Source: Sphyrna mokarran
Lineage: Eukaryota
Reading direction: 5' to 3'
Length of the DNA stretch: 64,000 bases
Assembly: GCA_024679065.1 (NCBI GenBank)
Contig: JAGIQG010000020.1
Location: 8,866,001-8,930,000, forward strand
The stretch's first letter is position 1. Every line of letters begins with the position of its first letter. The notes under the pieces are model-generated. The model was not told where the DNA came from and made no database searches. It saw nothing but the letters and a program-made list of their open reading frames with translations. Shown in pieces: positions 1 through 64,000 of this stretch. A program made the translations under genes and the position numbers.

Positions 1-424
1 CTCTTCCTGTCATCGCAGGCTCTGCCCCATCAGCTGAATATTTCAAAAATTTACTGAATTTTATTCATAATTTTCAAATTCAGCCCTGCTTTGTTATTGT
101 AATCAACCATCCGATGTTTTCAATTTAATGAGTCATCAGAGCCAGCAGATCGAACAAGCTAATCCTGACAGGTATACTTTCTGCAGTACCTACATTGGAA
201 ACAATCTTTAGAGGAATCACGTCCATGAAAACTGTCCGCTAAATACAATATATTTACTGGTGAAAACGTTGAAAATGCATATTTACCGCATGTTCGTTTC
301 AGGTGCTAAAGTAGGGTAGTATTTAAAATAGCACGACATTCATTTTACAATTGATGTCACTATAAATATCTATGCATTCTGGGATTATATTCACGTGATG
401 GACCATGGGTTAGATTAGTTCTTC

Positions 425-746
425 CGGTGCACGGTGACACAGTCGTAGGTACCGTCGCCTCACAGCTCCAGCAACCTGGGTTCAATTCCGGCGTATGTTC
501 TCTTCGTCCGTGCACGGATTTCCGCCCCGTGCTCCTGTTTCCCCCCACAGTCCAAAGATGTGCAAGTCAACTGAACTGACCATGCAAAATTGCTCCTTAA
601 TATCCAAAACGTGGGATTTCATTCGATTGGTCATAGTAAATATGTGGATTTATAGGGAAAGAACTTGTTAAGACACTTTGTCAGAGAGTCAGTGCGGATT
701 GGATGGACTGAATGGCCCTTCTGCACGCTACGCATTCTATGTTTCT
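425..746 (+). mobile_element. tRNA-derived V-SINE (HE1-like)
   Basis: tRNA-like head with B box GGTTCAATTCC, V-core TTTCCCCCCACAGTCCAAAGATGTGC, and CR1-type tail GGACTGAATGGCC...ATTCTATG. Confidence 0.75.
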
Positions 747-1539
747 GTCAGGAAGATACGAAATAGGCAGGAGATGTCAATCAAAAGCTCTTTCAGAAAT
801 ATCAATTGATTTGCGTAATCATCATAGGTTGTCTGGAGCCCACGTATCTCCAAATAAAGCTGCGAATTAATAATCAAGAAATTGTATTTATTTTTCCACG
901 AGAAAGCCAAATTTCACTGAAAACTGAGTTTAGGACATGAAATGCGCTGGTGAAGTAATTTATAATACTTAAAGATCGCCCAACAAGAAGAATTGATTGG
1001 TCCAGAGCAAATTGTACATCCACCTGTAACATTATGCTCACATTCACTACCTATTTAGCATTACAAACTGAGAGCTCGCTTGGATTAGGTACTATTCCCA
1101 GAATCGAACAATCTCCTACAACAGCTAACAGAAGTTATATCTGTATGAGGACTTCCTCCCATGTTAATAGAACGAATAAATTAATGAATCTTCCTTGCCC
1201 AAATGTTTGCAGTTTGTTCAATATTAATTATTTCAGCAATAAAATGCTGAATGAAATAATTCAAAAGGTAACTGCAGTCTCCAATCACTTTCGAAGAACG
1301 TATATTTAGGATAGAGACTAAAAGTCAGTAATAAGGAATGTCAATTAAAGGCAATTTACGATGTATTAAACGGTTACGTGAATATTTATACCCAGAATAG
1401 ATAACAATTTGTTTAAGTTGCTCTTATTTCTTTATAAACAATGTTGTACATAACCGTGGTATTTCCTATACTTTTTAAAATGTATATCACGTTCCATGAC
1501 GTACTAGATACGTGAGGTGCATCTACTGGCGTAGTGTTA

Positions 1540-2395
1540 GATGACGGCGATAAAATCATCGTTTTCGAGCTGATAGATGGGGAACAAAGTATGTGTGTTT
1601 GGTCCCTCCAATGTAGAATAGATCGCATTGGGAGCAATGCATGCAATAGACCAGATCAAAGGCGTTGCATGTGAAGTGCTGCTTCACCATAAAAAGCATT
1701 TGGGCCCCGAGATGGTGACCAGGAAGAAAATAAATATGCAGATGTTACACCTTCCACGATTGCACAGCAAGAAGTCATTGATGGTGTACAAGTATTGGTT
1801 GTGATGGAGGAGTGCACCAGGGTGTCCCGGAAGGAATGGCACCTGCGAAATACTGTGAGGGATAGTAAGGGGAAGTTCTGTTGACTGGTGGCATCATGTT
1901 GGAGTTAGCTGAAATCACAGAAGATTATTTTTTCAATTTAGAAGCTGGTGGAGTGAAAGTTAAGGCAATGAGGAACCTGGAGGGGAGAACAGCGGTCCAG
2001 AGATGGGTCAGAATATATGCTGAATGCCTTGTCCAGCACCGTGGGTGAAAAACCACGATGTGAAAAGTAGGAAGACATTATCAACAGCGCCATTTTGGAA
2101 ACTGACATCATCAGAACAGACATGGTGGAAGCAAAGGACATCTGAGAATGGAATGGAATCTTTACAGGATCTGGGGTGTGAAGAGCTGTAAGTCAAGGCA
2201 GTGTTTGGTGGCTGGGCTTTTAACAGATATTGATGGAGAATCTATCTCCAAATTTGGAGACAGGGAGTTCAAGGAATTAACGCGAAGTGTCAGAGATGGA
2301 CCACGTATAAAATGATAGAGGGGGTAAAATTGGAAGCGATGTTGACTTATTTTCCGAGTCTAGACAAGGTCATTAAGTAACACCGAAATAATCAT
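1540..2395 (-). mobile_element. Decayed Penelope-like retroelement (RT C-terminus and GIY-YIG endonuclease fragments)
   Basis: Frameshifted minus-strand peptides SSHPRSCKDSIPFS / HVCSDD / MSSYFSHRGF and VKQHFTC..DLVYCMHCSQCDLFYIG, typical of Penelope-like elements. Confidence 0.75.
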
Positions 2396-3179
2396 TGACG
2401 GACCGCGGGGGCGGGCTGAGAGGGCAGGGAATATATTCAGGGGCGACAGCACCCATCCCACCACTTTTCCACCCACCCCGATCTCGCCGCCATAAGGTGG
2501 GGAGCGAGCGTGTGCCAGAATCGGCAGACCATCGGCCATTTTACAATGACAATTTAAGGTTCAATTCGGCTTGTTCTCAGGCGCCTTGATGATAATAATG
2601 AACTGTCCACGCCGTCATACGATTATCATGGGTAGCAGGGAGAAAATGGGAAGGCCGGTTTGTAATGGTTAAAGGCGGCAGGAAGGGTACGGGTCGCTCT
2701 TTGGGGGCTGCCCTTCGTCACTTACAGGGTAGCCCCACTTCTTATCTTATACGATCTTCACTTTTCCTCTCCTCTTACACAGGCCGCTTTCTTCTCTCTC
2801 TAATGGTCCCAAATTCACCCGATCCAAGACCTTCGAGGGAACTGCCCCCGGAACGAGGCATTCAGCTTCACTATTTGGCCACAGTGCCGCCAGCTGCCAC
2901 TCACGTCCATTTGGCCTTATCTGGACAATGGAGCAGCCAGTCAGTCGCACTGAGCCGCAGGTCCAGATGGTGAGAGTTCTGCCGGAATGGAGGACCGAAG
3001 ATAAAGATGACCCTTGGAAATAAGTGCTGTTAAATGTAGCTTGATTTCACGCCAACATTTCGTTTCTAGGGGGGGGGGGACTTGTCCGAACACTCCCCGC
3101 CCCAGCCCACGCCCGCACGCACCTCGTTTGTTTGAGCCACAGCCTAGAAACCGGGCAGAAACATTTCCAAATTTTAAGG

Positions 3180-3492
3180 ACCGTACAGTGATTGGAACAG
3201 CAGTCTCACAGCGCCAGGGAGCCGGGTTCAACATCAGCCTCCGGTTACTGTGTGGAGTTTGCATATTCTCAGTGTTTAAGTGGATTTCCTCTAGGTTCTC
3301 CAATTCCCTTGCACAGCTCAAAGATGTGCGGCATAGATTGGTTGCAATGCTAAATTGACCCTAGGGTCAGGGGGATTAGCAGGGTAACTAATTGGGATTA
3401 CGGATATGGGGCCTTGCTGTGATTGTGGTTGGTGTGCAGACTCGACGGACCGAATGGCCTTCTTCTGCACTGTAGCGATTCTCTCGATTCTC
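3180..3492 (+). mobile_element. V-SINE (HE1-like)
   Basis: CTCACAGCGCCAGGGA..GGGTTCAA head, TGTGTGGAGTTTGCAT core, GGACCGAATGGCCTTCTTCTGCACTGTAG tail. Confidence 0.75.
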
Positions 3493-3618
3493 GATAGAGA
3501 TGAGAATCGGTTAACTAAGTTAATCTCCCCCCGAAGTTAGGCAAGCCCTTCTGGGCCCAGATCATAGAGATCTTGCCTCACTTTTGGGAAGAGTCTCTCC
3601 CACACCCATATCACATAG

Positions 3619-4030
3619 AGTAGGGTGGTACAACATGACTTTCCTCTACATATGTCTTGAAATACAATGAACAGCCTTGTCATGTCTGCGCCCTCCTCGG
3701 TACGTAGATAAGTGAACGAGGTGTCTAACTTCTCCAGTATCTCTCTATTGGTAGGAAGGGATTTAATGTGGGCCTCACTGATATCATCCTTCGATTCGTC
3801 CTAACCAGTCTTATATTTTTAACAGTTGATCACCTTGCTGGTAGGGTGGTGCAGCATGACTTTTCTCTACGTAAGTCTTTAAACACAGTGAATGTCGTTG
3901 TCAAGTCTGCTCCCTACTCTGCGAGTAGATGGGTGAAAGAGGAGTCTAACTTCGCCAGTATATCGCTATTGGTTGACAGCGTATTAAAAGATGCAACTGC
4001 GCCTCGCGTCACGCTCCAATTCGTCCTCAT
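3619..4030. repeat. Diverged two-copy tandem repeat, period about 222 bp
   Basis: GTAGGGTGGT(A/G)CA.CATGACTTT.CTCTAC...GTCTAACTTC.CCAGTAT.TC.CTATTGGT...ATTCGTCCT occurs at about 3620 and about 3841. Confidence 0.7.
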
Positions 4031-5681
4031 TGCTCTTTATCATCGCTGATGGCAAACAGAAGAAAACATAATCCTTTATCCCAAGAATGATGCCATCCGT
4101 GGTAATATGCCCTGAAGTTTGTTTTTGCGACCTGGTACCAGTCTAATGCCCCCTAACATTGTGGATGATATGTCGAAAATTTCAACTGAGTCACATCCAG
4201 GTTACCCATGTATTGCTGGAATAATTTGGATATAAATTTGAGCATTGGTCTGGCTAAGTCTCATGATGTTACTGAAGGTGGAGCAGGCTCGAGGAGTCAG
4301 ATGGCCTGCTCCTGCTCCTAGTTCTTATGTTCTTTTTATCTTAAAAGGTCAGTCATGTCTCCGGGGGGTGAATAAAGTTTAAATGTACAAGTGGAGGACA
4401 GTCCATGAAAAGACATTCGAATGCAGGAAGATCTCTGGTGAGATCTGGAGATTTATAGAAACTGAAATACAATGGCCTCAATGCAGCAAATTTAAAAACT
4501 AACAAGTTTTTAAGATGTGGAGAAAGCATTTTGAGTGCAAGCTGATGTGAATACAACAAATCATTCCTCATGTCGTCCGTTAATTTGTGTGAATAATATA
4601 ATAATAATCATATAAATTTTGATTCTATTACTGTATGTTTCAAACTAGTTCGCGATAACAAATATTTTTTTCAAAGTCGAGGCCTAAGCAACTCAGCCCA
4701 GAAGCACTCAGGACAGTGGGAGCCTCACAAGCCCAAGCAAGAGGAAAGCGACCCTGGCAAAACAGGCAATTAATTTAGACAGTAAGCAGAGGGGTTGATT
4801 TGCTTTGACTATACAGAAGCCCAGCCACAATTTGGATCCAAACCAAGAAATGGCCAACATCCGATCATCTATAAAGAAACAGGAGAGAAAACATTCAAAC
4901 CTTCGTCTTTTTTCTCAAGGATTAATAAAGGCATAATTTGTTTTCTTTTAGTATTCTATTCAAATTGCAAATGCAAGCGTTATTGTTAGAACTCATTGTT
5001 GTTAGTGTGCATGCGTCTTTGTCTTTGAAGGAGAATCTCCAAGCCATGCTTGACAGTTTCGTGGGAGTGTATCGAAGAATTGATCTCAGTTTCAACCTCA
5101 GGAAGACTTAAGTTCTTTACCAACCCATTCCAAAACGAAATGTAATTTTACCCCCCATCAAGATCAATGGGGACACTCTCCCAAATGTGGAACATTTCTC
5201 CCTATTTGGGGGCGGACTTCTCATCTAAGATTGCCATTAACATAGAAACTCAACATGGTATTCCACCTGTGAGCGCCACCTTCAGGTACTTAATGATGAG
5301 AGAGATTAATGACCGTGACATCAGTGTTGATACTATGATCCTCATGTACAAGGCAGTCATCTTCCCAACTCTTCTGTGGCTCAGATACCTAGACTACATA
5401 AAGATGCCACATCAGCGCCCTGGAGTGGTGCCATCAATGATGTTTGAGATCCTCCAAATCAACTGGGAAGACAGGCATACTAACATCAACGTCCTTGAAG
5501 GAGTTAAGAGCATTAGCATCGAGGCCATGATCATCTGAAGCCAACTCTACTCAGAAAACATGTGCTTAGCAGGCCAGAGTCCTGTGGCCAAAGCAGATTT
5601 ACTCCACTGAGCCCAAGAAAGGCACTTGAACAAAACGAAGACAAAAGAAGTACTTCAAAATCATCCTAAATTCTTACCTTA

Positions 5682-6005
5682 AACATAGAAACCTTAAAGT
5701 ACAGTAAAAGGCCATTCGGCCTATCGAGCCTACACGACCACAATGCCACCCCGACCCTATCCCCATATCCCTATATATTTACCCACTATCCATCTAACTC
5801 ACGCATCTCAGGACACTAAGGGTAATTTTAGCATGGTCAATCAACCTGACCCACACATCTTTGGACTGTGGGAGGAAACCGGAGAAAACCCATGCAGAAA
5901 CAAGAAAAATGTACAAAGTCAGACAGTGACCCAAGGCGAGAATCAAACCCAGGCCGTTGGAGTTGTGAAGCAGCAGTGCTACCTACTATGCTACCATGCT
6001 GCTAC
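5682..6005 (-). mobile_element. V-SINE, unit-1-specific insertion
   Basis: Reverse-oriented tail CATAGAA...GGCCATTCGGCC, core CACATCTTTGGACTGTGGGAGGAAACCGGAG and tRNA head. Absent at 28220 and 49570. Confidence 0.75.
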
Positions 6006-6007
6006 AC

Positions 6008-6273
6008 ATTGCTGTGGCTCTGGAGTCACATATAGGCAAGACCGGGTAAGGACGACAGTTTTCCTTCCCTAAAGGACGTTAGTGAACCAGATGGATTTTT
6101 ATGACAATCGACAATGATTTCATGGTCATCAGTAGATTCTTAATTCCAGATTTTTTTATTGAATTCAAATTCCACCATCTGCTGTGGTGGGATCTAAACA
6201 CAAGTCCCTAGAACATTAACTGAGTTTCTGGACTAATAGTCTAATGATTAATACCGCTAGGCTGTGGCTCCCC
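6008..6273 (-). mobile_element. tRNA-derived SINE of a second family (SacSINE1-like), unit-1-specific
   Basis: Minus strand contains CCATCTGGTTCACTAACGTCCTTTAGGGAAGGAA...CCTTACCCGGTCT...GTGACTCCAGA, a common shark SINE body. Family name is from memory. Confidence 0.55.
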
Positions 6274-7197
6274 ACCAACCCTACACGTAACATCCCACAT
6301 ATAACAGGGATGGAAATGAAGCACAAATGTAAATGCCCGCGAGACCCTTGTTTTAAAGAGACCAACCTGAAGGAGTCTCGAGAACATTCGACAGCAAGAG
6401 AAGATCCAGAAAAGAAACCTGAGAAAAGAATGCTAGTGATTTCGAGACCAAAGAGCAATGCCACCTCCCAGAAATACCTGTCAGATGTAGAGTCGGAGAT
6501 GTGACTCTAGGATTGTGTTCGTTAACATGCAAGGACACACAGTACTCATGACCATTGACATGGTGTTTCTTAGGTTGCCAAACATAGTTATTAGCGAGTG
6601 GCCACCAAAAAAAAAAGAAAATTCTGAAACTGCCTCCCGTCTACAAAAGTGTCCTCCGCCTTTCCCTCAGCCAGGGCCAGCATCCTTCCTTCAACTATCC
6701 TATCAAGCACTGTATGGATTTGGTGTACTCCTCTCATCCTCCTAAATTCTAAAACATGCAGATCCACATTCTTCAATTGCTTCTCCTAGGACAATGCTGT
6801 CATCTCAGGAATCAGTCTGATGACAGTACTGTTGCACACTGTCTATGGCAAATCTATCCTGCCTTGTCGAAAGTAACCAAAACTACATACGTTAGTCACA
6901 TGCGGTCTGGCCAAGCCTCCATACAATTATACAAGACTTTTCGAACCAACAAGTTATTACTTTAAAAAAAACTAATAGATTTTTCTTCTCTTTCTAAATC
7001 TATGTTGGCTCTGCACAATTCGATCATTCTTTACGAAATTCACGTTATCAAATTATACCTCTACTACTGAGGTCAGGCTAATAGGTTTGTAATTACACGT
7101 TTTCTCCTCTCTCCTTTCTTAAATAGTGAGGTTATATTTGATAACTTAAAATTTGCAGGTACTGCTCCAGAATTTATAGAATTTTGTAACCCCAATC

Positions 7198-7520
7198 AGG
7201 GCGGTGTGGTGGCTAGCATTGCTGCCTCACGTTGCCAAGGACCAGGGTACGATTCCAGCCTTAAGTGACTGGTTCGGTGGAATGTTCACGCTTTCCCCGT
7301 GCCCATATGGGTTTCATCCCACAGTTCAAAGATGTGCAGTAGGTGGATCGGCCATGCTAACATTGCCTTTTAATGTCCCAACATGTGTAGGTTAGGGGGA
7401 TTAGTGGGGTGACTACATGGGGTTATGGGCTTTGAGCCTGGGCGAGATGCTCTATCAGAGGGTCGGTGCAGACGCGATGGGCCGAAGGATCTGTTTGAGC
7501 ATTGTAAGGATTCTATGAAG
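7198..7520 (+). mobile_element. V-SINE (paralogs at about 29706-30030 and 51085-51395)
   Basis: GGGCGGTGTGGTGG..AGCATTGCTGCCTCAC head, CCCACAG.TCAAAGATGTGCAG core, GATGGGCCGAA...GGATTCTATGA tail. Confidence 0.75.
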
Positions 7521-8993
7521 TTATGATTTTATTCTATGATTCAAAGAACCCGCTATCCCTACAGCCACCTCTTTTGAACATGTGGTCCAAATTGTCTTTG
7601 GGCTCAAATGAGTTTCATTCAAACAATTTCCAGTTTTTCTGATCGTGGTACTTAAGCCGTTCGGTGGTTTCTGTTTATTCCACCACAACATGTGAACGCC
7701 AATGCAGAGTGGCGCTGTTGTCATAGGCGGAGCTGCTCTAACGCAGGACAGTGTGTGTCAGTCAATTTCTATCTCGCAAAGTATTTTTCCTCACTTACAC
7801 CAATTTAAGACAAGGATCGTTAACTTTAAACGCAATAACCTACTTAAAATCGGGTTTTACTGACAGATCTCTGAAGGATAGCGGAGGAGCGAGGATGCTG
7901 ACGGCGCCGGAAGATGACCGTAGTGTTACGGACGGGTGGGGGTTTGGGGTACAGCAATTGGATGTCTCCACAGCTCTGGAACAGTCGGCACTGCAGCATT
8001 GATATTTCTGAGCTATTCTGTTCGCTCAATCCATTTATTAATGCATCAAGTGGACATCTCCAGTTTCACTCCGTTATTTCAGATCAAGCCCAATTTTCTT
8101 TATGAAAATAACTATTACTAATTGATTAAATTTAGAAGCTCATTCTGCCAATTACTTAATAGCTACTTAATTATATCACAGGATAATCTTACTTAAATGT
8201 CTTTCACCCCAAATATTCATGTATATCCGTATCAGTTGTTACCATAGGCACGAACTTAAGGATGGTTCAACCTTGTCTTGTTTATTTCTAAATGTAAACA
8301 CTATAATAGTAACGTAAAACTGCCAAGGTTATATGCTTATAAAAGGTAAACAAGAAAGGCAATGTATTTTAATTACCATGGTTTAGATCTCTTGCTATCA
8401 TTACCAGCACTCTGCTTGTGTGTTATTGAAGGCAGACCTTTCAATTTATTGTTGCATATTCTATTACTATAAAGTACATGCAGTAATTCTATTAGGCAAT
8501 AGAAGTTTGCTCTTTTTCCAAATTGCAATGCCATGTGTTTAAAAAGAATTATAAGGAGCTTTAAATTACTTGTGTATTTTAAAATAAATATTGATTGGTC
8601 TAATATCTTCAGTTAGAAATAATATAGGTTCAATATATCAAAATACTATCTCTTTGGCGTGCCTTATTTATTGCGGTGCAACGTACTTGAAATAGTTGCA
8701 TTCAGGAAGCCGCACGTCACTTTTAACCTGGTTTCCTTTGGTCCTGTCGGTCCCTTCATTAACTTCGGGCGGAGAATGATTGATTTTCATAATTGAAAAC
8801 CATCACCTACATTTCTTATACTTTGTGTTTTTACTGGTCTTTGCAACTTGCAATTTTACTTGCACCATTATATTTATAGCAGTCCGAAATCAATCCACAC
8901 AAAAAAACTGTGTACAGAAGGGAAATATTGATTTGTGATTTGTGTGAATTTTAAAAAGAACGATTCTTGTCTAAATTCAAGTAAAAACTGAAA

Positions 8994-9172
8994 GTGCTTG
9001 AACAATTCAGCAGGTCTGTCAGCATCTATGAAGAGAGAAACATAGTTCACGATACAACTCCATATGTCTCTTCTTCCCAAAATCATTTTGGAATAAGAGT
9101 CATATTGGATTCGAAACGTTAAATGTTTCTCGCTCCAGATAAGCTGGCAGACCATCTACGTTTTTCAAGCAC
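8994..9172. repeat. Palindromic fold-back element of Penelope-end type, about 180 bp (paralogs at about 31085-31265 and 52444-52622)
   Basis: Arms GTGCTTGAA...GGTCTGTCAGCATCT..GAGAGAAACA and TGTTTCTCGCTC.AGAT..GCTGGCAGACC...TTCAAGCAC flank a centre CCAAAAT-C-ATTTTGG (9077-9091). Confidence 0.7.
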
Positions 9173-9265
9173 GCTATCCCTTTATTGGAGATTTTCAGTA
9201 TCCACAATATTTTGACTTCAACTTAACTGAGCTGCTTTCGGTCTAGGGCCTCGCAGAACCTGAAG

Positions 9266-9487
9266 ATTCGATTTGATTTTTTGATTTGATTTGATTTATT
9301 ATTGGCACATGCGTTGGTATACAATGAAAAGTATTGTTTCTTGTCCGCTGTACAGACAGAACGTACCGTTCATAGAGAATGAAACGAGACAGTGCAGAAA
9401 GTAGCTGTTACAATTGCAGCTAGGGTGGAGCGAAAGATGAACTTAATGCAAGATGGGTCCATTCAAAAGTCTGATGGCAGCAGAAAA
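9266..9487 (-). mobile_element. 3' end of a LINE-like element with AATAAA-(ATCAA)n tail (related copies at about 19760-20015, 31357-31580, 52725-52940, 61285-61540)
   Basis: (TTTGA)n followed by TTTATT and a conserved body of about 200 bp that recurs at non-orthologous sites. Confidence 0.6.
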
Positions 9488-9988
9488 TGTTTTATAATAT
9501 ACCTTACCGATTAATTAAAATGGTTGGGTATTTTTAATAACAGCATGGTGCCGGGATCCAAATAAGGATATTAGATGTGACATAAATTTGTGTAACCTGA
9601 TAATTTAGAAACTCTTACATTAAGCGCTGTGAATTTTTGCCAGAAACATACACATCATGATCACCACTATCCACGCACTCTAACATTCAGTCAGACCTAC
9701 CTTGAAAATTATGCTGCAAGATTACTTCCATACGTACGCATACGATTGGTGTCATTGACTTTACATAATTGCAGAACGCAACAAAAACAAATTTCACGAT
9801 TCCTCACAATTAGAAAGTTGCTAGGAATTTATTCCATGGAAACAGATTGATAATAATCACAACATTTGAGTTAATGGCAGTAATTTTATTGTTTTGGGTG
9901 TGTTTGCAACATTACACTTTAACAGTTCAGGGTGAACACATTAAATACAGACAGCGAGACCGAGTCAACAACCTGCCGATTGTGATGA

Positions 9989-10013
9989 TTTATTTAAAAT
10001 GTGCCTCTTTATT
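9989..10013 (-). terminator. Cluster 1 polyadenylation signals
   Basis: AATAAA on the minus strand at 10008-10013 and 9989-9994, about 70-90 nt after the stop. Both are conserved in all three clusters. Confidence 0.7.
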
Positions 10014-10079
10014 GCAGTTGATAATTTGTGAAACAAACATTGCTACTAAAATAACAAATCAGCGAACAAAAGTTTGGAA

Positions 10080-10402
10080 TCACATACAGCTGGATCTGGA
10101 GATGCTTGTTTGAAGCGGCTTTGCTTGAGTCTCGTGTTTGACCAGACAGGAGTAAAGCTCGTGTGAGTTCCAGTCTGAGGCTGACAGAGTCAGATAACTG
10201 CTCACACTGAACGTGTTGTCCGCCTCTTGCTGGACCCGACTGGTCTCAACCCCATTCCCTCTGACGCTGCCATCTACAGTCCATTCAATCTCCGCAGCTC
10301 CGGGGTTAAAACCGCTCACCAAACACACCAGGGTCGCCATGTTCTTGGCTGTGATTTGATCCGATGAAGGCGGAAGCACGGACACAGTGGGGCTCCGTGG
10401 AT
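10080..10402 (-). CDS. IGLC: Ig light chain cluster 1, constant exon (lambda-like C1-set domain)
   Basis: Acceptor cgtttcag|AT. Translates to PRSPTVSVLPPSSDQITAKNMATLVCLVSGFNP...W...YSCLVKHE...SRSSCM*, with a penultimate Cys for the H-L disulfide. 323 nt, in phase with VJ. Confidence 0.97.
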
Positions 10403-12280
10403 CTGAAACGTTGATAAATTAAATAAGATCCATTTTTAAATGACAAAAAGAGTCAAATCAATGTTTTGCATTGTTGAAACCTTTGAAGATTGCATGTCAC
10501 TGTACAAAACTGCAGAGAAATTAGTACAAGGAATCTTCATTAATGTTAACTGCACAGCCGCTGTCTCGAATAATTTTGAACAATATATATTCTGTTAAGA
10601 TATATCAAATTTTTCTGCAAGACTAGAAACACATGCAGTATCTTAAGTGGAAATTGAATCTTAGCGAAAATGAATGCAGAATCTTACATCGGTACGTAAA
10701 AAACAAATATCGGCATTAGGAATAAATCTTGGAACAAAGTTAGGAGTAAAGATTGCTCCCAACTAAACACATAAGGTTTGATTGTAAACAGTATATTGCT
10801 TGACAACTATTAAGAACTTTCCAGTTGGCACTTCTTTTCACAAAAATGTAACATTGGGCTAATATCTGGAGTATTCTTCATTCACTGCCATGGCTGCTTT
10901 GCATCTTTGTAGCTTGCACCAGATTTCTCATCAATTCTCACAGTCATTTCCTCACTGCCCCAACTCTGGTCCGACTATAATGTGTAACTCTGCAGGAGAC
11001 TGTTCCGTTACATTCCGAATAATCTATCTGGAACATCATTGGGCTACAGCGTCGCAAGTGGAAACTTTTCAACAAGCTAAAAAAAACGTTTCCTACAAAT
11101 AACGCTGCTTATGTAACCAGTTATATCCACATTATATAATAATAATCAAACAACAGTCTCAGTGTACAAACAATGTAACCAATGTAACTTGGCCAATAAT
11201 TTATCTCTCAATATCGCTTCAGTCGACTAACTGCTGACTGAAGTTTGTGGGACTTTGTTCTGCGAAAATAAGCTCCCCCGTTTCTTAAAAGCATGGGTAA
11301 CATGAAAACAAACTACACATAATTGACTAACACAGACTCGGGTATCCTGAGGTCGTGAAGAGCGCCATGCTAATGCAAGCTCTTTGCTTTTATTCTTAAA
11401 AGGAAATATTCCGATGATAGTAACAATGAATTTTTACCCCGAGTAATGTGATTGAAGACAGAATGTCACAATCTGCTGCTTGTTTGACTAACCATTTACA
11501 CCAGGCTGTACAAGAACCATCTGAAATGCCCGACTCTTGTTTTTTTTTAATTTAATGTAAAGCAGGGAAAATGTTGAAACATTGCTGCATTTTCCCCAAT
11601 TCTATAATTAGATGCCATATAAACTATCCATTGCAGTCCAGAGAATTTCGCTTTGGGACATATAAGGTTGCCTTGCATTTTTGACACAATAATTGGGAGA
11701 CTGAACCGTGCAATCTGACAAGTGCATGTAGCCCCGCTTATCGGAGTTTTATAATATTCCAGAACTGAACTGAGCATCATAATGCAGAAATATCCGAAAT
11801 CCCATGGGATTATTGAGCAGTCTTTGCTATCAGTGTAAATCTGTACAAAAATGCGTCGACACCAAGGACTGTATTATTGGAGAATAACAGAGCATTTTAT
11901 CTTTTCTATCTTATCCTTATCACCATGATACCGTCGGGGGAATTAAAAAAAGTCACAATGCGATGGAGTACGCGAATGTTCAATAATACAAATCGTCTCA
12001 GGCTGATTATAGAACGAGGAGTAAGGTTCAATTGAGTGAAAAAAAGCAGGTGCAGCAGTCTGGACGCCCGATGCGAGATACGCGCATGCAATTCATCAGG
12101 ATGGAAGTAAATGTTAAGGAAATAGATGTAATGTCAGTTACAGATGTTTGTTATTCAGTTATACCGAAAATAGAAGAGCGCTGACGATCACTAACTGATC
12201 GCTAGTATTTTTATTATATTCTGCGGGACGGGGGCGGCGGGGGGGTGGGTGGTATGGATTATTGAAAATCATTTTTTCCT

Positions 12281-13255
12281 CCGAACGTTTTCACTGAATT
12301 TGGAGACCATGTTGAATTGTAGCAAGTTATCACATTAACGTTACCAATCCGAGAATGGGGATTAATATGCAGCATTGCTCTAAGTGGGGTGATTTTGCAA
12401 TTTAGCTTTTTCACCGGCGCTATCCATCTAAAAATGTTTGTGGTGTTCTTAGAATATTGGAATTCTGGGACACAGAATGAGGCCAAACGTGTTCTTTGGA
12501 AAGAGCGCGTCCTGAGTCAATTTCATACACATTGTGTTTATTTCTTAGAATATTTCTCCATTTTGCCATCGTTTTGCTCGCCCTAAAAATACAGGTAAGA
12601 TGCAGCAGTGCGAACAGCCCCTTGGCCAAACAATATGTCCTATCGTGCCACTTTTGCTCTCTCGAAATGAAATTCAATTGGCAAGTTATCAACTGACCGG
12701 AAGGTGGAAATTTCAACTTCCATCTTGCTGGTAAAATGCTTTTATTGCATTCTGGGTGTAGGTGGGGGTATGAAGTATTGAGAATCTTTTTTTTTCGGAA
12801 CGGTTTCACTCAGTTTGGAGACGCGATTGAGTTGCAGCAAATTATCACATTAACGCAGCCAATCCGAGAACGGGGATTAATGTGCAGTATTGCTCTAAGA
12901 GGAATGAACTTTTGATTTTGTAATTTAGCCTTTTAACCGTTCCTATCCATCTTCAAAACTCTGTAGGATTCCTAAAATTTTGGAATTCTGGAACACAGAA
13001 TGAGGCCAAACGCCTTCTTTGAAAAGAGCGTGTCCTGAGTCAATTTCTGACATCATTGAGTTTCAATCTTAGAACATTTCTCCATGTTACCATGGTTCTG
13101 ACGCCTTATTAATACAGGTAAGATGCAGCAGTGCGAACAGCCCCGATCAAAACAACCTATCTTATTCCATCCCTTCCGCATCAATCGATTCAATTGATTT
13201 CTCAGACTATGGACTGGCCGGAAGGTGGAAATTTCATCTTCCATCTCGTTGGAAG
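12281..13255. repeat. Two-copy direct repeat (about 450-460 bp, period about 515 bp) in the J-C intron; also at about 34361-35331 and 55744-56710
   Basis: GAACG.TTTCACT.A.TTTGGAGAC...CCAATCCGAGAA...GGAATTCTGG.ACACAGAATGAGGCCAAACG...GATGCAGCAGTGCGAACAGCCCC...GGAAGGTGGAAATTTCA occurs twice per intron. Confidence 0.85.
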
Positions 13256-13576
13256 AATATGGAGCAAATTTCCGCCACAGCATTCAGGAAGATCCCAGTA
13301 AACCTAGTTTCACCCTCCCTCTGTCCTCGTTAAAACCGGGTGATACCATTTCATCTGAGAAAAGATTGTCCCGGACACGTTTAAAAGCCTAGATATTGCC
13401 TGCAAAATTGGTCACACTGACAAACGTTTGCATGGCATATGACACTGGGTCACCAGCTATGTCTAAATGTATTTATATGACAGTAGCCGTGATTTGCTAC
13501 AGTTCAATCTGTCAAGCCAATATGTTTAAAGTGTTTTTTTCAGCGTCCGCAGTAATGCGGTAAATAATTTACTTAC

Positions 13577-13906
13577 TGCCCAGGTTCAGCTTGGTTCCTC
13601 TTCCGAAGGTATTAGCTGCATAACAGTAATAATCGGCGGCGTCCTCCGATTGAACGTTGGTGATGGTTAAATGCATCTTGTTACTCGATGAGTCCACAGA
13701 CCCGGCGAATCGATCTGGAATACCCGAAGCCATACCAGAATACTCGGACCAAACAAGCACAGGGGCGCTGCGGGGTTTCTGCCAGTACCAGCTCGTGTAG
13801 TAGTCGCCAATGCTGTCTCCGGATAGGGTACAGGTGATCTTGACAGTCTTTCCCGGGGAAGTTGAAATGGATCCTGGCTGTGTCAGGACAATATCTCCGA
13901 TGGTAC
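13577..13906 (-). CDS. IGLV: Ig light chain cluster 1, germline-joined VJ exon (shark type II/NS3, lambda-like); CDR3 YAANT
   Basis: Acceptor tttcaccag|GT. Translates to DIVLTQPGS...TC...WYWQKP...DYYCYAANTFGRGTKLNLG, ending at donor A|GTAAGT. 330 nt, open. V runs directly into the J motif FGxG with no RSS. Confidence 0.96.
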
Positions 13907-14040
13907 CTGGTGAAATAAGTATTGACCTGTCAGGCTCTACAATTGTGAATATTGTTGGCAATTCAACTCCATTAAAGCCAAGCATAGACAATAAGTGCAG
14001 TAAAAATAGCGACAAGAGTGAAAGTTAACGCAACACCTAC

Positions 14041-14083
14041 TGTGGAAACAGAGCATTAATGCGACAAGAACTCGAACAGTCAT
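14041..14083 (-). CDS. IGL: Ig light chain cluster 1, leader exon (MTVRVLVALMLCFH + phase-1 A)
   Basis: ccttcaccATG start and a hydrophobic signal peptide. The donor A|GTAGGT splices in phase to the VJ exon (AGT = Ser, then TIG|DIVLTQ). Confidence 0.93.
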
Positions 14084-14151
14084 GGTGAAGGTCCTAGAGA
14101 GGGTCAGAAATACTGTTGAAATACGTCTTGACACAGTGCGTTACTGGGCTC

Positions 14152-14279
14152 TTTTTATAAAGCGCTTCTTCAGAGGCTTCAACCTTGACAACGTCACTGA
14201 ATATTAAATATGTATGCAAATCCCCGTCATCTAAAGTGGGCAATAGGATTTCGTGCCCTGAGTTGACTGCTATTTGCAT
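14152..14279 (-). promoter_or_regulatory. Cluster 1 Ig promoter: TATA box plus two octamers in opposite orientation
   Basis: On the sense strand: TATAAAAA at 14152-14159, ATTTGCAT at 14214-14221 and ATGCAAAT at 14272-14279. Confidence 0.85.
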
Positions 14280-14589
14280 AGGCTTATGTCAGATATTTTA
14301 GAGAGGGGGTAACAAAATGTCAGAAAATACACTTCAAACCCTGAATAAATGAATACCAGAAAAATGAAATGGCGGGTAAAACATGAGTGACTGGGTGGCC
14401 AGAATAGGTGAGCTTTAGAAACCTGAGCAGGACAATAAAGTGGAAAACCTGAAGGCAGTAAATTGGTTTGTGACTATATGATTCTGCAGAAACTCGAATT
14501 GGAAAAGCAGAGTGCGTGTTGAGTTTGAGCATAGCGAGAAATTAAAGAGATTGAGCAGTGTCCTTGTTGACAATACATGATAGATAAAT

Positions 14590-14822
14590 GAGCGGATGGA
14601 CAGAGAGACAGAGCGATAGATAGATAGAGGGATGGACGGACGGCACGGAAAGAAAGAAAGGGAGGAAGAAAGAAAGAAAGAACAGACATGTCGGCAGAGA
14701 GGTAGAAAGACACACAGACAGACAGATAGGTATAGACAGAGAGAGAGAGGTGGACAGACAGACAGAAAGGTAGACAGATAGAAAGAGAGAGAGAAGTAGA
14801 AAGGCAGACAGAGAGTGAAGGA
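14590..14822. repeat. Compound purine-rich microsatellite (GACA/GATA/GAAA/GA) about 0.5 kb upstream of the leader; paralogs at about 36650-36872 and 58040-58265
   Basis: Read directly from the sequence. Confidence 0.85.
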
Positions 14823-15185
14823 TGGAAAATGCACTGGAATATTTGATGTTGATTGCACCTTGTGTTATTCGTGAACTGCCAGGCATGGGGAACCTTGGTG
14901 AATTAAATGTATTGAGAAAAATATGGACGATGAAATGAAGTTTTATTAATCAGCCTGGGAGGGATATTTTTTGTCACACGAAACTGCGAATTTATTATGT
15001 CAACACTTTGAAGAATGAATGGTGAACGGTCAAATAAAGCAGACGTTCATTAAAATTGTGATAGTTATCGAAGCTTCAAGATCAAGCGTGGACTGCGGCC
15101 TGATCGTAGAAAATATTATACTAAATTCCATTTGTACCTAGTTTGAAAATAGCGTCTAACATTCACAACAAATACGTAAATATTC

Positions 15186-15490
15186 ACAGAATCATAAAAT
15201 CCCTGCAGAAGCCGGCCTTTCGGCATATCAAGCCTGCATCTACAACAATCCTCCAGGTCCATAACCTCACCCATTTACTCCACCAATTCCTTGACAGGAT
15301 AGGACAATTCAGCGTGGCCAATCCACTTAACCTGTATATCTCTTGATTGTGGAGGGAAACTGGAGCATCGGGGAGGAATCCCATGCAGACGCAGGAGATC
15401 TTCACACAGACAGTCACACAAGGCTGGATTTGAATCCGGCTCGCTGGAGCTGTGAGGCAACAGCGCTAAAAAGTGCGCCACCGTGTCACT
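15186..15490 (-). mobile_element. V-SINE (paralogs at about 37238-37542 and 58631-58935)
   Basis: Reverse tail AGAATCATA..ATCCCTGCAG..GGCCTTTCGGC, core GGACAATTCAGCGTGGCCAATCCAC..TGTGGAGGGAAACTGGAGCA, head GCTGGAGCTGTGAGGCA.CAGCGCTA. Confidence 0.75.
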
Positions 15491-15562
15491 CTTAAAAACG
15501 AACAATAAACTAATAAGAGTGTTGCCATAACCTTCTCATTTTCTCCAGATGAACGTCCGGCT

Positions 15563-15760
15563 GGGGACTGATTGATTTAGTTAGCTGGGATACCTCGCGC
15601 GTGTATCAGACCAATGCTAACGGCGCTGGTTCAATTCCCGTTCTGGCTCCGGTGGACTCGGGACCTGCCATCTGCCCCTGCGCCTGAGAGTGAAGACAAT
15701 GGCAAACTATCACTGACAAAACCTGCATGAAAACGGCTCAGACCAAAGCATCAGCAGACA
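15563..15760 (+). mobile_element. Degenerate tRNA-derived SINE with Pol III A/B boxes (paralogs at about 37618 and 59011)
   Basis: A-box-like TAGTTAGCTGG (15578-15588) and B box GGTTCAATTCCC (15628-15639). I could not form a cloverleaf. Confidence 0.45.
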
Positions 15761-15849
15761 GTGGGCCAAGGTCCTGCTTTCTGCAGACGCCATTTGGACA
15801 ACTGAACAGGAGAGGTACCGGTGCATTAGGAAATAGCGAAATGTGCCAA

Positions 15850-16440
15850 CCCTGTTCAGGAATAGGTGGAAGGAAATTTCTCATTTATATGGACGGGACA
15901 GTTGATAAATAAGGCTTCAGAAAGGCAGACATTCGAAGATAATTGAGTTTGCTGAAGTGAGGCAGCACGGGTTTGTGAAAAATCAAGTTGCTTTTGACTA
16001 ACAAAATTACATTTTCTCAGTCAGCAGCAAAATGTTTGCTGAAGTAAATGCAGTGCGTGCTGTTTATATAGATTTTAAGAAGTCCTTTGGCAAAGTCCCA
16101 CATAAAAGGTTGTGTAACAAAATTGATGATCATGGAATAGGAGCGTTAGTTTCACGTTGGACTTGTAATAAATGTCTTGACAGAAAAGAATAACTTGTAC
16201 TCTTTTTTAAGAATGGGGGATGATAAATATTGGTGTTTCCTAGCTGTCAGTGTTGAGAAAGCTGGCCCGATATAAAACGTCAAAGTACGGCAAACAGTGA
16301 GAATGATAACTATTCACTACAACAACGCATAGATAACATCAGGAATTCACATAGCGAATGTGACAAGAGACAGATTAAATTTAATGCAGGTATTTGAGCT
16401 GATGAATTTTGCCAGAAGGAATAGAGAGAGGCAATACATT
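15850..16440 (+). mobile_element. Highly decayed CR1 ORF2 fragment (paralogs at about 37910-38490 and 59300-59885)
   Basis: Relics of QHGFVK..SCLTN and VYIDFKKSFGKVPHKRL. Confidence 0.6.
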
Positions 16441-16684
16441 TTTACTTTAATTTCAGTAATGTGATGTGGACATCGTGGCCTCGGTTAGTATTTATTGCTC
16501 AACCCGAATTAATACCCTGAGAAGAGTATTTCTGTAGACATGATATACGTTTGAATTCCAAAGTTCTAAATGCTGTGCAGGGCTAGGGGGCTGTGAGCAT
16601 ATTGAGAGGTTCGTTGCTTTTTTTTCTTTCATGGAATGTGGACCTGGATGTCAACGCCAGGATTTTTTGTCATAAGTTCGCAAG

Positions 16685-19600
16685 AAAATAAGAACTGGGG
16701 GGCAGGAATAAGCCAGCTGGCTACGCGAGCCTGCTCCGCCACTCATTAGGATCATGGCTGATGTTTTCCGGACTCCACTCCATTTATCCGCTCACTCACC
16801 ATAAACTATAATTCCTTTACGGTTTAAAATTTATCTAGCCTTACCTTAAAAACATTCAACGAGGTAGCCTTAACTGCTGCACTGGGCAGGGAATTCCACA
16901 GATTCAGACCCCTTTGGGTGAAGAAGTTCCTCCTTATCTCAGTCCTAAATTCACTAAAAAGTGAATTGAGGAGAGCTAAGAGGGGACACGAGAAGATGTT
17001 GGCTGATAGGATTAAGGAGAATCCTAAAGCTTTCTTTCGATATGTTAAGAATAGAAGATTGGTTAGGGCAAGATTAGGGCCAGTCATAGACAGCAGTGGG
17101 AAGTTGTGCGTGGAGCTGAAGAGATTGGAGAGGCACTGAATAAATATTTCTCTTCGGTATTCACGCAGGGTGATGTAAATGTAGTTATGGAGAACACTGA
17201 GGTACAGGGTTGCAAACTGGAAAGTATTGAAGTAGATAGGGAGGATGTGCTAGACATTCTCGAGGGTTTGAAGTTGGATAAGTTCCCTGGGCCGGATGGG
17301 ATTTACCCTAGGATTCTCTGGAAGGCAAGAGAGGAGATTGCAGAGCCTCTGGCTCTGATCTTCAGGTCCTCGTTGGTTACGTGTGTGGTTCCGGAGGACT
17401 GGAGGATAGCGAATGTGGTCCCATTGTTTAAGAAGGGGAAGAGAGACCTTCCAGGGAATTATAGGCCAGTGAGTCTTACTTCTGTTGTGGGCAAGGTATT
17501 GGAGAGAATTATTATGGATAGGATTTATAGTTATTTAGAGAGAAATGAATTGATTGGGGATAGTCAGCATGGTTTTGTGAAGGGTAGGTCCTGCCTTACT
17601 AACCTCATTGAGTTTTTTGAAAAAGTGACTAAGGAGGTGGATGGGGGTAAGGCGGTTGATGTGGTATATATGGACTTTAGTAAGGCGTTTGATAAGGTGG
17701 CCCATGGAAGACTTCTGCAGAAAATGCAGATGTATGGGATAGAGGGTGATTTAGCTACTTGGGTTAGGAATTGGCTAGCAGATAGAAGACAGAGGGTGGT
17801 GGTTGATGGGAGATATTCATCGTGAGTTCGGTTACAAGTGGTGTACCTCAGGGGTCTGTTTTGGGGCCCCTGCTGTTTGTAATTTTTATAAATGATCTGG
17901 ATGAGGGTATTGAAGGATGGATTAGTAAATTTGCAGATGACACTAAAGTCTGTGGAGTGGTAGATAGTGAAGAGGGGTGTTATAGTTTGCAGAGAGACTT
18001 GGACAAGTTGCAGAGCTGGGCCGAGAGGTGGCAAATGGAGTTTAATGTGGAAAAGTGTGAGGTAATGCACTTTGGCATGAACAATAAATGTGTAGAGTAT
18101 AGGGCTAATGGTAGGGCTCTTAATAGTGTTGAGGAACAGAAGGATCTTGGTGTATGTGTCAATAGATCCCTGAAAGTGGGCAGTCAAGTGGATAAAGTTG
18201 TTAAGAAGGCATATGGAGTCTTAGCTTTTATTGGTAGGGGAATTGAATTTAGGAGCCGCAGCATCATGTTGCAACTGTACAAAACTCTAGTGCGGCCGCA
18301 CTTGGAGTATTGTGTGCAGTTCTGGTCCCCACATTATAAGAAAGATGTGGAGGCATTGGAGAGGGTACAGAGGAGGTTTACCAGGATGTTGCCTGGTATG
18401 GAGGCAGGTCCTATGAAGAGAGGTTGAAGGATTTGAGGTTGTTTTCGTTAGAAAGGAGGCGGCTAAGAGGGATCTTATTGAAGCATATAAGATGATTAGA
18501 GGTTTAGATAGGGTGGACAGTGATAGCCTTTTTCCTAGGATGGAGAAAGCTAGCACGAGGGACACAGCTTTAAATTAAGGGGTATGAGTTATAGGACGGA
18601 TATCAGAGGTAGTTTCTTTACTCAAAGAGTGATTAGGGAGTGGAATGCCCTGCCTGCAGCTGTTGTAGATGCGCCAAGTTTGGTGGCGTTTAAGAGGTTA
18701 ATTGGTAAGTATATGGAAGAGAAGGGAATGGTTTAGTTTGGAGGGGCATTGCTTTTTATTTTGTTCGGCGCAACATCGAAGGCCGAGGGGCCTGTTCTGT
18801 GCTGTAATGTTCTATGTTCTATGTTCTATAAATATTCTCCTCTGTATTTTGCGGTCATGTCTCTTAGTTCGAGCTTCAAATGCCAGTGGAAACAACCTCT
18901 TTGCTTCTATTTTATCTATTCCTTTCATAGTTTTATATGTTTCTATAAGATCTCCCCTCATTCTTCTGAATTCCAGTAAGCAGAGTCCCAGGCTACTCAG
19001 TCTCTCCTCATAAGCGAAACCTCTCAACTCCAGAATCAAACTTTTGAACCTCCACTGCACCCCCTCCAATGCCATTATATCCTTTCTTAAGTAAGGAGAC
19101 CAAACCTGTACACAGTCCTCCAGATATGGCCTCAGAAGGACCTTACACAGCTCCCGCATAACATCAATGTTTTTAAACTCCATCCCTTTAGCAATGAAGG
19201 ACAAAATTCCATTTACCTTGTAATTACCTGCTGCACCCGCAAACCGACTTTTTGTGATTCATACACAAGGACACCAGGTCCCTCTGCACAGCAGCATGCT
19301 TCAATTTGTTACCATTTAAACTATAGTCCATTTTGATGTTTCAAAATGGATGACCTCAAATTTACCATTATTCTACTCCATCTGCCAGAATCTTGCCCAC
19401 TCACTTTGATTACCTATGTCCCTTTGCAGACTTTCAGTGTCCTCTGCTCATTTTGCGCTACAATTCATCTTAGTGTCATATGCGAATTCTGGCGCACTGC
19501 AGTTGGTCCTCGTCTATATAATTTGTAAACAATTGCTCTCCCAACACTGATTCATGAGGCACGCCACTGGTCATTGATTGCGAACCAGAAAAACACCCAT

Positions 19601-20420
19601 TTACCACCTCACCGCTCCCCCTCCCCTCCCCCCGCCCTCGCTTTGCTTTCTGTTAGTTAATCAATCCTTTATCAATGCTGATACTTTACCCGTAACACCA
19701 TTCAGCTTTATTCTTCGCAGCAGCCTTTGGTTCGGCACCTTATCAAATGCCTTCTGGATTTTTGTATCTGATTTATTATAATCAGATGTATTAGCATACA
19801 GTGAAAAATATTGTTTTTTGCGTGCTGTACAGATATAGCATACCGTTCAGAGAGGAGGAAAGGAGACACTGCAGAATGTAATGTTAGACATAGATAATAT
19901 AGAAAAAGATCACAACTTAATGCAAGGTAGGTCCATTCAAATGTCTAACGGCAACGCAGAAGAAGGAGGTATTCTTGAGTCAGTTGGTACGTGACCTTAG
20001 ATTTTTGTATCTTTCTGGAAATCCAGATGCACCACGTTCACAGGTCCCTCACTGTAATCTTCTCAAAGAATTTCAGCATATTAGTCAAACATGACCTGCC
20101 TCCCTTCATGAACCCATGCCGTGTCTTCCCAATGGATGTTAAGCTAAGCGGCCTGTACTACCCGCCTTTTGTCTACCTCGTTTTTTAAAACGTTGGCGTC
20201 GCATTTGCTGTTTTCCAATCTGCGCGAACGATTCTAGACTTGATAAATGACCACTAGTGCATTTGCTAACCCCTCCGCCATCTTTCTAGTACTCTGGGAT
20301 GCATTCCATCAGCCCCAGGAGATTCGTCTACTTTTAGCCTCAATAGCTCAACACTCTTTCTTCGGTGACAATCATAGTTTCTAAGTCCTCACCAGCCATA
20401 GCATTCTTATCATTAATTTT
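16685..20420 (-). mobile_element. Older fragmented CR1 LINE shared by all units (paralogs at about 38710-42000 and 60120-61960)
   Basis: Minus-strand peptides FIAKGMEFKN...RPYLEDCVQVWSPYLRKD...RRMRGDLIETYK and RRNFFTQRGLNLWNSLP; tail near 16685-16760. Interrupted by other insertions. Confidence 0.8.
16951..18828 (+). mobile_element. Young 5'-truncated CR1 LINE (HER1-like), unit-1-specific, nested in an older antisense CR1
   Basis: RT motifs NYRPVSLTSVVGKVLE, QHGFVKGRSCLTNL, DFSKAFDKV, GVPQGSVLGPLLF and FADD over several frameshifts; (TGTTCTA)n tail; apparent TSD TAAAT (16946-16950 / 18829-18833); empty sites near 38991 and 60385. Confidence 0.93.
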
Positions 20421-20714
20421 TGGCATGTTATTTCTCACTGCCCGGAAAACCATGTGGAACCTTTTAGTATACAAACAGATGCCTTGAGTATTAAATCAGG
20501 GGAGTGTGCTGAAGCTTTATATAGATTTGGTTTGGACAAAACTAATGTACTGCGTCCAGTTCTGGTCACCAATCTTCCGGGAGGGCATGAAGATCCTTAA
20601 GAGGGTGCAGAGGAGATTTGCCAGGAACGTTCTAGAAAACTTAGGTACAAGGTTAAGTGGGAGACCTGGAGCAGTTCAGTTGGAAAAAGGGGGAACTTGA
20701 CGGAAGTGCACAAG

Positions 20715-21399
20715 AACAAAGAACAAAACAGCACGGGAAACAGGCCCTTCGGCCCACCGAGCCCGCGCCGCCAACCTGATGTTCCCACCTCTACCCGTGA
20801 TCCCTATCTATGTTTATAGATCTATGGATTAAAAACCAAATTTGAGACAATTTAGGGAGAATTTGTTTTGCCAATTAGCCTAAGAGCACATCTTTGGGAT
20901 GTGGGAGGAAACCGGAGCACCCGGAGAAAACCCACGCAAGCACGGGGAGAATGCGCAAACTCCCACAGACACAGGCCCAAACCCATGTATCTGCACAGCA
21001 CAGCGATAGTCACTGAGCTGTCGTGTTGCCCATCAAATGGTCCAGGTCAAGCGTACACTAACGACGTGAAGCACTAGGATGCTCTCGAAAAAGATCCAAG
21101 AGATCCTCTCACGACCCATCGCGTGTATGCCCCTCGTTAGACAACAAGCTGGACCAAAGCACCTGTAGGATAAAAACAAGTACATCAATATCATCTATTT
21201 ACCCACTTCCCAGGGACTCCAAAGGCTCATGATCCCTAGTTTAAATCAGTTTTCGATACCCCTCCATTCCCATTCTGTTCATGTGCCCATCTAAATATTT
21301 CTTAAATAACTCTAGAGTACTTGCCTCCACCACTTTACTTGGCAGCGCATTCCATACCCCCACCACCGTCTGCGTGAAAAAACTCCCTCTAGCATCCAA
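20715..21399 (-). mobile_element. 5'-truncated chimeric CR1: ORF2 C-terminus + structured 3' UTR + captured V-SINE + CR1 tail; unit-1-specific
   Basis: LDARGSFFTQTVVGVWNALPSKVVEASTLELFKKYLDGHM...* followed by unique UTR, decayed tRNA head, V-core and (TTTGTTC) tail. Empty sites GTGCACAAG^GATTGGCAG near 42283 and 62238. Confidence 0.8.
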
Positions 21400-22626
21400 A
21401 TTGGCAGTTTTCGTAAGATGGAGACAGAAAGGAAGTACCAATTTTCTGATGGCACAATGAACAGCAGACACACATTTAGGGATTTGGGCAAAAAGTACAG
21501 GGAATGTCTGAGGAAGACTTTTTTGTGATATGAGCAAGAGAATGCAAGGAACAGCGGGTATCATTGCTTTCAAATTAAAATAAGATATGCACCTCATGGA
21601 AACACACTTGCAGGGTTACGGAATAGAATGAGGGAATGCGAGTGGCTGTATTGCTCATTCGGAATCCGGATAGACTGGATGTGTCGAATTACCAAATCTG
21701 CTGTAATGATTGTATTACTATGATATTATAATAGTTTATCACACAACCACTTGTGCCTATGAAGAACTGCGAGCAGTCACATTTTCATTGTCCAGTCGAA
21801 AGGTATAGAAAAGAACCAGAAATAATTCCATTTCCAGGCCTGACCGTTCTGGTCGCGGGTAGCATTTTGTTAATACAGTAATTGTGCATCAATATAGTAG
21901 AGGGGGAGCAAATCTGATTACCCTTCACATGCCAAATCTAAGAAGTACCTGCAGAATTACGTTCACTGACCATAGCCCTATATATTTTCCATCTTGATGT
22001 ATTTAGATAATATCCTGTTTCAGTTCTTATTGAATCGTATTCATCACTCAGTCTGCCATTGCAATGTAGATCTTAAAACCTTGCCTTGGATTACTACACC
22101 CGTCCCCTCCACGCCTTTCAGTTTCTATCACAAATTACTTTAAATTCTTGAATTCGAGCTTTCTGCCTCTGGAAACAATTTATTCCTATTTTCTCCATCA
22201 AATTCAGTCAAGAAGGTATCAATCAATCTCTGCTTGACCAGATCTGCTCCGAACAGAACATCCCAATTTTCCCTAATCCCTTTGTTTTTCACGCCTTTCA
22301 AATGAATTAGTTGTCATGGCCCCCGTCTAAATTAAATATTATCTAATGCTTACAACATGAGGATATTGCATTCGCGTTATTTTAATAATGTTTTAGAAAA
22401 AACGGGTGTTCAGCTCCAAATACCAGTTTCTGCTCTTCAATGCCTGCCCTTGAAAAACGCAGACAACAGGAGCATGGCGAAAGTAAAACAAGGAGAGAGA
22501 ACCGCGTGGAGCGAGCAAACACAGGAGCATGGAGATAAAATAAGATTGGTGAGTGAACCCCAGCAGAGCCCAATCACAGGCGAAGCAGAACACAGCGGAA
22601 ACACGAGACGAATCGAGAGAGAAGGT

Positions 22627-23934
22627 GAATCTATTTTCTAACGACCAGGAAGTATTGGGGAAACAAAAGTACAAATACATTATAGAATGGCTTCATGTCA
22701 CACGATCTGTAACCCCCATGACTTGCCTGGGTTAGCAAAAAACCTCACTTACTGTGCTGTCTGGAGACAATACACATCTCTTTAACTTGTGCTCAGTGCT
22801 CCTTCCACTCACATTGTTAGTCACTTTAAGATTTGAATGTCAGGTTAGGTGTAAAGATTCGCATTCTAATCAGTAATCTGTAAACAGTCTGTGCTGCTAT
22901 GTGTGTTGTTTGAGACCAGAACACCTGATTAAGTAGAGCGACTCTGCCATGTTCCCCGACCTGCTTACGCTTGAAAAGTGTGGCCTGAGCCGTTGCCCAT
23001 CTGGAAAGCTGGACCAGTGTTGCACACCGGGTGGAAGCTCTCTGCGGGCCCTCGGGCATTACGTTTTTTGGCGTTAGGCCAAACCAAAGCAACAAGAAAT
23101 GGTAGCTGAGGACAATATAAGAAATATCAATGTTTTATGTGAATAATTGTGGCGTATTTGAAGACGAATGTCAGGAAGTTAACATTTTGATTAAATGTGA
23201 TATAATTAAAGGCAGATGTTCCGTTTATTGATGAGATGTCGATTAAGAGATTCCTATCACGTCTGCGCACCAAGAATATGTGGTGCAACACTGCCACCTA
23301 CTGGTGCAATAACGTATGACACAAAGGTTATATAACCACCTATTGGCGCAATATTATATGACACAGAGGTGATATGACCTCTTGGAATCACCCCATTCGA
23401 AGTAAATCATTTGCTGCTTTTTTTGAATATATGACTTCAAAATTGAGGTCTATCTGCTGAGGCCTAAAGTCATATCTGACCAACGAACAGTCTGCCCGAA
23501 TGTAATCATCTGGCAGGCATAAATCGGTCATTTTCTGATTGTAAGAAGTCTGACAACATCAGGCTTAAATCCAACCGATTTATTTGATAGTAAACTCACA
23601 AGCTTTCGACCCTCTGGTCTTCGTCAACTTAATGAGGTGGTCTGGTCTCAAACAGCACACATAATAGCACAGACAGTTTACAGATTACTGATTAGAATGC
23701 GAATCTTTCCACCTAACCTGCTGTTCAAGTCTTAAAGTGGCTAACAATGTGAGTGGAAGGAGCACTGAGCACAAGTTAAACAGATGTGTATTGTCTCCAG
23801 ACAGCACAGTTAGTGAGGTTTTTTGCTAACCCAGGCAAGTCATGGGGGTAACAGATCGTGTGACATGAAGCCATTCTATAATGTATTTGTAATTTTGTTT
23901 CCCTAATACTTCCTGGTCGTTAGAAAATAGATTC
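22627..23934. repeat. Long inverted repeat: 308-bp arms 22627-22934 and 23627-23934, 692-bp spacer (Penelope 3' fragment)
   Basis: GAATCTATTTTCTAACGACCAGG...CACCTGATTAAGT and its reverse complement. The right arm continues into a Penelope-type end (23541-23626). Confidence 0.9.
23291..23304 (-). promoter_or_regulatory. Candidate CTCF site CCAGTAGGTGGCAG (unit 1)
   Basis: 14/14 match to CCASYAGRKGGCRS; identical in all three units. Confidence 0.6.
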
Positions 23935-24039
23935 TGTCCCTCAACGATTTGGGATATCTCCGATTGGCAGCGCTGTAAGATTGTTCTTAACCTGTCTTTA
24001 ATGTTTTACGTTATATAATTACACATAGAAACCATTTAA

Positions 24040-24935
24040 TGTATATACACCAATTCATCGCGAAGGGGATAACTGCCGACGTCAGAAACATTTTAATGGC
24101 ACAGTTGAAAGGGGATGGAAATGCTAAATGGAAATCAATTGCAAAAAATGTGAATGAATGCATTTGTGGAGATTAAACAAAGCAAGACAATATCAAATAA
24201 TGGAAATATATTGAGGGGTTGAGGGATGAGAGATCTTAGACCACATGCCCATAGGTTCTTAAACGCGCCAGAACAGGTGGACATGCTGATCAAGAATGCA
24301 TGTGGAATGTTACCCATTATTGGTGAAAGTATTGAGTACAAAATCGGGGTCAAATGATGGAACTGTATAAAATATTGGTTTAGCCACAGTCTGAATCATT
24401 TTTCACTGCTCTGACCACGACGTTACTGAAGAGCAATTTTTTTGAAGAGAATTCAGAGAAAATATGAAGTAATGTTGCCAAGTGGTGAAAATTGCAGCTA
24501 TGAGGTCAGATTGCGTTGGCGAAATGTGTTTTTTTTTAGAACAGACGAGGATAAAGGGTGAACTAATTGAGGCATACAAAATTATGACGGAACTTTACCG
24601 GTTAAACAGGAAATATTTGATTCCTTTAGCTGATCAATTACCAGAGCCATAGATTTATGCTGATTGGGAGAAAAATGACAGGGGACAAGCGGAATATGCC
24701 TTTCACTCAAAAGGTCATGGGTTACTGGAACTCGCTGTCCATTTTTGTGGTTGAGGCAGAAATGATCAACTCATTTTAAAAGTACCCGAACCTGCATCTC
24801 AAGTGTTGTAACCTGCAGGGCCACAGACCATTGAGAAAATCTCAATGAGCGGCTCGTAACTTTTTTCTCTTTACTCTGGTGCAGGTACGATGGGCTGAAT
24901 GGCATATTTCTGCGTTGTAAACGTTTCTATGATTC
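24040..24935 (+). mobile_element. Decayed CR1 3' portion (paralog at about 44900-45790)
   Basis: Relics of M.ELYKILV.PQ, RIKGELIEAYKIM and FTQKVMGYWNSL, plus tail GATGGGCTGAATGGC...TTCTATGATTCT. Confidence 0.65.
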
Positions 24936-24999
24936 TTTGGCAAAACATAGGAGATGTCTGTCGATTGCAAGATGTGATCTTCAAGTCGGTCTGGAAAGA

Positions 25000-25380
25000 T
25001 AAAAGCAAAACAATGCGGATGTTGGAAGCTCAAAATAAAACTCTGGGAACTCTCAGCACATCCTGAAGCATCTGTGGAGAGGGAGTAGAACTGATGTTTC
25101 CATTCAGTATGACACTTCGTCAGAGCTGAAGGCAAGGAAAATCTGACCAGACTTTTAGTATGACGGCGAAGGAGAAGAGGGAGAATGTGGAAAATAAAAT
25201 AAGAATATAAAGTAATAACGAATGGAATATGGTGAAAAGAAGAAATGAAATGAAATAAACGGAGGTGAAAGTAGGTGGTGGGAAGAATTTATGTTCTGAA
25301 GTTATTGAACTCAATGTTCAGTCCCGAAAGTGGTAAAGAGCTTGATCAGAAAATGAGGTGTTGTTCCTCCAGTTTACGGG
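25000..25380 (-). mobile_element. Penelope-like 3' end fragment with hammerhead-core relic (paralog at about 45855-46230)
   Basis: Minus strand AGCT-CTGACGA-A...GAAA-CATC-AGTT followed by CTCTCCACAGATGCT..GCTGAG, typical of shark Penelope termini. Confidence 0.55.
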
Positions 25381-28300
25381 GAATCGCAAAAAGCCAAGGA
25401 AAGTCAAATGGACAGCAGGGCTATTTTTTTTTATTCATCTGTGGGATATGGGTGGCGCTAGCTGGCTCGCATTTCTTTTCCAGCTCCAGTTGCCCTTGAG
25501 AAAATGGTGGTGAGCCGCCTTCTTGAATTGCTGCAGTCCGGATGCTGTGGATTGAAATGGTAAACAAGAGGAATGTCTGAGTCCTGATTGTGAGTCGACG
25601 GAAGTTGTTCTGCAAACCATCTATGTTTGATCTCCCCAATGTAGAGTAGTTAGCATTGGGAGAAGCGAATGCAATAAACTGTTTTAAAGGAGATGCACGT
25701 GAAGCGTGGCTTCACCAGACCGGAGTGTTTGGGCACTGGGATGGTGAACAGGGAGGAAGTGCAAAGGCAGATGTTGCAGCTTCTACACACGAAGCTGCCA
25801 TTGATATGGATGAACTGTTGTGTGCGACGGATGAGTGCACCAAGGTGTCCCGAACAAAATGGTACCTGGGTGGGGCTCTCGTCTGTGCAGACTCGATGGA
25901 TCGAATGGTCTCCTTCTGCACTGTAGGGATTCTGTGATTTCAAAAAGTTCAATGAAGCAATGGAAAGCTTTTGCCGTGTTAGATGTGCATACATCACTAC
26001 TCACCTCCAATAGATTGATATGAACTTTATGTATTATGAATGCAAATACATTATTGCGAACCTAATGTTACTGTGGAACAAACTAGTTCCGCAAAATGCA
26101 AAGCATTTTAATTACCCAATTAAAATAGTTTTATTATTAAACAAAAGCAGCTTATCAGACTTCGAGCAATAAGACTTGGAACAACCTGGTATATGTAGGG
26201 CTGGAATAGAGACTCAAGGAGCGCAGTTGAGTGGATGCTCCAAATGCAGCAGGGTCAAAATCGAGATCAACGCTTCTCAATCCAGTGTCAGAATGAAAAA
26301 ATAGAGGACTCGATTTTAGGCAAAGGCATTGTTTCTCCACGCTCCCGACACCACCACCGCCACCCCAAAACCAACCCACCTCTCCACACCTCCCCCCCCC
26401 CACACATACACACACACATATATCAACACCCTTCTCACCCCTCCCCATTGCACCGGGAAAAAAAGTCCGATTATTGTCCCCAGGCTCATTAAGTCGGCTA
26501 CACTGCAGCGACATTTCTAGCAGTAGCCTGCATTGTTCCAGAGTGAGTCCTCCGCCCTCCCTCGGAGGCTTAATCTGATTAGCTGGCACCTCCATCAGGT
26601 CGGAAGTACCAAGAACGAACACTGTTGTGAGCTATTTCCCCAGGAACATCAGTCATGTGAACTCAGAATTCAGCCCTATATTTGGGACAGTCTAGCTGGG
26701 ACACCCTAGCGCAGTAATGATTGACCTCGCCTTCCCGCTTTGCAGTTGAAATCGTGGTGGAAAGGGAATAAGGCTAATGAATGTCCTGTTAAGGGCCTCA
26801 ATAGACCAAAGCGAGGAGAGAACGTCAGGCTGACTGACACCCACGCAGACTCCGCATAGATAATAACCCAAGCTGGGAATCGAACTCCGGGCTCTAGCGC
26901 TGTGAGGCAGCTGCGCTAACCGCTCTGTGACCGTGCTGCCCTAATTAAGAACTGGGAATTGTGATCGAGCAAAGGGATTTTTGTGTTTGTCCTTGATATA
27001 GCAGCGTCCCGGGCAAGCCTAGCATTTAATGAATAATCTTTTCAAAAGACAACGATTAGCTGCTTCTTGTTGACCCTCTTAACTCCATGCCTTTTAGATA
27101 CACCACAGTAAAGTTGGGAAGGAATTTTTCTGGAATTAGCCAACAAGAAAAAATAAGCAGTGATTATAATCAAGGTGCGTTACTTGCATTATTGAAATGT
27201 TCCGAAAGGCCTGTTTCCATTTTGCACGTTTGGAAGTTGCAATCAAAAGAAAAGAGGCCACTTGTTTTTATACATTTTGTAGCACTTACATACTTTTGTC
27301 ACTTCGTGCTGGCATTGGAGAATGTAAATATTCAAGGGCATTGATCGCGAGCCAAACCAGCAAATGGCTTTATCCTGAATAACATCGAGGTTCTTGATGG
27401 TTTCTGGAGTTGCATTGAACCAGGCAATTAGAGGGTATGCTGTCACAATTCTGACTGATGACCATGAAAATATTGTCGATTGTCATAAAACTCCATCTGG
27501 TTCACTAATATCTTTTCAAGAAGGGAATCAGCTCCCACAGCAAGATCTCAATGACAGTCCTCAGCAATGAAAATATGACATAAACCTTCAATTTCAAAAC
27601 TGGGGTCAGCAGAGGTGCATCATCACCCCATCCTTTTCTCCATCTTCATCATCACCATCGGTCGCCTTGTCAAAAAAACAAGCTTTCCAGTGAAATTGCC
27701 ATAATCTCCAAGAAGGGCGGAAATTTTGCAACCTCAACTGGTTGAAATCGAAGAAGAGAATGATGCTGACACTGTTTTTGGAACTTCAGTGTTCGGATGA
27801 CATCACCATCTCTGCTCCACCTTCAGACATTTAATGATAAGTGGGATTGATGACCAGGACATCTGTGCTGATACTATGATCCTCGTGTACAAAGCAGTTA
27901 TCTTCCCAACTCTTCTGTGGCTCAGATTTCTGGACTACACAAATGTGCCACATCAGGACCTTTGACTGGTACCATCAATGATGTCTAAGATGAACGCTCC
28001 AAATCAACTGTGAAGACAGACATACTAACATCAGCGTCCTTGAACGAGCTAAGTGCATCAGCATCAAGGACATGATCATCTGAATCCAACTCCACCCAGA
28101 TGACCACGTGCTCAGCATGCCAGAGTCCTGATGGCCAAAGCAAATTTATTCTAGCGTGTTTAAGAAATGCACTTGAGCAAGACGAAGACAAAGGAAGTTC
28201 TTCAAAAGCACCCTAAGTTTTACATGAAGAAATGTAACAGGGATGGAAATGGAGCACAGATGTAAATGCCGGTGAGACCAACCTGAAGGAGCTTCGAGAA

Positions 28301-28879
28301 CACTCGACAGCAAGATGAAATCCAGGAAAGGGACCTGAGAAAGGAATGCCAGTGATTTCGAGACCAAGGAGCAATGCCACCTCCCAGAAATACCTGCCAG
28401 ATGTGGGGTCGAAGATGTGACTCTAGGATTGTGATCGTTATTCATGCAAGGATCCACAGTACTCATGACCATTGATGTGGTGTTTCTTAGGTGGAAAATC
28501 ATAATTATTAACAAGCAATCACCAAAAAATAAAAAAAAATGAAGCTGTTTCCAGTTTGCAAAAGTACCTCCGCCCTGCCCTCAGCTAGCATTCTTCCCTC
28601 ATCTATCCTGTCAATCACAGTATCAATTTGATGCCCTGCGAAGAGATCACTTCTCAATCTCCTAAATTCTAAAAGATGCAGATCCAGATTCCTCAATTGC
28701 TCCTGTTAGGACAATGTTGCCATCTCAGGAGTCAGTATAATGAAGCATTATTGCACACTGTCTATGGCAAATCGATCCTGCCTTGTCGAAGGAGAACAAA
28801 ACCGGATGCATTAGCCATGTGCGGTCTCGCCAAGCCTCCATACGATTGTACAAGATTTTTTAAATCAACACTCAAATCC

Positions 28880-29700
28880 TCTTGCAGCTATTGCCAACAT
28901 GCCATTTGCCTTCCGAATTGCTTGCTTCAACTGAACGTTAGTTTACAGTCATTTATGACCAAGGACATCCAGGTCCTTTCTTGAATAGTGAATCTCTCAC
29001 TATTCAAGAAATGCACTCCATCTGGTTTTGCTACCAAAATGAATAACTTTTCAACATTTCCACGTTATATTCATCTACCATATCCTTGCTCAGTCACTTG
29101 GCTGGTTTTTGAGTCTCTTTGCATCCTTCTCACAACTCACTTTCTCATCTAAATCAAACATGGAAATATTACATCTGTTCATAAATCCAAGCCATGGATA
29201 TTGATTGTAAAAATCTGGGACACAAACTCTGCTCTTTCTGGCAACCCTCTAATCACAATATGTCAACCTGAAGGTGAACGTCTATTCCTTTAGGTTTTTT
29301 TTTGGAGTCTGATAACCACTTCCCAATCCATGCCAGAATATTACAGCCAAATCCAATATGCCTTTTTGCATTTACTAACCTTATGAGTGGGACCTCATAA
29401 AAAGTCTTTCAAAATCCAAATACACCACATCTAACAACTTCCCGTTACCTATTCTGCAAGATATAACTTCAGAAAAAAAAACCAATACGCTTTTCAAACG
29501 TTTTTCTCTTTCTAAATCCGTGTTGGTTCTGCACAATTCGACCATTCTTCACGAAATGCACGTCATCAAATTATTCGTCTACTACTTCGGTCAGGCTTAA
29601 AGGTCTGTAGTTATACTTTTTTCTCTCTCTCTCCTTTCTTAAATAGTGAAGTTATATTTGATAACTTAAAATTTGCACCAGAATTTATAGAATTTTGTAA
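28880..29700 (-). mobile_element. Decayed CR1 fragment (paralog at about 50250-51075; mostly deleted in unit 1 near 6950)
   Basis: Reverse CR1-like text (CCATTTGCCTTC..AATTGCTTGCT, TCCAAATACACCACATC, AAATAGTG..GTTATATTTG). Confidence 0.55.
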
Positions 29701-32059
29701 CCCATCAGCGCGGTGTAGTGGCGAGCATTGCAGCCACACGTTGCCAAGGATCAGGATTCGATTCCAGCCTTAGGTGACTGGCTGGGTGGAATGTGCATAT
29801 TCTCCCCGTGTCGATGGGGGTTTTCTCCCACAGACCAAAGATGTGCAGTTAGGTGGATTGGCTATGCTAATATTGCCTTATAATGTCCCAAAATGCGTAG
29901 GTTCGGGGGATTCGTGGGGTAACTACGTGGGATTACGGGCTTTGAGCCTGGGTTAGCTGCTCTGTCAGAGGGTCGATGCAGACGCGATGGGCTGAACGAC
30001 CTGTTTGAGCACCGAAAGGATTCTATGAAGTTATGATTTTATTCTATGATTCAATGAACCCGCTATCCCCACAGCCACCTCTTTTGAACATGTGGTCCAA
30101 ATAGTCTTTTGGTTCAAATGAATTTCATTTTAACAAATTCATGTTTTCCTGATCGTGATTCGTAAGCCGCCCGGTAGTTTCTGCTTATTGTACCGCAACA
30201 TGTAAACGGCAATGTGGAATGGCCCTGTTGTCGTAGGCGGCGCTGTTCTAACAGAGGACAGTGAGTAACAGCGATGCGAGTGCTCACTTACACCAATTTA
30301 AGATAAGGTTCGTTAACTTTAAACGCAATAACCTGCTTAAAATCAGGTTTTACTGACAAATCTCTGAAGGAAAACGGAGGAGAGAGGATGCTGAGCGATT
30401 CCTAAATGTAAATACTAAAAAGTAATATATAATGCCTAAGGTTATATACTTAAAGGTAAACAAAAATACAATGTATTTTAATGACCATGGGTGAGATCTC
30501 TTGCTATCATTACCAGCACTTTGCTTGCTTGTTGTTGAAGGCACGCCTTTCAATATATTGTTGCATAATATATTGCTGTAAAGTACATGCAGTAATTCTA
30601 TTACGCAACAGAAGTTTTGCTCTTTTTCCAAATTGCAATGCCATGTGTTTAAAAAGAATTATACGAAGTTTTAATTTACTTGTGCATTTTAAAATAAATC
30701 TTGATTGGTCTAATATCTTCAGTTAGAAATAATATCGACTCTATATGTCAAAACACTATCCTGTTGGCGTGCCTTATTTATTGTCGGTGAAACATACTTG
30801 AAATATGTCACCTCTAAGGTGGTTTCCTTTGGTCTTGTCGGTTCCTTCATTAACTTTGGGCGCAGAATGATTGATTTTCATAATTGAAAACCATCAACTA
30901 CATTGCTTATACTTTGTGTTTTTACTGGTCTTTGCAACTTGCAATTTTACTTGCACCAATATATTTATGGTAGTCCGAAATCAATCTACACAAAAAAAAA
31001 CTGTGTTCTGTAGGGAAATATTGATTTGTTATTTGTGTGAATTTTAAAAAGAACGATTCTTGTCCAAGTTCAAGTAAAAACTGAGAGTGCTCCAACAATT
31101 CAGCAGGTCTGTCAGCATCTATGAAGAGAGAAACATAGTTCACGATACAACTCCATATGTCTCTTCTCCCAAAATCATTTTGGAATAAGAGTCATATTAG
31201 ATTCGAAATGTTAAATGTTTCTCGCTCCAGATAGGCTTGCTGACCAGTTAAGTTTTTCAAGCACACTCTGTTTTATTGGAGATTTCCAGCATCCACAATA
31301 TTTTGACTTTAATTTAACTGAGCTGCTTTCTGTCTAAGACCTCACAGAACCCGTAGATTCGATTTGATTTTTTGATTTGATTTGATTTGATTTATTATTG
31401 GCACATGCATTGGTATACAATGAAAAGTATTGTTTCTTGCCCGCTGTACAGACAGAACATACCGTTCATAGAGAAGGAAACGAGACAGTGCAGAAAGTAG
31501 CTGTTACAGTTGTAGCTAGTGTGGAGGGAAAGATCAACTTAATGCAAGGTGGGTCCATTCAAAATTCTGATGGCAGCAGAAAATGTTTCACAATGTACAT
31601 TACCGATTAATTAAAATGATTGAGTATTTTTAATAACAGCATGGTGCCGGTATCCAAAAGAGGATATTAGATGTGGCATAAATTTGTGTAATCCGGTAAT
31701 TTACAAACTCTTACACTAAGCCAGAAACATACACATCATGATCACCGCTATTCACACACTCAGTCAGACCTGCGGGAAAATTAGGTTGCAAGATTACTTC
31801 CATATGAACGCATACGATTTGCGTCATTTACTTTACATAATGCAGAACGCAACAAAAACAAACTTCACGATTCCTCACAATTAGAAAGTTGCTAGGAATT
31901 TATTCCATGGAAACAGATTGATAATAAACACAACGTTTGAGTTAATGACAGTAATTTTATTGCATTGGGAGTATTTGCAACATTACACTTTAACAGTTCA
32001 GGGTGAACACATTAAATACAGACAGCGAGACCGAGTCAACAACCTGCCGATTGTGATGA

Positions 32060-32084
32060 TTTATTTAAAATGTGCCTCTTTATT
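32060..32084 (-). terminator. Cluster 2 polyadenylation signals
   Basis: Two AATAAA on the minus strand (32079-32084, 32060-32065). Confidence 0.7.
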
Positions 32085-32150
32085 GCAGTTGATATTTTGT
32101 GAAACAAACATTGCTACTAAAATAACAAATCAGCGCACAAAATCTTGGAA

Positions 32151-32473
32151 TCACATACAGCTGGATCTGGAGATGCTTGTTTGAAGCGGCTTTGCTTGAG
32201 TCTCGTGTTTGACCAGACAGGAGTAAAGCTCGTGTGAGTTCCACTCTGAGGCTGACAGAGTCAGGTAACTGCTCACACTGAACGTGTTGTCCGCCTCCTG
32301 CTGGATCCGACTGGTCTCAACCCCATTCCCTCTGACGCTGCCATCTACAGTCCATTCAATCTCCGCAGCTCCGGGATTAAAACCGCTCACCAAACACACC
32401 AGGGTCGCCATGTTCTCGGCTGTGATTTGATCCGGTGAAGGCGGAAGCACGGACACAGTGGGGCTCCGTGGAT
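32151..32473 (-). CDS. IGLC: Ig light chain cluster 2, constant exon
   Basis: Acceptor ttttcag|AT; PRSPTVSVLPPSPDQITAENMATLVC...SRSSCM*; 323 nt. Confidence 0.97.
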
Positions 32474-35400
32474 CTGAAAAGTGGATAAAACAAATAAGAT
32501 CCATTTTTAAATGACAAAAAGAGTCAAATCAATGTTCTGCATTGTTGAAACCTTTGAAGATTGCACGTCACTGTACAAAACTGCAGAGAAATTAATACAA
32601 GGAATATTCATGAATGTTAACTGCACAGCCGCTCTCCTGAATAGTTTTGAACAATATATATTCTGTTCTGATATCTCTAATTATTCTGCAAGATTAGATA
32701 CACATGCAGTATCTTAAGTGGAAATTGAATCTTAGCGAAAATGAATGCAGAATCTTACATCGGTACGTAAAAAACAAATATCGGCATTAGGAATAAATCT
32801 TGGAACAAAGTTAGGAGTAAACACTCCTCCCAACTAAACACATAACGTTTGATTCTAAACAGTGTACTGCTCTGCAAGCTATTAAGAGCTTTCCAGTTGG
32901 CACTTCTTTTCACAAAAATGTAACATTGGGCTAATATCTGAAGTACTCTTCATTCACTGCCATGGCTGCTTTGCATCTTTGTAGCTTGCACCAGATTTCT
33001 CACCAGTTCTCACAGCCATTTCCTCACTGCCCCAACCCTGGTCCGACTATAATGTGTAACTCTGCAGGAGACTGTTCCGTTACATTCCGAATAATTTATC
33101 TGGAATATCATTGGGCTACAGCGTCGCAAGTGGAAACTTTTCAACAAACTAAACAGTTCCCTACAAATAACGCTGCTTATGTAACCAGTTATATCCACGT
33201 TATATAATAATAACCAAACAACAGTCTCAGTGTACAAACAATGTAACCAATGTGACTTGGCCAATAATTTATCTCTCAATATCGCTTCAATCGATTAACT
33301 GCTGATTGAAGTTTGTGGGACTTTGTTCTGCGGAAATAAGCTACCCCGTTTCTTACAAGCATGGCTCACATGAAAACAAACTACACAAAATACTACAACA
33401 GGCTCGGCTATCCTGAGGTCGTGATGGGTGCTATGATAATGCAAGTTCTTTGCTTTTATTAAGAGGTGATATTCCCATGATAGTAACAATGAATTTTTAC
33501 CCGGGGTAAAATGATTGAAGACAGAATGTCACAATCTGCTGCCTGTTTGACTAACCATTTACGCCAGGCGGTACAAGAACCAACTGAAATGCCCGACTCT
33601 TGGTATTTTTTAAATTTAATGTAAAGCAAATGAGAAAATGTTGAAACATTACTGCATTTCCCCAATTGTATAATTAGATGCCGCATAAACTATCCATTGC
33701 AGTCCAGAGAATTTCGCTTTGGGACATATAAGTTTGCCTTACATTTTTGACACAATAATTGGGAGACTGAGCCGTGCAATGTGACAAGTGCATGTAACCC
33801 CGCCATTCGGAGTTTTACGAATTCCAGATTTGAACTGAGCATCATAATACAGAAATACCCGAAATTTCATGGGATTATTGAGCAATCAGAGCCATCAGAG
33901 TAACTCTGCGCAAAAACGCATCGACACCAAGGACTGTATTATTGGAGGAATAACAGAGCATTTTATCTTTTCTATTTTATCCTTATCATCGTGATTCCGC
34001 CGGTGGGAAAAAATACACAATGCGTGGGAGTACGCGAATTTTCAGTAACGCAAATACTCTCAGGCTGATCCAGGACCAGGAGCAAGGTTCAATTGAGTGA
34101 ATAAAAAAGCAGGTGCAGCAGTCTGAACGCTTGATGCGAGATACGCGCATGCAATTCATCACGATGGAACTTAATGAGTCAGTGACATGTTAAGGAAGTA
34201 GATGTAATGTCAGTTACAGTTATTTGTTATTCAGTTATGCCGAAAATAGAAGAGCGCTGACGATTATCATTAACTGATCGCCGGTATTTTTATTATATTC
34301 TGAGGCCGGAGGTGGGGGGACGTGGTGGTATGGATTGTTCAAAATCTTTTTCATTCCCCTCCGAACGTTTTCACTGAGTTTGAAGACGAGATTGAGTTGC
34401 AGCAAGTTATCACATTAACATTACCAATCCGAGAATGAGGATTAATGTGCAGTATTATTCGAAGTGGAATGATTTTGCAATTTAGCCTTTTACCGGCGCT
34501 ATCCATCTAAAACAAAACTTAGAATCTTGGAATTCTGGGACACAGAATGAGGCCAAATGCGTTCTTTGGAAAGAGCGCCTCCTGAGTCAATTTCCTGCAC
34601 ATTTGTGTTTATTTCTTCGAATATTTCTCCATTTCGCCATTGTTCTGCTCGCCCTATTAATACAGATAAGATGCAGCAGTGCGAACAGCCCCTTGGCCAA
34701 ACAATATATCCTATCGTGCCACTTTTGCTCTCTCGCAATGAAATTCAATTGGCAAGTTATCAACTGACCAGAAGGTGGAAATTTCAGCTTCCATCTCGCT
34801 GGTAAAATACTTTTATTGCATTCTGGGTGTAGGTAGGGGTGTGGAGTATTGAGAATCTTTTTTTTTCTGAACGGTTTCACTCACTTTGGCGACGAAATTG
34901 AGTTGCAACAAATTATCACATTAACGCTGCCAATCCGAGAACGCGGATTAATGTGCAGTATTGCTCTAAGTGGAATGAACTTTTGATTTTGTAATTTAGC
35001 CTTTTAACCGGCTATTTCCATCTCCAAAACACTGTGGGATTCTTAAAATCTTGGAATTCTGGAACACAGAATGAGGCCAAACGCCTTCTTTGAAAAGAGC
35101 GCGTCCTGAGTCAATTTCTGACATAATTGAATTTCATTCTTAGAATATTTCTCCATGTTACCATGGTTCTGACGCCTTATTAATACAGATAAGATGCAGC
35201 AGTGCCAACAGCCCCGATCAAAACAGTCTATCCTATTCCATCCCTTCCGCCCTCTTTCAATGAGATTCAATTAATGTTCTCAGACCATTGACTGGTCTAA
35301 AGGTGGAATTTTCAGCTTCCATCACGCTGGAAGGATATGGAGCAAATTTCCGCCAGAGCATTCAGGAAGATCCCAGTAAACCTAGTTTCACCCTCCCTCT

Positions 35401-35650
35401 GTCCTAATTAAAACCGGATGGTATAGTTTCATCGAAGGAAAGATTGACCGGGGTACGTTTAAAACCTAGATACTGCCTGTAAAATTGGCCGCACTTTTGA
35501 ACGGCACATGACACTGGATCACCAGCTCTCTCTAAATGTATTTATATGACGGTAGCCGTGATTTGCTATAATTCAATCTGTCAAGCCAACATGTTTAAAG
35601 TGTTTTTTTTTCCTCAGTGTCCGCAGTAAAGAGGTAAATAATTTACTTAC

Positions 35651-35992
35651 TGGCCAGATTCAGCTTGGTTCCTCTTCCGAAGGTGTATGTTCCGCTACTA
35701 GCTACACCACAGTAATAATTGGCGGCGTCCTCCGATTGAACGTTGGTGATGGTTAAATGCATCTTGTTACTCGATGAATCCACTGACCCGGCGAATCGAT
35801 CTGGAATACCCGAAGCCGTATCAGAAAACTCGTCCCAAACAAGCACAGGGGCGCTGCGGGGTTTCTGCCAGTACCAGCTCGCTGTGTAACTGCCAATGCT
35901 GCCTCCGGATAGGGTACAGGTGATCTTGACAGTCTTTCCCGGGGAAGTTGAAATGGATCCTGGCTGGGTCAGGGCAATATCTCCGATGGTAC
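35651..35992 (-). CDS. IGLV: Ig light chain cluster 2, germline-joined VJ exon; CDR3 GVASSGTYT
   Basis: 342-nt open exon DIALTQPGS...NYYCGVASSGTYTFGRGTKLNLA with canonical splice sites and no RSS. Confidence 0.96.
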
Positions 35993-36126
35993 CTGGTGAA
36001 ATAAGAATTGACCTATCAGGCTCTACAATTGTGAATATTGTTTGCAATTCAGCTCCGTTAAAGCCAACCATAGACAATAAGTGCAGTAAAAATAGCAACA
36101 AGAGAGAGAGTTAACGCAACACTTAC

Positions 36127-36169
36127 TGTGGAAACAGAGCATTAATGCGACAAGAACTCGAACAGTCAT
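36127..36169 (-). CDS. IGL: Ig light chain cluster 2, leader exon
   Basis: Same 43-nt leader MTVRVLVALMLCFH; donor A|GTAAGT. Confidence 0.93.
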
Positions 36170-36230
36170 GGTGAAGGTCCTAGTGAGGGTCAGACTGAAA
36201 TACTTCTTGACACAGGATGTTGCTGGACTT

Positions 36231-36351
36231 CTTATAAAGCTCTCCTTCAGAAGTTTCAACCTTGACAACGTCATTGAATATTAAATATGTATGCAAAACC
36301 CCGTCAAGTGGGCAATAGGATTTCTTGCCCTGAGTTGACTGCCATTTGCAT
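36231..36351 (-). promoter_or_regulatory. Cluster 2 promoter: TATAAG, imperfect proximal octamer, perfect distal octamer
   Basis: TATAAG at 36231-36236; TTTTGCAT (7/8 match) at 36291-36298; ATGCAAAT at 36344-36351. Confidence 0.8.
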
Positions 36352-39300
36352 AGGCTTATGTCAACTATTTTAGAGGAGGGATAACAAAATGTCAAAAAAT
36401 AGATTTCAAACCGTGAATAAATGAATACCAGACAAATGAAATGGCGGATAAAACATGAGTGACTGGGTGACCAGGGTAGGTGGGCTTTAGAAACGTGAGC
36501 AGGACGATAAAGCGGAAAAGCTGAAGGCAGTAAATTGATTTGTTACTATATCATTGTGCAGAAACTCGAATTCGAAAAGCAGAGTGCGAGTTGAGTTTGA
36601 GCAGAGCGAGAAATTAAAGAAATTGAGCAGTGTCCTTGTTGACAGCACATGACAGATAAATGAGCGGATGGACAGAGAGACAGAGCGATAGATAGATAGA
36701 GGGATGGACTGACGGGACGGAAAGAAAGAAAGAACAGACATGTCGGCAGAGGGGTAGAAAGACACATAGACAGACAGATAGGTATAGACAGAGAGAGTGA
36801 GATGGACAGACAGACAAAAAGGTAGACAGATAGAAAGAGAGAGAGAAGGTGAAGGGCAGACAGACAGTGAAGGATGGAAAATGCACTGGAATATTTGATG
36901 TTGATTGCACCTTGTGTTATTGGTGAACAGCCAGGCATGGAAAGCCTTGGTGAATTAAGTGCATTGAGAGAAATATGGACGATGAAATGAAGTTTTATTA
37001 ATCAGTCTGGGAGGGATACTTTCTGTCACACGAAACTGCGAATTTATTATGTCAACACTTTGAAGAATGAATGGTGAACGGTCAAATAAAGCAGACGTTC
37101 CTTAAAATTGTGATAGTTATCGAAGCTTCAAGATCAAGCATGGACTGCGGCCTGATCGTAGAAAATATTATACTAAATTCCATTTGTACCTAGTTTGAAA
37201 ATAGCGTCTAACATTCACAACAAATACATAAATATTCATAGAATCATAAAATCCCTGCAGAAGCCGGCCTTTCGGCATATCAAGCCTGCATCTACAACAA
37301 TCCTCCAGGTCCATAACCTCACCCATTTACTCCACCAATTCCTTGACAGGATAGGACAATTCAGCGTGGCCAATCCACTTAACCTGTATATCTCTTGATT
37401 GTGGAGGGAAACTGGAGCAACAGGAGGAATCCCATGTAGACACAGGAGATCTTCACACAGACAGTCACACAAGGCTGGATTTGAATCCGGCTCGCTGGAG
37501 CTGTGAGGCAGCAGCGCTAGAAATTGTGCCACTGTGTCACCCTTAAAAACTAACAATAAACTAATAATAGTTAGTGATGCGATAATCTTCTGATTTTCTC
37601 CAGATGAACGTCCGGCTGGGGACTGATTGATTTACTTAGCTGGGATACCTCGCGCGTGTATCAGACCAATGCTCTACGACGCTGGTTCAATTCCCGTTCT
37701 GGCTCCGGTGGACTCGGGACCTGCCATCTGCCCCTGCGCCTGAGAGTGAAGACAATGGCAAACTATCACTGACAAAACCTGCATGAAAACGGCTCAGACC
37801 AAAGCATCAGCAGACAGTGGGCCAAGGTCCTGCTTTCTGCAGACGCCATTTGGACAACTGAACAGGAGAGGTACCGGTGCATTAGGAAATAGCGAAATGT
37901 GCCAACCCTGTTCAGGAATAGGTGGAAGGAAATTTCTCATTTATATGGACGGGACAGTTGATAAATAAGGCTTCAGAAAGGCAGACATTCGAAGATAATT
38001 GAGTTTGTTGAAGTGAGGCAGCACGGGTTTGTGAAAAATCAAGTTGCTTTTGACTAACAAAATTACATTTTCTCAGTCAGCAGCAAAATGTTTGCTGAAG
38101 TAAATGCGTGCTGTTTATATAGATTTTAAGAAATCCTTTGGCAAAGTCCCACATAAAAGATTGTTTAACAACATTGATGATCATGGAATAGGAGGGTTAG
38201 TTTCACGTTCGACTTGTAATAAATGCCTTGACAGAAAAGAATAACTTGTACTCTTTTTTAAGAATGGGGGATGATAAATATTGGTATTTCCTAGCTGTCA
38301 GTGTTGAGAAAATTGGCCCGATATAAAACATCAAAGTACGGCAAACAGTGAGAATGATAACTATTCACTACAACAACGCATAGATAACATCAGGAATTCA
38401 CATAGTGAATGTAACAAGAGACAGATGAAATTTAATGCAGGTATTTGAGCTGGCGAATTTTGCCAGAGGGAATAGAGCGAGGGAATACATTTTTACGTTA
38501 ATTTCAGGAATGGGATGTGGACATCGTGGCCTCGGTCAGTATATATTCTTCAACCCTAATTAACCCTGAGAAGGGTATTTCTGTAGACATGATATACATT
38601 TGAATTCCAAAGTTCTAAATGCTGTGCAGGGCTAGGGGGCTGCGAGCATATTGAGAGATTCGTTGCTTTTTTTTTCATGGAATGTGAACATGAATGTCAA
38701 CGCCAGGATTTTTTGTCATAAGTTCACAAGAAAATAAGAACTGGGGACCAGGAATAAGCCATCTGGCTCCTCGGGCCTGCTCCGCCATTCAATAGGATCA
38801 TGGCTGATGTTTTCCGGACTCTATTCCACTTATCCGCTCACTCACCATCAACTATAATTCCTTTATGGTTTAAATTTTATCTGTCCTTACATTGAAGACA
38901 TTCATCCAGGCAGCTTTAACTGCTGCACTGGGCAGGGAATTTCACAGATTCAGACCCCTTTGGGTGAAGAAGTTCCGCCTCATCTCACTCCTAAATATTC
39001 TCCTCTGTATTTTGCGGTCATCTCCCTTAGTTCAAATGCCAGTGGAAACAACCTCCTTGCTTCTATTTTATCTATTCCTTTCATAGTCTTATATGTTTCT
39101 GTAAGATCTCTCCTCATTCTTCTGAATTCCAATAAGCAGAGTCCCAGGCTACTCAGTTTCTTCTCTCAACCTCTCAACTCCAAAATCAAACTCTTGAACC
39201 TCCACTGCACCCCCTCCAATGCCATTATATCTTATCTTAAGTAAGGAGACCAAAACTGTACACAGTCCTCCAGGTGTGGCTTCACAAGGACCTTATAGAG

Positions 39301-40006
39301 ATGCAGCATAACATCAATGTTTTTAAACTCCATGCCTTTAGCAATGAAGGACAAAATTCCATTTACCTTGTAATTACCTGCTGCACCCGCAAACCGACTT
39401 TTTGTGATTCATAAACAAGGACACCAGGTCCCTCTGCACAGCAGCCTGCTTCAAATTGTTGCCATTTAATTTATAGTCCATTTTGATGTTTTCCTATCAA
39501 AATGGATGACCTCATATTTACCAACATTCTACTCCATTTGCCAGAATCTTGCCCACTCACTAAGATTACCTATATCCCTTTGCAGATTTTCAGTGTCCTC
39601 TGCACACTTTGCGCTTCAATTCATCTTAGCGTCATATGCGAATTCTGGCGCACTGCAGTTGGTCCTCGTCTGAATAATTTGTAATAAATTGCTGTCCCAA
39701 CACTGATTCATGAGGCACCCCACTAGTCATTGATTGCGAAACAGAAAAACACCCATTTACCACGTCACCCCCCGCCCCCACCGCCGCCCCCACTTTGACT
39801 TCTGTTAGTTTATCAATCCTCTATCAATGCTAATACTTTACCCGTAACACCATTCAGTTTTATTCTACGCAGCAGCCTTTGGTGCGGCACCTTATCAAAT
39901 GCCTTCTGGATTTTTAAATTTTATTTATTATAGTTAGATGTATTAGCATACAGTGAAAGTGTTGATTTTGCGTGCTATACTGACATAGCGTTCCGTTCAT
40001 AGAGAA

Positions 40007-41469
40007 CATAGAACATTACAGCGCAGCACAGGCCCTTCGGCCCTCGATGTTGCGCCGACCAATGGAACCAATTTTATGACCCTCTATCCTAAACTATTCC
40101 AACGCTATCCATGTGCCTATCCACTGACCATTTGAACGCCCTTAAACTTGACGAGTCCACAACTGCTGCAGGCAGGGCATTCCACGCCCTTACTGCCCTC
40201 TGAGTAAAGAACTCACCTCTAACATCCGTCCTACAACTACCAACTCTTAATTTAAAGCTATGTCCCCTCGTGTTATACATCTCCATCCGTGGAAGAAGGC
40301 TCTCAGTATCCACCCTATCTAACTCTCTGATCATCTTATATGATTCAGTTAAGTCACCTCTAAGCCTTCTTCACTCTAATGATAATAACCTCAAGTCCTT
40401 TAGCCTTTCCTCATAAGACCTACCCATCATACCAGGCAACATCCTGGTAAACCTCCTCCGCACCTTTTCCAATACCTCCACACCCTCTTATAATGTGGCG
40501 ACCAAAACTGTACACAATACTCCAAGAGCGGCCGCACCAGAGTTTTGTCCAGTTGCAACATGACATCTTGGCTCCGAAATTCAATCCCTCTACCAATAAA
40601 TGCTAACACACTATACGCCTTCTTAACAAGCTTATCAACTTGAGTACCAACTTTCACGGATCTATGCACCTGTACACCGAGATCTCTCTGCTCATCTACA
40701 CTACTAAAAGTCCTACCATTAGCCCTATATTCTGCACACTTATTACTCTTACCAAAGTGAATCACCTCACACTTTTCCACATTAAACTCCATTTGCCACT
40801 TCTCGGCCCAGCTCTGCAACTTATCTATGTCCCTCTGCAAACTGTAACCTCCATCCTCACTGTCTACAACTCCTCCGACTTTGGTGTCGTCAGCAAATTT
40901 ACTAACCCATCCCTCTACACCCTCATCCAAGTCATTTATAAAAAGAACAAACAACAGTGGCCCCAAAACAGATCCCTGAGGTACACCACTAGTAACTAAA
41001 CTCCAAGTTGAATATATCCTATCAACCACCACCCTCTATCTTCTATCAGCTGGCCAATTCCTAATCCAATTTGCTAAATCACCCTCACTCCCATGCATCT
41101 GCATTTTCTGCAGTAGTCTTCCATGGGAAACCTTATCAAATGCTTTGCTAAAATCCATATACACCACATCAACTGCCCTACCCTTATCCACCTCTTTAGT
41201 CACCTTCTCAAAAAACTCGATGAGGTTTGTGAGGCACGACCTTCCCTTCACAAACCCATGTTGACTATCCCTCATCAATTCATTTCTTTCTAAATGACTA
41301 TAAATCCTATCCCTTATAATTCTTTCCAAAACTTTCCCCACAACAGATGTAAGGCTCACTGGCCTATAATTTTCAGGATGGTCTCTGTTTCCCTTCTTAA
41401 ACAAGGGGATAACATTTGCCATCCTCCAGTCTTCTGGCACTACACCTGTAACCAACGACGACATGAAAG
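40007..41469 (-). mobile_element. Young 5'-truncated CR1 LINE, unit-2-specific
   Basis: RT motifs NYRPVSLTSVVGKVLE, DFSKAFDKV, GVPQGSVLGPLLF and FADD with a stop/frameshifts; (TGTTCTA) tail; apparent TSD GAGAA (40002-40006 / 41470-41474); empty sites near 19850 and 61378. Confidence 0.93.
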
Positions 41470-43484
41470 GAGAAGGAAAGGAGATACTGCAGAATGTAAT
41501 ATTAGCCATAGATAATATAGAAAAAGATCAACTTAATGCAAGGTAGATCCATTCAAATGTCTAACGGCAGCACAGAAGAAGCTATTTTTGAGTCAGTTGT
41601 ACGTGACCTTAGATTTTTGTATCTTTTTGAAAACCCAGATACACTGCGTCCACAGGTCCCTCATTGTAATCTTCTCAAAGAATTTCAACAAATTAGTCAA
41701 ACGTGGCCTGCCACCCGCCCCCCACCCCCCCCACTCCCCGTTCATGAACCCAAGCTGTGTCTTCCCAATGCATGTTAAACTAACCGGCCTGTACTATCCA
41801 CCTTCTGTCTACCTCCTTTACCACTAGTGCATTTGCTAATCCCCCCGCCATCTTTTAGTGCCCTGGGATGCATTCCATCAGCCCCAGGAGATTCGTCTAC
41901 TTTTAGCCTCAATAGTTCAACACTCTTTCTTCGGTGACAATCATAGTTTCTAAGTCCTCACCAGCCATTGCATTCTTGTCATTAATTTTTGGCATGTTAT
42001 TTCTCACTGCCCGGAAAACCATGTGGAACCTTTTAGTATACAAACAGATGCCTTGAGTATTAAATCAGGGGAGTGTGCTGAAGCTTTATATAGATTTGGT
42101 TTGGACAAAACTAACGTACTGCGTCCAGTTCTGGTCACCAATCTTCCGGGAGGGCATGAAGATCCTTAAGAGGGTGCAGAGGAGATTTGCCAGGAACGTT
42201 CTAGAAAATTTAGGTACAAGGTTAAGTGGGAGACCTGGAGCAGTTCAGTTGGAAAAAGGGGGAACTTGACGGAAGTGCACAAGGATTGGCAGTTTTCATA
42301 AGATGGAGACAGAAAAGAGGTACCAATTTTCTGATGGTACAATGAACAGCAGACTCAGATTTAGGGATTTGGGCAAAAGGTACAGGGAATGTCTGAGGAA
42401 GACTTTTTTGTGATATGAACAGAGACTATCATTGATTTCAAAAGAAAATAAAATATGCACCTCATGGAAACACTCTTGCAGGGTTACGGAATAGAATGAG
42501 GGAATGCGAGTGGCTGTATTGCTCATTCGGAATCCGGATAGACTGCATGGGTCGAATAACCAAATCTGCTGTAATGATTGTATAACTATGATATTATAAT
42601 AGTTTATCACACAACCACTTGCGCCTATGAAGAATTGCGAGAAGTCACATTTTCATTCTCTGGTGGAAAGGCACAGAAAAGAACCAGAAATAATTGTACT
42701 TCCAGGCCTGACCGGTCTGGTCACGGATAGCATTTTGTTAATACAGTAATCGTGCAAGCATATAGTAGAGGGGGAGCCAATCTGATTACCTTCAGATGCC
42801 AATTCTAAGAAGTACCTGCAGAATTACGCTCACTGATCATAGCCTGATATAATTTCCATCTTGATGTATTTAGATAATATCCTGTTTCAGTTCTTATTGA
42901 ATCGTATTTCATCACTCAGTCTGCCATTGCAATGTAGATCTTAAAACCTTGCCTTGGATTACTACACCCGCCCCCTCCACGCCTTTCAGTTTCTATCAGA
43001 AATTACTTGAAATTTTTGGATTCGAGCTTTCTGCCTCTGGAAACAGTTTATTCCTATTTTCTCCATCAATTTCAGTCAAGAAGGTCTCAATCAAATCTCT
43101 GCTTAACCAGATCTGCTCCGAACAGAACATCCCAATTTTACCTAATCGCTTTGTTTTTCGCGCCTTCAAATGAATTAGTCGTCATGGCCCCCGTCTAAAT
43201 TAAATGTGCTCACAACATGAGGATATTGCATTCAGTTATTTTAATAATGCTTTAAAAAAACGGGTGTTCAGCTAAAAATACCAGTTTCTGCTCTTCAATG
43301 CCTGCCGTTGGAAACAGCAGACAACAGGACCATGGCGAAAGTAAACCAAGTAGAGAGAACCGCGTGGAGCGAGCAAACACAGGAGCATGGAGATAAAATA
43401 AGATTGGTGAGTGAACCGCAGCAGAGCCCAATCACAGGCGAAGCAGAACACAGCGGAAACACGAGACGAATCGAGAGAGAAGGT

Positions 43485-44791
43485 GAATCTATTTTCTAAC
43501 AACCAGGAAGGATTAGGGAAACAAAGTTACAAATACATTACAGAATGGCTTCATGTCACACGATCTGTAACCCCCATGACTTGCCTGGGTTAGCAAAAAA
43601 CCTCACTTATTGCGCTGGCTGGAGACAATACACATCTCTTTAACTTGTGCTCAGTGCTCCTTCCACTCACATTGTTAGCCACTTTAAGACTTGAATAGCA
43701 GGTCAGGTGGAAAGATTCGCATTCTAATCAGTAATCTGTAAAGAATCTGTGCTGTTGAGTGTGCTGTTTGAGACCAGAACACCTCATTAAGCAGAGCGAC
43801 TCTGCGATGTTCCCTGACCTGCTTACTCTTGAAAAGTGTGTCCTGGGCCGTTGCCCATCTGGAAAGATGGGCCAGTGATGGACACCGGGCGGAAGCTCTC
43901 TGCTTGCCCTTGGGCATTAAGTTTTTGGCGTTAGGCCAAACCAAAGCAACAAGAAATGGTAGCTGAGGGCAGTATAGGAAATATCAATGTTTTATGTGAA
44001 TAATTGTGGTGCATTTGAAGACCAATGTCAGGAAGTTAACGTTTTGATTAAATGTGATATAATGAAAGGCAGATGTTCCGTTTATTGATGAGATGTCGAT
44101 TAAGAGATTCCTATCACGTCTGCGCACCAAGAATATGTGGTGCAACACTGCCACCTACTGGTGCAATAACGTATGACACAAAGGTTATATAACCACCTAT
44201 TGGCGCAATATTATGTGACACAGAGGTGATATGACCTCTTGGAATCACCCCATTCGAAGTAAATCACTTGCTGCTTTTTTTGAATATATGACTTCAAAAT
44301 TGAGGTCTATCTGCAGAGGCCTAAAACCATATCTGACCAACGAACAATCTGCCCGAATGTAATCATCTGGCAGGCATAAATCGGTCATTTTCTGATTGTA
44401 AGAAGTCTGGCAACATCAGGCTTAAATCCAATCGATTTATTTGATAGTAAACTCACAAGCTTTCGACCCTCTGGTCTTCGTCAACTTAATGAGGTGCTTC
44501 GGTCTCAAACAGCACACAAAACAGCACAAACTGTTCACAGATTACTGATTAGAATACTAATCTTTACACCTAACCAGCTATTTAAGTCTTAAAGTGGCTA
44601 ACAATGTGAGTGGAAGGAGCACTGAGCACAAGTTAAGGAGATGTGTATTGTCTCCAGACAGCACAATAAGCGAGGTTTTTTGCTAACCCAGGCAAGTTAT
44701 GGGGGTAACAGATCGTGTGACATGAAGCCATTCTATAATGTATTTGTAATTTTGTTTCCCTAATACTTCCTGGCCGTTAGAAAATAGATTC
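43485..44791. repeat. Paralogous long inverted repeat in unit 2: arms 43485-43791 and 44485-44791
   Basis: Same arms and spacer as in unit 1. Confidence 0.9.
44148..44161 (-). promoter_or_regulatory. Candidate CTCF site (unit 2)
   Basis: Identical motif at the orthologous position. Confidence 0.6.
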
Positions 44792-47700
44792 TGTCCCTCA
44801 CCGGGTTGGGATATCTCCAATTGCCAGCGCTGTAAGATTATTCTTAACCTGTCTTTAATGTTTTACATTATATAATTACACATAGAAACCATTTAATGTA
44901 TATACACCAATTCCTCGCGAACAGGATAGCTGCCGACGCCAGAAATATTTTAATGGCACGGTTGAGAGGGTATGGAAATGCTAAATGAAAATCAATTGCA
45001 AAAAATGTGAGTGAATGCATTTGTGGAGAATAAACAAGGGAATATCAAACAGTTGGAATATATTGAGGGGTTGAGGGATGAGTGGTCTTGAAGCACATGT
45101 CCATAGGTTCTTAAACGTGCCAGAATCGGTGGACATGCTGATCAAGAAAGCATGTGGAACGTTACCCATTATTGGTGAAAGTATTCAGTACAAAATAGGG
45201 GTGAAATGATGGAACTGTATCAAATGCTGGTTTGGCCACAGTTTGAATCATTTTTCACTGCTCTGACCACGACGTTGCTGGAAAAGCAATTGTTTTGAAG
45301 ACACTTCAGAGAAAATATGAAGTAATGTTGCCAAGTGGGGAAAATTGCAGCTATGAGGACAGATTGCATTGGCGTGACTTGTTTTTTTTTAGAACAGATG
45401 AGGATAAAGGGTGAACTAATTGAGGCATACAAAATTATGACGGAACGTTACTGTTTAGACAGGAAATATCTGATTCCCTTAGCTGATCAATTACCAGAGC
45501 CATAGATTTATGCTGAATGGGAGAAAGATGACAGGGGACAAGCGGAATATGCCTTTCACTCAAAAGGTCATGGGTTACTAGAACTCGCTGTCCATTTTTG
45601 TGGTTGAGGCAGAAATGATCAACTCATTTTAAAAGTACCTGAACCTGCGTCTCAAGTGTTGTAACCTGCAGGGCCACAGACCATTGAGAAAATCTCAATG
45701 AGCGGCTCGTAACTTTTTTCTCTTTACTCTGGTGCAGATACGATGGGCTGAAAGGCCTATTTCTGCAGTGTTACCTTTTCTATGATTCTGTGGGCAAAAC
45801 ATAGGAGAAGTCTGCCGATTGCAAAATGTGTCCTTGAAATCAGTCCGGAAAGATAAAAGCAAAACAATACGGATGTTGGAAGCTCAAAAAAAAATCTCTG
45901 GGAAATCTCAGCACACCCTGAAGCATCTGTGGAGCGGGAATAGAACTGATGTTTCCATTCAGGATGACACTTCATCAGAGCTGAAGGCAAGGAAAATCTG
46001 ACCAGACTTTTAGTATGACGGCGAGGGGTAGGGGAGGGGAGAGAGAATGTGGAAAATAAAATAAGAATATAAAATGATAAAGAAAAGAAGAAATGATATA
46101 ATCTAAAGGGAGATGGAATGTAGGTGGAGGGAAGAATTTATGTTCTGAAGTTATTGAACACAATGTTCAATCTAGAAAGTTGTAAAGAGTTTGATCAGAA
46201 AATGAGTTGTTGTTCCTCCAGCTTATGGGGAATCGCAAAAAGCCAAGGAAAGTTAAATGGAGAATAGGGCCATATGTTTTTTTTTATTTATCTGTGAGTA
46301 TGGGTGGCGCTAGCTGGCTAGCATTTATTGTCCTGCCGCAGTTGCCCTTGAGAAAGTGGTGGTGAGCCGCCTTCTTGAATTGCTGCGGTCCGTGTGTGTG
46401 GAGTGAAATGGTAAACAAGAGCAATATCAAATACTGGAAACATATTGAGGGGCTGTTTATGGATCGACGGAAGTTGTTCTGAAAACCGTCTATGCTTGGT
46501 CTTTCCAATGTGGAGTTGATCGTATTGGGAGAAGCGAATGAAATAGATTTAAGGGAGTGCACGTGAAGCGTGGTTTCACCAGACCGGAGTGTTTGGGCAC
46601 TGAGATGGTGACCAGGGAGGAAGTGAAAAGGCAGATGTTGCACCTTCTACACACGAAGCTGCCATTGATGATGGATGAAGTGTTGCGTGCGACGGATGAG
46701 TGCACCAAGATGTCCCGAACAAAATGGTCCCAGGGTGGGGCTGTCGTCTGTGCAGACTAGATGGATCCAGTGGTCGCCTTCAGCACTGTAGGGATTCTGT
46801 AATTTCAAAAAGTTCAATGAAATAAAGGAAAGTTTTTGCAGTTGACATGCGCATAGATTACTACTCATCTCCGATAGATTGATATGAACTTTACGTATTA
46901 TGAATGCAAATACATTATTGCGAACCTAATGTTACTGTGGAAGAAACTAGCTCCGCAAAATGCAAAGCATTTCAATTACCCAATTAAAATCGTTTTATTA
47001 TTAAACAAAAACAGCTTATTAGACTTCGAGCAATAAGACTTGGAACAACCTGGTATATCTAGGGCTGGAATAGAGACACAAGGAGTGCAGTTGACTGGAT
47101 TCTCCAAATGCAGCAAGGTCAAAATCGAGATCAACGCTTCTCAATCCAGTGTCAGGATGAAAATATAGAGTGCTTGATTTTAGGTGAAGGCGTTGTTTCT
47201 CCACGCTCCCAACGCCTCCCACCCACGCCACAACTCTCCACCCCCCACCCCCCCACCCCCCTCCACAACACACGCACCCTTCCCCATTGCACCGGGTTCC
47301 CCGGCTCATTAAGTCTGCAGCGACAATGCTAGCAGTAGCCTGCATTGTTCCAGAGTGAGTCCTCCGCCCTCCCTCGGAGGGCTAATCTGATTAGCTGACA
47401 TCTCCATCAGCTCTGAAGTACCAAGAACGAACACTGCTGTGAGCTCTTTCCTCAGGAACAACAGTCGTGTGAACTCAGAATTCGGCCCTATATTTGGGAC
47501 AGTCCAGCTGGGACACCCTAGCGCAGTAAAGACTGACCTCGCCTTCCTGCTTTGCATTTGAAATCGTGGTGGAAAGGGAATAAGGCTCTTACGTTGCTAA
47601 TGAATGTCCTGTTAAGGGCTTCAATAGACCAAAGCGAGGAGGGAACGTCAGGCTGACTGACACCCGCGCAAACTCCGCACAGATAGTAACCCAAGCTGGG

Positions 47701-48990
47701 AATCGAACTCCGGGCTCTAGCGCTGTGAGGCAGCTGCGCTAACCGCTGTGTGACCGTGCTGCCCTAATTATGAACTAGGGATTGTGATCGAGCAAAGGGA
47801 TTTTTGTGTTTGTTCTTGATATGGCAGCGTCCCGGGCAAGACTAGCATTTAATGAATAATCTTTTCAAAAGACAATGATTAGCTGCTTCTTGTTGACCCT
47901 CTTAACTCCATGCCTTTTAGATACACCACAGTAAAGTTGGGAAGGAATTTTTCTGGAATTAACCAACAAGGAAAAATAAGCAGTGATTATAATTAAGGTG
48001 CGTTATTTGCATTATGGTAATGTTCCGAATGGGTTGTTTCCCTTTTGCACGTTTGGAAGCTGCAGTCGAAAGAAACGAGGCCACTTGTTGCTATACATTT
48101 TGGAGCACTTACATATTTCTGTCACTTCGTGCTGGCATTGGAGAATGTGAATATTCAAGGGCATTGATCGCGACCCAAACCAGCAAACTGCTTTATTCTG
48201 AATAACATCGAGATTCTTGATTGTTTCTGGAGTTGCATTGAACCAGGCAAGTAGAGGGTATGCTGTCATAATTCTGACTGATGACCATAAAAACATTGTC
48301 GATTGTCATAAAACTCCATCTGGTTCACTAATATCTTTTCGGGAAGGGAATCAGCTCCCACAGCAAGATCTCAATGAAAGTCCTCAGCAATGGAAATATG
48401 ACATAAACCTTCAATTTCAAAACTGGAGTCAAGCAGACGTGTATCATCACCCCCATCCTTTTCTCCATCACCACCATCGGTCACCTTGTCAAAAAAACAA
48501 GCTTTCCAGTGAAATTGACATAATCTCCAAGAAGGATGGAAATTTTGCAACCCCAACCGGTTGAAATTGAAGAAGAGAATGATGCTGACATTGTTTGTGG
48601 AACATCAGTGTGCGGATGAAATCACCATCTCTTCTCCACCTTCAGGCATTTAATGATAAGTGGGATTGATAACTAGGACATCTGTGCTGATACTATGATC
48701 CTCATGTACAAAGCAGTCATCTTCACAACTCTTCTGTGGCTCAGATTTCTGGACTACACAAATGTGCCACCTCAAGACCTTTGACTGGTACCATCAATGA
48801 TGTCTGAGATGAACGCTCCAAATCAACTGTAAAGACAGACATACTAACATCAGCGTCCTTGAACGAGCTAAGTGCATCAGCATCAAGGCCATGATCATCT
48901 GAATCCAACTCCACTCAGATGACCACGTGCTCAGCATGCCAGAGTCCTGATGGCCAAAGCAAATTTATTCTAGCGAGCTTAAGAAATGCA

Positions 48991-49516
48991 AACAAAGACA
49001 AAGAGCAACACAGCACGTGAAACAGGCCCTTCGGCCCAACGAGCCCACGCCGCCGTCCTAACGTCCTAATGACATATCCTTGTCTTTAGGCTATGCCTAT
49101 TGTTGAAGATTCCCATATAGGGACCAATATAGGGACAATTTGTTACCCAATCAGCCTAAGAGCACATTTTTAGGATGTGGGAGGAAACCGGAGCACCCGG
49201 AGGAAACCCACGCAACCACGGGGAGAACGCGCAAACTCCCGCAGACACAGGCCCAAATCCATGTGTCAGCACAGCAACAGCGATAGTCTCTGAGCTGTCA
49301 TGTCGCCCATCAGATGGTCCAGTTTAAGCATACACTGACGACGTGAAGCACTAGGCAACTCCTAAAGCAACCTCCAAGAGCAGCACGACATGCCGCATGC
49401 ATGCCCCTTGTTGGTCAACAAGGTGGACCGAATTGCCTGCGGAAACAAATAAGACTTAAATAAACATGCTAAAAAAAACTAAGACATTCCCGAGACGAAA
49501 CTAAAAGATAGTTTCT
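48991..49516 (-). mobile_element. Second, more truncated copy of the same chimeric element, inserted in the RTE fragment of unit 3
   Basis: Collinear with about 20715-21180; flanked by TGCA duplication (48987-48990 / 49517-49520); empty site AAGAAATGCACTTGAGC near 28162. Confidence 0.8.
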
Positions 49517-52500
49517 TGCACTTGAGCAAGACGAAGACAAATGAAGTTCTTCAAATACACCCTAAGTTTTACATGAAGAAATGTAACAGGGATGGAAAGG
49601 GAGCACAGATGTAAATGCCCGCCAGATCCTTGTTCAAAAGAGACCAACCTGAAGGAGCTTCGAGAACATTCCACAGCAAGATGAGATGCAGGAAAGGGAC
49701 CTGAGAAAGGAATGCCAGTGATTTCGAGACCAAGGAGCAATGCCACCTCCCAGAAATACCTGCCAGATGTGGGGTCGAAGATGTGACTCTAGGATTGTGT
49801 TCGTTAAACATGCAAAGATCCACAGTACTCATGACCATTGATGTGGTGTTTCTTAGGTGGAAAATCATAATTATTAACAAGCAATCACCAAAAAATTAAA
49901 AAATTCTGAAATTGTTTCCAGTTTACAAAAGTACCTCCGCCCTGCCTTCAGCCAGGGCTGGCATTCTTCCTTCATCTACACTGTCAATCACAGTATCAAT
50001 TTGATGTCTTCCGAAGAGATCACTTCTCAATCTCCTAAATTCTAAAAGATGCAGATCCAGATTCCTCAATTGCTCCTGTTAGGACGATGTTGCCATCTCA
50101 GGAGTCAGTATAATGAAGCATTATTGCACACTGTCTATGGCAAATCGATCCTGCCTTGCCGAAGGAGAACAAAACCGGATGCATTAGCCATGTGCGGTCT
50201 CGCCAAGCTTCCATACGATTGTGCAAGACTTTTTTAATCAACACTCAAATCCTCTTGCAGCTATGGCCAACATGCCATTTGCCTTCCGAATTGCTTGCTT
50301 CAACTGAACGTTAGTTTACAGTCATTTATGACCGAGGACATCCAGGTCCCTTTGGACATCAATTCTTCCCAATCTCTCACTCTTCAAGAAATACACTCAA
50401 TCTGGTTTTGCTACCAAAGTGAATAACTTTTCAATATTTCCACGTTATATTTCATCTACCATATCCTTGTTCAGTCACTTGGCTGGTTTTTGAGTCTCTT
50501 TGCATCCTTCTCACAACTCATTTTCTCATCTAAAGCAAACATGGAAATATTACATTTTGTTCACAAATCCAAGCCATGGATATTGATTGTAAAAATCTAG
50601 GACACAAACTCTGCTCTTTCTGGCAACCCTCTAATCACAATATGTCAACCTGAAGGTGAGCGTCTATTCCTATAGTTTTTTTGGAGTCTGATAACCACTT
50701 CCCAATCCATGCCAGAATATTACAGCTAAATCCAATATGCCTTTTTGCATTTACTAATCTTATGAGTGGGACCTCATATAAAAAGTCTTTCAAAATCCAA
50801 ATACACCACATCTAACAACTTCCCGTTACCTATTCTGCAAGATATAACTTCAGAAAAAAAAACCAACAGGCCTTTCAAACGTTTTTCTCTTTCTAAATCC
50901 GTGTCGGTTCTGCACAATTCGACCATTCTTCACGAAATGCACGTCAAGTTATTTGTCTACTACTTCGGTCAGGCTTAAAGGTCTGTGGTTATACTTTTTT
51001 CTCTCTCTCTCCTTTCTTAAATAGTGAAGGTATATTTGATAACTTAAAATTTGCACCAGAATTTATAGAATTTTGTAACCCATCAGCGCGGTGTAGTGGC
51101 GAGCATTGCAGCCACACGTTGCCAAGGATCAGGATTCGATTCCAGCCTTAGGTGACTGGCTGGGTGGAATGTGCATATTCTCCCCGTGTCGATGGGGGTT
51201 TTCTCCCACAGACCAAAGATGTGCAGTTAGGTGGATTGGCTACGCTAATATTGCCTTATAATGTAGGTTCGGGGGATTCGTGGGGTAACTACGTGGGATT
51301 ACGGGCTTTGAGCCTGGGTTAGCTGCTCTGTCAGAGGGTCGATGCAGACGCGATGGGCTGAACGATCTGTTTGAGCACCGAAAGGATTCTATGAAGTTAT
51401 GATTTTATTCTATGAACCCGCTATCCCCACAGCCACCTCTTTTGAACATGTGGTCCAAATAGTCTTTTGGTTCAAATGAATTTCATTTTAACAAATTCAT
51501 GTTTTCCTGATCGTGATTCGTAAGCCGCCCGGTAGTTTCTGCTTATTGTACCGCAACATGTAAACGGCAATGTGGAATGGCCCTGTTGTCGTAGGCGGCG
51601 CTGTTCTAACAGAGGATAGTGTGTAACAGCGATGCGGGTGCTCACTTACACCAATTTAAGATAAGGTTCGTTAACTTTAAACGCAGTAACCTGCTTAAAA
51701 TCAGGTTTTACTGACAAATCTCAGAAGGATAACGGAGGAGAGAGGATGCTGAGCGATTTCTAAATGTAAATATTAAAAAGTAATATAATATGCCTAAGGT
51801 TATATTCGTAAAAGTAAACAAAAATACAATGTATTTTAATGACCATGGATTAGATCTCTTGCTATCATTACCAGCACTTTGCTTGCTTGTTGTTGAAGGC
51901 ACGCCTTTCAATATATTGTTGCATAATATATTGCTGTAAAGTACATGCAGTAATTCTATTACGCAACAGAAGTTTTGTTCTTTTTCCAAATTGCAATGCC
52001 ATGTGTTTAAAAAGAATTATAAGAAGTTTTAATTTACTTGTGCATTTTAAAATAAATCTTGATTGGTCTAATATCTTCAGTTAGAAATAATGTAGGTTCT
52101 ACATGTCAAAACACTATGTTATTGGCGTGCCTTATTTATTGTCGGTGAAACATACTTGAAATATGACACTTCTAAGGTGGCTTCCTTTGGTCTTGTCGGT
52201 TCCTTCATTAACATCGGGCGCAGAATGATTGATTTTCATAATTGAAAACCATCACCTACATTGCTTATACTTTGTGTTTTTACTGGTCTTTGCAACTTGC
52301 AATTTTACTTGCACCAATATATTTATGGCAGTCCGAAATCAATCTACACAATAAAAGCAGTGTACTGAAGGGAAATATTGATTTGTGATTTGTGTGAATT
52401 TTAAAAAGAACGATTCTTGTCTAAATTCAAGTAAAATCTGAGAGTGCTCGAACAATTCAGCAGGTCTGTCAGCATCTATGAAGAGAGAAACATAGTTCAC

Positions 52501-53445
52501 GATACAACTCTATATGTCTCTTCTTCCCAAAATCATTTTGGAATAAGAGTCATATTGGGTTCGAAATGTTAAATGTTTCTCGCTCCAGATAAACTGGCAG
52601 GGCAGCCAAGTTTTTCAAGCACGCTATCCCTTTATTGGAGATTTCCAGCATCCACAATATGCTGAATACTCGCTTCAACTTAACTGAGCTGCTTTCGGTC
52701 TAAGACCTCACAGAACCTGAAAATTCGATTTGATTTTTTGATTTGATTTGATTTATTATTGGCACATGCATTGGTATACAGTGAAAACTATTGTTTCTTG
52801 CCCGCTGTACAGACAGAACATACCGTTCATAGAGAAGGAAACGAGACAGTGCAGAAAGTAGCTGTTACAGTTGTAGCTAGGGTGGAGCGAAAGATCAACT
52901 TAATGCAAGGTGGGTCTATTCAAAAGTCTGATGGCAGCAGCAAATGCTTCATAATATACCTTACCGATCAATTAAAATGATTGTGTATTTTTTATAACAG
53001 CATGGTGCCGGAATTCAAAAGAGGATATTAGATGTGGCATAAATTTGTGTAACCTGATAATTTAGAAACTCTTACATTAAGCGCTGCGAATTTTTGCCAG
53101 AAACATACACATCATGATCACCGTTACTCACACACTCTAACATTCAGTCAGACCTATCGGGAAAATTATGTTGCAAGATTACTTCCATATGTATGCATAT
53201 GATTGGTGTCATTGACTTTACATAAATGCAGAACGCAACAAAGACAAACTTCACGATTCCTCACAATTAGAAAGTTGCTAGGAATTTATTCCATGGAAAC
53301 AGATTGATAATAATCACAACGTTTGAGTTAATGGCAGTAATTTTATTGCACTGGGAGTATTTGCAACATTACATTTTAACAGTTCAGGGTGAACACATTA
53401 AATACAGATAGCGAGACCAAGTCAACAACCTGCCGATTGTGATGA

Positions 53446-53470
53446 TTTATTTAAAATGTGCCTCTTTATT
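53446..53470 (-). terminator. Cluster 3 polyadenylation signals
   Basis: Two AATAAA on the minus strand (53465-53470, 53446-53451). Confidence 0.7.
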
Positions 53471-53536
53471 GCAGTTGATATTTTGTGAAACAAACATTGC
53501 TACTAAGATAACAAATCAGCGCACAAAATCTTGGAA

Positions 53537-53859
53537 TCACATACAGCTGGATCTGGAGATGCTTGTTTGAAGCGGGTTTGCTTGAGTCTCGTGTTTAACC
53601 ACACAGGAGTAAAGCTCGTGTGAGTTCCAGTCTGAGGCTGACAGAGTCAGATAACTGCTCACACTGAACGTGTTGTCCGCCTCTTGCTGGACCCGACTGG
53701 TCTCAACCCCATTCCCTCTGACGCTGCCATCTACAGTCCATTCAATCTCCGCAGCTCCGGGGTTAAAACCGCTCACCAAACACACCAGGGTCGCCATGTT
53801 CTTGGCTGTGATTTGATCCGGTGAAGGCGGAAGCACCGACACAGAGGGGCTCCGTGGTT
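53537..53859 (-). CDS. IGLC: Ig light chain cluster 3, constant exon
   Basis: Acceptor ctcttcag|AA; PRSPSVSVLPPSPDQITAKNMATLVC...YSCVVKHETQANPLQTSISRSSCM*; 323 nt. Confidence 0.97.
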
Positions 53860-56800
53860 CTGAAGAGTGGATAAAAGAAATAAGATGCATTCTTAAATGA
53901 CAGAAAGAGTCAGAATCAATGTTTTGCATTGTTGAAACCTTTGAAGATTGCATGTCACTGTACAAAACTGCAGAGAAATTAATACAAGGAATCTTCATTA
54001 ATGTTAACTGCACAGCCGCTGTCTCGAATACTTTTGAACAATATATATTCTATTAAGATATCCCTAATTTTTCTACAAGACTAGAAACACGTGCAATATC
54101 TTAAGTAGAAATTGAATCTTAGCGAAAATGAAAGCATCGCAATGTAAAAAGCAAATGATCGGCATTCGGAGTAAATCTTGAAACAAAGTCGGGAGTAAAG
54201 ATTCCTCCCAATTAAACATATAACGTTTGATTCTCAACAGTGTACTGCTCGACAAACTATTAAGAACTTTCTAGTTGTCACTTCTTTACACAAAAATGTA
54301 ACATTGGGCTAATATCTGGAGTACTCTTCATTCACTGCCATGGCTGCTTTGCATCTTTGTAGCTTGCACCAGGTTTCTCACCAGTTCTCACAGCCATTTC
54401 CTCACTGCCCCAACTCTGGTCCGATTATAATGTGTAACCCTGCAGGAGACTGTTCCGTTACATTCCGAATAATTTATCGGGAACATCATTGGGCTACAGC
54501 GTCACAAGTGGAAACTTTTCAACAAGCAAAAAAAAAGTTTCCTACAAATAACGCTACTTATGTAACCAGTGATATCCAAGTCATATAATAATTATCAAAC
54601 AAGTCTCAGTGCACAAACAATGTAACCAATGTAACTTGGTCAATAATTTATATCTCAACCAATATCGCTTCAATCGATTAATTGCTGACTGAAGTTTGTG
54701 GGACTTTGTCCTGCCGAAATATGCTACCCCGTTTCTTACAAGCATGGCTGACGTGAAAACAAACTGCACAAAATACTAAAATAGGCTCTGATATCCTGAG
54801 GTCGTGATGGGCGCTATGCTAATGTAAGTTCTTTGCTTTTATTTTTAAGAGGGAATATTCCCATGATAGTAACAATGAATTTTTACCCGGGGTAAAATGA
54901 TTGAAGACAATGTCACAATCTGCTGCTTGTTTGACTAACCATTCACACCAGGCTGTACAAGAAGCAACTGCAATGCCCGACTCCCGGTATTTTTTAATTC
55001 AATGTAAAGCAAAGGAGAAAATGTTGAACCATTACTGCATTTACCCCAATTCTATAATTAGATGCCACATAAGCTATCCATTGCAGTCCAGAGAATTTCG
55101 CTTTGGGACATATAAGGTTGCCTTACATTTTTGACACAATAATTGGGAGACTGAACCGTGCAATCTGACAAGTGCATGTAACCCCGCCATTCGGAGTTTT
55201 ATAATATTCCAGAACTGAACTGAGCATCATAATATAAAAATATCCGAAATCCCATGGAATTATTGAGCAATCTTTGCTATCTGTGTGAATCTTTGCAAAA
55301 ATGCGTCGACACCAAGGACTGTATTATTGGAGGAATAACGGAACATATTAAATTTTCTATCTTATCCTTATCATCGTGATACCGCCGGTGGAAAAAAACA
55401 CAATGCGATGGAGTACGCGAATTTTCAGTAATACAAATCGTCTCAGGCTGATCACAGAACCAGGAGTAAGGTTCAATTGAGTTAATAAAAAAGCAGGTGC
55501 AACAATCTGAACGCCTGATGCGAGATACGCGCATGCAATTCATCAGGATGGAAGTTAATGGGTCAGTGACATGTTAAGGAAGTAGATGTAATTTCAGTTA
55601 CAGATGTTTGTTATTCAGTTATGCCGAAAATGGAAGAGCGCTGACAATTATCACTAACTAATGGCTCGTATTTTTATTCTATTCTGCGGTCGGGGGTGGG
55701 GGGAGGCGATGGTATGGATTGTTCAAAATCTTTTTAATTCTCCTCCGAACGTTTTCGCTGAGTTTGGAGACGAGATTGAGTTGCAACAAGTTATCACACA
55801 TTAACGTTACCAATCCGAGAATGGGGATTAATGTGCAGTATTATTCTAAGTGGAATGATTTTGCAATTTAACCTTTTTACTGGCGCTATCCATCTAAAAA
55901 AAATACTTAGAATCTTGGAATTCTGGGACACAGAATGAGGCCAAACGCATTCTTTGGAAAGAGCGCGTCCTGAGCCGATTTCCTACACATTTGTGTTTAT
56001 TTCTAGAATATTTCTCCATTTCGCCATTGTTCTGCTTGCCCTATTAATACAGGTAAGATGCAGGAGTGCGAACAGCCCCTTGGCCAAACAATATATCCTA
56101 TCGTGCCACTTTTGCTCTCTCGCAATGAAATTCAATTCGCAAGTTACCAACTGACCGGAAGGTGGAAATTTCAGCTTCCATCTCGCTGGTAAAATTCTTT
56201 TATTGCATTCTGGGTGTAGGTAGAGGTATGGAGTATTGAGAATCTTTTTTTTTTCTGAACGGTTTCACTCAGTTTGGAGACAAGATTGAGTTGCAGCAAA
56301 TTATCACATTAACGCTGCCAATCCGAGAAGGGGGATTAATGTGCAGAATTGCTCGAAGTGGAATGAACTTTTGATTTTGTAACTTAACCTTTTAACCAGC
56401 CCTATCCATCTCCAAAACTCTGTGGGATTCTTAAAATCTTGGAATTCTGGAACATACAATGAGGCCAAACGCCTTCTTTGAAAAGAGCGCGTCCTGAGTC
56501 AATTTCCGACATAATTGAGTTTCATTCTTAGAATATTTCTCCATGTTACCATGGTTCCGATCGCCTTATTAATACACATATAATGCGAACGGCCCCGATC
56601 AAAACAATCTATCCTATCCCATCCCTTCCGCCCTCTTTCAATGAGATTCATTTAATGTTCTCAGGCGATCGACTGGCCTGAAGGTGGAAATTTCAGCTTC
56701 CATCTCGCTGGAAGGATATGGAGCAAATTTCCGCCAGAGCATTCAGGAAGATCCCAGTAAACTTAGTTTCACCCTCTCTCTGTCCTAGTTAAAACCGGGT

Positions 56801-57041
56801 GGTATAGTTTCATCTAAGGAAAGATTGTCCCGGGCACGTTTAAAAACCGAGATATTCCTTGTAAAATTGGTCGCACTGGCTAACTTCTGAACGGCACATG
56901 ACATAGGATCACCAGCTCTCTCTAAATGTATTTATATGACAATAGCCGTGATTTGCTATAATTCAATCTGTCAAGCCAACATGTTTAAAGTGTTTTTTTT
57001 CCCCTAAGTGTCCGCAGTAAAGAGGTAAATAATTTACTTAC

Positions 57042-57383
57042 TTGCCAGATTCAGCTTGGTTCCTCTCCCGAAGGTGGATATTCCGCTACTCGCTACAGAA
57101 CAGTAATAATCGGCGGCGTCCTCCGATTGAACGTTGGTGATGGTTAAATGCATCATGTTACTCGATGAGTCCACTGACCCGGCGAATCGATCTGGAATAC
57201 CCGAAGCCATACCATCACTCTCGGACCAAACAAGCACAGGGGCGCTGCGGGGTTTCTGCCAGTACCAGCTCGTGTAGTAGCTGCCAATGCTGCCTCCGGA
57301 TAGGGTACAGGTGATCTTGACAGTCTTTCCCGGGGAAGTTGAAATGGATCCTGGCTGGTTCAGGACAATATCTCCGATGGTAC
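57042..57383 (-). CDS. IGLV: Ig light chain cluster 3, germline-joined VJ exon; CDR3 SVASSGIST
   Basis: Manual translation is fully open: DIVLNQPGSISTSPGKTVKITCTLSGGSIGSYYTSWYWQKPRSAPVLVWSESDGMASG...DYYCSVASSGISTFGRGTKLNLA. 342 nt. The ORF track shows only its 3' half because of a stop in the upstream intron. Confidence 0.96.
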
Positions 57384-57517
57384 CTGGTGAAATAAGTATT
57401 GATTTGTCAGGCTCTACAACTGTGAATATTGTTTACAATTCAGCTCCGTTAAAGCCAACCATAGAGAATAAGTGCAGTAAAAATAGCAACAAGAGAGAGA
57501 GTTACCGCAACACCTAC

Positions 57518-57560
57518 TGTGGAAACAGAGCATTAATGCGACAAGAACTCGAACAGTCAT
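57518..57560 (-). CDS. IGL: Ig light chain cluster 3, leader exon
   Basis: Same 43-nt leader; donor A|GTAGGT. Confidence 0.93.
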
Positions 57561-57621
57561 GGTGAAGGTCGTAGTGAGGGTCAGATTGAAATACGTCTTG
57601 ATACAGGATGTTGCTGGACTC

Positions 57622-57742
57622 CTTATAAAGCTCTCCTTCAGAAGTTTCAACCTTGACAACGTCATTGAATATTAAATATGTATGCAAAACCCCGTCAAGT
57701 GGGCAATAGGGTTTCTTGCCCTGAGTTGACTGCCATTTGCAT
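57622..57742 (-). promoter_or_regulatory. Cluster 3 promoter: TATAAG, imperfect proximal octamer, perfect distal octamer
   Basis: TATAAG at about 57622-57627; TTTTGCAT at 57682-57689; ATGCAAAT at 57735-57742. Confidence 0.8.
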
Positions 57743-60700
57743 AGGCTTATGTCAACTATTTTAGAGGAGGGATAACAAAATGTCAAAAAATAGATTTCAA
57801 ACCGTGAATAAATGAATACCAGAAAAATGAAATGGCGGGTAAAACATGAGTGACTGGGTGACCAGGATAGGTGGGCTTTAAAAACGTGAGCAGGACAATA
57901 AAGCGGAAAAGCTGAAGGCAGTAAATTGGTTTGTGATTATATGATTTTGCAGAAACTCGAATTCGAAAAGCAGAGTGCGAGTTGAGTTCGAGCAGAGCGA
58001 GAAATTAAAGAGATTGAGCAGTGTCCTTGTTGACAGCACATGACAGATAAATGAGCGGATGGACAGAGAGGCAGAGCGATAGATAGATAGAGGGATGGAC
58101 GGACGGAACGGAAAGAAAGAAAGAACAGACATGTCGGCAGAGAGGTAGAAAGACACATAGACAGACAGATAGGTATAGACAGAGAGAGTGAGAGATGGAC
58201 AGACAGACAAAAAGGTAGACAGATAGAAAGAGAGAGAGAAGGAGAAAGGCAGACAGACAGTGAAGGATGGAAAATGCGCTGGAATATTTGATGTTGATTG
58301 CACCTTGTGTTATTGGTGAACTGCCAGGCATGGAAAGCCTTGGTGAATTAAGTGCATTGAGAGAAATATAGACGATGAAATGAAGTTTTATTAATCAGTC
58401 TGGGAGGGATACTTTTTGTCACACGAAACTGCGAATTTATTATGTCAACACTTTGAAGAATGAATGGTGAACGGTCAAATAAAGCAGACGTTCCTTAAAA
58501 TTGTGATAGTTATCGAAGCTTCAAGATCAAGCATGGACTGCGGCCTGATCGTAGAAAATATTATACTAAATTCCATTTGTACCTAGTTTGAAAATAGCGT
58601 CTAACATTCACAACAAATACATAAATATTCATAGAATCATAAAATCCCTGCAGAAGCCGGCCTTTCGGCATATCAAGCCTGCATCTACAACAATCCTCCA
58701 GGTCCATAACCTCACCCATTTACTCCACCAATTCCTTGACAGGATAGGACAATTCAGCGTGGCCAATCCACTTAACCTGTATATCTCTTGATTGTGGAGG
58801 GAAACTGGAGCAACAGGAGGAATCCCATGTAGACACAGGAGATCTTCACACAGACAGTCACACAAGGCTGGATTTGAATCCGGCTCGCTGGAGCTGTGAG
58901 GCAGCAGCGCTAGAAATTGTGCCACTGTGTCACCCTTAAAAACTAACAATAAACTAATAATAGTTAGTGATGCGATAATCTTCTGATTTTCTCCAGATGA
59001 ACGTCCGGCTGGGGACTGATTGATTTAGTTAGCTGGGATACCTCGCGCGTGTATCAGACCAATGCTCTACGACGCTGGTTCAATTCCCGTTCTGGCTCCG
59101 GTGGACTCGGGACCTGCCATCTGCCCCTGCGCCTGAGAGTGAAGACAATGGCAAACTATCACTGACAAAACCTGCATGAAAACGGCTCAGACCAAAGCAT
59201 CAGCAGACAGTGGGCCAAGGTCCTGCTTTCTGCAGACGCCATTTGGACAACTGAACAGGAGAGGTACCGGTGCATTAGGAAATAGCGAAATGTGCCAACC
59301 CTGTTCAGGAATAGGTGGAAGGAAATTTCTAATATATATGGACTGGACAGTTGATAAATAAGGCTTCAGAAAGGCAGACATTCGAAGATAATTGAGTTTG
59401 TTGAAGTGAGGCAGCACGGGTTTGTGAAAAATCAAGTTGCTTTTGACTAACAAAATTGCATTTTCTCAGTCAGCAGCAAAATGTTTGCTGAAGTAAATGC
59501 GTGCTGTTTATATAGATTTTAAGAAATCCTTTGGCAAAGTCCCACATAAAAGATTGTTTAACAAAATTGATGATCATGGAATAGGAGGGTTACTTTCACG
59601 TTCGACTTGTAATAAATGCCTTGACAGAAAAGAATAACTTGTACTCTTTTTTAAGAATGGGGGATGATAAATATTGGTATTTCCTAGCTGTCAGTGTTGA
59701 GAAAATTGGCCCGATATAAAACATCAAAGTACGGCAAACAGTGAGAATGATAACTATTCATTACAACAACGCATAGATAACATCAGGAATTCACATAGTG
59801 AATGTAACAAGAGACAGATGAAATTTAATGCAGGTATTTGAGCTGGCGAATTTTGCCAGAGGGAATAGAGCGAGGCAATACATTTTTACCTTAATTTCAG
59901 GAATGGGATGTGGACATCGTGGCCTCGGTCAGTATGTATTCTTCAACCCTAATTAACCCTGAGAAGGGTATTTCTGTAGACATGATATACATTTGAATTC
60001 CAAAGTTCTAAATGCTGTGCAGGGCTAGGGGGCTGCGAGCATATTGAGAGATTCGTTGCTTTTTTTTTCATGGAATGTGAACATGAATGTCAACGCCAGG
60101 ATTTTTTGTCATAAGTTCACAAGAAAATAAGAACTGGGGACCAGGAATAAGCCATCTGGCTCCTCGAGCCTGCTCCGCCATTCAATAGGATCATGGCTGA
60201 TGTTTTCCGGACTCTATTCCACTAATCCGCTCACTCACCATCAACTATAATTCCTTTATGGTTTAAATTTTATCTGTCCTTACATTGAAGACATTCATCC
60301 AGGCAGCTTTAACTGCTGCACAGGGCAGGGAATTTCACAGATTCAGACCCCTTTGGGTGAAGAAGTTCCGTCTTATTTCACTTCTAAATATTCTCCTCTG
60401 TATTTTGCGGTCATCTCCCTTAGTTCAAATGCCAGTGGAAACAACCTCCTTGCTTCTATTTTATCTATTCCTTTCATAATCTTATATGTTTCTATAAGAT
60501 TACCCTCATTCTTCTGAATTCCAATAAGCAGAGTCCCAGGCTACTCAGTTTCTTCTCTCAACCTCTCAACTCCAAAATCAAACTCTTGAACCCCCACTGC
60601 ACCCCCTCCAATGCCATTATGTCCTTTCTTAAGTAAGGAGACCAAAACTGTACACAGTCCTCCAGGTGTGGCCTCACAAGGACCTTATACAGATGCAGCA

Positions 60701-63700
60701 TAACATCGATGTTTTTAAACTCCATGCCTTTAGCAATGAAGGACAAAATTCCATTTACCTTGTAATTACCTGCTGCACCCGCAAACCGACTTTCTGTGAT
60801 TCATACACAAGGACACCAGGTCCCTCTGCACAGCAGCATGCTTCAATTTGTTACCACTTAAATTATAGTCCATTTTGATGTTTTCCCATCAAAATGGATG
60901 ACCTCAAATTTACCAACATTCTACTCCATCTGCCAGAATCTTGCCCACTCACTTAGATTACCTATATCCCTTTGCAGACTTTCAGTGTCCTCTGCACACT
61001 TTGCGCTACAATTCATCCCGGTGTAATTTGCGAATTCTGGCGCACTGCCTCGTCTATATAATTTGTAATAAATTGCTGTCCCAACACTGATTCATGAGGC
61101 ACCCCACTAGCCATTGATTGCGAACCAGAAAAACGCCCATTTACCACCTCACCACCACCCCACCTCCCCCCGCCCTCGCTTTGCTTTCTGTTAGTTTATC
61201 AATGTTAATACTTTACCCGTAATACCATTCAGCTTTATTCTACGCAGCAGCCTTTGGTTCGGCACCTTATCAAATGCCTTCTGGATTTTTGTATTTGATT
61301 TATTATAATCAGATATATTAGCATACAGTGGAAAATATTGTTTTTTGCGTGCTGTACAGATATAGCGTACCGTTCAGAGAGGAAGAAAGGAAACACTGCA
61401 GAATGTAATGTTAGACATAGATAATATAGAAAAAGATCAACTTAATGCAAGTTAGGTCCATTCAAATGTCGAACAGCAGCGCTGAAGAAGAAGCTATTCT
61501 TGAGTCAGTTGGTACGTGACCTTAGATTTTTGTATCTTTCTGGAAATCCAGATACACCACGTCCACAGGTCCCTCACTGTAATCTTCTCAAAGAATTTCA
61601 ACGTATTAGTCAACAATGACCTGCCCCCCTTCATGAACCCATGCCGTGTCTCCCCAGTGGATGTTAAGGTAAACAGCCTGTACTACCCGCCTTTTGTCTA
61701 CCTCGTTTTTTTAATCATTGACGTCGCATTTTCTGTTTTCCAATCTGCGCGGAAGATTCTAGATTTGATAAATTACCACTAGTGCATTTGCTAATCCCTC
61801 TGCCATCTTTGTGGTGCCCTGGGAAGCACTCCATCAGCCCCAGGAGATACATTTTATTTTAGCCTCAATAGCTCAACACTCTTTCTTCGGTGACAATCAT
61901 AGTTTCTAAGTCCTCACCAGCCATTGCATTCTTGTCACTAATTTTTGGCATGTTATTTCTCACTGCGCGGAAAACCACGTGGAACCTTTTAGTATACAAA
62001 CAGATGCATTGAGCATAAAATCAGAGGAGTGTGCTGAAGTTTATATAGTTTTGGTTAGGCCAAAACTAACTCATTGCGTCCAGTTCTGGTCACCACACTT
62101 TCGGGAGGATATGAAGATCTTTAAGAGGGTGCAGAGGAGATTTGCCAGGAACGTTGTAGGAAGTTTGGGTACAAGGTTAAGTGGGAGACCTGAGGCAGTT
62201 CAGTTGGAAAAAGGGGGAACTTGACGGAAGTGCACAAGGATTGGCAGTTTTCTTAAGACGGAGACAGAAAGGAAATACCAATTTTCGGAACATACAATAA
62301 GCAGCAGACCCAGATTAAGGGATTTGGGCAAAAAGTACCGGGAATGTCTGAGGAAGACTTTTTTGTGATGTGAACACAAGAATGCTAGGATCAGAGACTA
62401 TCATTGATTTCAAAAGAAAATAAAATATGCACCTCATGGAAACACTCTTGCAGGGTTACGGAATAGAATGACGGAAAGCGACTGGCTGTATTGTTCATTC
62501 GGAATCCGGATAGACTGCATGGGTCGAATAACCAAATCTGCTGTAATGATTGCATAACTATGATATTATAATAGTTTATCACACAACCACTTGCGCCTAT
62601 GAAGAATTGCGAGAAGTCACATTTTCATTCTCTGGTGGAAAGGCACAGAAAAGAACCAGAAATAATTGTACTTCCAGGCCTGACCGGTCTGGTCACGGAT
62701 AGCATTTTGTTAATACAGTAATCGTGCAAGCATATAGTAGAGGGGGAGCCAATCTGATTACCCTTCAGATGCCAATTCTAAGAAGTACCGGCACAATTAC
62801 GCTCACTGATCATAGCCCGATATAATTTCCATCTTGATGTATTTAGATAATATCCTGTTTCAGTTCTTATTGAATCGTATTTCATCACTCAGTCTGCCAT
62901 TGCAATGTAGATCTTACAACCTCGCTTTGGATGACTACACCCATCCTCTCCCCGCCTTTCAGTTTCTATCAGAAATTACTTGAAATTTTTGGATTCGAGC
63001 TTTCTGCCTCTGGAAACAGTTTATTCCTATTTTCTCCATCAAATTCAGTCAAGAAGGTCTCAATTAAATCTCTGCTTAACCAGATCTGCTCCGAACAGAA
63101 CATCCCAATTTTACCTAATCGCTTTGTTTTTCACGCCTTTCAAATCAATTAGTCGTCATGGCCCCCGTCTAAGCTAAATATTATCTAATGCTCACAACAT
63201 GAATTCACGTTATTTTAATAATGCTTTCGAAAAAACGGGTGTTCAGCTACAAATACCAATTTCTGCTCTTCAATGCTTGCCCTTGGAAACCGCAGACAGC
63301 AGGAGCATGGCGAAAGTAAAATAAGGAGGGAGAACCGCGTGGAGTGAGCAAACACAGGAGCATGGAGATAAAATAAGATTGGTGAGTGAACCGCAGCAGA
63401 GCCCAATCACAAGCGAAGCAGAACACAGCGGAAACACGAGACGAATCGAGAGAGAAGGTGCACGATACTGCAGAGCGACTCTGCGACCTTCCCCGACCTG
63501 CTTACTCTTGAAAACCGTGGCCTGAGCCGTTGCCCATCTGGAAAGCTGGGCCAGTGTTGCAAACCGGGCGGAAGCTCTCTGCGGGCCCTCGGGCATTGCG
63601 TGTTTGGCGTTAGGCCCACCCGAAGCAACAAGAACTGATAACTGAGGACAATATAAGAAATGTCAATGGTTTATGTGAATAATTGTGGCGCATTTGAAGA

Positions 63701-63826
63701 CCAATGTCAGGAAGATAACATTTTGATTAAATGTGATATAATTAAAGGCAGAAGTTCCTTTTATTGATGAGATGTCGAATAAGAGATTCCTATCACGTCT
63801 GCGCACCATGAATATGTGATGCAACA

Positions 63827-63840
63827 CTGCCACCTACTGG
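63827..63840 (-). promoter_or_regulatory. Candidate CTCF site (unit 3)
   Basis: Identical motif at the orthologous position. Confidence 0.6.
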
Positions 63841-64000
63841 TGCAATAACATATGACACAGAGCTGATATTACCACTTTTTGGCGCAATATTATATGACAC
63901 AGAGGTGATATGACCTCTTGGAATCACCCCATTCGAAGTAAATCACTTGCTGCTTTTTTTGAATATATGACTTCAAAATTGAGGTCTATCTGCTGAAGTC

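Follow-up and report, generated by a model that had tools for sequence, protein, structure and literature searches.

The germline-joined lambda clusters described here are sequence mosaics, whose coding exons have been homogenised while the introns diverged, and most of the contiguous blocks that separate pairs of genes have one-step intermediates or represent old shared alleles. With a probability of roughly 0.7, the CDR differences stem from point mutations retained under diversifying selection, which germline gene conversion and unequal crossing-over have then moved around among the clusters. Among them there are probably also a few genuine multi-base changes. AID-type mutation acting in germ cells is unlikely as the source of the CDR blocks.

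Organisation of the joined lambda clusters

Germline-joined lambda (type II) clusters number 12 in total, and three of them lie inside the window, i.e. the whole 64,000-nt stretch of DNA that was analysed, in which clusters 1, 2 and 3 are c8, c9 and c10, respectively (Table 1). Each cluster has its own octamer and leader upstream and one C exon about 3.2 kb downstream. V and J are fused in open VJ exons of 330-342 nt that end in FGRGTKL followed by a GT donor, and no heptamer was detected inside the VJ exons of the three window clusters. Frames, splice sites and promoters of these clusters are intact. The nearest named matches are lambda chains of Carcharhinus plumbeus (89%), and by these closest named chains the window clusters are assigned to the lambda (type II) germline-joined IgL class.

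Table 1. Features of the three lambda clusters in the window; all coordinates are window-based.
Feature	Position	Strand	Remarks
c8 leader exon	14041..14083	-	octamer 14272-14279, TATA-like element 14155-14162
c8 germline-joined VJ exon	13577..13906	-	330 nt, short CDR3 class (YAANT)
c8 C-lambda exon	10080..10402	-	
c9 leader exon	36127..36169	-	octamer 36344-36351, TATA-like element 36232-36239
c9 germline-joined VJ exon	35651..35992	-	342 nt, CDR2 = DExxDTAS class
c9 CDR1 block ACAG vs TACA	35882..35885	-	
c9 CDR2	35814..35834	-	doublets vs c10 at 35834-35833, 35828-35827, 35825-35824
c9 CDR3 doublet GGT vs TCT	35707..35708	-	
c9 C-lambda exon	32151..32473	-	
c9/c10 near-identical upstream patch (0-2%)	37000..39000	.	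pairwise divergence per 250 nt
c10 leader exon	57518..57560	-	octamer 57735-57742, TATA-like element 57623-57630
c10 germline-joined VJ exon	57042..57383	-	342 nt, Pfam V-set
c10 C-lambda exon	53537..53859	-	Pfam C1-set; homogenised with distant clusters

A recount of the 342-nt VJ exons of c9 and c10 reproduced the 25 differing sites of the initial annotation, 18 of them in CDRs, where 16 are replacements and 2 are silent, and 7 in frameworks, with 4 replacements and 3 silent changes, and direct comparison confirmed that FR2 is identical in c8, c9 and c10. Of the runs that these differences form, 13 are single changes, four are doublets and one is a 4-mer; 12 bases, as had been counted, lie in five blocks, all in CDRs. 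This excess of blocks above chance is modest: at least 12 of 18 changes are expected in blocks across 81 CDR bases with P=0.030 under uniform placement, and with P=0.019, 0.040 or 0.069 depending on the scheme of site weighting, the last value being the variability-weighted one. The confinement of blocks to CDRs holds for c9 vs c10 and fails for c8 vs c10, where two of five blocks are located in framework (13882 and 13579), both of which split into two single changes via the c9 codon. Similarly, the upstream flanks of c9 and c10, which had been described as nearly identical over kilobases, are so within a patch at about 37000-39000, probably a recent homogenisation tract between the two clusters, and not elsewhere. 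Their J-C introns are 5-13% diverged, the non-coding total amounts to 495 differences over 10604 sites and the V exon divergence of 7.3% is not above that of its own intron. In non-coding DNA, 15% of the c9/c10 differences are found in blocks vs 9% expected under independent changes.

Probable exchange between clusters

The clusters fall into two subfamilies, whose introns and flanks differ by 38-58%, the introns being unalignable. Silent divergence between the subfamilies is low in FR2 (0.06), FR3a (0.10) and C (0.095) and high in FR1 (0.49), FR3b (0.72) and J (0.45), and near-identical silent sites are common to both across CDR1-FR3 and the C exon. A tract test based on silent sites only reached p<0.05 in three of seven pairs and no more, including c1/c8 (1/44 inside vs 17/39 outside, p=0.003) and c5/c8 (2/45 inside vs 18/40 outside, p=0.007). 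Site incompatibility is clustered along the 42 informative sites (p=0.00025; c7 left out). Two clusters, c4 and c5, are chimeric: their upstream DNA matches c3 at 80/90 sites, their J-C intron matches c6 at 68/75, and the switch of parent falls within the V exon. The CDR3-J end of c10 shares GCG, ATA, TCC and GGG with its neighbour c11, the introns of the two being 16-17% diverged, and its silent CDR3-J variants match c11, not the intron-sister c9; c11 would fit as the donor of this end. A family 0.9 Mb away has C exons that are 90-94% identical and a V identity of about 50%, with matches that stop at the exon edges. The AU test rejects a detailed intron-like tree (p=0.011 and 0.048); it rejects neither the plain two-subfamily split (p=0.19 and 0.53) nor monophyly of c4-c6 (p=0.094 and 0.155). 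Among predicted proteins, the D-, S-, Y- and H-classes of CDR2 are found repeatedly among sharks and rays, as is the short CDR3 class (P0004 and P0005 left out of the cross-species set); since species were compared by protein alone, convergence could account for these shared classes.

Short-tract gene conversion among clusters, which the initial annotation had offered as an option, is backed by the tracts of silent identity, the chimeric c4 and c5, the homogenisation of C exons and the clustered incompatibility. Homogenisation through an RNA template was also considered and is disfavoured: homogenisation does not extend to the 3' untranslated DNA, and the chimeras include flanking sequence over kilobases. 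Ordinary point mutations in CDRs are probably retained through diversifying selection, and purifying selection would hold framework and C exons alike enough for ectopic pairing in germ cells. Exchange in germ cells would then bring CDR2 and CDR3 modules together in new ways and yield chimeric clusters, and old CDR classes would be maintained by selection. Two genes with different old alleles would differ at codon positions 1-2 in a way that mimics tandem mutants.

A more doubtful scenario is birth-and-death duplication combined with strong positive selection, in which sequential changes accumulate at a few contact codons with little recombination. It would accommodate the share of replacements among the CDR differences and the near-chance block count under variability weighting, and all four two-base CDR gaps of the codon network sit at codon positions 1-2. 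Positive selection, raised as a caveat in the initial annotation, is itself borne out by the omega classes of 1.7 and 12 in the 10-gene codon model, the latter class fitting this scenario as well. However, birth-and-death leaves unexplained the silent identity that subfamilies with saturated introns show in CDR1-FR3 and C, the chimeric clusters and the silent CDR3-J variants that c10 has in common with c11 and not with c9.

Origin of the contiguous blocks

The initial annotation had proposed to test whether the doublets arise on single branches without intermediates, and had named such intermediates among paralogs as a finding against its claim. One-step intermediates are present in other paralogs for three of the five blocks, although an intermediate in a paralog need not be ancestral. 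The chains TCC-TAC-GAC and TCT-TAT-GAT pass through the CDR2 intermediates TAC and TAT, which occur in paralogs, and GGT-TGT-TCT passes through the CDR3 intermediate TGT, carried by c2, c11 and c12. TAY vs AGY in CDR2 is an old allele pair without intermediate that is present in both subfamilies. The TAC/ACA change in CDR1 is the sole block that is both private (to c9) and without intermediate; the fourth base of the ACAG/TACA block is common to c9, c5 and c12. Both states of 15 of the 25 c9/c10 differences were found in other paralogs, two of these via the distant c7 only. No exact donor for the DEF-SDT module of c9 was found in this assembly, and none for its TAC/ACA among the paralogs.

AID-type hypermutation at work in germ cells, or alternatively in the early embryo, could seed heritable tandem CDR changes that conversion then spreads. 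This reading is improbable, as is the narrower proposal that a minority of CDR variants, namely the TACA/ACAG shift and an AG/GA inversion, are AID-initiated germ-cell tandems spread by inter-cluster conversion. A contiguous-doublet term is significant in codon models of 11 genes (delta 0.235, p=0.005) and of 10 genes (delta 0.26, p=0.012), with a null control term for non-adjacent codon positions 1-3 (p=0.44), a doublet term of delta 0 in the C exon and nothing added by a triple-hit term (LRT 1.1, 11-gene model). The observed doublet gain was reached in none of 42 doublet-free simulations (0/21 with conversion, 0/21 without). The frameshifted c12 was left out of all codon analyses and CDR3 codons 96-107 were excluded from the codon models; c7 was left out of the 10-gene model, the tandem-share estimate and the simulations, and c6 codons 55-58 were masked in the 10-gene model and the tandem-share estimate. 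At a TAC hotspot in c9, TACA and ACAG differ by a shift of one base; next to it lies a silent C-to-T in an AGCT motif, at which c8 CDR1 shows the AG/GA inversion (near 13805). One-base shifts and inversions are both described for human hypermutation (PMC8781386), and RAG activity in shark germ cells has been argued (PMC2193156).

Against germline AID, the doublet signal hangs on codons 36 and 53 and is lost without codon 36 (LRT 1.7) or without both (LRT 0.2), and double-hit models are favoured by 61% of ordinary alignments (PMC7954308). The estimated tandem share of mutated bases is 17% (about 2-35%), with 41% rejected, whereas tandems make up 38-51% of changes in shark hypermutation, where they also occur in frameworks and AID hotspots are favoured (PMC5931798), and up to nearly 60% (PMC8781386). 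The codon-model check for multinucleotide mutation that had been suggested is thus positive for the doublet term in the 10-gene model, with a signal from two codons only and below the levels of shark hypermutation.

Three footprint tests were negative. Tandem changes in non-coding DNA show no excess in the hypermutation window (26/195, 13%, vs 257/1367, 19%, outside), hotspot changes in this window are not enriched at the low power available (27/206 vs 67/585, p=0.53), and silent V variation, again at low power, favours CpG (9/32) and not WRC (2/23; other sites 7/58). The proposed WRC/GYW enrichment is therefore seen neither at silent V sites nor in the non-coding hypermutation window. Together with the intermediates at three of five blocks, these tests speak against the main claim of the initial annotation, AID-type hypermutation in the germline. 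Hotspots do show an excess beyond the hypermutation window (p=0.0004), which was rejected as an AID trace since SRC is about as mutable as WRC (5'-purine effect). Among the matches listed by a search of the open-access literature there was no shark gonad study. The epigonal organ, a lymphoid tissue, is adjacent to the gonad in sharks, so that RNA from bulk gonad would be misleading about AID in germ cells. The evidence for germline AID at this locus comprises two or three codons; if true, a heritable hypermutation-plus-shuffling system would stand in for V(D)J diversity, which would be a major result.

It is very improbable that somatic clones or faults of assembly, such as repeats that were collapsed or joined into chimeras, account for the variants. 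In favour of this reading, similarity between units is 91-97% across lengths of up to 19 kb, and the private changes of c9 were not seen in the contigs listed for four public runs, possibly from other individuals or species; the contigs of seven distinct runs were short, with none that spans an exon. Against it, frames, splice sites and promoters are intact, the residues that differ agree with motifs in proteins predicted from the genomes of other species, and private changes run along the whole length of each cluster, which a mis-join would not create.

Relation to known systems

In 1993 and 1995, Hohman et al. reportedly observed CDR-focused diversity among the joined lambda clusters of the sandbar shark, and are said to have suggested homologous recombination between clusters from clones without whole-locus flanks. 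Concerted or patchwork evolution of multigene families is exemplified by MHC motif shuffling and by duplicated TCR and Ig constant genes; such families likewise combine homogenised conserved exons with old binding-site motifs exchanged between paralogs.

The lambda (type II, NS3) clusters of cartilaginous fish likewise contain a leader, a joined VJ and a C exon per cluster, and the structure seen here is no different; the joined state is reported for every lambda gene (PMC5192425 and PMC4279169). This locus adds the mapped mosaic tracts and the chimeric clusters. Germline-joined type I light-chain genes of the skate also show differences concentrated in CDRs, with more replacements than silent changes (Anderson et al. 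1995, PMC2192082), but they belong to another isotype and no exchange tracts are mapped in the abstract. Shark somatic hypermutation likewise generates contiguous differences of two to four bases concentrated in CDRs (Lee et al. 2002; PMC5931798), whereas the germline set is without hotspot or window bias. A literature search, with subscription journals outside its coverage, found no study that deals directly with germline conversion among the Ig clusters of sharks.

Doublets that appear when germline V genes are compared in pairs resemble shark hypermutation and would mislead mutation calls in expressed transcripts. To our knowledge, no junctional or combinatorial diversity is possible in pre-joined lambda genes, and the upkeep of a varied germline repertoire in such genes is a long-standing question of shark immunogenetics. 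The locus offers evidence, mapped and open to testing, that new CDR2-CDR3 pairings and chimeric clusters result when clusters recombine within the VJ exon, with C exons homogenised across about 0.9 Mb. Unlike in other patchwork families, exchange here takes place within a pre-joined VJ exon and recombines CDR2 with CDR3, which would replace the combinatorial step removed by joining.

Organisation of the array and its neighbourhood

Three complete minus-strand clusters occupy the window at a spacing of about 21-22 kb, each with an octamer promoter, a leader, a joined VJ exon and a C exon. Among named proteins, the closest to them are lambda chains of the sandbar shark (89%), and reviews state the germline-joined condition for all cartilaginous-fish lambda genes (PMC5192425, PMC4279169). 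In the own genome, a search brought the number of related V exons to 12 in a stretch of about 225 kb; they are numbered c1 to c12 by position, the window clusters being c8, c9 and c10. Of the others, c7 is divergent and lies in inverted orientation, and c12 carries frameshifts. The CDR2 class of c7 also occurs in three other species (P0043, P0055, P0061), and on account of this recurrence c7 seems to have partly escaped homogenisation. Immediately past the array, L035-L036 include a C exon that is more distant in type, with 71% DNA identity. The copies of the 311-bp inverted repeat lie about 690 bp apart and are possibly a DNA transposon.

Features of the array and of neighbouring loci (G000:C772, contig coordinates in the own genome)
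Feature	Position	Orientation	Remarks
Second family, seven germline-joined V genes (L037-L050)	G000:C772 about 7.93-8.07 Mb		one gene with stops
c7 (L012)	G000:C772:8854290-8857600	plus	inverted divergent cluster; longer CDR2 RDYDSSRPS
c12 (L005), pseudogene	G000:C772 about 8956000-8959300		V-exon frameshifts; C exon shortened, shifted
L035-L036	G000:C772 about 8979900-8986200	opposite to array	V segment with stop codon, C exon
LINE-type reverse transcriptase fragments (Pfam RVT_1)	window 17067-18424; 40430-41527	+; -	opposite orientation, two spacers
Tandem duplication, ~520 bp	window 12244-13259, 34313-35330, 55697-56711		each J-C intron; 76-77% alike, old
Inverted repeat pair, 311 bp	window 22627-22937 / 23624-23934; 43485-43791 / 44481-44791		each spacer; 92-94%
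Extra perfect octamer motifs	window 26040, 46904, 48005		spacers, no V exon nearby

Probable exchange between clusters

The array comprises two subfamilies, c1-c6 and c8-c12, whose introns and flanks are 38-58% different. Silent divergence between them is high in FR1 (0.49), late FR3 (0.72) and J (0.45) and low in FR2 (0.06), early FR3 (0.10) and C (0.095). Three of 7 pairs passed a silent-site tract test (best p=0.003), the tracts lying at ~codons 26-89, and incompatible sites were clustered (p=0.00025). In AU tests the detailed intron-like tree could be rejected, both for the core and for the CDR2 segment, but a plain two-subfamily split and c4-c6 monophyly could not. Clusters c4 and c5 side with c3 upstream (80/90 sites) and around CDR2 (12/17) and with c6 in FR1-CDR1 (11/12), CDR3-J (20/21) and the intron (68/75), a pattern that fits an origin of the two by unequal crossing-over inside the V exon, an event we infer and that agrees with duplicated units of 18-19 kb. 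Cluster c6 (L010) is about 96-98% like c4 and c5 (L006, L007) downstream and 13% different upstream, and its CDR2, YES-SRGPG, resembles that of c2 and many rays. CDR3-J variants of c10, two of them silent, occur in c11 but not in c9, the intron-sister of c10. Such mosaics, shared silent variants and exon-limited homogenisation support short-tract conversion, one of two options in the initial annotation.

A second joined family lies 0.9 Mb away, with V genes about 50% identical to those of the window family. C exons were found in 5 of its 7 retrieved stretches; they are 90-94% identical to c4 and c10, and the matches stop at the exon edges, the flanks giving no alignment. Recombination between clusters was reportedly suggested by 1995 work on the sandbar shark; no mapped demonstration was found in the literature covered, which excluded subscription journals.

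Origin of the CDR differences

Between c9 and c10 the annotated counts are right: of 25 differences, 18 fall in CDRs and 12 make up five blocks of contiguous substitutions. The blocks are confined to CDRs in this pair, but two lie in framework between c8 and c10, and the near-identical upstream flank is a patch of 2 kb, with a J-C intron 5-13% different. As this intron is as diverged as the V exon, c9 and c10 are not duplicates of very recent date whose CDRs have run away; relative to the intron, CDRs have changed about three times as much and frameworks under half. Blocks exceed chance expectation by a modest margin (P=0.019-0.069 over four weightings).

The five blocks were compared with the other paralogs by exon codon number. 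Single-step intermediates exist for codon 53 GAC/TCC (TAC in c2, c6), codon 57 TCT/GAT (TAT in c4, c12) and codon 96 GGT/TCT (TGT in c2, c11, c12). At codon 55, TTT and AGT are each one step from TAT (c8) or AGC (c2, c4, c11, c12), but the TAY/AGY gap has no intermediate among paralogs; the pair is old, because both alleles occur in both subfamilies. In CDR1 ACAG/TACA, the G is common to c5 and c12 and the remaining TAC/ACA is private to c9, again without intermediate. Both states occur in other paralogs for 15 of the 25 differences (2 only via c7), 7 being private to c9 and 3 to c10. A per-codon network has 49 CDR links, of which 44 are single changes; the others comprise 4 position 1-2 doublets and 1 triple.

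The classes also recur among 72 relatives (proteins only, clustered at 90%, not phylogenetically independent, some from cDNA and possibly carrying somatic mutation). The first residue of CDR2 is D in 14 proteins (11 species) and S in another 14 (8 species); D/E/N follows five columns after the initial D in 9/14 versus 4/58 others, as in c9's DEF-SDT. The short CDR3 of c8 is found in 7 other species, and all four combinations of D/S CDR2 and short/long CDR3 occur among c8, c9, c10, P0001 and P0016. The ratio of within- to between-species distance rises from 0.46 for C through 0.64-0.78 in frameworks to 0.89-0.92 in CDRs, the last also explicable by saturation or convergence.

Selection alone could account for the replacements (16 of the 18 CDR changes) but is improbable as a full explanation. 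CDR-focused replacement diversity of joined light-chain genes is already published (PMC2192082). Still less likely than selection alone is AID-type hypermutation fixed in the germline, the other annotated option. Soma-to-germline proposals have been made before. In shark hypermutation, tandem changes account for 38% of those in framework and 51% of those in CDRs, with hotspots favoured (PMC5931798). In non-coding DNA of two trios of close paralogs, the hypermutation interval (promoter to 1 kb past J) showed neither a tandem excess (26/195 changes versus 257/1367 elsewhere) nor a WRC hotspot excess (27/206 versus 67/585). A hotspot excess outside that interval (p=0.0004) was rejected as an AID sign, being a 5'-purine effect. 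Silent V sites vary at 2/23 WRC, 7/58 other and 9/32 CpG positions, an ordinary methyl-CpG pattern. Against rare events all these tests have little power. In favour, an adjacent-doublet rate improves a codon model (three omega classes, relative branch lengths fixed, CDR3 excluded; p=0.005 with c7, p=0.012 without), with no gain for a non-adjacent control or the C exon, and none of 42 simulations run without doublets (half of them with conversion) reached the observed gain. Two forms described for human hypermutation occur at the CDR1 AGCT-TAC hotspot, a one-base shift (TACA/ACAG) and, in c8, an inversion (AG/GA) (PMC8781386). But the estimated share of mutated bases in tandem is 17% (range about 2-35%), a share of 41% being rejected and one of 4% not, and the signal disappears without codon 36. 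This evidence should not be weighted heavily, since double-hit models are preferred by 61% of ordinary alignments (PMC7954308) and the CDR1 TAC-TAC repeat, which has lost one TAC in c1 and c3, invites slippage. An artefact is barely credible.

We favour, at a probability of roughly 70%, conversion and unequal crossover in germ cells with selection. Conserved exons would pair ectopically, sequence would then be exchanged between clusters, and selection would retain old CDR classes; mosaic clusters, exon-limited homogenisation, intermediates and the replacement excess are the demonstrated part. Overall, this mechanism for the locus is well supported.
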